A DNA stretch of 36,227 nucleotides from the NCBI GenBank assembly GCA_016215345.1, contig JACRKD010000012.1:1-36227 (forward strand), in the 5' to 3' direction. Below are positions 1 through 36,227 of this stretch, in pieces. The DNA is from Candidatus Vogelbacteria bacterium (GTDB lineage: Bacteria; Patescibacteriota; Minisyncoccia; Phycocordibacterales; UBA12445). Position 1 is the first letter of the stretch; the number at the start of each line of letters is the position of its first letter. Made by a program: the position numbers and the translations under genes. A model generated the notes under the pieces. That model was not told where the DNA came from. It saw only the letters and a list, made by a program, of their open reading frames with translations, and did not search any database.

Positions 1-137
1 AATATCGATTACCATTGGCAATGAGGAAGTTCGTGTACGTTTCAAGATTAAATGTTTTAGTCATAATGTGTCCGGGTTATGGACACCCATAGTATTGCAC
101 AAAAACTCGTGGTTTGGTATTGTTTGCGTAGGTACTA
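1..137 (-). mobile_element. Probable left end and transposase N-terminus of an IS701-like insertion sequence, truncated by the window edge
   Basis: A minus-strand ORF from ATG at 64 reads MTKTFNLETYTNFLIANGNRY and runs off the edge, resembling the Y-x-N-F-L-I-A N-terminus I recall for IS701-family DDE transposases. Upstream TAGTACCTACGCA (137-125) resembles IS701-type termini. A GTGTCC/GGACAC hairpin at 68-86 lies just before the start. Only 21 codons are visible. Confidence 0.4.
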
Positions 138-168
138 TAGATTAAAAATCTAGGTTTCGAAACTTTAC

Positions 169-723
169 CTACAAACTTACTGTCGGCGCAACTTCTGCCC
201 CTTTTGCCGATTCGAAATATGCCTTACCGCTAAAACCGGAGAGCCTCGCGATGAGACTCGACGGGAACATCTGAACATAAGTGTTATAAACCTTTACCGC
301 GTCATTAAACCGGCCTCTCTCAACACCAATTCTATTCTCCGTCCCCTCTATTTGTACCATAAGCGTTCCGACAGTATCGATAGACTTAAGCTGTGGATAG
401 TTTTCCATAACCACCAAAAGTCTAGCCAGCGAAGACTCTACCTGGTTCGTCGCCAATACTTTTTCGTCTACCGACTTGGCGTCTCCGTACCTGGTTCGCG
501 CCTCCGCGATAACATCAAAAACCGCCTGCTCCTGCTTCATCGCCCCTTTCACCGAATTTACGAGGTTTGGAATAAGATCGAAGCGCCTCTGATACTGCGT
601 TTCCACCTGCGCCCACTGTCCTTGCAACCCCTGGTCCAACCCGACAAAACGATTGTAAGTCGTAAGCCAATAGCCCAAAACTACAACTACAACTGCTATA
701 ACTACCCACCATTTTTTACTCAT
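169..723 (-). CDS. lemA: LemA family protein
   Basis: N-terminal TM helix; motifs YN..V, W.QVE.QYQRR.DLIPNLV, ENYPQLKS, EGTENRI..ER..FN.AV..YN.....FPS. Confidence 0.95.
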   Translation of the reverse strand: MSKKWWVVIAVVVVVLGYWLTTYNRFVGLDQGLQGQWAQVETQYQRRFDLIPNLVNSVKGAMKQEQAVFDVIAEARTRYGDAKSVDEKVLATNQVESSLARLLVVMENYPQLKSIDTVGTLMVQIEGTENRIGVERGRFNDAVKVYNTYVQMFPSSLIARLSGFSGKAYFESAKGAEVAPTVSL

Positions 724-946
724 AATATTTTTTAAATTAGCTTATATAAACTAAACCAAAACTCTCTATTATATATGTACGAAAATTCCTTAATAAGTCT
801 AGCACACAGAGACAAAACACGATACCACTCCAACCCCCCCCATTACCCCGTTGGAAGTAACGTCTTACTATCTCCAATGGTCGTGGGTTTTAGTAAGACA
901 TTAATAATCAGCCTCTGCGGCGGGTTGTTATAAGTGAAGCGAAATT

Positions 947-981
947 AAAAAGAAAAAGCCCCGCCAGAATCCCGACAGGGC
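947..981 (-). terminator. Rho-independent terminator of the orphan cassette
   Basis: The minus strand reads GCCCTGTCGG-GATT-CTGGCGGGGC (10 bp stem with G-U pairs) followed by TTTTTCTTTTT, about 20 nt after the stop at 1003. Confidence 0.7.
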
Positions 982-1002
982 CGCTCCACAGAGGAGACTC
1001 TC

Positions 1003-1218
1003 TTACGATACTTCTACCTGAACATGCACAGTGCCCTGTATTCCGCTCACCATCACCTTGGCGATGCGGCAGGACGGCGAACAGAGACCAAACGCAACCA
1101 CCGACCCTTGGTATTGGTCCGGACAGATCGCCTCTTCCATGAGGCTGTGAGCCTCTTCGTCGCTTGAAGCCCTCGCAAGGGCTCTCGCCAGCCTGACCTC
1201 CATCTCTTCCCTGGTCAT
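1003..1218 (-). CDS. Small hypothetical protein (71 aa), paralog of the upstream ORF
   Basis: ATG at 1218 overlaps the upstream stop (ATGA) and is preceded by GGAGG. The N-terminus MTREEMEVRLARALARASSDEEAHSLMEEAI aligns with the neighbouring ORF. Confidence 0.7.
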   Translation of the reverse strand: MTREEMEVRLARALARASSDEEAHSLMEEAICPDQYQGSVVAFGLCSPSCRIAKVMVSGIQGTVHVQVEVS

Positions 1219-1442
1219 GCCTTTTTTCCTCCTTTGTCGCAATCGACAATCAAGTCGTGCTTCATGCCTAGAGCGTCGAACCACCGTAGATCAACGCACC
1301 TGTACTCATCGTCCCAAACAATCCGCAGGTTCTGAAAATGTTCCCCGCCGATTGCCTCTTGGATAAAAGACCACGCCTCACCTTGGCTACTCGCCACTTC
1401 AATGGCCGACAAAATCCGACCCTCTATCTCTGTCCGGTTCAT
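1215..1442 (-). CDS. Small hypothetical protein (75 aa)
   Basis: ATG at 1442 with AAGGA SD upstream; MNRTEIEGRILSAIEVASSQGEAWSFIQEAI...; translationally coupled to the next ORF. Confidence 0.7.
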   Translation of the reverse strand: MNRTEIEGRILSAIEVASSQGEAWSFIQEAIGGEHFQNLRIVWDDEYRCVDLRWFDALGMKHDLIVDCDKGGKKA

Positions 1443-1473
1443 GGTGGGTTCCTTTCCCTGGGTTGACAAAAGG

Positions 1474-2019
1474 CTAATCACAGAGGACACAGTCCACGCC
1501 GGCCGTAGCAATGTCGGTCTCGACACCCCTCACGCTCCTCGTGAACTGATCATGCGAGAACGGCAAGCTGACCTTAACTCGGGAATAGAGCCGACCGGTG
1601 TCCACTGATCCGTCCCTAAGCAAGAAGCGAAGTATGGCGACCCGATAGTTCAAACCAAGGAGGTCCTCGCCATCGGGAGACTCGAGAAACACCCTTTGTC
1701 CGGGATTGAGACCAAGATCTCTCTCAAGCTCGGCAATCTGCTCCATATAGTGCGTTAAGGTGAGTCTTAGCGCTGCGACCTGCAAGAGGTCGGTCGGCCT
1801 GCTTAGCACCTTACCGTCATGGGCCGGACAGTCTAGGCGCCCTGTCTTCAAGGGCAACTCCTCGAGCGGCTTCACGACGAAACCAATCCAGCCAGTACTT
1901 AGCGCAAAGAAGAATCCGAGACAGGCGGTAACAACAAATGAAGACGTCGGTACGAAGAGACTCAAGATGCACAGAACTCCGAGACAAATCTGAAGAGGTC
2001 TGCTTCTCATGCCTGCCAC
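1474..2019 (-). CDS. Hypothetical membrane protein with two N-terminal TM helices
   Basis: 181 aa ORF, AAGGAG just upstream of the GTG/ATG starts, two hydrophobic segments followed by a soluble domain. Confidence 0.6.
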   Translation of the reverse strand: MAGMRSRPLQICLGVLCILSLFVPTSSFVVTACLGFFFALSTGWIGFVVKPLEELPLKTGRLDCPAHDGKVLSRPTDLLQVAALRLTLTHYMEQIAELERDLGLNPGQRVFLESPDGEDLLGLNYRVAILRFLLRDGSVDTGRLYSRVKVSLPFSHDQFTRSVRGVETDIATAGVDCVLCD

Positions 2020-2130
2020 GCTCCTTAATGCCCACCTAAAATGGGCATCTCGTCAAAATGTATAGTATTTTCAAGGCGATTACGCCCTTTTCAGCTCTTC
2101 CTATATTCTAACATACCCCTCTATTGTCTG

Positions 2131-3090
2131 TCAAGCCAACTCCCGCTTTAAGTCTTCAATAATATTCACTCTTTCCGGGTCAGCGCCATTCAGCTTGGCA
2201 ACATGGAAACTTATCCAGTCCACTAAAATTATAGAGTTAAAAATCTTTTCTAGCTTACTTTTTCCGTCCAATTCTATTATAGAAACATCTGGAAGTCTAG
2301 CGTCTAGTAACTTTTTAGTCAGCTCCATACGTTTCAAAATCCTCGGGTGTTCATCGCCACTCTTGAGAAAAATAATATGAAAATCATCTTTCAATCTTTC
2401 CACGGCACCCAAATTGTCAAATCCGACTATCTCATTGTGATCCAGTTCTGGAAGGAAATTGCAAAAGGCCGGCATCTTCCCCAACTCATTCAATTTGATT
2501 TTCCAAATATAGGCCAGCGGAAAGTTATCGCGAGAAGAGTATATAAGAGAAATTTTTCTAGACAACTTTTTCGCCAGGTCCCTCCCCTTTTCTTCCAACA
2601 TTTCCGGCCGAAGCGTATTTTCTAAATCATACACTTCCGTCAAAAGTTCTTTCTCACCTAACATCGTAACGAAAGCAACAAACGAATATCCGACAGCCAT
2701 CCTAGGCTGAAGACCGGAAGGCAAAACAATGTACAGCAAGTTATGAATTTTCGCCATCTCCAAAAGTTTTCCACCGGACGCCACCACAGCCAAGGGAAGA
2801 TTCCCCGAGATAACCTCCTCGGCGAAGTTGAGAGTCTCCTCGGTATTGCCGGAATAGGAACTGGCGATAAATAAAGTTTCGCTTCCCCGCACAAAAGCAG
2901 GCAAGCCATAATCAGAGTGTACTCTCAAATTCAAGTCTGGCCTGAAGATTTTCAACAAATCTGCCGAGAGGTGTGACCCGCCCATTCCTCCCACAACTAT
3001 ATCGGACAAAACTTTTAGGTTATTAATGTTGTCTGTTTTCGGCCTGAAACCGAACTGCTTATTAAAGTCTTTTATATTATTTTCTATCAT
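2131..3090 (-). CDS. Bifunctional phosphoglucose/phosphomannose isomerase (SIS domain, PGI/PMI family)
   Basis: GMGGS, SSYSGNTEETL, ASGGKL, QPRMA, WK..LNE.GK and PELDHNEI motifs. Confidence 0.92.
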   Translation of the reverse strand: MIENNIKDFNKQFGFRPKTDNINNLKVLSDIVVGGMGGSHLSADLLKIFRPDLNLRVHSDYGLPAFVRGSETLFIASSYSGNTEETLNFAEEVISGNLPLAVVASGGKLLEMAKIHNLLYIVLPSGLQPRMAVGYSFVAFVTMLGEKELLTEVYDLENTLRPEMLEEKGRDLAKKLSRKISLIYSSRDNFPLAYIWKIKLNELGKMPAFCNFLPELDHNEIVGFDNLGAVERLKDDFHIIFLKSGDEHPRILKRMELTKKLLDARLPDVSIIELDGKSKLEKIFNSIILVDWISFHVAKLNGADPERVNIIEDLKRELA

Positions 3091-3096
3091 TGTCCT

Positions 3097-3146
3097 ATAA
3101 TAACTCCTTAAAGGACATTGTGCAAAAGAGGGTTATACCCTAGAAT
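3097..3146. promoter_or_regulatory. Overlapping divergent sigma70-like promoters for PGI/PMI and dsbA
   Basis: Plus strand: TTGTGC(3118)-17 bp-TAGAAT(3141), 6 nt before ATG 3153. Minus strand: TTGCAC(3125)-17 bp-TATTAT(3102), 6 nt before ATG 3090. Confidence 0.55.
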
Positions 3147-3152
3147 CTAGGG

Positions 3153-3797
3153 ATGATGGAAAATAACATATTTAGAAACATAGCCATATGGCTTATCATT
3201 GCATTAACAATAGTAATCGTTGTGCTCATATTGGTCGGCCTAAGTAGTGGCCATATACAGGTATCTGGCGACCTTGTTGTCCCCGTAAACTCTTCAGACC
3301 ACATAGTTGGCACATCCACTCCAAAACTTACCATAGTTGAATATGGCGATTATCAATGTCCGGCTTGTGCCGCTTTCGACCCAGTGGTAAGAAAAGTTAT
3401 GGAAGAGTACAGCGACAAAGTTCAACTAGTATCGCGCAACTTTCCTCTAATACAACATAGAAATGCCACCTCCTCGGCCAAGATAGTCGAGGCCGCGGGG
3501 AGACAGGGAAAATTCTTCGAAATGCGGGAAAAAATCTATACCGGCCAGCTTGACTGGGCAAATAGTGACAAGCCAGTCGAGATATTCACTAGATACGCCG
3601 TAGAACTGGGTCTTAATGTTGATAAACTGTTAACCGACAAGGAACTGCCAGAAATTACAAATAAGATAGAAACCGACCTACAGGGAGGAAAAGATTCTAG
3701 CGTAAATTCCACACCATCTTTCTTCCTAAATGGCAAAAAAGTGGCCATGCCTCTTAATTACGAGGAGTTCAAAAAAATTGTCGAAAACAATCTATAA
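3153..3797 (+). CDS. Membrane-anchored DsbA-family thiol-disulfide oxidoreductase
   Basis: N-terminal TM helix, EYGDYQCPAC active site, RNFPL, cis-Pro loop VNSTPSFFLNG. Confidence 0.93.
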   Translation: MMENNIFRNIAIWLIIALTIVIVVLILVGLSSGHIQVSGDLVVPVNSSDHIVGTSTPKLTIVEYGDYQCPACAAFDPVVRKVMEEYSDKVQLVSRNFPLIQHRNATSSAKIVEAAGRQGKFFEMREKIYTGQLDWANSDKPVEIFTRYAVELGLNVDKLLTDKELPEITNKIETDLQGGKDSSVNSTPSFFLNGKKVAMPLNYEEFKKIVENNL

Positions 3798-4224
3798 AAT
3801 CCTGATAACGGTACTCCACCTTCTGCCCATTGCCGGATTCACTGACGCAACTTATCTCACAGTTGAACACTATTCAGGCGGAAACATCATGTGTGTTATA
3901 TTTCAAGGATGCGATATCGTTAACACCAGTAAATACGCCGTGATAATAGGCACACCCATCGCGCTTTTTGGTATGGTCTACTACTTCACACTCATAATTC
4001 TGGCCTCTATATACTCAAGTACTGGCAAACGAGAGTTTCTACTGACAATATTTATGCTCTCCGGCCTAGGATTTATATTTTCTATTTATTTAACCTACCT
4101 TCAACTTTTCGTTATTAACGCCATCTGTTTTTATTGCATCATTTCAGCGGGCATAACAACGACCATCTTTGTCTTAAGTGGCTATCTGCTCACAAAAAAC
4201 TTATCCACAGGTTATCCAAATTGA
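3778..4224 (+). CDS. Vitamin K epoxide reductase (VKOR) family protein, DsbA-oxidising partner
   Basis: Loop Cys pair C-x5-GC-x2-V-x2-S-x-YA, TM CFYC motif, four TM helices, adjacent to dsbA. The start is uncertain; TTG 3778 was chosen. Confidence 0.92.
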   Translation: MSKTIYKILITVLHLLPIAGFTDATYLTVEHYSGGNIMCVIFQGCDIVNTSKYAVIIGTPIALFGMVYYFTLIILASIYSSTGKREFLLTIFMLSGLGFIFSIYLTYLQLFVINAICFYCIISAGITTTIFVLSGYLLTKNLSTGYPN

Positions 4225-4249
4225 AAGTTCAACCATCGGGGTATAGAAT
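4201..4249 (+). promoter_or_regulatory. sigma70-like promoter preceded by tandem DnaA-box-like sites
   Basis: TTATCCACA (4201-4209), TTATCCAAA (4212-4220), then TTGAAA(4221)-17 bp-TAGAAT(4244). Confidence 0.6.
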
Positions 4250-4317
4250 TACCTTATTAGTAACTAAGAAGTGCTGGAGTTTCGTGCCAGTACTATTATT
4301 AATAGTTAATTTTTAAT

Positions 4318-5421
4318 ATGAAAAAGAATTTTCTTAAGAGAATCACGCGGCTTTCCATGCCAACTGTCCTCTCTCTACTCTTGGTAACGGCTGTTGCTTC
4401 AGCTGCGACCACCATCAGTACTAATATAACTACAGGTGGTACCCTTTCGGTTACAGGGGCCTCAACATTAACCGGTCTCTCTACTCATGTTGCCGGTTTC
4501 GTATCTCAGGCATCATCAACAGTGGTTGGTGCTTTCACCACAACCGGTGCTAACGCATTTGGTAGTACACTGGCTATTACAGGTCTCTCTACCCATGTTG
4601 CCGGTTTCGTATCTCAGGCATCATCAACAGTGGTAGGAGCATTTACCAACACAAATCTTGCTTCTCTAAACGGCGGGGCTTCGACGACAAATCTATCCAC
4701 CTCTGGTACTCTTTGGGTGGGTGGTAGAGCCACCACAACTGCTAGCACCGGGAACATAGCGACAGCAGGAACCCTATCTGTTACCGGTCTATCGACACTG
4801 GTTGCTGGTTTCGTATCTCAAGCATCATCTACGGTGGTAGGCGATCTAACTGTCACGGGTACATTCACACCGACACAAACTGCCGCCACAACATTCGCAG
4901 TTGGAGGAGGATACACTTCCGGAGGATCAGGTTCAACCTTATCGGCTGATGGAGATCTATCTTTGAACGGCGCGCTCAACATTAACGGCTGGGCGACCTC
5001 AACATCAGCCGGGCTGTTCACAGCAGGTGGATCTCTGCGAGCTTCCTCGACGCTACAGGCCACAGGAGCAACACAACTTTACAGTACCCTAACAGTTGAC
5101 AGTACATCTATCTTAACCGGCCTCGCTTCTCTAAACGGTGGAGCTTCAACAACAGCTTTGTCAGTATCGCAGACACTTATGGTAAATGGTCATGCTACGA
5201 CGACGTCTCTTGGAAGAATTCTAACGGACTCAAGCCTATCCGTTGCGACAACTTCAACAGCTAGAATGATTAACGCCGGATCTGGGTCAGCAACAACGAC
5301 TATCTATCTCGGTAAGGCCTGCTTCCTATTCACAATGCCAGACGATACCTCTCTCTACTACTGGCCACAGTCTGCTGGGACTCTTGGTGGTTGGGCAACA
5401 TCTACAGCATCTTGTTTCTAA
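4318..5421 (+). CDS. Secreted Thr/Gly/Ser/Ala-rich beta-strand repeat protein, probably a surface or fibre protein
   Basis: Signal peptide ending AVASA; internal repeats TGLST(H/L)VAGFVSQASSTVVG x3 and LASLNGGASTT x2; C-terminal domain with two Cys. Confidence 0.8.
   Translation: MKKNFLKRITRLSMPTVLSLLLVTAVASAATTISTNITTGGTLSVTGASTLTGLSTHVAGFVSQASSTVVGAFTTTGANAFGSTLAITGLSTHVAGFVSQASSTVVGAFTNTNLASLNGGASTTNLSTSGTLWVGGRATTTASTGNIATAGTLSVTGLSTLVAGFVSQASSTVVGDLTVTGTFTPTQTAATTFAVGGGYTSGGSGSTLSADGDLSLNGALNINGWATSTSAGLFTAGGSLRASSTLQATGATQLYSTLTVDSTSILTGLASLNGGASTTALSVSQTLMVNGHATTTSLGRILTDSSLSVATTSTARMINAGSGSATTTIYLGKACFLFTMPDDTSLYYWPQSAGTLGGWATSTASCF
4474..4838 (+). repeat. Intragenic direct repeats (53 bp, three copies)
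   Basis: 4474-4526 and 4582-4634 differ at one position; 4786-4838 is a more diverged third copy. Confidence 0.9.
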
Positions 5422-5444
5422 GCCATTAACTTAATACCTAAGTT

Positions 5445-6344
5445 ATGAAAAATTATTATAAAACAATCCTAGTGGCGTCTGCCCTAACACTGCTAGGTCC
5501 GCTACAGGCGCTAGCCCTGAATGATGTTACCCTAGAAAGCGGAGGAGACGCCATCATAAATGTAGCCGGCATAAATCTTACATTATCTCCCGCCTCGGTG
5601 ACGGATTCGGTGCAGGTTGATAGCAGTAGCTTCACCGTTACCATTTCCAACAACGGATCTATGACAATTGTATCCACCGACAGACGAACTATGACCTTTA
5701 GCCAACCGGATGGACAAAGCCCACTCCTGACAACGACCCTAGTCTGTACCACGGCGGACAGTACATATACAATAGGGAACCCAACAGCTGGGGCCACAAA
5801 CCTACAAATAACGGTTACCCCAACAACCAACACTTGCTCTACTAGTGGTGGTGGAAGCGGTTCTAGCGGAAGTGGTAGTACGACTGGTGGTGGAGGTGGA
5901 GATCCTTATGCCGGAACGAGAGTGACCACTACAGCGGCCGTAAAGTCAGCAACAGTAACGAAACCAGTGGTAGTAACACCAACGCCTGTTGCAACTACCG
6001 TTACTCCAGTGGCAACTACAGCTTCCCAATCTCCTCTGGTGACACTAAAGGTTGGGCAATCAAATCCTATAGTTAGAGTGATTCAGGTCATACTAAACCT
6101 TGATCCAAAAACTAAGGTAGCGTCATCGGGTCCTGGTTCGCCCGGAAAAGAAACGGCCGTCTTCGGTAATCTGACTGTCAATGCCATAAAGAAATTGCAG
6201 GCTGCCAGCGGAATAGCCAAACAAGGAGATGCCGAGTATGGAACGCTAGGCCAGAAAACGGTGCTTAAGCTGATAGACGTATTAGTCGAGAGAATAAAAG
6301 TTCTTCAAGACAAACTGAATCAACAAAAAGCTTCTGGCAATTAA
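5445..6344 (+). CDS. Secreted protein with a C-terminal peptidoglycan-binding-like domain
   Basis: Signal peptide, beta-rich domain with a Cys pair, Gly/Ser and Thr/Pro linker, then LKVG.S...V..IQ..LN...GPGSPG.ET..FG.LT..AIKKLQ...G.LG.KT. Confidence 0.82.
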   Translation: MKNYYKTILVASALTLLGPLQALALNDVTLESGGDAIINVAGINLTLSPASVTDSVQVDSSSFTVTISNNGSMTIVSTDRRTMTFSQPDGQSPLLTTTLVCTTADSTYTIGNPTAGATNLQITVTPTTNTCSTSGGGSGSSGSGSTTGGGGGDPYAGTRVTTTAAVKSATVTKPVVVTPTPVATTVTPVATTASQSPLVTLKVGQSNPIVRVIQVILNLDPKTKVASSGPGSPGKETAVFGNLTVNAIKKLQAASGIAKQGDAEYGTLGQKTVLKLIDVLVERIKVLQDKLNQQKASGN

Positions 6345-6360
6345 ATAAAGCTACAAGAGG

Positions 6361-6392
6361 GGTCGGAACACATAGAAGGTCCGACCTTTTTT
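6361..6392 (+). terminator. Rho-independent terminator
   Basis: GGTCGGA-N12-TCCGACC-TTTTTT, 16 nt after the stop. Confidence 0.7.
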
Positions 6393-6419
6393 GCCGCTTG
6401 AATCCCCCTCCCCCTTTTT

Positions 6420-7058
6420 TTAATTTAGATATTTGAAGTCTTTACTGAAGAACCTTCGAGCAAGACAAAAGATGGTATAGGTGATGAAATAAGCGGCAAA
6501 AACATCTATCGAGTAATGAAGATGCCCCAACAAGACGCTGGCCGCCAGAACTATGGAAATAAAAACAAAAGGCAAGCGAAGCCTTTTATTATCCCAAAAG
6601 GTCAGGGCGAGAAGAAAAGGAAAACCGGTGTGGCCGGAGAAGAAAAGATCGCCGGTACCATTAAGCCCTAGGAGATTCAGCAACTTGCCATCACCGAGAG
6701 TAATACTATCTGGCGATGGAGCTATGTGGGTGAGGGTCATAAAAACGGCCCTGATCACAATGAATAACGCTACACTTTTAACTACAAAAGGCAGTCTCTT
6801 AGGCTCTAAAATAATCAAGACGGCAATAAAAAGTATTAAAAATAATGCGCCATAGATTACAATAATTTCCACATTCAAGGTCGGAATATTGTCTAGTATT
6901 ATATCGTTTACGAAATTACTCTGGCGGGACGCGGCATAGTTATTTGTAAAATAGTTGAAAACTAAACTAATCAGCAAAAAGAACAAACCGCCGATAGCAG
7001 ATGAAGCGTAATCTTTATCAGCCCAGTTATGTTTATGTTTATTAAGGGTTTCTTGCAT
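6420..7058 (-). CDS. Sphingomyelin-synthase-like (PAP2 C-terminal family) integral membrane phosphotransferase
   Basis: GDLFFSGHT and HYSIDV...Y match SMS motifs D3 and D4; about six TM helices. Confidence 0.8.
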   Translation of the reverse strand: MQETLNKHKHNWADKDYASSAIGGLFFLLISLVFNYFTNNYAASRQSNFVNDIILDNIPTLNVEIIVIYGALFLILFIAVLIILEPKRLPFVVKSVALFIVIRAVFMTLTHIAPSPDSITLGDGKLLNLLGLNGTGDLFFSGHTGFPFLLALTFWDNKRLRLPFVFISIVLAASVLLGHLHYSIDVFAAYFITYTIFCLARRFFSKDFKYLN

Positions 7059-7067
7059 ATATCATGG

Positions 7068-8258
7068 TCAATTATTTGGCAACCGTTGATGTATTATATC
7101 ATTATAAAAACGCTCCAGGGATCTGGTAACACTCCCTCTAGAATAATTAAGCGCCAAACTGCGACTATTATTAGAAAAACTTCTTGCCATCTCGCCGTCC
7201 CTTGTAAGAAGAATGATTTTCTCCGCCATATCGCGTAGATCGCCTGGAGTAAATAAGAGGCCGTTCACCCCTTCCTTCACAATCTCTGGGATCCCGAGCG
7301 CCCTGGCTCCAATGACAGGAAGCCCCGCGGACATAGCCTCCAAAACAGAAAGAGGCATGTTTTCGCTATCGCTAGCCGTTACGAAGACATCGCTAGCCTG
7401 CAAAACTTCAACCAATTCACCGCCGCGCTTGAAACCAACAAAGGAGACATTCTTTCCGATCCCCAAATCCTTGACTAGTAACTCGATCGCCCCCTTCTCC
7501 GGGCCATCACCAACAATAACCAATCCTATGAACGGTTCGCTCTTTAAGGCCATAGCGAAAGCCCTTACAACTTGGTCAATCTTTTTTTCATAGCTTACAC
7601 GCCCCATGTAAACAAGGGTCTTTTTTCTAAAACCCAGGGAGCTCTTGAGGCGCTCTTTGGCAATATCATCCCCTGCAGGCTTAAAGAGTTCAGTATCAAT
7701 CGCGTTAACGATAATCTCCATCGGCCTCTTAAGACCATAATTTTTTAGCTCTTGGGCTAGAGATTTACTTGGGCTTACAACAGCATCACAGCAATTATAA
7801 TAAAAATTTACATAGTTCCAAGAAAAGCTCCGCGCCCATGCATAATCTAGCTTAACGTGTTTAAGATATTTATCATAAAACGTATGATGAGTACCAACTA
7901 TCGGTATATTGAACAACTTGGCGGCAAGAACCGCCTCCCATCCGATACTAAATGGGGTGTGGGCGTGAATTATGTCTAACCTAACCCTCCTGGCATGGTT
8001 AATCGCAAGACCGAGAGGTAGCGGTATCCTCTGGTCATGATAAACCATCGCCGGTACTGATGGTAGACGGATAATTGTAAACGGATAATCCCCATCACCA
8101 TTTAACTCCCCGCCCTGCCGCCTTAACAAACTGCCGGCAACGGTATACACAAAAACCTCATGACCAAGATTCCCAAGCGTGATAGCCGAGGTCAAGGCGG
8201 TATTCGCTACGCCGTTTACCTGTGGCGGGAAAGTATCACTAAATATTCCTATCCTCAT
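7068..8258 (-). CDS. GT4 glycosyltransferase resembling diacylglycerol alpha-glucosyltransferases
   Basis: MRIGIFSDTFPPQVNGV, DIIHAHTPFSIG, GTHHT.Y..YLKH, GRVSYEK, E-x7-E (ENMPLSVLE). Confidence 0.88.
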   Translation of the reverse strand: MRIGIFSDTFPPQVNGVANTALTSAITLGNLGHEVFVYTVAGSLLRRQGGELNGDGDYPFTIIRLPSVPAMVYHDQRIPLPLGLAINHARRVRLDIIHAHTPFSIGWEAVLAAKLFNIPIVGTHHTFYDKYLKHVKLDYAWARSFSWNYVNFYYNCCDAVVSPSKSLAQELKNYGLKRPMEIIVNAIDTELFKPAGDDIAKERLKSSLGFRKKTLVYMGRVSYEKKIDQVVRAFAMALKSEPFIGLVIVGDGPEKGAIELLVKDLGIGKNVSFVGFKRGGELVEVLQASDVFVTASDSENMPLSVLEAMSAGLPVIGARALGIPEIVKEGVNGLLFTPGDLRDMAEKIILLTRDGEMARSFSNNSRSLALNYSRGSVTRSLERFYNDIIHQRLPNN

Positions 8259-8941
8259 ACTCGTAATCGTCTAAGTTGGGCAAACTGTCGCGCTATTCCA
8301 GACACAGATGTTGTCTTTAAAATATCACCAAACATGCGCATATCCGCTATAATTCCAGAAACAACCCCCTGTTTGCTAGCTTTAAGCGGACTACGGACAT
8401 TATCCCAAAAAACCACTCTTATTCTGCTCTTACTTGCCATGATCACATTATTAAAAAAAGTCTCTATCCCAAAACGAGAAAGTCTGCTAATCTCCTCCAG
8501 CCGATCCTCAATGAGGCTTTTTTTGAAAACTCTCTCTCCTGTTAATATGTCCATGCCGACAAGCCTGTAAAATATATCGGCAAAGAAACTGATCCTCCTT
8601 ACACTAAAACTTACATCGGCGACTCCAAAAGTAACCGGCTCTATCAGCCTGCTCACGTTATCAGCATTCAATCCTATCAAGTCGGCATCCAAAAGAAAAA
8701 TTGTATCCCCCGCAGACTCTCTTACACCGGTAACCACCGCCAGACTCTTGCCCTTGTTTACGCCGTGATTAATCATACGGACTCCCGGAAACTTTCCGAC
8801 AACACTCGAAGTATTATCGGTTGAATGATCATCAACCACGATAACCTCATCTATAAGCGGGTGTTTATAAACTACCCCTAGGACATTTTCTATTCTCGGA
8901 GCCTCATTATAGGCCGGTATTATGCAAGAAACTTTTGACAT
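8255..8941 (-). CDS. GT2 family glycosyltransferase
   Basis: IIPAYNE, VVDDHSTD, NKGKS.A, LDAD; ATGA-coupled to the GT4 gene. Confidence 0.9.
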   Translation of the reverse strand: MSKVSCIIPAYNEAPRIENVLGVVYKHPLIDEVIVVDDHSTDNTSSVVGKFPGVRMINHGVNKGKSLAVVTGVRESAGDTIFLLDADLIGLNADNVSRLIEPVTFGVADVSFSVRRISFFADIFYRLVGMDILTGERVFKKSLIEDRLEEISRLSRFGIETFFNNVIMASKSRIRVVFWDNVRSPLKASKQGVVSGIIADMRMFGDILKTTSVSGIARQFAQLRRLRV

Positions 8942-8951
8942 ACAATCTATT

Positions 8952-9557
8952 TTACAACCTCTCTAAATCTTTGTTACTTTTCTGTCTATACCAATAAAAC
9001 ATACCCGATAGTAAAACCAGGGCAAACAAAAGAAACATTGACGCGTAATTCAGACTATCATTTATCTGTGAAAACGCGTGGCCAAAAAAGTAGCCTATGA
9101 GTAATAACACTAACGACTTTGGTAATGTACCGATAAAGTTATACCAGATAAATTGCCAAAATGGAACATTAGCCATACCGGCGGCAAACAAAACAATAGT
9201 CCCGGCGGCATGCGTCAATTTACCGATAAGAAGTGTCTTGCCGGGATGCTTCTCGAAGTGGTTCTCCACTGCCTGCACCCTATCATCTGTTAGACCGAAA
9301 TGGTGCCCCCACTTATGAATAAAACTATGTCGACCGAAGTGGCCCATGCCATAGTTTATGGCGTCTCCAATCAGATCCCCGACAACTACAATGACGTAAA
9401 CAAACCAAATATTCAGATTGAAGTAACCAAAGGCCGGGGATGAGAGCATTCCGGCAATCATGGTAACAACCGGCCCCTCGATTATAGACAGTGGGAAAAG
9501 AATTATATATTTATATTGGATGAGAAGAGCAATGACTTCCCCATATGTAAAAAACAT
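8952..9557 (-). CDS. DedA family membrane protein
   Basis: IEGP, GDLIGD...Y.MG..G, AG...VPF.QF...N..G motifs; start placed at ATG 9557. Confidence 0.9.
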   Translation of the reverse strand: MFFTYGEVIALLIQYKYIILFPLSIIEGPVVTMIAGMLSSPAFGYFNLNIWFVYVIVVVGDLIGDAINYGMGHFGRHSFIHKWGHHFGLTDDRVQAVENHFEKHPGKTLLIGKLTHAAGTIVLFAAGMANVPFWQFIWYNFIGTLPKSLVLLLIGYFFGHAFSQINDSLNYASMFLLFALVLLSGMFYWYRQKSNKDLERL

Positions 9558-9567
9558 CCTGTAAAAA

Positions 9568-10377
9568 TTAAAGCTGACTCTCAATGTTATTTATAAACTC
9601 TTCGGCAGTCGCAAACCCCATCTTCTCTTCTTCGGTAAGCTGCCGATCTTTTCGCCGGTCCAGATAAATCTGAAGATATTTTCTCGCTTCGGAAACAAAC
9701 TGTTTATTATTGGTAAGTCCCGAAATGTTATCAGACCTCAACCGGTATAAACCCAAAACTTTTTCTATATAACCGAATTCATATTTTTCGCTAATTCGAT
9801 TCCAAAGCTCAACATCTTCGTGGATTCTTAAACTCTCATTGAACCCTCCGACATCCTCAATAACCTTTTTTCTGATTACTGCCGAAGATATCTGAATTGG
9901 TGAATTATCAATAAAAAACGGAACAGTGAACTTATTTTGGGGGGGATTTTTTTGGAAACGCGACCTTGTCTCTGTCACATAATTGACACCGATTTGCTGA
10001 TCCGCATACACGACAAAAGTATCCTGATGAGATTTTAAGTAGTTCATGGCGGTGGACAAAAAGTCCCTCGCCCATAGGTCATCGGCATCTAGAAAAGCCA
10101 GATACTCCCCTCTGGCCTCCTTAATACCAAAGTTCCTCGCCGCCGCGGCTCCCTTATTTTTAGTCTCGAAAAATCTAAGCTGGAGATCCACTTGCCCTGA
10201 TTTTGGTAGGAAGATAGATTTAACGTACTCTTCTGTACCATCATTAGAGCCGTCATCAACAACTATAATTTCATAATCAGAAAAATCCTCTGCCAAAACA
10301 CTTTTTATCGCCTCCTCTAAAAGATTCCGACGATTATAAGTTGGGATTATTACGCTAACCAAAGGCACTTTCTCCAC
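9568..10377 (-). CDS. GT2 family glycosyltransferase
   Basis: VSVIIPTYNR, VVDDGSNDGT, G...ARN.GI..A.GEY.AFLDADD, GGFNE, ED.ELW.R; start probably GTG 10377. Confidence 0.92.
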   Translation of the reverse strand: MEKVPLVSVIIPTYNRRNLLEEAIKSVLAEDFSDYEIIVVDDGSNDGTEEYVKSIFLPKSGQVDLQLRFFETKNKGAAAARNFGIKEARGEYLAFLDADDLWARDFLSTAMNYLKSHQDTFVVYADQQIGVNYVTETRSRFQKNPPQNKFTVPFFIDNSPIQISSAVIRKKVIEDVGGFNESLRIHEDVELWNRISEKYEFGYIEKVLGLYRLRSDNISGLTNNKQFVSEARKYLQIYLDRRKDRQLTEEEKMGFATAEEFINNIESQL

Positions 10378-10478
10378 AATAATAGTATATATCACCTGCC
10401 GGCCGGTATCTAGCCAAAAGCCTGTAACCCACCAAAAACCTCATAAATTAAGGAGTTATTGGCCATATGACTATATAG

Positions 10479-10931
10479 CTACCTCTGAAATTCTACCTCA
10501 AATGGATACATACCCATCCCGCAACTTCCCCATAACACACCGAAGGGCTGAACACCAAGATCAATATCTGTGCTTCCCGTTTGCGGAAGTATTTTGCTGA
10601 ATCCCAAGCTTGGAATAATGACCGCCGCCGAACAGTCAAAAGTGCCGTTTGTATTAATTCGCAAAACTGTCGGCATATCGGCTTTCGCGATACTCCTATA
10701 CGGTAGATATCCACCCTTGGCCCGGATTTCAACTATCTGACGACCGCCCACCAAGGAGACATTATCACCCGTAGTCGCGGAAGAAAAACCACTGCTGTCC
10801 CCTCCGCTAGAATTAACGAAGGCAATAGCGCCGACGACGATCAGCCCGGAAATTAAAACTGACACAACCACAGATTTCATCCCGCTAGGTACGCCAACTC
10901 CGTCTCCTAATTTTTTTTTATTTTTCGTCAA
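10479..10931 (-). CDS. Membrane-anchored cupredoxin-domain protein (CupA-like)
   Basis: TM anchor, KGGY.P, DCS and SCGMGMY motifs. Confidence 0.82.
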   Translation of the reverse strand: MTKNKKKLGDGVGVPSGMKSVVVSVLISGLIVVGAIAFVNSSGGDSSGFSSATTGDNVSLVGGRQIVEIRAKGGYLPYRSIAKADMPTVLRINTNGTFDCSAAVIIPSLGFSKILPQTGSTDIDLGVQPFGVLWGSCGMGMYPFEVEFQR

Positions 10932-10934
10932 ATT

Positions 10935-11957
10935 TTAAAAGTTAAAAACCGGAGGGAAGAGCCCGATCACAACCAAACTATTGATAATATTAAACAAGGC
11001 AAACAAGATAACTATAAGACCGGCGGTTTTAAAGAAAACCCCAGACCCGGAGCTACCCTTGATACTAAAAGAACTAAAACTTATTAAAGCCAAAACCGGC
11101 AGGGTCCCAAGGGCGAATGATAACATCGTTAATCCGCCAGAAAGAAAACTCCCTGCCGACAGCGTATAAAGTTGCATCGATTGTGTAAACCCGCATGGCA
11201 GAAAAAAAGTTGCGATACCAACCAAAAAAGGTGTAAACGTGTGATTAAAATTAGCAACTCCGATCGCATATCTGGAAATAACCTTCGGCATGCCGATTTG
11301 GAAACGTTTCGCAAGGTGAAAGGTATCTAACAAATTTACCCCCATTATTAACATAACCAGACCGACAAAGAAATTCAGAAGGAATGTCATGGTCGTATTC
11401 AAAACGAAGGCAGAACCCAGAGCGCCAATCATGCCACCGAGAATAAAAAACGAGGCAACGCGACCGATATGGAATAGAAGTTGCGGCCTCCATTTATCTC
11501 CCTCTTTGGCAAATGTAGCCGACATAGACAAGAGAAGTCCTCCGACAACCGCCATACAAGTTGAGAGAGAAGCGACCACCCCGATCATAAAAACCCCTCC
11601 GTAAGAAAGTTCCCCGCTTCCTATTAAATTTAATAAACCGGCTTTCTGTAGCAAAACAAACAACGCAATAAATACCGTAGCTATCGGTATCGCAATCTTG
11701 AACTCTGACCAATTCACTTCCTTTATTGGTCTTGCGATAGACAAGGAGTACCCGTGCTTTCGTAACTTATGCGAAAGTTCCATGGCCACGGCTTCCGGTG
11801 ACCTACCTCCAAAATTACCAGTTACTACGACAGAGTGGTCTTTGAGACTAGACTTAGCACTCGTGATATAAGATACACCTCGAAGTTCATTCTCGATTAA
11901 AAGTACGCACAACTTGCAGTGCATTCCAGCGACATAAAACGTAAAAGTTTGTTCCAT
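10935..11957 (-). CDS. HMA domain fused to a DsbD_2/TauE-like multipass membrane protein
   Basis: GMHCKLC HMA motif; TM motifs STCMAVVGG, FH.GR, FFLPCGFTQ, FALGTLP. Confidence 0.88.
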   Translation of the reverse strand: MEQTFTFYVAGMHCKLCVLLIENELRGVSYITSAKSSLKDHSVVVTGNFGGRSPEAVAMELSHKLRKHGYSLSIARPIKEVNWSEFKIAIPIATVFIALFVLLQKAGLLNLIGSGELSYGGVFMIGVVASLSTCMAVVGGLLLSMSATFAKEGDKWRPQLLFHIGRVASFFILGGMIGALGSAFVLNTTMTFLLNFFVGLVMLIMGVNLLDTFHLAKRFQIGMPKVISRYAIGVANFNHTFTPFLVGIATFFLPCGFTQSMQLYTLSAGSFLSGGLTMLSFALGTLPVLALISFSSFSIKGSSGSGVFFKTAGLIVILFALFNIINSLVVIGLFPPVFNF

Positions 11958-11961
11958 ATTC

Positions 11962-14196
11962 CTAACTATTTAGTCTAAACCTGTTTAGAAGTAGCGAGTT
12001 GCCCACAACAGAGACAGAACTTGTAGCCATGGCAACGGAGGCAAAAATCGGGTTCATCAATATCCCCCAAATAGGATAGAGTATCCCCATCGCAACAGGT
12101 ATCAGGAGCACATTGTACGCGAATGCCCAGAAGAGATTCAATTTGATCGTTCGCATAGTCCTCTTTGAAAGTAATATAGCGCCGGCCACTGTTCTCAAAT
12201 CTTTGTTGATCAAGGTTATATCGGCCGCCTCAATCGCGACATCCGTTCCTGTGCCCATGGCGATACCGACATCTGCCGCAACCAGAGCCGGCGCGTCATT
12301 TATTCCGTCGCCAACCATAGCGACTATTCTGCCCTCGGCTTGGATTTTCCTCACCTCTGCCTCTTTTTCTTGGGGCAAAACTTCAGCCAGCACTCTTTTA
12401 ATCCCAACTTGTGAAGCTATCGCCGTAGCCGTCCTCATATTGTCTCCGGTTATCATAATAGGTTCTACACCCATCCCTATCAACATAAGAATCCCGGCCT
12501 TCGATGACTCTTTGACTGTATCGGCAACGGCAATTAGTGATTCCAGGTTACCATCGATAGCGAGCATCATTACCGTTTTCCCCTCGCCTTCTAACCTTTC
12601 GACCTCTGCCAAATTATTGCCGAGCGAAACAGTTTCTTTGTCCATCAACCTCTTATTACCCAAAATAACACGTCTACTGTCCAGCACCCCTTCTACTCCG
12701 TGGCCGGGAATAGCCCTAAACCCTTCAGCCCTAACTAACGCAATGTTTTCCGTCTCTGCTTTACTCACAATACTTTCAGCCAGTGAGTGTTCCGAGCCTT
12801 TTTCCAAAGATGCGGCAAATTTGAGCGCCTCATCATGGGAAACGCCACCGACCGTTATTATATCCGTCACCTCCGGTTTGCCTTTTGTTAGAGTTCCTGT
12901 TTTGTCAAAAATTACAGTAGTCACCTTATGAGCGGTTTCTAAACTCTCCGCATCTTTAATCAAGATTCCACTCTCCGCGCCCTTGCCCGTTCCAACCATT
13001 ATAGCTGTCGGCGTCGCGAGCCCCATAGCGCAAGGGCAAGCGATTATAAGCACGGCGATCATATTAAGCAGCGCGTAGAGAAGCGCCGGTGCTGGTCCCC
13101 AAACATACCAACCAACGAAAGTAACAATGGACAACATTAAAACTATCGGTACAAAATTGGCAGAGACCAGATCGGCCAATCGCTGTATTGGCGCCTTACT
13201 CCCCTGCGCGTCCTCAACCAATTTAATGATTTGCGCGAGCATGGTTTCGGATCCAACCTTAGTGGTCTTAAAGGTAAAACTGCCGTTCTTGTTTAATGTC
13301 GCCCCGACAACAGTATCCCCGACAGTTTTGTCCACAGGCATACTCTCACCGTTTATCATGGACTCATCTATTGACGACTCACCTTCTAAGATAACCCCAT
13401 CAACAGGAATCTTTTCTCCGGGACGCACACGGATTACATCTCCTATCAACACATCTTTTATCTCTATATCAATCTCCTTGCCATCTCTCAAAACCCTAGC
13501 GGTCCTTGCTTGAAGGCCGATAAGTTTTTTAATCGCTTCAGATGTTCCCGCCTTGGCCTTAGCTTCGAAGTAACGACCGAGAAGAATCAAGCCAATAATG
13601 ATTGTAGATACATCGAAGTAGGGCATCGGATCAATTCCTATCTCTTGAACAACTTTCGGAAAGACCGTAACAAAAGCTGAATAGAGATACGCGACGGTCG
13701 TACCAATAACAACTAGAGTGTCCATATTGGCCGTTCTGTGCTTCAAGGCTGGAATTGTCGCTCGGTAAAACGCAAAACCTGCCCAGAACTGCACCGGGGT
13801 CGCCAAAATTAATTGCACCCAAAATTCTCGCAAAATTTTCGGCGCCGTCTCCATAAGTCCGGGGAAACTACCCCAGAGAATTAACGCCCCAAGTGTCAAA
13901 CTCACAATAACTTTAAATACAAGAGAATTTAGTTCCCTTAATTTTTCCTGTTTTTCTTCATCTTCTGATTGAAGCTCCTCACCAATCATCGCCTCATATC
14001 CAACATTTGAAACCGCAGAACTTATGTGTTCATCCGTAACCAAAGCTGGATCGTAATCAACGGTCGCCTTAGCACTGGCCAAATTTACAGACGCGATAGA
14101 AACCCCTGGAACTTTTTTAAGCGACCCTTCGATCATGGCCACGCACGACGCGCAGTGCATCCCCTTAATCGAAAAAGTTTTTTTGATATTGGCCAT
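11962..14196 (-). CDS. copA: Copper-translocating P1B-1 ATPase
   Basis: GMHCASC metal-binding domain, [25 protein letters not shown] and MATSS Cu(I) signature residues. Confidence 0.96.
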
Positions 14197-14214
14197 AATG
14201 AATTTATCGATTTT

Positions 14215-14823
14215 CTAATAATTTTTTCTAAATAAGTGCGCCTCTTTGATAATGGGGAAAGTTCTTTCTGCGACGAAGGAGAAACCGTTGTTAGTAAAAG
14301 CGTTGATATTATTTATATAAGAATGCGGAGTGAATTTATATATCTTAGCAATTATTTTCCCAAGCCAGTTATTCTTAACTGGTGTATTTAGAAAGTAACC
14401 ACCTTTCTTAAGACATGGAGCAAGACTTTTTACAGCCATTTCTATATTCTTAACGTACTCTAAAACACCCCCGGTTACGATGAGATCGAACTGCTCCGAT
14501 TCAAATTTTAGTGGTTTAGTCACATCGCCATTAAATATAGAGACGTGTTCATCTAATTTTTTTCTTCGGACAGTCGTTTCCATTATCTCAGTCATGGCAC
14601 TGTTCAGATCAAAGGCCTCTACTGAGACGTTAGGAAATCGTCTTAATATCGCAAAGGTATAAAGACCTGTTCCACAACCAGCGTCAAGAACCTTAAATCT
14701 ATCTTGTTTCTGAAATGGTATTGGAGCAATAAAATAGCTGACCGCCAACCTATACCCAAAAATCCACAGTCCAAGGTCGTAAAATCTTGCAATTTTATAA
14801 TAAAAATTATTTGGGTCAGTCAT
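14215..14823 (-). CDS. Class I SAM-dependent methyltransferase
   Basis: VLDAGCGTG, FDLIV..GVLEYV, LKKGG. Confidence 0.88.
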   Translation of the reverse strand: MTDPNNFYYKIARFYDLGLWIFGYRLAVSYFIAPIPFQKQDRFKVLDAGCGTGLYTFAILRRFPNVSVEAFDLNSAMTEIMETTVRRKKLDEHVSIFNGDVTKPLKFESEQFDLIVTGGVLEYVKNIEMAVKSLAPCLKKGGYFLNTPVKNNWLGKIIAKIYKFTPHSYINNINAFTNNGFSFVAERTFPIIKEAHLFRKNY

Positions 14824-14826
14824 ATT

Positions 14827-15393
14827 TTACTCTTTAAGATTCTTTTCCCATTCAAAAACTGCTCCTCCGAGATTAACGAACCTGCTAAGATTGCTGAACC
14901 TAAGTTCACTTTTTTTGCTCGACAAGATCACGGCTAGTTTTTCAAAATCCCTAATATGAGCACCCTTGTCCAGCCAAAAGACAGGATAAGCTAAGAATTT
15001 CATCTGTCCAGGTAGCACCAGGTCCACTATCAAAACATGGCCATGTTCCTTGGTGACACGAAACATTTCATGTAATACCCTTGCACATTCATCGTCAGAT
15101 AAGTGGTGAAAAACGGCAACTGAAAACGACAAATCAAAACTACTGTCTGGAAAATTAATTTTTGTCGCGTCCATAGTTTCAAAACGAGAATTTGGATACT
15201 TCTTCTTCGCGCTCTCTACCTCACTCAGTTCTTTATCGATGCCGATATAACCGTTATCAAATAACTCCGAAACCATACCGGAACCACAGCCTACATCCAA
15301 AACATCCCCGCCTTTAAATTGTACCGAGTCAAGGTATTGTTTCAGTCCGTCTTTTTCAATTTTCTCAAACCATTTTTCTAATACTCCAAACAT
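14827..15393 (-). CDS. Class I SAM-dependent methyltransferase
   Basis: VLDVGCGSG, FPDSSFD, VFHHL, EMFRV.K; the start may be ATG 15393 or TTG 15414. Confidence 0.88.
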   Translation of the reverse strand: MFGVLEKWFEKIEKDGLKQYLDSVQFKGGDVLDVGCGSGMVSELFDNGYIGIDKELSEVESAKKKYPNSRFETMDATKINFPDSSFDLSFSVAVFHHLSDDECARVLHEMFRVTKEHGHVLIVDLVLPGQMKFLAYPVFWLDKGAHIRDFEKLAVILSSKKSELRFSNLSRFVNLGGAVFEWEKNLKE

Positions 15394-15410
15394 GTTGTTA
15401 ACTTGGAGGT

Positions 15411-16141
15411 TCAACCTCCAATTGATGCTACCGTAACAGCCGCTGTAAGATAATCCAAAAAACTTTTCTTATCTAAATAAATCGGCTTCAATTCATCTCT
15501 CAGTTTAAAAAGTTGCGGGTAATTTTTGAGATATCTGTCGATACCTTGAGTATTAGGAATCCAAAGTTTATTCAATGTTGGCTCGAGACCTAAAATAAAC
15601 ACTGTTGTTATTTCGTTAAGTGCCCAAAAAGGCTACCCCAACTGCTACCCTCTTTTGATTCAAGATATTTCGAATCAAAGATATACCACATCTGTACCAT
15701 CAGAATTTCGTGAGCTATTTTTCTTTTCTGCGCATTAGGATCTTCATAAGCATCACACGCAACTACGTTCTTACCTCTGTTAGAAATCCCTCGGTGAAAT
15801 GGACTGACTACTACCCTGTATTCGGAAAATTCCCACGGCACACCCGTTATATTTTCCACCTCGTTGTAAAAAATATCATTTATCTCATCCCATGTTTTTT
15901 GATAGTCGCTAACAGCCTTGTCAGTTATTTGCTCCTCATCCGCGTGCCTTTCCCACACGACCTTTTCAATTGCATCTTTTGCCTCTTCATAATTTTGAAC
16001 GGTTGAGATCATGGTCAACAACTCATCACCAATCTTCATCGTCCTTGCCCGATTCACCACACCGGCGGGATCCAGACTCTTTAACATTGACCACATCACA
16101 CGGGCGTCATATTCCGAATTTTTGGCAAAAATTGTTTTCAT
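15411..16141 (-). pseudogene. Hypothetical protein split by one frameshift (ORFs 15608-16141 and 15411-15602)
   Basis: Adding one T to the T5 run (15626-15630) joins ...WGSLF to WALNEITTVFILGLEP... This may be a sequencing error. Confidence 0.6.
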
Positions 16142-16161
16142 TTGCTAATTATATAGCCATA

Positions 16162-17127
16162 TTATTTTTTTAACAACAATAAAATCAATCCGATAATTCG
16201 GTCTTTATGCGATGGATCACTTTCAGCAACAAGAACGGTAAGTGCTGTAAGCGCGGAGGGGGTTAATTTAGACGTATCCAGGATATTAGCTTGCTTTAAA
16301 AACCAGACGAATGCAAAAGCGCCCGATCGCTTATTACCGTCGGTATAAGGATGATTCTTCACCATAAAATACAAAAGGTGTGCGGCTTTTTCTTCTACGG
16401 TCGGATAAAGTTCATTACCGCCAAAGGATTGCATTACGTTACCAACAATTCCCGCGACCGATCCCGCGCTCCGCTCATGACCAAATATTTCTGTCGCTTC
16501 ATCTTTTCCGATTAAAGTTCGACGTAGTTCCTTCAACCCTTCCGATACATTGGTAACGGTAATATCGACTTTTTTCTTTGTCAGTTTACCTTTTGGTGAA
16601 CGCTCCTTATCGTATGCATCAAGCGAGATCCATGTATCTGCAAATAGAGTAATTAGTTCAACCACATCTTTCGGATTAATCGAGGAACATGAAGGCAGAA
16701 GTTCCTTAACATCATCAACCATTCTCAAAAACTGCGCATAATTTTTCGCAACACGGCTTTTGTTTATTGCGAACCCATCCACAATATAGTTTCGTAATGT
16801 CTTCGTCGCCCAACGTCGAAACTCTATCGCGACCCTTGAATTTATCCTGTACCCAACACCCAAAATTACGTCGAATGAATAGAGGGTTAGCGGTTTATCG
16901 GAATTTGCATTATGCATTTTTTGCATATTGCTTTTCTCATCAATTTCACCATCTTTAAATATGTTATGAATATGACGAGACACTACCGACTGATCCACAC
17001 CAAAAAGATCTACAATCTGTGCCTGTGTAGCCCATATGGTCTCATGCGAAAAATCCCCGCGAAGTTCGATCGCACCATTCTTCGCCTGATATATAATCAC
17101 CCCTTTATTTTTCTGTGTGTTTTTCAT
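16162..17127 (-). CDS. RhuM-like N-terminal domain plus Fic/Doc domain protein
   Basis: ETIWATQAQI..LF, VGYRINS..A..FRRWA, and the Doc-type motif HPYTDGNKR. Confidence 0.92.
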   Translation of the reverse strand: MKNTQKNKGVIIYQAKNGAIELRGDFSHETIWATQAQIVDLFGVDQSVVSRHIHNIFKDGEIDEKSNMQKMHNANSDKPLTLYSFDVILGVGYRINSRVAIEFRRWATKTLRNYIVDGFAINKSRVAKNYAQFLRMVDDVKELLPSCSSINPKDVVELITLFADTWISLDAYDKERSPKGKLTKKKVDITVTNVSEGLKELRRTLIGKDEATEIFGHERSAGSVAGIVGNVMQSFGGNELYPTVEEKAAHLLYFMVKNHPYTDGNKRSGAFAFVWFLKQANILDTSKLTPSALTALTVLVAESDPSHKDRIIGLILLLLKK

Positions 17128-17150
17128 CCTCAAGATTCTATCACATTGTT

Positions 17151-17513
17151 CTACTCAACAATTATTTTTCCATGATACATATTCATCCCGCAGGAGTAAG
17201 TAAATTCGCCTATTTTGTTTGGCGTGATTTGGATAAAAACTTTTTGATTGAGGGGCAAAATCTTACGGATATTAAAATCTCCAAACACCACCTCCTCCAG
17301 ACACCCGGTCGGATCAGTACGAGTGAAATTAAGCGTAGTCGTCTTTCCCACTGGCACAGATATAACCTCTGGGTTATATCCTCCCTCCACCTTTATATCA
17401 ATAGAACCGGAAACCGCCACCGCCTTTTTATCTTTTTTATTCATAAAAAACCAATAAACAAAAACTATTGCTACTAATCCCACGACTATAACCAAAATTT
17501 TATCCGGAGTCAT
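17151..17513 (-). CDS. Membrane-anchored cupredoxin copper chaperone (CupA-like)
   Basis: TM anchor, V.GGY.P..I, GCLEEV, YSCGMNMYHGKI. Confidence 0.88.
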   Translation of the reverse strand: MTPDKILVIVVGLVAIVFVYWFFMNKKDKKAVAVSGSIDIKVEGGYNPEVISVPVGKTTTLNFTRTDPTGCLEEVVFGDFNIRKILPLNQKVFIQITPNKIGEFTYSCGMNMYHGKIIVE

Positions 17514-17549
17514 TGTATTTTTTATAAAGTTATAAAAGGCAGTCCCGTG

Positions 17550-17813
17550 TTACTGCTCGATACTAGAATTGTGCATCCAAACATAGTACCAACCAAAAAA
17601 CCAAGCTCCAATAAATACATAGACCGCTCCGAGCAAGAAACTGCCAAGGTCTAACCAAGTAAATCCCGGAAGTGTTTCAAAAAGTAAATGGTGTAATTTC
17701 ACTGCTTCCACGCTACGAAGAGGCAAAAGGCCGCCCAAAACACATAGCGTATAAACAATTTCTCCACCCAAAACGCACTTCCACACATACGATTGAAAAT
17801 TTAATTTCCCCAT
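17550..17813 (-). CDS. Small membrane protein (DUF5676-like)
   Basis: Two TM segments with Y.LCV, HH and PGF.W motifs; ATG at 17813. Confidence 0.65.
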   Translation of the reverse strand: MGKLNFQSYVWKCVLGGEIVYTLCVLGGLLPLRSVEAVKLHHLLFETLPGFTWLDLGSFLLGAVYVFIGAWFFGWYYVWMHNSSIEQ

Positions 17814-17866
17814 ATTTTTATAATTATTTAATAATCTATCTCGCCCGCGCAAAGCTACCTTGTGCG

Positions 17867-18622
17867 CTAAACATACCCCCTCCCCCTATGTGCTATTATA
17901 GCATGTCCAGCATATGAGATCATAACCCCAAGAGCAACAACAGACACAAACAGTCCGAAACCTTCATTATACGGGTCGCTGAACAATCCAACATCAGAGT
18001 GGGGAATCGAAATTGAAAGAATGAAATAGGTTCCAAGAGTAATCGCCCTCGTCTGAAGCCATCTTTCTCTATCAACAAACGCCACGACGAGCGCGGACAG
18101 AAGTACGGTGAGATGATGAATGGAGCTTAGAGTATAATTCAAATAAATAAACACCCAATTCCAAATAGTATAGCCGATAATCCACGCTAGGGACATTCCG
18201 TCCCAATGAACGTCTTTGTATTTTCCGTCGGTACCCAGATGAATAGTATCCACCCTATTCAATGTAAGAATTACCAAGAGACCGGCCACCGCATTAAGAT
18301 AGTTCGCAATATTGCCAGCCGAAATGTCCTTAATAACCGCCTCAAGAATATTGGCAACAAGAAATAGATAGATAGCCCATCGACCAAAACTTGTACGTCC
18401 GAGACTAGTAACCCTAAACAAAACAATCAAAACAATGCCCGCCATAACGGAAAATCCCTTAACCCACGGGAACCAACCCAAAACTCCTGATGATTCCCAA
18501 TAAGGAATAAGCAAAATTGGAATAACCGTAAATGTAACCAACGTTAATTTTGGACAACGACGAAATATCTCTTCCATCAGAAGTAAAATAATAAATATAA
18601 ACAAAAAATACAGTAAGGTCAT
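17867..18622 (-). CDS. Multipass membrane protein (DUF5692-like)
   Basis: WF.WVK..S, NILEAV..D, YLNA.AG, WII.Y..WN..F.Y, WLQ.RA.TL motifs; GGAGG SD. Confidence 0.72.
   Translation of the reverse strand: MTLLYFLFIFIILLLMEEIFRRCPKLTLVTFTVIPILLIPYWESSGVLGWFPWVKGFSVMAGIVLIVLFRVTSLGRTSFGRWAIYLFLVANILEAVIKDISAGNIANYLNAVAGLLVILTLNRVDTIHLGTDGKYKDVHWDGMSLAWIIGYTIWNWVFIYLNYTLSSIHHLTVLLSALVVAFVDRERWLQTRAITLGTYFILSISIPHSDVGLFSDPYNEGFGLFVSVVALGVMISYAGHAIIAHRGRGYV
17872..17903 (-). promoter_or_regulatory. Candidate internal promoter with a second CsoR-type operator
   Basis: Extended -10 TGCTATAAT (17903-17895) followed by CATAGGGGGAGGGGGTATG, a G tract flanked by CATA/TATG. Confidence 0.45.
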
Positions 18623-18645
18623 AAAAATCCCTCCTATATCACGTT

Positions 18646-19194
18646 TTACTTCTTCGAAAAAACTTTACGGCCTAACCAAACGACGGCCAAAACTAAAAGT
18701 ACTGTGACTAGAATTTGGTAGATTAACCCGAACCAATACATACCAGTCGATGACCCGCCCCAATTGCCCATCATACCGTAGCCACCATATCGAGATCCGT
18801 ATCCACCCATCATGCTTCCATATCCTCCCCAGCTACCCATCATTCCATATCCGTAATTAGAAACGCCCGTGCTGTCGTAACCTGTACCCAAAAATTGCTT
18901 ACCCATCTGAATATGCATAGCCCGCTCACCTGTCTCGCCAAATCTCGCAACTAAGGATTGATTCATGGCCTCATGCCCCGCCACCATCATAAGGCCCATG
19001 GCATACTCCCCCACTAGCTCAAACTGCTCATCGTTTAGTGAAGAGTATTGAAGCGTTTTGGCCTGAACTTGCTCTACGATGGCCCGACCCTCCGCCTCCT
19101 CTTCGGCTACCGAGGCCGCGAAAGCCACAGACGATCCCATCGACACGGCTATTAGTAATATCCCCGATAAAATTGCGATATCTTTTTTACTCAT
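18646..19194 (-). CDS. Exported membrane-anchored protein with Met/Gly-rich (GYGMMG) repeats
   Basis: Signal peptide, H..M..MH..MG helical domain, repeated YG(x)MMG, C-terminal TM helix. Confidence 0.78.
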   Translation of the reverse strand: MSKKDIAILSGILLIAVSMGSSVAFAASVAEEEAEGRAIVEQVQAKTLQYSSLNDEQFELVGEYAMGLMMVAGHEAMNQSLVARFGETGERAMHIQMGKQFLGTGYDSTGVSNYGYGMMGSWGGYGSMMGGYGSRYGGYGMMGNWGGSSTGMYWFGLIYQILVTVLLVLAVVWLGRKVFSKK

Positions 19195-19238
19195 ACCAAT
19201 AAAATTATTTTTGTAAATCTAACTATAATTGTATCATT

Positions 19239-19382
19239 TTAATGACAACATGAGTGATCTTTTTGATGCTCGTCATTTTTGAGCGAACTCTTTTTCTCTT
19301 CACATGACCCGTGTCCGCGCCTCACCATCCACAAATGACTTAGAACACAGAGCCCAAGCAATATCCACAATATATAATCCAT
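19239..19382 (-). CDS. 47-aa Cys/His-rich membrane microprotein (DUF2933-like), not in the ORF track
   Basis: Translated by hand: MDYILWILLGLCVLSHLWMVRRGHGSCEEKKSSLKNDEHQKDHSCCH*. It fills the gap between two co-directional operon genes. Confidence 0.75.
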   Translation of the reverse strand: MDYILWILLGLCVLSHLWMVRRGHGSCEEKKSSLKNDEHQKDHSCCH

Positions 19383-19400
19383 AATATTATTTTAAGACTA

Positions 19401-20315
19401 TTAAACACTGCAACCACCGCCACTCGCGCCACCACTATCTGGTTTGGTCACTGCCGATTTTATTTTGGCAAATCCTCCTCCGCTGGAATAATCGAACCCC
19501 AAGACCTCCCTAGGAGAAACATCCGCCCAGTCAATTCCTCGACCTTGCATATATGTCGCGATAGTTAAGTAGGTGTCCGGAAACCAATAGGAATTAACGG
19601 CAAGCGCGGCCTTATACATTTCATCCTCGCTCACACCTTGCGAGGCCATTAACTCAAGAAGTCCTAGCATAGCCATCCCATGATTACAATCCGGAAAGTG
19701 AGTGGAATTACCGCAACAAGGCCGATAAATATTTCTCGACACCCTCCCTACAAGAGCCTGCTGGTCAGAAGTTAAATCAAAAAACTTATGTTTGCTGTAA
19801 TGGTCCATCGGACTCCCTTTCGAAACAGTCCAACCGCCGGTTGAAGCAAAGTTACTGGCATCGCCGGATGACATCATCTCCCCAGAATCCAAAACAGGAT
19901 TCTTACTAGAAAGACCAAGCGCCCAGAGCAAGTTGAGGAGGTACGGCGCGTTGTCTTTCGTAATTTTAGCGCGGTCAGGATTATCACCAAACAACAACTT
20001 CTTTTCTTCTTCTCCAAGACCACCGCGACCGGCATAAATCTCTTCTAATTTACTGGCATCAATAACCCCCTCTTTAACGAGCCGCGCGCCAAGATCTCCC
20101 CATATAATCGGTAAGACTACGCCAGACGACGGTAAAACATCTCCTTCGGAGACCACAGCCTGTCCAAGAGAAGCGCTAGCTCTATTCCCGCCAGGGGACG
20201 ACACCTCCGCACCGCCCCGCGTGCCGGATAACGCCATAACAAATATTATTATAGTGGCGACAGTTATCGCGATGGAAGACGTAAGACTATCTTTATTTAT
20301 TTCTTCATTTGGCAT
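19401..20315 (-). CDS. Uncharacterised membrane-anchored protein with a PCC-x8-C-NH motif
   Basis: N-terminal TM helix; IYRPCCGNSTHFPDCNHGMA; C-terminal GGGCSV. Confidence 0.8.
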   Translation of the reverse strand: MPNEEINKDSLTSSIAITVATIIIFVMALSGTRGGAEVSSPGGNRASASLGQAVVSEGDVLPSSGVVLPIIWGDLGARLVKEGVIDASKLEEIYAGRGGLGEEEKKLLFGDNPDRAKITKDNAPYLLNLLWALGLSSKNPVLDSGEMMSSGDASNFASTGGWTVSKGSPMDHYSKHKFFDLTSDQQALVGRVSRNIYRPCCGNSTHFPDCNHGMAMLGLLELMASQGVSEDEMYKAALAVNSYWFPDTYLTIATYMQGRGIDWADVSPREVLGFDYSSGGGFAKIKSAVTKPDSGGASGGGCSV

Positions 20316-20327
20316 GTTTATTTTTTA

Positions 20328-20807
20328 TTAACAACAACCTTTTTTCATCTCTTCGACCAATTTTTCTACTTTTTCTCCGGATCCGTGGAGAAGACTGCGA
20401 GACTGCAACCGATTACTTTTTGTCATATCAATAAATAGGTAAAGTATAACGGCCAAAACAACCAACGCGAACAAAGCGCTAGGCCAATCAAACGATACCA
20501 ACTCATAGGAGAGACCAAACCCCGTCGTCATAAAGAGAGTTTTCCACACAAGTTGTGATCTCCCGCTACGGAGGTTACCCTCCAATTTATACGCGATTCC
20601 CACAATTGAACCACCCATCAAGATCGCGGTCGGCAACTGGAATTCCGTAACGGGAAGCCAGAAGAAAGACATACCTATAAACATTACGATCCATGTGAGA
20701 GATACCCCGACGCACACTGGGCAGATGTTCCATGAAGAAAGTCGGCTAACGGCTCTGGCCGAGAAAGTTACAATCAGGATTGATGATAATACAAGAATTA
20801 TCGTCAT
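20328..20807 (-). CDS. Uncharacterised multipass membrane protein with CxxC and a terminal CC
   Basis: ICPVC at the start of a TM helix; ends in KKGCC. Confidence 0.78.
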   Translation of the reverse strand: MTIILVLSSILIVTFSARAVSRLSSWNICPVCVGVSLTWIVMFIGMSFFWLPVTEFQLPTAILMGGSIVGIAYKLEGNLRSGRSQLVWKTLFMTTGFGLSYELVSFDWPSALFALVVLAVILYLFIDMTKSNRLQSRSLLHGSGEKVEKLVEEMKKGCC

Positions 20808-20813
20808 GTTAAT

Positions 20814-21593
20814 TTAGATAAAGAAAATTAAAAATCCAATAATTATCATAATAACACCGGCCCATAATTTTACCTTGCCTATATTTTGAACTTTCCATTC
20901 TTGAATTTTACCCAGGACACTTTTATCCGCGGCGACAAAAAGAACTGCAACAAGCGGAACAATAAGGATCAGATTGTAAAGCAGTAAATAAAGAACGCCA
21001 GAGAAATATGTAACCTGATCGCGGAGAAGTCCTATAACCATGAGATACGGTCCGCCCATGCAAGGGAACTGACAAATGCCAACCAAGAGACCCAAACCAA
21101 ACGCGGCGAATATGGAAGTTCTCTCCATGAGTCGTGCCATCGCGCCGTGAACGCCACTTGGCAGTTTCAACTTGATCGGAAATCTTGGGAAAAATTCATT
21201 TATGATGTTTATAATCCCGAAGACGATAAGCAGTGTGGCACCGAGTTTCCCCATAAAATGCGGGGTGTTAAAGATATGCAAGACCCTGAGAATTCCTAGT
21301 CCGATAAAGAAGTAGGCCGCGAAGATACCAGCAATATACATTCCGCCGATCTGGAGGATTCGCCTTCTCGTCATCTCCACTCCGAAGAGAAAAGCAATTG
21401 TCAGAAGGAGAATAGAAAATGAACACGGATGAACACTATCAAGAAGCGCCGACACGAGGATCAAAGGCAGTAACCACGCCCCTTGATTACTTACCGACCA
21501 AAGGAAAGTTGAGGTTGAAGAACTATTTTTCAGAAAGACAATAGCCACAATCGACACGATAATCACAGCCAAAATTATATTTATTCTTTTCAT
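20814..21593 (-). CDS. CcdA/DsbD-like transmembrane thiol electron carrier
   Basis: DSVHPCSF and CQFPCMGGPY motifs, six to seven TM helices. Confidence 0.82.
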   Translation of the reverse strand: MKRINIILAVIIVSIVAIVFLKNSSSTSTFLWSVSNQGAWLLPLILVSALLDSVHPCSFSILLLTIAFLFGVEMTRRRILQIGGMYIAGIFAAYFFIGLGILRVLHIFNTPHFMGKLGATLLIVFGIINIINEFFPRFPIKLKLPSGVHGAMARLMERTSIFAAFGLGLLVGICQFPCMGGPYLMVIGLLRDQVTYFSGVLYLLLYNLILIVPLVAVLFVAADKSVLGKIQEWKVQNIGKVKLWAGVIMIIIGFLIFFI

Positions 21594-21598
21594 GGCTT

Positions 21599-22093
21599 TT
21601 ACGGAGTAACCATGGCCTTTATCTCAACTTGGAGCGCGCTGCCATTTTTCTCTGTAACATAGACGAAACGGTCTATAGCACCAACGCCGGCCGGGCCGTG
21701 AGCATTCGGATCGTAAACCACTTCCACCTCCATGGACTCTCCCGACTTAATTGTCTCGTCTGCCGGTGGGACAGCGCCCATTCCGGGCATCCCAAACGGA
21801 CCCTTCTTCGATTCACCCTTAACTATATAAGCCGCTGTACACATGCACGACGTCGTCACACTCGCGATTTTAATTTCATTTTGCGTCGGGTTGTTGATTT
21901 TGAAGACGTGACTCACCTTGCCGTTCGCCATTGAGATTGTGCCGAAATCGTAAAGTTGTTCAGGGGCAGTTATGAGACTCGCCGTATTTTTGTCTTGCGT
22001 CCCAGGTGACGGCTGACTATCAGACTTGAAGGCCAGGACAAAGAACAGGCCCAGAAAAATTATAGAGAATAAAACTATTGCTTTTTTATCCAT
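21599..22093 (-). CDS. DUF1573-like Ig-fold exported protein
   Basis: YDFGTI, F.I.N, TTSCMCT, GPFGMPGM, YDPNAHGP. Confidence 0.82.
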   Translation of the reverse strand: MDKKAIVLFSIIFLGLFFVLAFKSDSQPSPGTQDKNTASLITAPEQLYDFGTISMANGKVSHVFKINNPTQNEIKIASVTTSCMCTAAYIVKGESKKGPFGMPGMGAVPPADETIKSGESMEVEVVYDPNAHGPAGVGAIDRFVYVTEKNGSALQVEIKAMVTP

Positions 22094-22125
22094 AGAATTA
22101 AACTAAACTGATAAAAACCTTCCAG

Positions 22126-22524
22126 TTAGTTTAAAGATGGGCTATTTTCCAGAAGAGATAACCAATAAAAATCTTTTTGTCGTTTGTTGGAATACGCCAA
22201 GTTAGATCTCGGACCAAAATATATCTGTTGTAATTTCAGCTTTTGTCTCTGATAAAAAATGAGCCCGGTTCCCAGCAGTAAGAACAAGCCTATAATGGAC
22301 AAGGTAAAACCGTATAGAGAGACAATCGTAACATTGGAGAATATGTTGTACGCCCTTATGTGCTGAAGCGCGAAATCGACAGCAGTGGAAACACAAGCAA
22401 CTCCGCTCACTGTAGACGCTATACATCCACCGCCAGAGTGATCCATAGACTCGACCATAGATACAAAACCCAGTATAGTGGTAAAAATAAGAGTTATAAA
22501 TAAAATTGAAGCCAGATATTTCAT
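22126..22524 (-). CDS. Hypothetical membrane protein with a M-D-H...C...C...H loop
   Basis: Two TM helices flanking MDHSGGGC-x9-C-x10-H; begins 4 nt after the csoR stop. Confidence 0.7.
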   Translation of the reverse strand: MKYLASILFITLIFTTILGFVSMVESMDHSGGGCIASTVSGVACVSTAVDFALQHIRAYNIFSNVTIVSLYGFTLSIIGLFLLLGTGLIFYQRQKLKLQQIYFGPRSNLAYSNKRQKDFYWLSLLENSPSLN

Positions 22525-22528
22525 CCTT

Positions 22529-22792
22529 TTATCTGCGCTTTAGTCGATAAACTCTAAGTATCTCACCTATCGCTTTTTTCTCACCTCCCGCCTTCATCTG
22601 TCGCAAGGCACAAGTGCTAAGATGACCCTCCACAAGAGAGTCTTCTACGCCGGAAAGCGCTTGTTTAACAGCCGAAGTTTGGGTAATAACATCTATGCAG
22701 TATTTATCATTTTCCACCATATCTTCCAGCCCCCGGATTTGCCCTTCTATGATCTTCAGCCTCCTCAAAATTTTATTCTTCTCCGGATTCAT
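22529..22792 (-). CDS. csoR: CsoR/RcnR family metal-sensing repressor
   Basis: RRLKIIEGQIRGLEDM, YC.DV..Q, HL.TC (Cys-His-Cys Cu(I) fingerprint); heads the copper cluster. Confidence 0.92.
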   Translation of the reverse strand: MNPEKNKILRRLKIIEGQIRGLEDMVENDKYCIDVITQTSAVKQALSGVEDSLVEGHLSTCALRQMKAGGEKKAIGEILRVYRLKRR

Positions 22793-22799
22793 TACCTCC

Positions 22800-22829
22800 A
22801 TTATATACCCCCAGAGGGTACAAAGTCAA
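22800..22829 (-). promoter_or_regulatory. sigma70 promoter with a CsoR operator in the spacer
   Basis: TTGACT-18 bp-TATAAT. The spacer contains the pseudo-palindrome TACCCTCTGGGGGTA (22820-22806), typical of C-tract/G-tract CsoR boxes. Confidence 0.85.
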
Positions 22830-22842
22830 GTTGTCGCATGAT

Positions 22843-23094
22843 TTATAAATTATTGTATGTATTATCGTTTCTATTATCCACCGAATAAATCTTAATTCCG
22901 ACTGGGGAACTTGACAGGAGTTCGAAGACGACCCTTATCCTCCCGCTTCTTACGCGATACAGATTGCTAAATCCCTTAAGCTTTTTTATGTTTAACATTT
23001 TCCACTCCCCAGAGTATATCTCATCTATCACTCGTTCCATGCAATCCAGTTCCTGCGGGCGGAGTTTGCGAAGAAATTTATCTATTTTATCCAT
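22843..23094 (-). CDS. RelE/ParE family type II toxin
   Basis: MDKIDKFLRKL...IKKLKG..NLYRVRSG.IRVVF...R...TY; overlaps the antitoxin stop. Confidence 0.82.
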   Translation of the reverse strand: MDKIDKFLRKLRPQELDCMERVIDEIYSGEWKMLNIKKLKGFSNLYRVRSGRIRVVFELLSSSPVGIKIYSVDNRNDNTYNNL

Positions 23095-23326
23095 TGCGCA
23101 TAGCTCGGAGTCTCTTAAGAACATCCCAACCGTCGATTCCTCTTTTATCAATCTTGGTAAAATCTACAACAGTCTCCCAGCCAGTCCCATCATCGTCCGG
23201 ACTCGAAATTAAAAAAACTGGCTTGGATTTACGGACCACCACATATGACTTCCCCTTCCCCACTTGAGCAATATAATCATTCATATTTAACCTTAGTTCC
23301 TTTAACCCTATGATATTTGTTTTCAT
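23087..23326 (-). CDS. Phd/YefM-like antitoxin
   Basis: IIGLKELR.NM..YI.QV.KG.SYVVVR.SKPVF; upstream of the toxin. Confidence 0.82.
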   Translation of the reverse strand: MKTNIIGLKELRLNMNDYIAQVGKGKSYVVVRKSKPVFLISSPDDDGTGWETVVDFTKIDKRGIDGWDVLKRLRAMRNG

Positions 23327-23333
23327 GCCCATA

Positions 23334-23362
23334 AGTTTACCTTAAGATTACCCGACGCGCAA
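23334..23362 (-). promoter_or_regulatory. TA operon promoter with a direct-repeat operator candidate
   Basis: TTGCGC-17 bp-TAAACT; tandem GGTAATCTTA/GGTAAACTTA overlaps the spacer and -10. Confidence 0.55.
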
Positions 23363-23407
23363 GCGCGTTAATTTATATTCTATTGTGTATCGTGGCAAAA
23401 GAAAAGC

Positions 23408-24100
23408 CTACCTTAGGGGTAGGCATGGGACTATCGCACGGGGTTCAAGATGGTGGACAATAGGAACCAAGGGGAGATGAGGAAAAGCAACCATTCTGCA
23501 ACTGCGGCCAAACACTTCCCATGGTAACGCCAGCCGACTTCTTGAGAAAGAGCTAGACTCTAAAGGACGAAAGCGCTCCGGAACCGAAGTAGAGACCCGC
23601 GAAAGCGTTAAGCCCAATCCCGGCCAGATTGTAGAACCCCGTAGATACGCCAACCAAGAGAGACGTCGCGGCGAGCCCCCAAGATAGACCGCCTGTATTC
23701 GCCTTCCAGAATCAGAATGGCCGTAACGAGAGGACAAATGACCGCGAAGGCCGTAACCAAATGTTCGAGCGACAGATACATGGCTCCTCTGATTGAAATT
23801 ATCCGTGGCTGTTTTAACGTTCTTAGCGACAATATAGCACTTAAATCGCACCTTATTGCGCAAAGCCACTCTAGCCATCAAATTTGACCAGGCAACGTAG
23901 TTCCCCTTGCCGGTATCCTCAAGAGTCTTCAGATCAGGTTGGCCGCGTTTGTAGCTCTCTCCGCCGGACAATCGTGAGATCTTAAGCGACCTGACTCGAA
24001 ACTCCCTAACCCAAAGGGGTGTATAAGCAAACACGCTAACGGCGGAAAAAACCGCCGCCATCAAAAGAGTTATAATCTTCTTCGCAACCACCGTGCTCAC
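23408..24100 (-). CDS. Orphan ORF region; the N-terminal ~100 aa with a signal peptide is plausible, the true gene structure is uncertain
   Basis: Signal-peptide-like N-terminus. The C-terminal half is Arg/Ser-rich like an off-frame translation and overlaps an SD-led ORF starting at 23781. Confidence 0.35.
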   Translation of the reverse strand: MSTVVAKKIITLLMAAVFSAVSVFAYTPLWVREFRVRSLKISRLSGGESYKRGQPDLKTLEDTGKGNYVAWSNLMARVALRNKVRFKCYIVAKNVKTATDNFNQRSHVSVARTFGYGLRGHLSSRYGHSDSGRRIQAVYLGGSPRRLSWLAYLRGSTIWPGLGLTLSRVSTSVPERFRPLESSSFSRSRLALPWEVFGRSCRMVAFPHLPLVPIVHHLEPRAIVPCLPLR

Positions 24101-24241
24101 CCCTTTCTCGAGGTTTGTAGAAATTAAAAGGTATCAATCACAGCCAGTGTAAAAGACCGCCTGTCTAGCTGAATCCTAACAACAAAGGAACATTTGAGCG
24201 GAAAAAGGACCTCGCCGCGACAAGATCTTTTTTTAAATTAA

Positions 24242-24610
24242 CTATTTATTCTCTGTGGAGTCTTTTAGAAAATAATACAGGGCAAGTGGAGCCGCCCAAT
24301 TCGCAAACCTTTCTATGAAATCTAACCAACCGATACCGACTAATGGGCGAACGAGTGCGGTCCAGAATCCCCAGAAAGCTGCCCAAAGAAGGACTGGCCG
24401 AAGAGGTTTTATCAAGACGATAAGAGCCACCAAGATATCAGATAAGCCAACCAGTAGTAGATTAGCGGCTAGACCAGCGTCAGCGCCGGTCAATTCACTG
24501 ATCCATCTTATCCAATCTGCCTTTCCATACACCGCGAGCATACCATGCCCGAGAAACTCCCCCGCGACCCCAACTCTTAAAATCCATTCAATTTTTTTAC
24601 TATTTGTCAT
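24242..24610 (-). CDS. DoxX-like small membrane protein
   Basis: WILR.GVA.EFLGHG, four TM helices, ER.ANW.APLAL. Confidence 0.7.
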   Translation of the reverse strand: MTNSKKIEWILRVGVAGEFLGHGMLAVYGKADWIRWISELTGADAGLAANLLLVGLSDILVALIVLIKPLRPVLLWAAFWGFWTALVRPLVGIGWLDFIERFANWAAPLALYYFLKDSTENK

Positions 24611-24694
24611 AGTTATAAAAAATTAACTAATAATTAGTTTGGCGTACGGCCAAGAAACACGCTTGGTTTCCATGTATTTATTATAACGCAAAAA

Positions 24695-24949
24695 CTAATA
24701 AAGATCATCATGGGTTCCGATTCTTAACAATACGCAGAAGTCGGGATATATAGTGTATATAGCCCGATAATCACCTGTTACATTTATACTGCGACAATTT
24801 TTATATTAACCATTAAGCGAATGATTATTTAATATAGAGTTTAAATAATCAATTATAAACATCTCTTGTCTTTCATAAAACTTCTGTTTAATTTTTGCTG
24901 TTAACTTTTTAAAGTCATTTAGAAAACTACGGTAGTAACTAATCTTCAT
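24695..24949 (-). pseudogene. RelE/YafQ-like mRNA interferase toxin with an internal nonsense codon, not in the ORF track
   Basis: MKISYYRSFLNDFKKL...LNNHSLNG*YKNCRSINVTGDYRAIY...RIGTHDDLY*; in-frame TAA at 24808-24806. Confidence 0.85.
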
Positions 24950-24954
24950 AAAAG

Positions 24955-25212
24955 TTAGAGAGATTTCAGATAAGCAGTGGCGTCTTTTATCGTACCAAAA
25001 GAACTAGAAAGATTCTTGCCCTCTTTTATATCTCTAAGGGCTTGGTCTATTATTTTTCGTGTTTTAGAATTTGGCGTAGGATGGTCTGCAAAGACAACCC
25101 GTCTTTCGTTAACAAGCTCACGCAAGTAATGATTAATGATGGTCCCTAGCGGTAATCCCAAATCGCTCGCCACCTCTTGGGTCGCTTTTTTGAGCTCACT
25201 ATCTGCTTTGTC
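24955..25212 (-). pseudogene. RelB/DinJ-like antitoxin lacking its native N-terminus
   Basis: K.D.ELKK..QEVA.DLGLPL.TIIN.YLR..V.ERRV.F is intact. Upstream residues in the ORF track (MGYGRKRC...) are unrelated and there is no start at the expected position. Confidence 0.7.
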
Positions 25213-25326
25213 TGCCCTTGGGGCGAGCTTTGTACCCCGGATAGACCTTTGACACCTCTTGCGACCATAACCCACTGGATTGACGAATTTTGCGAACCTA
25301 GAACGATTTGCTTAACTTCGGAAAAG

Positions 25327-27480
25327 TTAAGCAAATTTTATTAAAGCTTTAAGTTTTTTATAATACCGTTCGCGTTGCTTGAACTGTTTCTCCAAAAATG
25401 GAACCTGTGTATCTCGATAATCAACGATTGTTTTTTGCTCACCAATATCTCGAAGTCGTCCCGTGTATTGGACGAGCTTGCCTTCAAACGAAAAAGGGAA
25501 TGCTAATATGAGGCAAGAAATTCCTCGAATATCTATACCTTCGCCCAAAAATTGACCAGTGGAGAGAATAACTCCATAATGCCCGGATTCAATCTGCTTA
25601 AGTTTTGATTTCCTTGATCTGGCCGAATCATCACCAGAAATTACGATTGTTTCGCATTTACCCTTAAGATACATAGCTAGAATTTCAAGATGCTCTTTTC
25701 TCTCGCTTAACACGAGCAGTCTTTTGCCAGCACTAATCTTGTTTAAAATATCCTCAACGATCATCTGATTTCTGGTAGTATCAAAACATACAATCTTGGC
25801 CAAAAGCTGAAAATGGTCGGTAGTAAATTTAAATGGGACGACTAAAGTTGTCGTGCGGATTAAAACTTCTGGTGGTTGATGCGGAAGAATAGAAACAGGT
25901 TCAATGTCCGAAGCTTCCATACGAGCAATAATATCTCCGATATATACATAGATTAGTTTTTCGTCATTATGCTTTCGTTTGGGAGTGGCCGTTAGCCCAT
26001 AGATATATTTTGGGTTCAGTTGTGCAATAACTTCACGAAAAGTAGCAGCTGGGATGTGATGACATTCGTCGACAATAATCGTGCCGAATTTATCCTTTAA
26101 CTCCGAAAGGTCACCTTTGTGAGCCAAGCTTTGTAATAAACCAACAGTGATTTGTTTACCTAATTTTTTCTTTGTCCCGGAATACTGGCCGATATGTGCT
26201 TTCGCAATACCTAAAAATGTTTGAAGCCTTTCAATCCACTGATCCAGCAATTGTTTGCGATGGACAAGAATAAGAGTTGATAATTGTCTGCGAGACACAA
26301 GCTCTAATCCGATTATTGTTTTACCACTTCCGGATGGTGCAACAATAACGCCTTGATCACATCCCATTGCTATTTGAACAATTGGAACTTGCGCTGGTGT
26401 CAGCTTTATCTCACTTTGATAGGAAGTTTGTTCAAAATTAGGAATGTCGAATCGTGTTGTATAGGCGATCTTATTTTCTTTAAGAAATTTAATCAGAATT
26501 TGCAAAAATCCTCGAGGTAAAGAAATAAAATCCGCGGTTTCGTCAATTAGTTTAAAATACTTCTGAACCTTATAAATTGATTTCCCTAATCTTCGTTTGG
26601 TGAGATATTCGGTATTAAGAAAATTGAGTTCTTCTTTAAGAAAATTAATGAGTCCAGGGGAAAGCTCAGACCGTTTCAAATCAATCTGATTGCTTACCAA
26701 AATTCCCAATCCACCACTAATTGGCATATTTACCATCGCTTTTCCTGCATCTACAAATAACGACTGGCGTATTGAATCTAACTCAGTAATAGTATGCCGT
26801 TTTACAGTGGCTAGAAATTGCCATTGATCAGGAAATGGTTTACTAGTTTCTAAATCGATAAACATTGCATTGCCAGTTGTTACTGATCCACCTTGAAGTG
26901 GTAAGGCAATAAGGTTGCCAAAGCCGGCTCCAGTCAATGTGTCTTGGTTAGGAAATAGTCGATCAAAACTGACTTCTTTTTCAAATTCAGATACATGAAA
27001 AGCTCTGCGTATGAGTTCAAGCGCGATTTGTCGGCTTTTATAACAAGGATAGTTTTCAGAAAAGAAAATCCAAACATGGCCACCGTTACCAGAACGAGAA
27101 CGTTCGAGATACGCAGAAAGTTTAACTTCTTCACAAACCTGCAAAAACGATTTACTATCCCTCAACCAATTCTCACCGTCAAAATCAGCTGCAATAAAAT
27201 ATGAAGTATTGTCAGATAGAATTGGACATATACCAACAACGTGCTGACCAATAAGATGTTTTTTAACAACTTCTTTGGTTAGAGGTAGGAGTTTCTTATT
27301 TTCAAAATCTTTCATTGACCCACCACGTCGCTTATGCGCCATGAATTCATCCCAATTAAAATCATAGGCTGGGCTGTATCCAGATCGTCCTTCCTTTTCC
27401 CAGCGACGTGCGTAAACATCTGTTCTTTCTCGGAACAGCGACATAAATAACTCAAGCTGTTGTTCACTGATAGAAATCAT
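25327..27480 (-). CDS. AEP/primase-like (TOTE-type) domain fused to an SF2 DEAD/DEAH (ResIII-like) helicase
   Basis: N-terminal LF..R.DVYA.RW, ADFD, ERSRSGNGGHVWIFF, DRLFPNQD, GNLIALPLQ; C-terminal APSGSGKT, DECH, LTATP, EGID, QYTGR. Confidence 0.88.
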   Translation of the reverse strand: MISISEQQLELFMSLFRERTDVYARRWEKEGRSGYSPAYDFNWDEFMAHKRRGGSMKDFENKKLLPLTKEVVKKHLIGQHVVGICPILSDNTSYFIAADFDGENWLRDSKSFLQVCEEVKLSAYLERSRSGNGGHVWIFFSENYPCYKSRQIALELIRRAFHVSEFEKEVSFDRLFPNQDTLTGAGFGNLIALPLQGGSVTTGNAMFIDLETSKPFPDQWQFLATVKRHTITELDSIRQSLFVDAGKAMVNMPISGGLGILVSNQIDLKRSELSPGLINFLKEELNFLNTEYLTKRRLGKSIYKVQKYFKLIDETADFISLPRGFLQILIKFLKENKIAYTTRFDIPNFEQTSYQSEIKLTPAQVPIVQIAMGCDQGVIVAPSGSGKTIIGLELVSRRQLSTLILVHRKQLLDQWIERLQTFLGIAKAHIGQYSGTKKKLGKQITVGLLQSLAHKGDLSELKDKFGTIIVDECHHIPAATFREVIAQLNPKYIYGLTATPKRKHNDEKLIYVYIGDIIARMEASDIEPVSILPHQPPEVLIRTTTLVVPFKFTTDHFQLLAKIVCFDTTRNQMIVEDILNKISAGKRLLVLSERKEHLEILAMYLKGKCETIVISGDDSARSRKSKLKQIESGHYGVILSTGQFLGEGIDIRGISCLILAFPFSFEGKLVQYTGRLRDIGEQKTIVDYRDTQVPFLEKQFKQRERYYKKLKALIKFA

Positions 27481-27507
27481 ACATTTTAAGTGTGAGGCAA
27501 TCGGCTA

Positions 27508-28440
27508 TTATCTTACATCCGTGCGGTCTAAAATTTTGAAACCATCCATAATGGCTTCACAAAGAAAATCCTCCAATTGGCTCTGGTCTTCTTTTGTTTG
27601 AGCTTTATAGAGATACGTGTAATAAAGCTTTTTCTGTTCCTGGCGAATTATCGCAGGAGCGAAATTTGCGCCAAGTAGCATTGCATTCATAAGTAAACGA
27701 CCAACACGGCCGTTTCCATCTCCGAATGGGTGAATCTGTTCAAACTTACTATGCACGCCAGCCGATAAAGAGATAATGTCTTGGGTTTTTTCAGTAATAC
27801 GAGCCATAACCTCTGAGATAAGTTTTGGAACACTCATATAATTTGCTGTTGGCAAATTAACACCGGTAATTCTGACGGCGTGATTACGATAAACACCAGC
27901 ATCCGGACGAACGCCATTCATGAGAATGCTGTGGAGTTTAAGCACAAGAGCTTCGTCAACTTTTTCTTTCTTAGCAATATTATCAAATAAATAATTCAAG
28001 GCCGTCTGGTGATTTTTTGCCTCTAGTTGTTCAGTCAAGCTTTTATTTGGCAAAGCTGCGTTGTCAAAAAGAATAGCCGCAGTATCGGGTTCGGTTAGAG
28101 CACTGCCCTCAATGCTGTTGCTGTGATAAGTAAGTTTCAAAATAAACTGATCACGAATATCTGGACTAGCCAAAATTTCATTTATAACACTTTTATGTTC
28201 TCCTGATTTTTGCCCCAGAGCTTGTTTTTTGGCCGTCAATTGATCAGAGGAAATTGTTTTCTGTCCGGTTACTTCCAAAAAAAGGTTGTCAATTAAAGCC
28301 TGCATTTTGGGTCGTGGATTGGATTTGCCGGTCCACCAACTGTTGAAAGCGGCAAAAGAAACGCCAAACCTTAAAGCCAGCTTGGTCTGGGTTAGCCCCA
28401 ACATTTTTTGAATTATCTCCAATTTTTGACGGGTATTCAT
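27508..28440 (-). CDS. Fic family protein with an N-terminal XRE-type HTH
   Basis: HTH LTQTKLA..FGVS....N.W..G; inhibitory motif SNSIEGS; catalytic HPFGDGNGRVGR. Confidence 0.92.
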   Translation of the reverse strand: MNTRQKLEIIQKMLGLTQTKLALRFGVSFAAFNSWWTGKSNPRPKMQALIDNLFLEVTGQKTISSDQLTAKKQALGQKSGEHKSVINEILASPDIRDQFILKLTYHSNSIEGSALTEPDTAAILFDNAALPNKSLTEQLEAKNHQTALNYLFDNIAKKEKVDEALVLKLHSILMNGVRPDAGVYRNHAVRITGVNLPTANYMSVPKLISEVMARITEKTQDIISLSAGVHSKFEQIHPFGDGNGRVGRLLMNAMLLGANFAPAIIRQEQKKLYYTYLYKAQTKEDQSQLEDFLCEAIMDGFKILDRTDVR

Positions 28441-28455
28441 AATAAGCAAATTTAA

Positions 28456-28523
28456 TTTGTAATATATACTATATTACAAAACTTTATAAAGTTATGCAAA
28501 ATTACAGAACTTTATAAAGTTAT
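28456..28523. promoter_or_regulatory. Palindrome cluster upstream of the HTH-Fic gene (candidate operators)
   Basis: AACTTTATAAAGTT, a perfect palindrome, occurs at 28480-28493 and 28508-28521; TTTGTAATATA-TAC-TATATTACAAA at 28456-28480. Confidence 0.65.
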
Positions 28524-28649
28524 AGATATAAAAAATCAGTAGCACAAAAATAGGCAACAAAAAACTGTGCTGGATATTATCCACACAGTAATATAATCAG
28601 AGTTAGAATTGTACTTTTTCTTACACACAACAAGCCCCTTCTTATAACT

Positions 28650-28724
28650 TGGGGTGCCCAGAGAGGATCGAACTCTCGTGGCCGCCTCCACAGGGCGGAG
28701 CTTTACCTCTAAGCTATGGGCACC
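28650..28724 (-). tRNA. tRNA-His (GTG)
   Basis: Cloverleaf with G-1, acceptor GTGCCCA/TGGGCAC, anticodon arm CCGCC-CTGTGGA-GGCGG, TTCGA T-loop, C73 and encoded CCA. Confidence 0.96.
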
Positions 28725-28754
28725 ATTACTTTTATACTAAATATAAAATACTCA

Positions 28755-29313
28755 CTATTTATAATTCGGCGACTCTTCAGTTATACCAGATTTTGCGTTT
28801 GAAAGTCTAGCTAGAGCATAGAGGAGACTCGAGAGACGATTCATAAAAGAGAGAGCCTCGGCTGAAATCTTGGATGGACCCTCATCGGACACCGCGATCA
28901 CTCGCCTTTCGGCCCTACGAGCCAAGGTTCTGCCAAAATCAAACGTCGCAGATATCTCATCTCCACCGGCTATAAAAAAAGTTTTAATTGGCGGTAAGAC
29001 TTTTTCAATATTATCAATAATCCCTTCCATTATTGTGATCTTAGATCCATCCATCACCTTACTAGCACCCGCAACCTGTGCCTGAATTATAAAAAGGTTC
29101 TCTTGTATCCAATGAGTTAATTCTCCAAAAGTTTTAAACTGCGATCCAACACCTAAATCAAGCTTCGCCGACTTCACCTTACAAATTCCCAAAAAAGAAT
29201 CGAGCTCATCTAGAGTGCCCAAAGCCTCTGCCACGGCCGAACTTTTTGAAATCCTCTGGTCACAACCGAAGGTCTGTGTCGTCCCCCCCGTCCCCTTTCC
29301 TTGTATATAACAT
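28755..29313 (-). pseudogene. PduO-type cob(I)alamin adenosyltransferase, frameshifted in a G7 run
   Basis: MLYTRKGD-GG-TT... joins RISK....EALGTLDELDS, IQ..LF, RT.ARRAER, NRLS..L..LAR if one G is removed from 29283-29289. This may be a sequencing error. Confidence 0.85.
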
Positions 29314-29378
29314 GCAAAATACTATATCACGCTTTAACTATTTTGTAAAATCTAACTAAAATTGACGCCCAAGAACAT

Positions 29379-32076
29379 TTAAACTAATTTCCTTCGGTAA
29401 AAAAATTTCTGATCTCCTCCACGACGATAATCGATCCGGCGACCGGAATGACGATAAGCCACTCTGAAACCGACAGTGGTACCGTGTGTAATATTCCCTG
29501 CAAAAATGGGTGTGTGTAAAGCAGAAAGCTGTAATAACATGACAATCACAGTAGCCACAATCAGAAACTTATTGGACAATGGATTCATCTGCAATATAGA
29601 TCTACTTTCAGATCTACAATTCCATGCGTTAAGCCACTGAAAAACAGCAAGGACCGTAAGAGACATCGTCCATGCCTTTGTCATATCGTCCGCGATATAA
29701 TACCTAAATATAAATAACGTGCCAACCGCCATAGGTAACGCCATAAAAAATATTCTCTTCGCCATAAGTTCGTCCACGATCCATTTCTTAGGACGCTCAA
29801 ACCTTCCGCGCATGAGCCCACTCTCCTTGGGCTCCATAGCAAGCGCGACATTGAGAAAACCATCGGTAACAAAGTTGAGCCAGATAATTTGCGCGGCGAC
29901 CAGAGGTAGCGGGTATCCTAAAACAAGCGCGCCGGTAATCACTAATACTTCCCCCATACTCGTGGAGAAAAGATATAAAAATAACTTTTTTGATTGTCTT
30001 ATAAATTCCCCGCCCCTCTTCAGCCGCAGAAACTATCCCAGCGAAGTTGTCATCGAGAAGAACTATATCTGAAGCCTCCTTTGCCACCTCGGTACCAATT
30101 TTCCCCATCGCAACACCGAGATCAGCAGCCACAAGAGATGGGGCATCGTTGACTCCATCCCCTGTCATGGCCACAACTTCTCCTCGGCTACGGAAGGCCT
30201 CTATAATCCGCATCTTATGAGCCGGTGAAACTCGCGCAAAAACACTCGCGTGAACAAGTTTCCTGGCCAGCTCTTCACTGGAGACTCTATCAACATCCTC
30301 ACCCGTAAGAACAATGTCGCCTTGTCGCCAGATATCAGCCTCCTTCGCAATGGCTTCTGCTGTCAAACTATGATCTCCGGTAATCATAACAACACGCATA
30401 CCAGCGTCTTTAACTTTTTTCATTGCTTCCCTAACCTCCGAGCGAAGCGCGTCACTCATGCCAAAAAATCCTACGAATGTAAGCGGGGGTGGAGCAAGTG
30501 GGTTGATACTTCTTTCAACGCCGGAATTCATAGCATACGCCATAACCCGAAAGCCACCCTTAGCTAGTTTGTGAAAAACGGCCTTAAGTTCTTTACGTCG
30601 ATCTTCGCTTAGAAGCAAAACCCCATCCCTCCCGTCCGGACTCGATGAAGCTGGATGCCAAATATTTTTACAAAGTTCCATGACATTTTCCGGCGCCCCG
30701 ACAACCGTAAGGAAATTGTTGTCTCCAACTGAATGAACCGTCGCATGATATTTTCTACTGTAGTCAAAGGGTAGTTCAAAAATCTTCGGCGACTCATCTT
30801 CTAGCACATTATGGTGAAATCCGACTTTTTCTGAAAATACTAGCATGGCGGCTTCGGTAGGGTCTCCGATAATCTTCCAGCTGTCAGTTTCTTTTATAAA
30901 AGAAGATCTGGCATTAGCGCAAAAGGCTGCGATCTTACCGCTAAAGAGGAGTTCGAGATGATTCAACGGATCAATAACCTTGCCTTCAAAAACAATCTCC
31001 CCTTTTGGTTCATAACCATTTCCAGTAATTTCAAAAATTTTACCGTCGACGTACACGCGCTGGAGAACCATCTCGTTTCGCGTAAGTGTTCCTGTCTTAT
31101 CTACGGCGATAATCTTTGTTTGTCCTAAAGCTTCCACCGCCTGAAGGCGCTTTACGAGAACATTCGGCTAACGCCATTTGCTAAAACTAAAGTCGTAACG
31201 ATGGGCAATCCTTCCGGAATTATAGACACGGCAAGCGCGACAGCGACAGTAAACATCTCTCTTAATGATTCACCCGAAAGAATCCCAGCGGCTATCAAAA
31301 CAGTACTGATAATACCGACAGCAATTATAATAAGACGGGGTAAATAATGAATATTGGTTTTCAGGGGAATCTCGGTGTCAATTGAAGAAATCTCCACCGC
31401 TATTTTCCCAATTTCCGTGTCCAGTCCGGTCGCGACCACAACTGCGCTACCGTTTCCGCTCAAAACGTTGGTACCCTTGAACACCATGTTCTTCTGATCT
31501 GCAACGGGGACATTACCACTCGATGCGGCCGGAATAGTCAGTTCCGTTTTGGTTACGGGCTCCGATTCCCCCGTTAAGCTCGCTTCATCAACTTTAAGGG
31601 TACTCGCAAATATAACACGCGCATCAGCCGGGACCTTCTCTCCTTCCCGCAACACAATAATATCTCCGGGCACAACTTCTTTATCTAAAACCGTGATGTC
31701 TTTATCATCTCGCAGTATCGTTGCCGAAGTCTCTGTAAAGTTCTTCAAGGCGAGGAGGGTGTTTTGCGCCCGAACCCTCCCATACCGTACCAACAACAGC
31801 ATTAAAAATGAGCACCGTGAAAATTATGGAGGCATCTACAGTTTCTCCCATGGCCAAAATAGTACCCGCCGCAAGGAATAGAATATAAATAAGAGGACTC
31901 TGAAACTGACGAAAAAAGATAACAAAAACACTGTCCACCTTACCTTCGGGTAGTTTGTTTAATCCGTATTCCTTCAGACGCAGAGCTACTTCCTCGCTCG
32001 TCAAACCGCCTTCACGCGAACGAAGCTTCCCAAGAACATCGAGGGGCGTTCCCGCATACCATGGAATTTGTTGCAT
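29379..32076 (-). pseudogene. Type IIA (Ca2+-like) P-type ATPase broken by about five indels
   Basis: Consecutive fragments carry GLT.EE...RL..YG.N, LTGES, IPEGLP, DKTGT, MITGD, TGDGVNDAP and QIIWLN.VTD. Confidence 0.9.
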
Positions 32077-32188
32077 AAACTATAACTACAATAATACAAC
32101 TACAAGAAGGCTGTTACAAATAAAAAACAGAGGGAAACTGTAATGTTCCTCGTAACAAAGTTCTAATCCAGATCATTGAGTTCCTTAC

Positions 32189-32275
32189 TGGTGCGCGAGG
32201 GGAGATTTGAACTCCCATAGCCTTGCGGCCGCTACCACCTCAAGGTAGTGCGTCTACCAATTTCGCCACCCGCGC
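32189..32275 (-). tRNA. tRNA-Leu (GAG)
   Basis: GCGCGGG acceptor, anticodon arm CTACC-TTGAGGT-GGTAG, long variable arm, TTCAA T-loop, ACCA end. Confidence 0.96.
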
Positions 32276-32319
32276 ATACCTATACAATATACTCGAAAAG
32301 AGTTTTATTTCAATAAATT

Positions 32320-32742
32320 TTATTCTGTCTCTTTTTTGTCCTCTGACATCGCCTCGTCATTCGCCTCCTCCATCTTAACTGTCCTCCTCATTTTTCGGCT
32401 AATTTCTTTCTGGGCCTTTGTGTGAACGTAATAGAGCTTAGCTCTTCTTACTCGGGATCTTTTCTTTATTTCGATCGTGTCGATAACTGGTGAGTATAAC
32501 GGAAAAATTCTTTCCATACCGACGCCACTCGCCACCTTTCTAACAGTAAAAGTACCTCCCGCCTCATTTCCATGCTTCCTAGCGATAACTAAACCTTCGT
32601 AATCTTGTATACGGGTCTTAATCTTGTCCTTGTCTTTTTCTTTGATTTTAACCGAAACAATCACAGTATCACCTGATTTTATGTTCAGTTTCTGTCTTTT
32701 CTCCATGTCCACCGGAGAGATTTGAATATTTCCAAATTTCAT
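32320..32742 (-). CDS. rplS: 50S ribosomal protein L19
   Basis: GDTV.V..KI.E, RIQ.YEG.VI, TFTVRK..SGVG.ERIFP..SP, VRRAKLYY. Confidence 0.97.
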   Translation of the reverse strand: MKFGNIQISPVDMEKRQKLNIKSGDTVIVSVKIKEKDKDKIKTRIQDYEGLVIARKHGNEAGGTFTVRKVASGVGMERIFPLYSPVIDTIEIKKRSRVRRAKLYYVHTKAQKEISRKMRRTVKMEEANDEAMSEDKKETE

Positions 32743-32822
32743 AGTAGATCAAAACTATCATAAAGCTTGGCAGAAGTAAATAGACTAACTACAACCTTGG
32801 AAGGATTAAAATAATTTATTTT

Positions 32823-33107
32823 TTATAACCCAAAAAGGTCCACATGACTTCCCATATTAACCAAGACGAGAATCAATATTTCATTTTTTATTTCGTACAC
32901 GAGTAAAACATCCGGCGCGATATGACACTCTCGAAATTGTTGTAAATATCCATTGAGCCGGTGGTCACGACAATTCTCCGGAAGTGGTTTACCAGATTGC
33001 AAAATAGCAATAATCTCATTAAGTTTTCCGAGTTTAAAATTTTTACGCCCACTAAATCGACGGAAGGCCTTTCGATACTGTTTGGTCGTAACTATTCCGT
33101 AAATCAT
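32823..33107 (-). CDS. YafQ family toxin
   Basis: RDH.L.G.....RECHI.PD.LLVY, GSH.DLF. Confidence 0.92.
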   Translation of the reverse strand: MIYGIVTTKQYRKAFRRFSGRKNFKLGKLNEIIAILQSGKPLPENCRDHRLNGYLQQFRECHIAPDVLLVYEIKNEILILVLVNMGSHVDLFGL

Positions 33108-33113
33108 GCGGGG

Positions 33114-33398
33114 TTAATCTTCCGAAGACAGAATCTCCTCGTGCATCTTAAGAATGTCCTTATACCGTTTACCATTTCTCACAGCCCCTTCTGTTTCCCT
33201 AAGTATTTCCTGTTCCTGTCGTATTGTAAAACCATTGGCCGTACGAAGATCGAGGGGGACCGATTGTGTTATCGCAATGTTATGAAGAAAGAGCTTAAGT
33301 CCCGACGAGAGATCGAGCCCAATTTCTTCAAGGGTTTTCTTGGCCTCCCGCTTAATTCTCGAATCAATACGAATTTGAATGGTTGTTTGCATATTCAT
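33114..33398 (-). CDS. RelB/DinJ family antitoxin
   Basis: IQIRID..IK.EA..TLEEIGLDLS...KLFL..I.....VP.DL. Confidence 0.92.
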   Translation of the reverse strand: MNMQTTIQIRIDSRIKREAKKTLEEIGLDLSSGLKLFLHNIAITQSVPLDLRTANGFTIRQEQEILRETEGAVRNGKRYKDILKMHEEILSSED

Positions 33399-33404
33399 GC
33401 CTAT

Positions 33405-33432
33405 AGTTTACCCAATGTAATGACATTGTCAA
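33405..33432 (-). promoter_or_regulatory. dinJ-yafQ promoter with a palindromic operator
   Basis: TTGACA-16 bp-TAAACT; inverted repeat CAATGT-N4-ACATTG (33413-33428) in the spacer. Confidence 0.75.
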
Positions 33433-33448
33433 TACATAAAAATTTAAT

Positions 33449-34156
33449 TTAACCACGAAGTTTAGCAAGAGTTTTATCCATATCAGCAGGGAGCGGAGCG
33501 TCTATTTTGATAGGCCCGCCATTCGGCAACTTGAATTCTATGGACGAAGCATGGAGCGCTTGCCTTTTCATTCCATCCGGACAGACCTTATCTTTGGCAT
33601 AAAGAGAATCGCAGGCGACTGGATGACTTATGGCTTTTAGATGAACCCTTAATTGATGTGTTCTTCCTGTTTTCGGTCTAAGCTCCACCAAAGAATAATC
33701 CTTAAATTTGTCTACCACCTTATAGTAAGTTAGGGCCTCTTTCATCTCTCCCCTAGCAGATGCGCCGGTACTCTTCATTCTAAAATCCCCCTTGTTTCTT
33801 CCTATGGGCTTATCTATAATTCCACGATCATCTTTCGGGTGCCCATAGACAATCGCATGATAAACTTTTTGAATCTTTCTTTCTTTAAAAATTTTTTTCA
33901 AATATTCGTAAGCCTGCTGATTTTTCGCGAGAACCAAGACACCGGTTGTGTCTGCATCAAGTCGATGAACAATCCCCGGCCTATTGAGGGAAGACTCTCC
34001 CACTTCTATCATCTCTGGATGTCGCTCGAGAATCCAATCAGTTAACGTATAGTTCATACTTTTGAAATCCGCGTGTACAGCAAGTCCCGCCGGCTTATTT
34101 ATGGCCAGAATATTGTTGTCTTCGTATAGAATGTCTATCTTCGGTTCTTTCTTCAT
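33449..34156 (-). CDS. RluA family pseudouridine synthase without an S4 domain
   Basis: NKPAGL.VH, GIVHRLD..TTG, TGRTHQLRVH, LHA. Confidence 0.95.
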   Translation of the reverse strand: MKKEPKIDILYEDNNILAINKPAGLAVHADFKSMNYTLTDWILERHPEMIEVGESSLNRPGIVHRLDADTTGVLVLAKNQQAYEYLKKIFKERKIQKVYHAIVYGHPKDDRGIIDKPIGRNKGDFRMKSTGASARGEMKEALTYYKVVDKFKDYSLVELRPKTGRTHQLRVHLKAISHPVACDSLYAKDKVCPDGMKRQALHASSIEFKLPNGGPIKIDAPLPADMDKTLAKLRG

Positions 34157-34194
34157 GCGCCCTTAGACTACATCTTACTTAACCCGACCACAAA

Positions 34195-35313
34195 TCAAGA
34201 CTTCAGCGCCTCTATTCCCGGCAATATACCATCAGCCAAAAAATCTAGCATGGCGCCGCCACCGGTAGACACGAACGTGAATTTTTCTAAAAGTCCGAGA
34301 CTTTTTATGGATGCAATCGTATCTCCACCACCGACAATGGAAGTCGCGCCAGATCTGGATATCATATTGGCCAAGTCCGCCGTCGTACCAGCAAATCCCT
34401 TTTCATAATTACCCATAGGGCCGTTCCAAAGAATGAACTTGGCAACAGAAATTTCTTTTTCAAGCAAAGATACAGTAGCCGGACCAACATCCAGCATATT
34501 GTCTCCCGACAACACCTCATCTATTCTCTTTATAGAATCAACCAGATTGTTGCGGACATTAACGTCTACCGGCAAAATAACTTTCGAACTGTCTTTGACA
34601 AAACTTAAATCTAAATCAGTCTGATCCGCAAGCGATACTCCGACCTCTAGCCCCATAAACTTAAAAACTGTATTTGACAAAGCTCCACCAATGAAAACCT
34701 TATCGGCTATATCAACAAATTTTTTAACAAGTTTAATTTTGGTCTCAAACTTCGTGCCACCAACGATAAAAAGGAAAGGGCGACTCGGATTAAAAGCCAG
34801 CGAAAGGTTTTTTACCTCACTCTCAGCCAAAAGCCCGATAAAGCCCGGCAAAAGTTTTGGGACAGAAACAATTGAAGCATGCGTACGGTGCATAACCGCG
34901 AATGCGTCATCCACATATAAATCAGCCAAAGAGGCAAGACCTTTGGCAAAAATTTCGTCATCTAAAACTTCTCCGGGATTTTGTCTTAAGTTCTCGAGCA
35001 TAACGGCCTCGCCGTTCTTGAGATTATCTATTCCCTCCAGAACGACAATGTTTTTTGGATCAGCAGGCAAAAGCCTTGCCTTAAGATACTCCGCGACAGG
35101 GAAAAGAGTCTCACCGGGGTTTTCGCCAATATGACTAATTATAATAACCTTAGCGCCTTTATTTTTAAGATAATTTATAGTCGGCAGAGATTTAACAATC
35201 CGAAAATCATCAAATACCTTACCATTTTTTATCGGGACATTTAAATCAAGCCTAAGTAAAACCCTCTTGCCGGAAATAATACCGATATCCTCCAATAATC
35301 TCGGGATAGCCAT
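34195..35313 (-). CDS. pgk: Phosphoglycerate kinase
   Basis: R.DLNVP, LENLR, DAF...HR.HAS, WNGPMG, GGGDT, STGGGA. Confidence 0.97.
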   Translation of the reverse strand: MAIPRLLEDIGIISGKRVLLRLDLNVPIKNGKVFDDFRIVKSLPTINYLKNKGAKVIIISHIGENPGETLFPVAEYLKARLLPADPKNIVVLEGIDNLKNGEAVMLENLRQNPGEVLDDEIFAKGLASLADLYVDDAFAVMHRTHASIVSVPKLLPGFIGLLAESEVKNLSLAFNPSRPFLFIVGGTKFETKIKLVKKFVDIADKVFIGGALSNTVFKFMGLEVGVSLADQTDLDLSFVKDSSKVILPVDVNVRNNLVDSIKRIDEVLSGDNMLDVGPATVSLLEKEISVAKFILWNGPMGNYEKGFAGTTADLANMISRSGATSIVGGGDTIASIKSLGLLEKFTFVSTGGGAMLDFLADGILPGIEALKS

Positions 35314-35316
35314 AGA

Positions 35317-36078
35317 CTAAATAGAATTTGCGACAGCGATAACCATTAAAAACTTCTCACTGCTTAGACTGTCCCTACCGACCAAAAGTCCATCAACACC
35401 GGAAAGACGCAACATAGCGTCAGTATTGTTTTTATCTACCGAACCGCCGTAAACTATAGGCACCTTAAACGAATAATCTCTGCCAAACATTTCCACCAAA
35501 ATTTTCTTCAGAAACAGCGCCACCTCCAAAACACTCTCGGGAGTCGGATAACCACTGGCGTTCTTGCCTACCGCCCAGACTGGCTCGTAGGCAATTATCA
35601 AACTCCTCAAGTCTTCTCTTTTAATCTTCGAAAGCCCCGCCGTGATTTCATTACGTAAAAAATTCAAATACTCTCCAGCCTCATCCCTGAATCGTTCCCC
35701 AACGCAAAACACAATCTTGAGACCGGCCTTAACCGCGGATTTTATTTTTTTACTGATTAATTCATCGTCTTCTCCGAGTACCCTTCTCTCCGAATGGCCG
35801 ACAATAACGTATTGCACGCCAAGGTTTTTAAGCTGTAAAGGAGAAACCTCCCCGGTATAAGGACCCATCTCATCAAAAAAACAATTTTCAGCGCCTAAGG
35901 ACACACTATTCAGCTTCAAATTATTGATGGATTCTAAAAAAACTGCCGGCACGCACACCACAACAGAAACTTTCTTGAAATGCTTTACTCCGGAAGCTAC
36001 TTCAGAAAAAATTGCCATAGCGTCTTTCCTTGTTGCCGGATTCATCTTCCAATTACCGATAATTATTTTTTTAGCCAT
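35317..36078 (-). CDS. tpiA: Triosephosphate isomerase
   Basis: GNWKMN, TGEVS, GHSERR, AYEPVWA, YGGSV. Confidence 0.97.
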   Translation of the reverse strand: MAKKIIIGNWKMNPATRKDAMAIFSEVASGVKHFKKVSVVVCVPAVFLESINNLKLNSVSLGAENCFFDEMGPYTGEVSPLQLKNLGVQYVIVGHSERRVLGEDDELISKKIKSAVKAGLKIVFCVGERFRDEAGEYLNFLRNEITAGLSKIKREDLRSLIIAYEPVWAVGKNASGYPTPESVLEVALFLKKILVEMFGRDYSFKVPIVYGGSVDKNNTDAMLRLSGVDGLLVGRDSLSSEKFLMVIAVANSI

Positions 36079-36090
36079 ATAAATACTAAA

Positions 36091-36227
36091 TCAACAACCC
36101 CGCGGCAAGCCGACGAGGTATGGTCTGAGGCATGACCTAAACGAATAATCTAAGCTGACGTGGTTCCTCTGACCTCGTCTTTCCTTGATTGGCGACATAT
36201 CTTTCGACCGCTTTCCAATCTCCCCGC
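36091..36227 (-). mobile_element. 3' end of an IS200/IS605-family element: TnpA (Y1) C-terminus and right-end hairpin, truncated by the window edge
   Basis: Minus strand 36226-36137 translates RGDWKAVERYVANQGKTRSEEPRQLRLFV*, containing the catalytic Y-x3-Q helix and a QLxLF tail. It is followed by the hairpin ACCTCGTCGGC-TT-GCCGCGGGGT (36119-36097). Confidence 0.8.

Follow-up and report, generated by a model that had tools for sequence, protein, structure and literature searches.

We analyzed a window of 36,227 nt from Candidatus Vogelbacteria bacterium (assembly GCA_016215345.1, contig JACRKD010000012.1), in which a cluster of five genes occupies positions 6420..10395 of the minus strand, in the order GT2a, DedA, GT2b, GT4 and PAP2_C (Table 1). 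The source organism is a tiny groundwater bacterium. The genes are co-directional and tightly packed, as a preliminary description of this DNA had stated: gaps of 10 nt separate GT2a from DedA and DedA from GT2b, the ATG of GT4 overlaps the TGA of GT2b (ATGA), and 9 nt lie between GT4 and the PAP2_C gene. Three in-frame GTG codons (10395, 10377 and 10368) are candidate starts of GT2a; the second was the choice of the preliminary description, and the third is preceded by GGAG. The DedA frame stays open upstream of its ATG to a TTG at 9584. A hairpin that begins 34 nt past the stop of the PAP2_C gene, between convergent genes, is a possible terminator, which the consensus scan missed because no T-run follows it. 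The promoter/terminator scan as a whole performed at chance level (12 versus 10.1 expected; 7 versus 5.0 expected).

Table 1. Genes, motifs and hairpin of the cluster
Feature	Position	Strand	Description
GT2a	9568..10395	-	Family-2 glycosyltransferase, 266-275 aa depending on start
DedA	8952..9557	-	Non-canonical DedA/VTT membrane protein, 201 aa from ATG at 9557
GT2b	8255..8941	-	Small soluble family-2 glycosyltransferase, 228 aa
GT4	7068..8258	-	Mgs-like glycosyltransferase, 396 aa
PAP2_C protein	6420..7058	-	Predicted SMS-family six-helix lipid phosphotransferase, 212 aa
D1-like motif NDIILDNIP, aa 51-59	6882..6908	-	Predicted first outer loop; aligns with PDIFLDSVP of human SMSr
D2-like segment K87-R88 ... 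R103-x6-T110	6729..6800	-	Aligns with LLRCFTMFVT of SMSr
D3 motif GDLFFSGHT, aa 136-144	6627..6653	-	Contains catalytic His143; aligns with GDYMFSGHT of SMSr
D4 motif HLHYSIDVFAAYFITY, aa 179-194	6477..6524	-	Contains His181 and Asp185; aligns with HEHYSIDVFIAFYIT of SMSr
Hairpin	6361..6386	-	Perfect 7-bp stem GGTCGGA / TCCGACC, 12-nt loop

The last gene had been assigned to the sphingomyelin-synthase (SMS) branch of lipid phosphotransferases, and both the sequence profiles and the modeled fold support this placement over one among ordinary Und-PP phosphatases. In the Pfam search, the protein passed PF14360 (PAP2_C; 43.2 bits, cut-off 27), failed the generic PAP2 model PF01569 (19.1 bits, cut-off 27.2) and matched neither PAP2_3 nor the PDCT model. 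The motif strings quoted in the preliminary description are all present (HLHYSIDV..AAY at residues 179-190), and all four SMS motifs (D1-D4) are represented. Across 24 aligned homologues, the invariant residues are D52 and L55 in D1, R103 and T110 in D2, F139 to H143 in D3 (including S141, G142 and H143), and H179, H181, Y182, I184, D185 and V186 in D4. Generic PAP2 phosphatases are marked by K-x6-RP (C1) and an Arg in C3; the PAP2_C protein sequence lacks K-x6-RP and has Val175 at the Arg position. The family profile matched human SMSr (8ijq) with E=1.8e-5 over positions 18-199 of 215, and no Und-PP phosphatase appeared among its PDB sequence matches at E up to 1. When the AF2 model (pLDDT 86.2) was compared by VIA-align, SMSr ranked first (Z 14.8; 188 residues aligned, rmsd 3.4, 22% identity), two IPC synthases followed (12.5 and 12.2), and the lipid phosphatase PgpB stood below them (9.4 and 8.2).

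The protein shares with human SMSr, SMS1 and SMS2 the six-helix core, the D1-D4 motifs and the His-His-Asp triad. It differs from them in being short, bacterial and devoid of a SAM domain, in coming from an organism in which nothing indicates ceramide, and in being encoded with DedA and glycosyltransferases; its substrates are putative. The plant PDCT (ROD1) and the fungal and plant IPC synthases belong to the same superfamily and exchange head groups, with a phospholipid and a lipid alcohol as the two partners. Unlike these enzymes, the window protein matches PAP2_C alone; a divergent DedA-linked relative (L089) passes AtPDCT1_2 (30.5 bits, cut-off 27). Our literature and database searches found no characterized bacterial member of the PAP2_C/SMS type. 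As described in PMC7988496, SMS chemistry is by definition the transfer of a head group onto a lipid hydroxyl; however, purified human SMSr, which has PA-phosphatase and PI-, PE-, PG- and PC-PLC activities and so releases DAG from glycerophospholipids, is most active in vitro as a PA phosphatase, and its hydrolysis far exceeds transfer. Production of DAG by SMS-family enzymes does not require ceramide.

GT4 had been likened to DAG glucosyltransferases, and this held up in part of the comparisons. It matched PF00534 (143 bits) and PF13439 (105.6 bits) in Pfam, and its best NCBIfam match is the alpha-monoglucosyldiacylglycerol synthase Mgs over the full length (residues 1-391 on positions 1-390 of 398), though its score of 160.6 bits falls far short of the cut-off (400), and BshA is close behind at 145.3 bits. 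Its best solved relatives, BshA and MshA, are not lipid enzymes. In six relatives (L008, L031, L042, L052, L071 and L072), the GT4 orthologue (344-414 bits) is followed by a second GT4, which scores 285.8 bits against the IagA/BgsA glycolipid-anchor model (cut-off 460) and 215.9 bits against the processive DAG glucosyltransferase Dgs, the next family reaching 65.6 bits. This tandem arrangement points to DAG as the putative acceptor. The BgsA/Dgs-like gene is absent from the window, and its best match in the same genome is the window GT4 (56.5 bits).

GT2b matched PF00535 (80.1 bits), and its orthologues adjoin PAP2_C in 10 of 79 loci. Its matches to dolichol-phosphate mannose synthase 5mlz (41.9 bits; the best solved match) and to AglJ, GpgS and PpgS (45-51 bits) are weak and cover the N-terminal half only. 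Over the same half, 5mlz is the second-best solved match of a 243-aa GT2 found in relatives; ArnC stands further down among the solved GT2 matches. GT2a matched PF00535 (125.2 bits), and its best NCBIfam matches, EpsD and TuaG (about 110 bits), are far under their cut-offs. Because 80 related loci yielded no orthologue of GT2a (best score 67 bits), its spacing to DedA is its one tie to the cluster.

The DedA protein matched PF09335 (VTT/DedA; 69.9 bits), and its scores against the NCBIfam UptA models, 52.5 and 31.5 bits, compare with cut-offs of 250 and 300. All 42 cassette DedAs have Lys at the position of the first Arg and no Arg or Lys at +1 to +9. A paralogue on contig C33 is canonical, with both arginines (GRFFPVIRT; 244.5 bits, cut-off 236). 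Todor et al. tied the second basic residue of DedA to Und-P binding.

We assessed 42 related loci of other species whose flanks each extend 4.5 kb or more. DedA and a glycosyltransferase both occur no farther than 4.5 kb from the PAP2_C gene in 29 of them, and 8 contain neither one; this adjacency exceeds chance. Within 6 kb of the gene, DedA was found in 45 of 79 loci, the 243-aa GT2 in 32, and the three GT4 types in 19, 15 and 8; an alpha/beta hydrolase is present in 11 cassettes. Moreover, the 243-aa GT2 is fused to PAP2_C in three proteins (P0146, P0149 and P0154), one of them from a Dehalococcoidia MAG and another from a Vogelbacteria MAG; the two domains occur in both orders, which fits an N-in/C-in topology. 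The neighborhood conservation that had been proposed as a check is thus real for the DedA-GT-PAP2_C core, and GT2a is the member of the claimed five-gene system that did not share in it. In an even sample of 401 Patescibacteria genomes, the PAP2_C family occurs in 19, and a cassette-type DedA (at least 148 bits) occurs in 12 of these 19 and in 16 of the 382 PAP2_C-negative genomes.

In line with the preliminary description, which had noted that CPR bacteria generally lack fatty-acid synthesis, the genome itself, which is 95% complete, gave no match to the fatty-acid and phospholipid synthesis families PlsC, PlsY, CdsA, CDP-alcohol transferase or ketoacyl synthase. LtaS (sulfatase domain), DgkB and DgkA were likewise unmatched; hence the search revealed no further known route by which DAG could be made or consumed. 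Contig C36 encodes a protein of the PLD/cardiolipin-synthase type, and thus the PAP2_C enzyme is not the only head-group enzyme of the genome. A generic PAP2 protein is encoded on C43 (79.5 bits); together with the canonical DedA on C33, it appears to cover the Und-P roles already.

We tentatively favor, at somewhat less than even confidence, the view that the cluster is an accessory membrane-lipid remodeling module of a lipid-auxotrophic Patescibacterium, in which acquired phospholipid would be converted to DAG and then to glycolipid while DedA moves lipid. The six-TM SMS-type enzyme, with a His143/His181/Asp185 site at the outer face, would take acquired glycerophospholipids such as PE or PG, cut their phosphodiester and release DAG, the phospho-head group passing either to water, as in a PLC, or to an acceptor hydroxyl. 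DAG would then reach the inner leaflet, where the Mgs-like GT4 may add the first sugar from a nucleotide sugar and GT2b, perhaps also GT2a, may extend the glycolipid; in relatives, the BgsA/Dgs-like GT4 or the 243-aa GT2 would take this step instead. The non-canonical DedA might carry lipid from one leaflet to the other, be it the glycolipid or the phospholipid substrate. We base this reading on SMS-family membership and the SMSr precedent, on the conserved linkage, the fusions and the tandem GT4s, and on the missing lipid-synthesis genes, the Und-P roles covered elsewhere and the loci free of GT-C, Wzx and UbiA discussed below. Against it we count the GT4 scores and its BshA/MshA structures, the lack of a BgsA/Dgs-like gene in the window, the dolichol-phosphate mannose synthase matches, the C36 protein, the small number of genomes with the family, and the two observations on DedA that follow.

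The main competing explanation, which we consider unlikely but serious, is a polyprenyl-phosphate glycan module. Here, the GT2s, possibly with GT4, would assemble sugars at the inner face, with undecaprenyl phosphate or diphosphate as the carrier, DedA would flip Und-P or Und-P-sugar, and the PAP2_C protein would dephosphorylate Und-PP at the outer face or else anchor the soluble GT2 and hand over Und-P; the product would decorate the wall or surface proteins. Und-P is an intermediate common to all three protein families, the 5mlz and ArnC matches lean the same way, and the GT2-membrane-protein fusions recall the two-domain mycobacterial Ppm1. Among 13 loci with a cassette-type DedA in PAP2_C-negative genomes, a GT4 or GT2 adjoins in 10; in one (L096) DedA lies between an ALG10-like GT-C and the 243-aa GT2, in another (L088) near a Wzx-like protein, and in three (L086, L087 and L090) beside UbiA-HAD proteins. 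Since GT-C, Wzx and UbiA are hallmarks of polyprenyl-linked glycans, these neighbors keep this reading in contention. However, the corresponding queries matched none of the 80 PAP2_C loci, and the tandem GT4s point to DAG. PgpB, BcrC/YbjG and the UptA-type DedAs belong to the same superfamilies as the window proteins and are likewise membrane proteins with outward active sites, and DedA-PAP2 fusions are known, which Todor et al. read as Und-PP dephosphorylation before flipping, that is, as Und-P recycling. In contrast to these systems, the PAP2_C protein lies under the generic PAP2 cut-off and lacks the C1 and C3 residues, and no cassette DedA has the second basic residue. In addition, BacA or a generic PAP2 occurs in all 18 other sampled PAP2_C-positive genomes, or 19 of 19 with this one. 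The absent phosphatase motifs do not exclude monoester hydrolysis, given that SMSr was most active as a PA phosphatase (PMC7988496).

Less probable still is a phospho-glycolipid or lipoteichoic-acid-like pathway, in which the glycosyltransferases would make a glycosyl-DAG anchor inside, DedA would flip it outward, and the outward SMS-type enzyme would take glycerol-phosphate from acquired PG, or ethanolamine-phosphate from acquired PE, and attach it to the glycolipid or to a wall polymer, with GT4 recycling the freed DAG. Such a pathway would parallel the Firmicutes scheme of glycolipid synthase, LtaA and LtaS without homology to it, following the same logic: anchor enzymes in the cytoplasm, a protein that translocates lipid, and a phosphotransferase that faces outward and releases DAG. 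In the Firmicute/Mollicute glycolipid pathway (Mgs with Dgs, or BgsB with BgsA/IagA, plus LtaA and LtaS), the glycosyltransferases resemble those of the window and its relatives, although the scores fall under the equivalog cut-offs; the translocator is an MFS protein rather than a DedA, the outer enzyme has a sulfatase rather than a PAP2_C fold, and the window has GT2b in place of a second GT4. Transfer of a head group to a lipid hydroxyl suits this scheme, and GT4 recycling would close the cycle in a genome without an LtaS-type sulfatase domain or DAG kinase match. On the other hand, the acceptor is purely putative, polymer-related genes are not conserved in the PAP2_C loci, and SMSr hydrolyzes far more than it transfers in vitro (PMC7988496). 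What separates this pathway from the remodeling module is solely where the head group ends up, a point that sequence cannot reveal.

The preliminary description had also named ceramide as a product. A true sphingolipid enzyme, placing a phospho-head group onto ceramide from a sphingolipid-making host, would agree with SMS-family membership, and a language-model and structure look-up found related PAP2_C clusters most commonly in Bacteroidota and Myxococcota, which are sphingolipid makers; these Atlas rows are leads without alignment. We regard this as very improbable: no sphingolipid-specific gene and nothing else pointing to ceramide was found in the cassette or its relatives, and the partner enzymes are DAG-type GT4s. 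Chance packing of five genes without common function in a small genome, with which the orphan GT2a and the scan at chance level would agree, is hardly credible and is largely refuted for the DedA-GT-PAP2_C core by its retention across many species and its natural fusions.

Taken together, the earlier interpretation of lipid scavenging and remodeling is partly supported. The cassette is shared by a minority of relatives. Nearly all of the 401 sampled genomes are without a full-length CdsA and few have the family; therefore, the cassette is not a phylum-wide answer of CPR bacteria to lipid auxotrophy. If the remodeling module is real, a lipid-auxotrophic bacterium would turn borrowed phospholipids into sugar-bearing lipids.

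The genome that carries the cassette comprises 704,745 bp on 44 contigs and is rated 95% complete, the window being its contig C2. The five genes GT2a, DedA, GT2b, GT4 and PAP2_C follow one another in this transcription order, as listed in the table. A scan of the window for promoter and terminator consensus sequences gave matches no better than the chance level. No RNA dataset was listed for positions 6300-10500 of the window, where the one DNA dataset matched was a groundwater metagenome, perhaps the one from which the window derives. An origin by horizontal transfer was considered, but the GC content of the window is even (0.41-0.44) and gives no such signal.

Genes of the cassette and the adjoining hairpin in the window
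Feature	Position	Strand	Junction or location
GT2a	9568..10395 (other GTG starts 10377, 10368)	-	first gene
DedA	8952..9557	-	10-nt gap
GT2b	8255..8941	-	10-nt gap
GT4	7068..8258	-	ATGA overlap
PAP2_C	6420..7058	-	9-nt gap
perfect 7-bp hairpin	6361-6386		between the cassette and a convergent plus-strand gene ending at 6344

Upstream of the cassette, an 83-nt gap is followed by genes for a cupredoxin-like protein, a DsbD-HMA protein and a copper-type P-ATPase, which, judged by conservation, are not part of the module. This trio occupies 10479-14196 (minus strand), and the same trio is found in a related locus (L064:10271-14033), there downstream of the PAP2_C gene. On the other side, the convergent genes at 4318-6344 (plus strand) encode a pair of proteins (367 and 299 aa) rich in Ser, Thr and Gly, which resemble signal sequences at the N terminus and match no Pfam family. 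Repeated GLSTHVAGFVSQASSTVVG units occur in the first, and both are probably surface proteins. Elsewhere in the window, a cation P-type ATPase appears to be split across four overlapping or adjacent ORFs (29379-32076, minus strand; N-terminal, E1-E2, hydrolase and C-terminal domains), which suggests frameshifts or a decaying gene. At 25327-28449 (minus strand), a 717-aa protein with AEP-TOTE primase (269.9 bits) and helicase domains adjoins a Fic-domain protein, and a second Fic gene, RhuM-Fic, lies at 16162-17133; these look like conflict-system genes.

The preliminary description had placed the last gene product in the sphingomyelin synthase (SMS) branch of the lipid phosphotransferases. Profile comparison upheld this placement, the 212-aa protein scoring 43.2 bits with PF14360 (PAP2_C, cut-off 27) against 19.1 bits with the generic PAP2 profile PF01569 (cut-off 27.2); no NCBIfam model matched it. 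The family is large, with 3399 proteins at E<=1e-3 in a search at near-length coverage and 978 representative clusters in an exhaustive search, and a few of the 3399 relatives are named "sphingomyelin synthase family protein" or "phosphatase PAP2-related protein". SMS proteins are defined by the motifs D3 (G-D-x3-S-G-H-T) and D4 (H-Y-[ST]-x-D-V), which carry the catalytic His, His and Asp, and by D1 and D2, which sit in outer loop 1 and helix 3. In the PAP2_C protein, D3 (GDLFFSGHT) and D4 (HLHYSIDV) are present, invariant in 24 homologues and matched in the alignment by their human SMSr counterparts; D1 (tDiiLdnip) stands opposite PDIFLDSVP of SMSr and D2 (R103-x6-T110) opposite RCFTMFVT. Residues D52, K94, R103, T110, S141, G142, H143, H179, H181 and D185 are invariant across the 24 aligned homologues, the catalytic ones being assigned from the alignment to the SMSr PDB sequence. 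The protein lacks the Cys found ahead of D3 in animal SMS, and its basic pair before D2 is spaced differently.

Both remote-homology and structural comparisons pointed to SMSr. When the profile of the 24-homologue alignment was searched against solved structures, human SMSr was the only match (E=1.8e-5) besides two chance matches to TatB; it spans positions 18-199 of 215, with DIxLD, R-x6-T, GDxxFSGHT and HxHYSIDV facing their SMSr counterparts. The AlphaFold model (pLDDT 86.2) contains six long helices, and its top Foldseek match was again SMSr (TM 0.63, E 1.8e-3). VIA-align gave Z scores of 14.8 for SMSr, 12.5 and 12.2 for two IPC synthases, 11.5 for LpxE, 10.9 for LPP1, and 9.4 and 8.2 for PgpB; the margin of SMSr is modest because PAP2-fold proteins all score high (Z 8-12). 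PAP2 phosphatases carry C1 (K-x6-R-P) and C3 (S-R-x5-H-x3-D), with phosphate-binding Lys and Arg. K-x6-RP occurs nowhere in the 212 residues of the PAP2_C protein, and its C3 position reads S174-V175-x5-H181-x3-D185, with Val in place of Arg. Basic residues (Lys, Arg, His) are concentrated at both termini and in loops 87-88 and 158-161. From this charge distribution and from natural fusions to GT2 domains at either end, we infer a topology in which both termini would lie inside and the catalytic triad outside.

Three such fusions were found among the representative proteins, two in the order GT2-PAP2_C (P0149, encoded in a Dehalococcoidia MAG on a contig of 288,767 bp, and P0154, encoded in a MAG of Vogelbacteria) and one in the order PAP2_C-GT2 (P0146). 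Their GT2 domains belong to the 243-aa type that stands beside PAP2_C in relatives (37-61% identity), and that of P0149 exceeds the GT21 model cut-off (37.2 vs 21.7).

A scan of a genome collection returned at least 583 confirmed relatives, of which the best 80 loci were examined; all of these are 44-54% identical to the query, a sample biased to close relatives whose names include Uhrbacteria, Doudnabacteria and Patescibacteria group. The preliminary description had treated the five genes as one system, and within this sample (the best 80 of at least 583) the linkage of PAP2_C with DedA and glycosyltransferases proved to be conserved, both DedA and a glycosyltransferase being present in 29 of the 42 loci flanked on each side by 4.5 kb or more and neither in 8/42. 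Within 6 kb of the PAP2_C gene, again among the best 80 of at least 583 loci, we counted cassette-type DedA in 45/79, the 243-aa GT2 in 32/79, GT4 of a second subtype in 19/79, of the window type in 15/79 and of the BgsA/Dgs type in 8/79, an alpha/beta hydrolase in 11/79 and the GT2b type in 10/79. A glycosyltransferase gene ends immediately ahead of the PAP2_C gene in 31 of the 71 loci with enough upstream sequence, the gene order nearest to that of the window is DedA-GT2b-GT4-PAP2_C (L079), and GT2a has no orthologue (all among the best 80 of at least 583 loci). Additionally, about 20 of 79 loci from the same best 80 of at least 583 have beside the cassette a block encoding an ECF sigma factor, two small proteins, an HlyD-type adaptor, an ABC ATPase and a MacB-type permease (for example L009:9251-10936, L020:5297-6517, L027:1916-2608 and L062:2858-3439), which is absent beside the window cassette. 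Because MacB-type pumps pull lipidic substrates out of membranes, a tie of this block to lipid traffic is possible.

In an unbiased, evenly drawn phylum sample, the PAP2_C family occurs in 19/401 genomes (16/339 high-quality genomes). The broad DedA profile cross-matches other DedAs (216/401 genomes at 1e-20), and hence only the top band of at least 148 bits was used. At this threshold, which was picked after inspection of the list, cassette-type DedA is present in 12/19 carriers of PAP2_C vs 16/382 non-carriers, the related genomes not being independent; in six carriers the two genes lie at most 2.6 kb apart. The cassette is thus an accessory trait of about 5% of the sampled genomes and not a phylum-wide answer to lipid auxotrophy.

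The cassette DedA falls in the DedA/VTT superfamily (PF09335, 69.9 bits vs 33.9), and it retains the conserved acidic residues in its first re-entrant helix (E27 in 41/42 and D65 in 42/42 cassette DedAs). Its scores with the equivalog models of UptA, the DedA-type flippase of undecaprenyl phosphate (Und-P), are only 52.5 and 31.5 bits against cut-offs of 250 and 300. The available part of a preprint (Todor et al., bioRxiv 10.1101/2023.01.04.522824) ties Und-P binding to a pair of basic residues, spaced six apart, on the tip of re-entrant helix 2. In the K113 ... G119 segment of the cassette DedAs, Lys holds the first basic position and no Arg or Lys follows at +1 to +9 in 42/42; the position was equated with YghB R130/R136 by inference through a paralogue on contig C33 of the same genome. 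This other DedA scores above the E. coli DedA equivalog cut-off (244.5 vs 236) and has GRFFPVIRT. At L089, one of 13 loci around cassette-type DedAs in genomes negative by the main family profile, a divergent 203-aa PAP2_C protein (6382-6993) lies directly upstream of the DedA; it exceeds the thresholds set for PAP2_C, PAP2_3 and plant PDCT (AtPDCT1_2), and therefore the pairing of DedA with a phosphotransferase extends beyond the profiled family. In other PAP2_C-negative genomes, a UbiA-family prenyltransferase of 473-522 aa flanks a DedA-GT4-GT2b trio (L086:7592-9013, L087:5552-6973, L090:5819-7387), that of L086 having a weak HAD-like N-terminal match.

Among curated families, the GT4 best matches the alpha-monoglucosyldiacylglycerol synthase Mgs (NF049988) over its full length, at 160.6 bits against an equivalog cut-off of 400, with BshA second (145.3 bits). 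In six relatives (L008, L031, L042, L052, L071 and L072, among the best 80 of at least 583 loci), a second GT4 comes after the window-type GT4 (about 350-414 bits); the L008 copy of this second GT4 scores 285.8 bits with IagA/BgsA and 215.9 with Dgs, the next family reaching 65.6. The arrangement is reminiscent of the pairs Mgs/Dgs or BgsB/BgsA in Mollicutes and Firmicutes, whereas the genome that carries the window lacks a second, BgsA/Dgs-like GT4. The likeness of the GT4 to Mgs, supported by the tandem partner in relatives, is a lead drawn from sequence comparison. PDB sequence searches with GT2b, the 243-aa GT2 and GT4 found generic GT-A/GT-B relatives only.

In the same 95% complete genome, we found no match for PlsC, PlsY, CdsA, a CDP-alcohol phosphatidyltransferase or a ketoacyl synthase, nor for an LtaS-type sulfatase, DgkB, DgkA or BacA. 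A generic PAP2 protein on contig C43 (79.5 bits), whose best NCBIfam matches are undecaprenyl diphosphate (Und-PP) phosphatases (38 bits), adjoins a PMT_2 GT-C gene. On contig C36, a 373-aa frame (26158-27036) with two PLD-type domains resembles cardiolipin synthase and is possibly another head-group exchanger in this genome, in which no phospholipid synthesis genes were found. Among the 18 other carriers of the phylum sample, BacA occurs in 13, generic PAP2 above the cut-off in 14 and at least one of the two in all 18. CdsA co-occurrence was rejected as a carrier marker: PF01148 matches 75/401 genomes, mostly over about 60 residues of proteins of about 185 aa and in about 8 at full length, with weak matches in 2/19 carriers. 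It is uninformative because the lack of CdsA is general, in carriers and non-carriers alike.

We tentatively favor, at somewhat less than an even chance, a pathway in which the cassette turns phospholipid into diacylglycerol (DAG) and then into glycolipid, with DedA as the lipid translocator. In the available part of one report, purified human SMSr frees DAG from PA, PI, PE, PG and PC without ceramide (PMC7988496). An outward-facing enzyme of the SMS fold would be well placed to act on acquired phospholipid. Mgs-type enzymes use DAG as acceptor, and no other known source or sink of DAG was found in the genome. The pathway is favored because of these three points together.

The genes could instead form a polyprenyl-phosphate glycan module, which we consider unlikely. 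Cassette-type DedA in PAP2_C-negative genomes has a GT4 or GT2 adjacent in 10/13 loci, and these 13 loci also hold an ALG10-like GT-C (L096), a Wzx-like protein (L088) and UbiA-HAD proteins (L086, L087 and L090), a setting that has the look of a polyprenyl-phosphate glycan system and counts against the favored pathway; moreover, dolichol-P-mannose synthase is the top solved match of GT2b and near-best for the 243-aa GT2. However, GT-C, Wzx and UbiA queries had no match in the PAP2_C loci (best 80 of at least 583), seven large, initially unassigned membrane ORFs of those loci turned out to be a P-type ATPase, two Nramp and two MFS proteins, a Cache sensor and one unknown, and Und-P roles are covered elsewhere in the genome; the low standing of a glycan module rests on these three points.

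Less probable still, and in our view a long shot, is a variant of the favored pathway that hands the head group on to glycolipid or wall. The cassette would then do for lipid-auxotrophic ultra-small bacteria what the non-homologous lipoteichoic-acid machinery does in Gram-positive bacteria. The GT4 and GT2 enzymes would make a glycosyl-DAG anchor, and DedA, without its Und-P-binding arginine, would flip it outward. An SMS-fold enzyme, whose family is best known from sphingolipid synthesis in eukaryotes, would then use host phospholipid as donor to place phospho-head groups on the glycolipid or wall, the freed DAG entering the next round. If so, host phospholipid would be both building block and activated donor for the epibiont surface.

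According to the available part of Probst et al. 2020 (PMC7242380), the membranes of Patescibacteria consist of ordinary acyl lipids, which these bacteria are mostly unable to make, and the source of the lipids and any change to them after uptake are an open question. The cassette, in which glycosyltransferases of DAG type and a divergent DedA accompany a predicted DAG-releasing SMS-family enzyme, offers a concrete, testable candidate for lipid remodeling after uptake. A literature search that covered few subscription journals found no paper joining SMS-family proteins and Patescibacteria and no characterized bacterial member, and the available part of the lipocone-superfamily paper (PMC12419801) mentions neither SMS nor DedA. 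The enzyme family itself was already known; what is new here is the conserved genetic partnership. If the conversion of phospholipid to glycolipid through DAG holds true, a large bacterial branch of the SMS family would receive its first function and a DedA subtype a non-Und-P substrate, and some ultra-small bacteria would swap phospholipid for glycolipid.

Follow-up and report, generated by a model that had tools for sequence, protein, structure and literature searches.

A csoR-headed gene cluster in a Candidatus Vogelbacteria bacterium with a proposed copper-induced envelope thiol module

What is the role of the many small membrane proteins, rich in potential metal ligands, whose genes follow csoR in a Candidatus Vogelbacteria bacterium (Patescibacteriota)? 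The DNA analysed, called the window below, is the 36,227-nt contig JACRKD010000012.1 of assembly GCA_016215345.1. A sequence-only reading had proposed an undescribed extracytoplasmic copper-handling pathway in which CcdA-like carriers keep exported Cys ligands reduced. The best explanation of the locus is a cluster of a kind typical of Parcubacteria-type CPR bacteria, here rearranged and split by an inserted block. With somewhat better than even confidence, we take it to be a CsoR-controlled copper-defence cluster with a copper-induced envelope thiol module as proposed below, in which orphan Cys-rich envelope proteins probably bind copper once it has been exported and maintain their own thiols in reduced form.

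All cluster features lie on the minus strand, the genes in the order csoR, g02–g11, g12–g16, copA, g18, g19, with intergenic gaps of -4 to 44 nt; g02–g11 are ten tightly packed co-directional ORFs running from 22524 down to 17151. The arrangement first described, with csoR and its operator, ten genes, an interruption, copA, an HMA-DsbD_2 gene and a second cupredoxin, was confirmed at its coordinates, and every quoted motif was found (SCMC, HPC/FPC, CPVC plus terminal CC, PCC..CNH, SCCH, MMG repeats and CGMNM/CGMGM). That nearly all the genes carry ligand motifs also holds, g09 being the exception. A single strand carries almost all genes of the window.

The csoR gene (g01; 22529..22801) encodes a 90-aa Cu(I)-sensing repressor (PF02583, E 8.6e-25) with the canonical C-H-C fingerprint C35/H60/C64. 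Its second ATG (M4), behind GGAGG, may be the true start, and its best NCBIfam match is RicR, under that model's cut-off. C35 and H60 are kept in 40/40 relatives, while C64 is kept in 20/40, with His in the remainder; copA comes directly next in 16 of the 20 loci with C-H-C regulators. The csoR promoter (22800..22829; -35 TTGACT, 18-nt spacer, -10 TATAAT; 11/12 matches) is the top promoter-like site within 10000-23500. Its spacer is filled by the CsoR-type operator TACCCTCTGGGGGTA (22806..22820), which overlaps the -10 hexamer by one base and is the window's sole exact match to TACCCN4GGGGTA. With up to two mismatches allowed, eight such sites were found in the window against 6.1 expected, which is no enrichment, and the region upstream of copA holds no second CsoR box.

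Several downstream genes have recognizable copper functions. The P1B-1 Cu(I)-exporting ATPase copA (g17; 11962..14196; 744 aa; TIGR01511, 614 bits, above cut-off) has one N-terminal HMA domain and the motifs CASC, CPC387, DKTGT431, N-x6-YN-x4-P at 687 and MATSS at 723; 8.6 kb and five foreign genes separate it from the csoR promoter upstream. In g18 (10935..11957; 340 aa) a cytoplasmic HMA domain (C14xxC17; PF00403, E 3.8e-8) is fused to a DsbD_2 membrane domain bearing C134 and C255 (PF13386, E 1.7e-30), and these Cys are kept in 28-29 of 30 relatives. A CupA-type membrane-anchored Cu(I) chaperone is encoded by g11 (17151..17513; 120 aa; Cupredoxin_1, PF13473, E 3.8e-23; motif C...C-G-M-N-M), with structure matches to Streptococcus pneumoniae CupA (2mry/4f2e, E 3.1e-22) and to a CopA metal-binding domain (4f2f, E 6.6e-11); a K/R-rich stretch behind its TM helix predicts a cytoplasmic domain. 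The cupredoxin g19 (10479..10931; 150 aa), also membrane-anchored, is a distant CupA-like protein (weak CupA match, E 0.0016; hhalign probability against g11 98.6) with the motif C100...C137-G-M-G-M141, whose C100, C137, M139 and M141 are kept in 26/26. Its domain is weakly predicted to lie outside (K/R bias before the TM helix, 12 orthologues vs 6). Topology predictions for all cluster proteins used hydropathy and K/R counts only.

The claim that this pathway is undescribed stands in part. A literature search and a search by DUF family names, covering titles and abstract openings, returned no paper on such a cluster. Excerpts of two papers (PMC4938975, PMC5646241) show that HMA-DsbD_2 in CsoR regulons and chaperones of the CupA type had been published before, and the architecture of g18 is that given for the Firmicutes CsoR meta-regulon in the excerpt of PMC4938975.

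We compared the window with 80 related loci, taken from Patescibacteria genome assemblies as the top scorers (52-68% identity) among at least 582; they are also related to one another. Family counts in these 80 are copA 61, csoR 39, g02 66, g03 53, g04 50, g18 29, g19 26 (always alongside g18), g05 20, g10 18 and g07 15. Gene order and strand are conserved, and all members of these families share the strand of g06 except three copA copies. Where at least 7 kb was available on both sides of g06 (n=27), csoR or copA was present in 27/27 and copA in 26/27. Neither gene lies in the fetched stretch of 14 of the 80 loci, six of which reach 9 kb or more to one side (L011, L028, L044, L046, L054, L061). 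As first proposed, g02-g06, g10, g18 and g19 keep company with csoR/copA in related genomes, and in these loci they do not usually occur away from the two. Their motif residues (Cys, His and Met) are kept across orthologues despite low overall identity.

CsoR boxes are also found at other genes of the cluster. The 80 loci hold 41 against a shuffle mean of 12 (shuffle maximum 26), and 19 of them lie directly before csoR, where the box-in-promoter layout of the window recurs. The same layout, with TTGAC and TATAAT-like hexamers, precedes g02 in L034, L069, L056 and L061, g18 in L026 and g06 in L049.

Central to the cluster is the orphan g06 (19401..20315; 304 aa), built of an N-terminal TM anchor, a linker, a domain folded over roughly residues 57-292, and a floppy tail that holds C302. 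The domain carries the "PCC..CNH" motif R198-P-C200-C201...D209-C210-N-H212. C200, C201, N203, D209, C210 and C302 are invariant among 80 diverse sequences with identity down to about 30%, and the His is near-invariant. Relatives number 7089 among 8000 scored and fall into 573 clusters at 50% identity, and g06 matches no Pfam or NCBIfam family. Its AF2 model (pLDDT 90, pTM 0.81) had no match in the PDB at E<=0.001. The sole named fold likeness is to CcmH; it is local (residues 167-276, including the Cys motif), appears in two independent models and falls short of significance by itself (Foldseek E 2.4 and 4.0; Atlas TM 0.30 when normalised to query length and 0.54 when normalised to target length). 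Moreover, g06 has CC...C where CcmH has CxxC.

Fusions give further information on g06. Of the 150 representatives listed, 32 carry an extension of at least 130 aa N-terminal to the domain, among them 21 with a polytopic membrane domain with one CxxC, three with rhodanese, and one each with HMA (E 1.3e-16), g05 and U5. Rhodanese-g06 fusions form a 220-member Atlas cluster. The g05-g06 fusion (P0134) comes from one contig and makes up a cluster with one member. The g06 domain is predicted to lie outside the cell from its TM anchor, the lipoprotein-like signal at the start of a rhodanese-fused relative (P0138) and a K/R bias favouring N-in in 37 orthologues vs 21.

Upstream, g06 is immediately preceded either by the pair g03 and g04 or by a DsbD_TM (PF02683) and AhpC/TSA-Redoxin pair. 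A membrane-anchored Ig-like DUF1573 protein is encoded by g03 (21599..22093; 164 aa; PF07610, E 2.1e-13), which adjoins g04 in related loci; its invariant residues are T-S-C83-M-C85-T and H132, and no similarity to DsbD-alpha or any solved structure was detectable. The polytopic membrane protein g04 (20814..21593; 259 aa) is a putative CcdA-like thiol carrier with HPC57 and FPC178 motifs, its relatives keeping C57 in 48/50, C174 in 49/50 and C178 in 50/50. Its description as CcdA-like is backed by the CcdA name of relatives at NCBI and JGI and by a weak ArsG match (E 1.3e-5), but not by the Pfam DsbD/DsbD_2 models, which gave no match even at E<=10, nor by a profile comparison with the DsbD_2 domain of g18, which found no relation. 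Neither a profile search of the PDB nor a fold search with its weak structure model (pLDDT 62) gave a match.

The two pairs alternate at the same place. Sixty-nine loci extend 2.5 kb or more upstream of g06; among these, g04 and DsbD_TM occur together in 1, g04 only in 44, DsbD_TM only in 16 and neither in 8 (Fisher p 5.6e-9, in which independence is overstated because the loci are mutually related); for g03 and Redoxin the counts are 1, 48, 15 and 5. Members of one pair or the other occur in 65/69, leaving g06 without both pairs in 4/69. On the g06 tree the swap requires at least nine changes, at least four of them forced by well-supported branches. That the pairs exclude each other and the swap recurs lends indirect support to a CcdA-like carrier as supplier of the reducing power.

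Of the other candidate members, the orphan 2-TM protein g02 (22126..22524; 132 aa; no Pfam family) is the most widespread, always within 5 kb of g06. C34, C44 and H55, in a predicted outside loop, are kept in 67/67, 66/67 and 59/67 relatives, and the cytoplasmic C-terminus has a conserved RWLxLxENSPS. The family has 367 clusters; named records, from Patescibacteria or unclassified bacteria, are 'hypothetical' save for one JGI 'FliQ' label. The orphan membrane protein g05 (20328..20807; 159 aa; no family match) has CPVC where a TM helix is predicted to begin on the cytoplasmic side and a cytoplasmic tail ending in CC, with C29, C32, C158 and C159 kept in 20/20 at 28% mean identity; it never occurs together with U1. 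The 47-aa g07 (19239..19382) is DUF2933-like (20.7 bits, cut-off 21), with one TM helix and a predicted cytoplasmic tail ending S-C-C-H, of which C46 is kept in 15/15, H47 in 14/15 and C45 in 12/15. In g05 and g07 the Cys, and in g11 the domain, are predicted to face the cytoplasm, so that they do not belong to the exported ligands first proposed. The 2-TM protein g10 (17550..17852; 100 aa; DUF5676 21.5 bits, cut-off 27.6) is often directly behind csoR, and its C26, C37, H54-H55 and M93-H94 are kept in 16-18 of 18.

We propose that Cu(I) would free the box from CsoR and the operon would be transcribed. At the membrane, Cu(I) would be gathered by sites on the cytoplasmic face, namely the CupA-type g11, the HMA domains, g05 with its CPxC and CC tail, and g07 with its CCH tail, and passed to CopA for export. 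At the outer face a split DsbD-like relay would bring reducing power out of the cell; it would consist of the putative carrier g04, with its two conserved Pro-Cys motifs, and of g03, with its CxC on an Ig-like DUF1573 domain. This relay would hold the thiols of g02 and of g06, with its Cys3-His site and floppy Cys tail, reduced. In that state both proteins could protect the envelope, either by capturing Cu(I) after its export or by reducing Cu(II) and the disulfides that copper produces. The scheme would be a functional parallel, with non-homologous parts, to Salmonella ScsB -> ScsC -> CueP. The excerpt of PMC10907172 describes DsbD-alpha and ScsB-alpha as thiol oxidoreductases of Ig fold that carry CX2/3C motifs; it also states that Cu+ is bound by ScsB and ScsC, which hand it over to CueP, and that CueP can take Cu+ from CopA. 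No homology of g02-g06 to ScsB, ScsC or CueP was detectable.

The same parts could serve envelope thiol repair alone, g04 -> g03 -> g06 being a reductase chain whose end is a CcmH-like thiol reductase/isomerase that fixes copper-catalysed wrong disulfides in exported proteins without itself binding or moving copper. CcmH as the sole named fold likeness, the stand-in of a true DsbD_TM and Redoxin pair for g03 and g04, the rhodanese fusions, which point to thiol/persulfide chemistry, and the description in the excerpt of PMC10907172 of Scs proteins as thiol oxidoreductases needed under copper stress all fit such a chain. We nevertheless consider it unlikely: a redox pair would not need four invariant Cys with a nearly invariant His, a vicinal CC and a floppy Cys tail, an HMA-g06 fusion exists, the resemblance to CcmH is weak, and g06 has no CxxC. 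Soft-metal hand-off typically involves vicinal CC pairs and Cys tails (MerT, MerF, MerA). In line with this is a further reading, which we regard as quite improbable, that Cu(I) itself crosses the membrane by ligand exchange without ATP, in a manner formally like Mer transport proteins but copper-controlled, between the g06 domain and a Cys-bearing membrane protein (g05, U5 or the CxxC domain) and likewise between g18 and g19. The placement of the g05 CxxC and CC tail, joined in one chain with the g06 anchor in P0134, would suit this conduit, as would the Cys motifs in membrane or HMA domains of 24/32 N-terminal g06 extensions, and g18, where a cytoplasmic HMA domain and a membrane domain with two conserved Cys adjoin the weakly outside-facing g19. 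Against it, profile and family searches found no homology to Mer transporters, g05 occurs in only 20/80 loci, its fusion to g06 is one single-member cluster, and direction and driving force are unclear.

Two readings would loosen the connection with copper. Were the Cys proteins movers of sulfane sulfur only loosely connected with the regulator and pump, the size of the rhodanese-g06 subfamily (three of 32 extended representatives plus the Atlas cluster) and the half of related regulators that are not C-H-C would be accounted for. We find this very improbable, given the Cu(I) fingerprint and CsoR-type box of the window regulator, the position of C-H-C regulators directly before copA, and the filling of the clusters with CupA-like, HMA, YHS and DUF2933 genes; persulfide dioxygenase and sulfide:quinone oxidoreductase were not seen among the recurrent families. 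The genes might also be coincidental neighbours of csoR and copA in a compact, co-directional CPR genome, as the layout with almost all genes on one strand, the lack of a second operator in the window and the poorly conserved neighbours g08, g09 and g12-g16 would allow. This reading is already disfavoured, and we give it scarcely any weight: order and strand are conserved across the 80 loci, g02, g18 and g06 have CsoR boxes of their own in some genomes, the Cys are invariant, and g06 occurs fused to HMA.

The preferred copper-defence reading leaves out some genes of the region. The 251-aa DUF5692 membrane protein g09 (17867..18622; PF18948, E 6e-29) has one Cys, no ligand motif and no counterpart in any of the 80 loci, and is not supported as a copper gene. 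Likewise left out is g12-g16 (14215..17133; Pfam, PADLOC), an unrelated insertion of a RhuM-Fic gene (g12), two unknown genes (g13/g14) and two SAM methyltransferase genes (g15/g16), each present in 0-3 of the 80 loci; g12 is a candidate defence gene (PADLOC PDC-S23, E 1.7e-102). Membership of g08 (18646..19194; 182 aa; no family) is uncertain. It has a signal/TM segment, Met/Gly/Tyr-rich repeats and a C-terminal TM, and occurs in just 5/80 loci. A different Met-rich TM-SHOCT protein, U2, is present in 19 loci.

The copper cluster lies on the minus strand, where csoR (g01, 22529-22801; PF02583) is followed by ten ORFs (g02-g11) that run from 22524 down to 17151 with intergenic gaps of 4-44 nt, by five inserted ORFs (g12-g16, 17133-14215), and then by copA (g17, 11962-14196; TIGR01511), an HMA-DsbD_2 gene (g18, 10935-11957; PF00403 plus PF13386) and a second cupredoxin-like gene (g19, 10479-10931), the last of the cluster. 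This is the layout that the sequence-only reading had described (csoR, ten co-directional genes, an interruption, copA, HMA-DsbD_2 and a second cupredoxin), and every ligand motif it cited was found in the window proteins. From sequence, synteny and structure models, which underlie all functional statements made here on the cluster, we infer that it combines a CsoR/CopA copper system with an envelope thiol module, similar to Scs/CueP, built of orphan families. One of these, the 304-residue central orphan g06, has a predicted fold without a significant match in the PDB.

Among the accessory genes Pfam assigns g03 to DUF1573 (PF07610, E 2.1e-13; 50.5 bits, cut-off 26.1) and g09 to DUF5692. g07 falls just short of DUF2933 (20.7; gathering cut-off 21), a family that turns up in the accessible parts of papers on copper-resistance clusters. 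g10 is short of the DUF5676 cut-off (21.5; 27.6); the clear DUF5676 match (E 1.6e-10) is another cluster protein, in related loci. g02, g04, g05, g06 and g08 have no Pfam family, and for the last four Pfam is empty even at E<=10. Profiles of g03, g04, g05 and g06 found nothing meaningful among PDB sequences, the matches to a prion, an RNA polymerase subunit and designed proteins being at chance level, and profile-profile comparison gave no relation for the pairs g04-g18, g05-g04, g05-g18, g02-g10 and g05-g02.

A scan of species-representative genomes gave at least 599 pattern matches, 582 of which were confirmed; the 80 loci analysed, which are interrelated, are the best-scoring of these (at least 582). 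By title they come from Parcubacteria-type lineages, except for one labelled Gammaproteobacteria. That locus (L076, CAZPPL010000019.1) holds a full Patescibacteria-type cluster under the title 'uncultured Gammaproteobacteria', which probably reflects faulty binning or labelling and not gene transfer. All 19 window proteins were mapped on the 80 loci by tblastn and by iterative HMM search of all ORFs. The orphan membrane protein g02 was found in 66 loci and copA in 61, followed by g03 (53), the putative CcdA-like carrier g04 (50), csoR (39), g18 (29), g19 (26), the orphan membrane protein g05 (20), g10 (18) and g07 (15). All copies of copA except three are on the g06 strand, and the usual order is csoR-copA-g02-g03-g04-(g05)-g06-g18-g19, so that the window shows a common cluster in rearranged form. 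Where g06 has at least 7 kb of flanking sequence on each side (27 loci), 26 contain copA and all contain csoR or copA. Neither gene is in the fetched stretch of 14 of the 80 loci, six of which have at least 9 kb on one side. The linkage to csoR and copA that had been proposed for the accessory genes stands for g02-g06, g10, g18 and g19, but does not extend to g08 (5/80) or g09 (0/80). The g02 family comprises 367 clusters.

The block 14215-17133 (minus strand), which splits the copper cluster, encodes g12 (RhuM-Fic), two small ORFs of no recognised family and two SAM methyltransferases. It looks like an insertion because each of its genes occurs in only 0-3 of the 80 related loci; no convincing flanking repeats were found. 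g12 matches the candidate defence family PDC-S23 of PADLOC (E 1.7e-102).

Grouping the unassigned ORFs inside the clusters of related loci gave further recurrent families: U1, a soluble protein ending in DCCKE (26 loci); U2, a Met-rich TM-SHOCT protein (19); U3, a DsbD_TM protein (PF02683) with APCC and CCAP (17); U4, an AhpC/TSA-Redoxin protein with a conserved C-Y-P-A-C (17); U5, a membrane protein with a CC motif (13); U7, an ICMT-like methyltransferase (11; e.g. L027 11570-12205); U8, a DUF302 protein (11; e.g. L048 11658-12038); and a YHS protein (5; e.g. L004 8156-8353). Cys-containing C-terminal tails of cluster proteins include CC, CCH, DCCKE and GCGI, the last in most g06 relatives.

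The copper core is assigned by family models. With 614 bits for TIGR01511 (cut-off 397), g17 is a copper P-type ATPase, in which CPC, N-x6-YN-x4-P, M-xx-SS and DKTGT are all present; the first three are the transmembrane (TM) signatures that, with DKTGT, mark a P1B-1 Cu(I)/Ag(I) ATPase. g18 joins an N-terminal HMA domain with CxxC (PF00403, E 3.8e-8) to a DsbD_2 membrane domain (PF13386, E 1.7e-30). g11 (Cupredoxin_1) is a clear homologue of CupA, at E 3.1e-22 to 2mry/4f2e with the ligands aligned, and g19 matches CupA at E 0.0016 and g11 at an hhalign probability of 98.6%. The CupA copper sites are C74/C111 and C74/M113/M115, according to the accessible part of PMC5646241.

CsoR itself (PF02583, E 8.6e-25; 87.4 bits against a cut-off of 22.8) has the ligands C35/H60/C64, and the x-C-H-C fingerprint belongs to the Cu(I)-sensing branch of the family. 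Its gene is preceded by TTGACT-ttg-TACCCTCTGGGGGTA-TATAAT, a GC-rich inverted repeat (22806-22820) lying between -35 and -10. The hexamer pair is the best promoter-like site of the region (11/12), and TACCCTCTGGGGGTA is the sole exact match to TACCCN4GGGGTA within the window. No second CsoR box was found in the window before copA, g11 or g18; copA is 8.6 kb and five foreign genes away from the csoR promoter. A terminator scan was at chance level (14 sites, 13.1 expected) and gives no evidence for or against a single transcript.

The box at the csoR promoter recurs before csoR in related loci. Allowing one mismatch, the 80 loci contain 41 CsoR-type boxes, against a mean of 12 and a maximum of 26 in shuffles. 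Nineteen lie directly before csoR, and several more do so under other labels because ORF starts are over-extended. Separate boxes stand directly before g02 (L034, L069, L056 and L061), before g18 (L026) and before g06 (L049), and each has TTGAC on one side and a TATAAT-like hexamer on the other, the arrangement seen in the window; in L061 the fetched stretch contains neither csoR nor copA. These boxes are the strongest computable evidence for the accessory genes as putative direct CsoR targets. One hit, at L026 7528, is a false positive inside copA.

Half of the related regulators (20/40) have His in place of the last Cys (C-H-H; for example in L002, L004, L007, L027, L034, L038, L045, L056 and L076). 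A g10-type two-TM protein follows nine of these 20 within 1.2 kb, and copA comes directly after 16 of the 20 C-H-C regulators. The C-H-H regulators may represent a further type of sensor, one that has a small membrane partner of its own.

The sequence-only reading would have been refuted by Cys and Met residues that are not conserved, and orthologue alignments of g02-g05, g10, g18 and g19 show them to be kept. In g02, at a mean identity to the window protein of 23%, C34 is kept in 67/67, C44 in 66/67 and H55 in 59/67; in g05, at 28%, C29, C32, C158 and C159 are kept in 20/20. The residues kept in the others are C83, C85 and H132 (54/54) and M84 (53/54) in g03; C57 (48/50), C174 (49/50) and C178 (50/50) in g04; C26, C37, H54, H55, M93 and H94 (16-18 of 18) in g10; C14, C17 and C134 (29/30) and C255 (28/30) in g18; and C100, C137, M139 and M141 (26/26) in g19.

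Topology was read from hydropathy, K/R counts and alignments, K/R counts being weakly decisive for single-anchor proteins such as g03 (17 vs 20). For g02 an N-in bias in 50 orthologues against 4 suggests that the loop with C34, C44 and H55 is outside. An outside location of the g06 domain is suggested by the K/R bias (37 vs 21) and by P0138, a rhodanese-fused g06 representative that begins with a lipoprotein-like signal; g19 is weakly predicted to be outside (12 vs 6 by K/R). For g05 (CPVC and CC tail), g07 (CCH tail) and g11 (CupA domain) the same analysis suggests a position on the cytoplasmic side. The cluster thus seems to have Cys sites on both membrane faces, and the earlier picture of ligands exported throughout would not fit g05, g07 and g11.

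How the exported thiols might be kept reduced is suggested by the genes just upstream of g06, where U3+U4 and g04+g03 occupy the same place and are mutually exclusive. In the 69 mutually related loci with at least 2.5 kb upstream, g04 and U3 occur together once, g04 alone 44 times, U3 alone 16 times and neither 8 times (Fisher p 5.6e-9); for g03 and U4 the counts are 1, 48, 15 and 5. One or more of these four genes occur in 65 of the 69. In a maximum-likelihood tree of 81 g06 proteins the pair type changes at least nine times, at least four of these forced by well-supported branches, and therefore the exclusion is recurrent rather than the history of one clade. We read the g04+g03 pair as probably doing the job of a DsbD/CcdA carrier with its oxidoreductase, by non-orthologous displacement. 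An Ig-fold redox partner would not be without precedent: according to the accessible sections of a review (PMC10907172), both DsbD-alpha and ScsB-alpha are thiol oxidoreductases that have an Ig fold and CX2/3C motifs.

g04 invariably adjoins g03, and the proposal that it is a CcdA-like carrier holds up in one respect: HPC57 (48/50) and FPC178 (50/50) place two conserved Cys, each after Pro, in separate predicted TM helices. It finds no echo in the family models, however, since g04 matches neither DsbD_TM (PF02683) nor DsbD_2 (PF13386) even at E<=10, and hhalign to the DsbD_2 domain of g18 gives a probability of 1.3, that is, no relation. The AlphaFold2 model of g04 is weak (pLDDT 62, pTM 0.51), and with it Foldseek returned nothing at E<=0.001 and chance-level matches only. 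The pointers to CcdA are the names given to g04 relatives in the source records and a weak ArsG match. A second exclusion concerns g05 and U1, each of which ends in vicinal Cys and lies directly before g06: in the same 69 loci none has both, 18 and 22 have one only and 29 have neither (p 3e-4).

The g06 family is large. A word-indexed search found 7089 relatives among 8000 scored candidates, and at 90% identity the family forms more than 7,000 sequence clusters; in an exhaustive search of representatives at the 50% level, 573 clusters match at E<=0.001 and 208 at E<=1e-30. All named records from the word-indexed search are 'hypothetical' and from Patescibacteria. Across 80 diverse members, down to about 30% identity, C200, C201, N203, D209, C210 and C302 are invariant, and R198, P199, N211, H212 and G213 are at least 90% conserved. 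The AlphaFold2 model is confident (pLDDT 90, pTM 0.81) and shows an N-terminal TM helix joined by a disordered linker to a folded domain, after which comes a disordered tail with Cys.

Foldseek found nothing in the PDB for this model at E<=0.001. Its only compact local matches are periplasmic domains of CcmH, namely 2hl7 (TM-score 0.65 by target, 63 columns, E 2.4) and 2kw0 (0.61). The ESM Atlas, with its own model, gives a CcmH cluster (PF03918) over g06 residues 167-276, which contain the Cys motif (TM-score 0.54 by target), and also a 220-member cluster of rhodanese-fused g06 relatives. The CcmH active site is R-C-x-x-C. Because the CcmH Pfam model is unmatched at E<=10 and the Cys motif of g06 is R-P-C-C...C-N-H instead, we treat the likeness to CcmH as a lead and not as membership.

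Fusions were surveyed in 150 listed g06 representatives, 32 of which have at least 130 residues before the folded domain. In 21 of the 32 the extension is a polytopic membrane domain with one CxxC (ACP[IV]CG), all from a single family; in three it is rhodanese and in one HMA (E 1.3e-16). Single cases are a fusion to g05 (P0134) and one to U5 (P0139); an AAA extension may be an artefact, and four extensions have no recognisable domain. The g05-g06 fusion weighs little alone because P0134 is a one-member cluster from one contig. Wiring of the g06 domain to a Cys-bearing membrane or metal-binding partner appears, from these sequences, to be a robust general pattern.

The cluster can be compared with several characterised systems. 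Salmonella ScsABCD/CueP (also DsbD/DsbC) shares the logic of a copper-induced envelope thiol system. In the accessible text of PMC10907172 the ScsB/DsbD membrane carrier exports reducing power via an Ig-fold CX2/3C domain to a periplasmic oxidoreductase, CueP is a Cys-based Cu+ binder that can accept Cu+ from CopA, and the Scs/CueP set is copper-induced. The likeness would be functional only: none of the Scs/CueP parts (DsbD-like ScsB, thioredoxin-fold ScsC, CueP) is matched by g02-g06 in Pfam, NCBIfam or the PDB, and in the window separate genes encode the carrier and the Ig-like protein, the regulator is CsoR rather than CueR/CpxR, and the host is a CPR bacterium. The CsoR-CopA(-CopZ) operons of Firmicutes and Actinobacteria share a C-H-C CsoR, a GC-rich inverted repeat at its own promoter and a P1B-1 CopA; HMA-DsbD_2 (COG2836) is an inferred CsoR meta-regulon member as well, in the part of PMC4938975 available. 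Unlike those operons the cluster has at least five extra conserved Cys-protein families (g02, g03, g04, g05/U1 and g06) and no CopZ gene, and in the window the accessory genes separate csoR from copA. Among Streptococcus pneumoniae CupA and the cupredoxin-like metal-binding domain of CopA (4f2e, 2mry, 4f2f), it is CupA with which g11 aligns end to end, keeping Cys...Cys-x-Met-x-Met, ligands that g19 has too; here, however, there are two copies under CsoR rather than CopY, and g19 is very divergent, is paired with HMA-DsbD_2 and may face outwards.

The cytochrome c maturation pathway (CcdA/DsbD-CcmG/ResA-CcmH) shares the gene order of carrier, oxidoreductase and client, g04 relatives are named CcdA, and residues 167-276 of g06 have a local likeness to the CcmH helical bundle; yet the clusters contain no cytochrome c or heme-handling gene, control would be by copper, and g06 has CC...C-x-H in place of CxxC. 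Mer transport proteins (MerT, MerF, MerC) are small, have Cys pairs in or near TM helices and cytoplasmic tails, and work with an HMA partner (MerP). The small membrane proteins of the cluster are like them in architecture without homology, and only the cluster HMA domains match MerP/MerTP models, weakly. A mercury system was rejected, as MerR and MerA are absent and both sensor and pump belong to the copper type.

A bolder extension of the copper-thiol reading, which we think improbable though worth stating, is that g06 would be a new class of surface-anchored copper chaperone or reductase whose Cys core is like that of CcmH. Its power would come from a hitherto unrecognised split DsbD analogue (the DUF1573 CxC protein and the two-Cys carrier), and it would be physically tied to membrane partners with Cys sites (g05, U5 or the CxxC domain), through which Cu(I) or electrons would cross the membrane without ATP. 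The result would be a CPR-wide envelope copper-defence pathway whose components have no kinship with those of any characterised pathway.

CPR/Patescibacteria account for much of bacterial diversity, and for most of their conserved genes no function has been assigned. Under the copper-thiol reading, g06, g02, g05, U1 and the g03+g04 pair acquire a role in envelope copper defence that is concrete and testable, and the cluster would show that cells lacking a classical periplasm have arrived at a known principle anew with unrelated proteins. The small soluble domain of g06, with its confident model, is suited to direct biochemistry and structural work. The accessible literature, searched also by DUF family names, contained no description of such a CPR cluster or of g02-g06; the available part of PMC8672522 remarks only that Patescibacteria carry copA.

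The genes around the cluster are also on the minus strand. Directly downstream (8255-10395), after an 83-nt gap behind g19 that is the largest of the run, are envelope genes with no relation to copper, encoding two family-2 glycosyltransferases and a membrane protein of the VTT/DedA type. Two overlapping small ORFs of 81 and 102 codons (22843-23332), next to the csoR promoter on its upstream side, are toxin-antitoxin-like by layout, with no match in Pfam or PADLOC. The 230-codon ORF at 23408-24100 has an Arg/Ser/Leu-rich translation that is not protein-like and is locally GC-richer (0.476); an Rfam scan of 23300-24300 gave no match at E<=1, and this ORF may be non-coding or a decayed gene. A few kilobases upstream of the cluster (25327-27480) a gene of conflict-system type encodes a 717-residue protein with an AEP-TOTE primase domain (E 2.4e-80) and ResIII/DEAD helicase domains. 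Between the two (24242-24610) is a 122-residue membrane protein without a Pfam match, which by eye is like an ORF family found inside the copper clusters of five related loci (e.g. L069 1721-2101).
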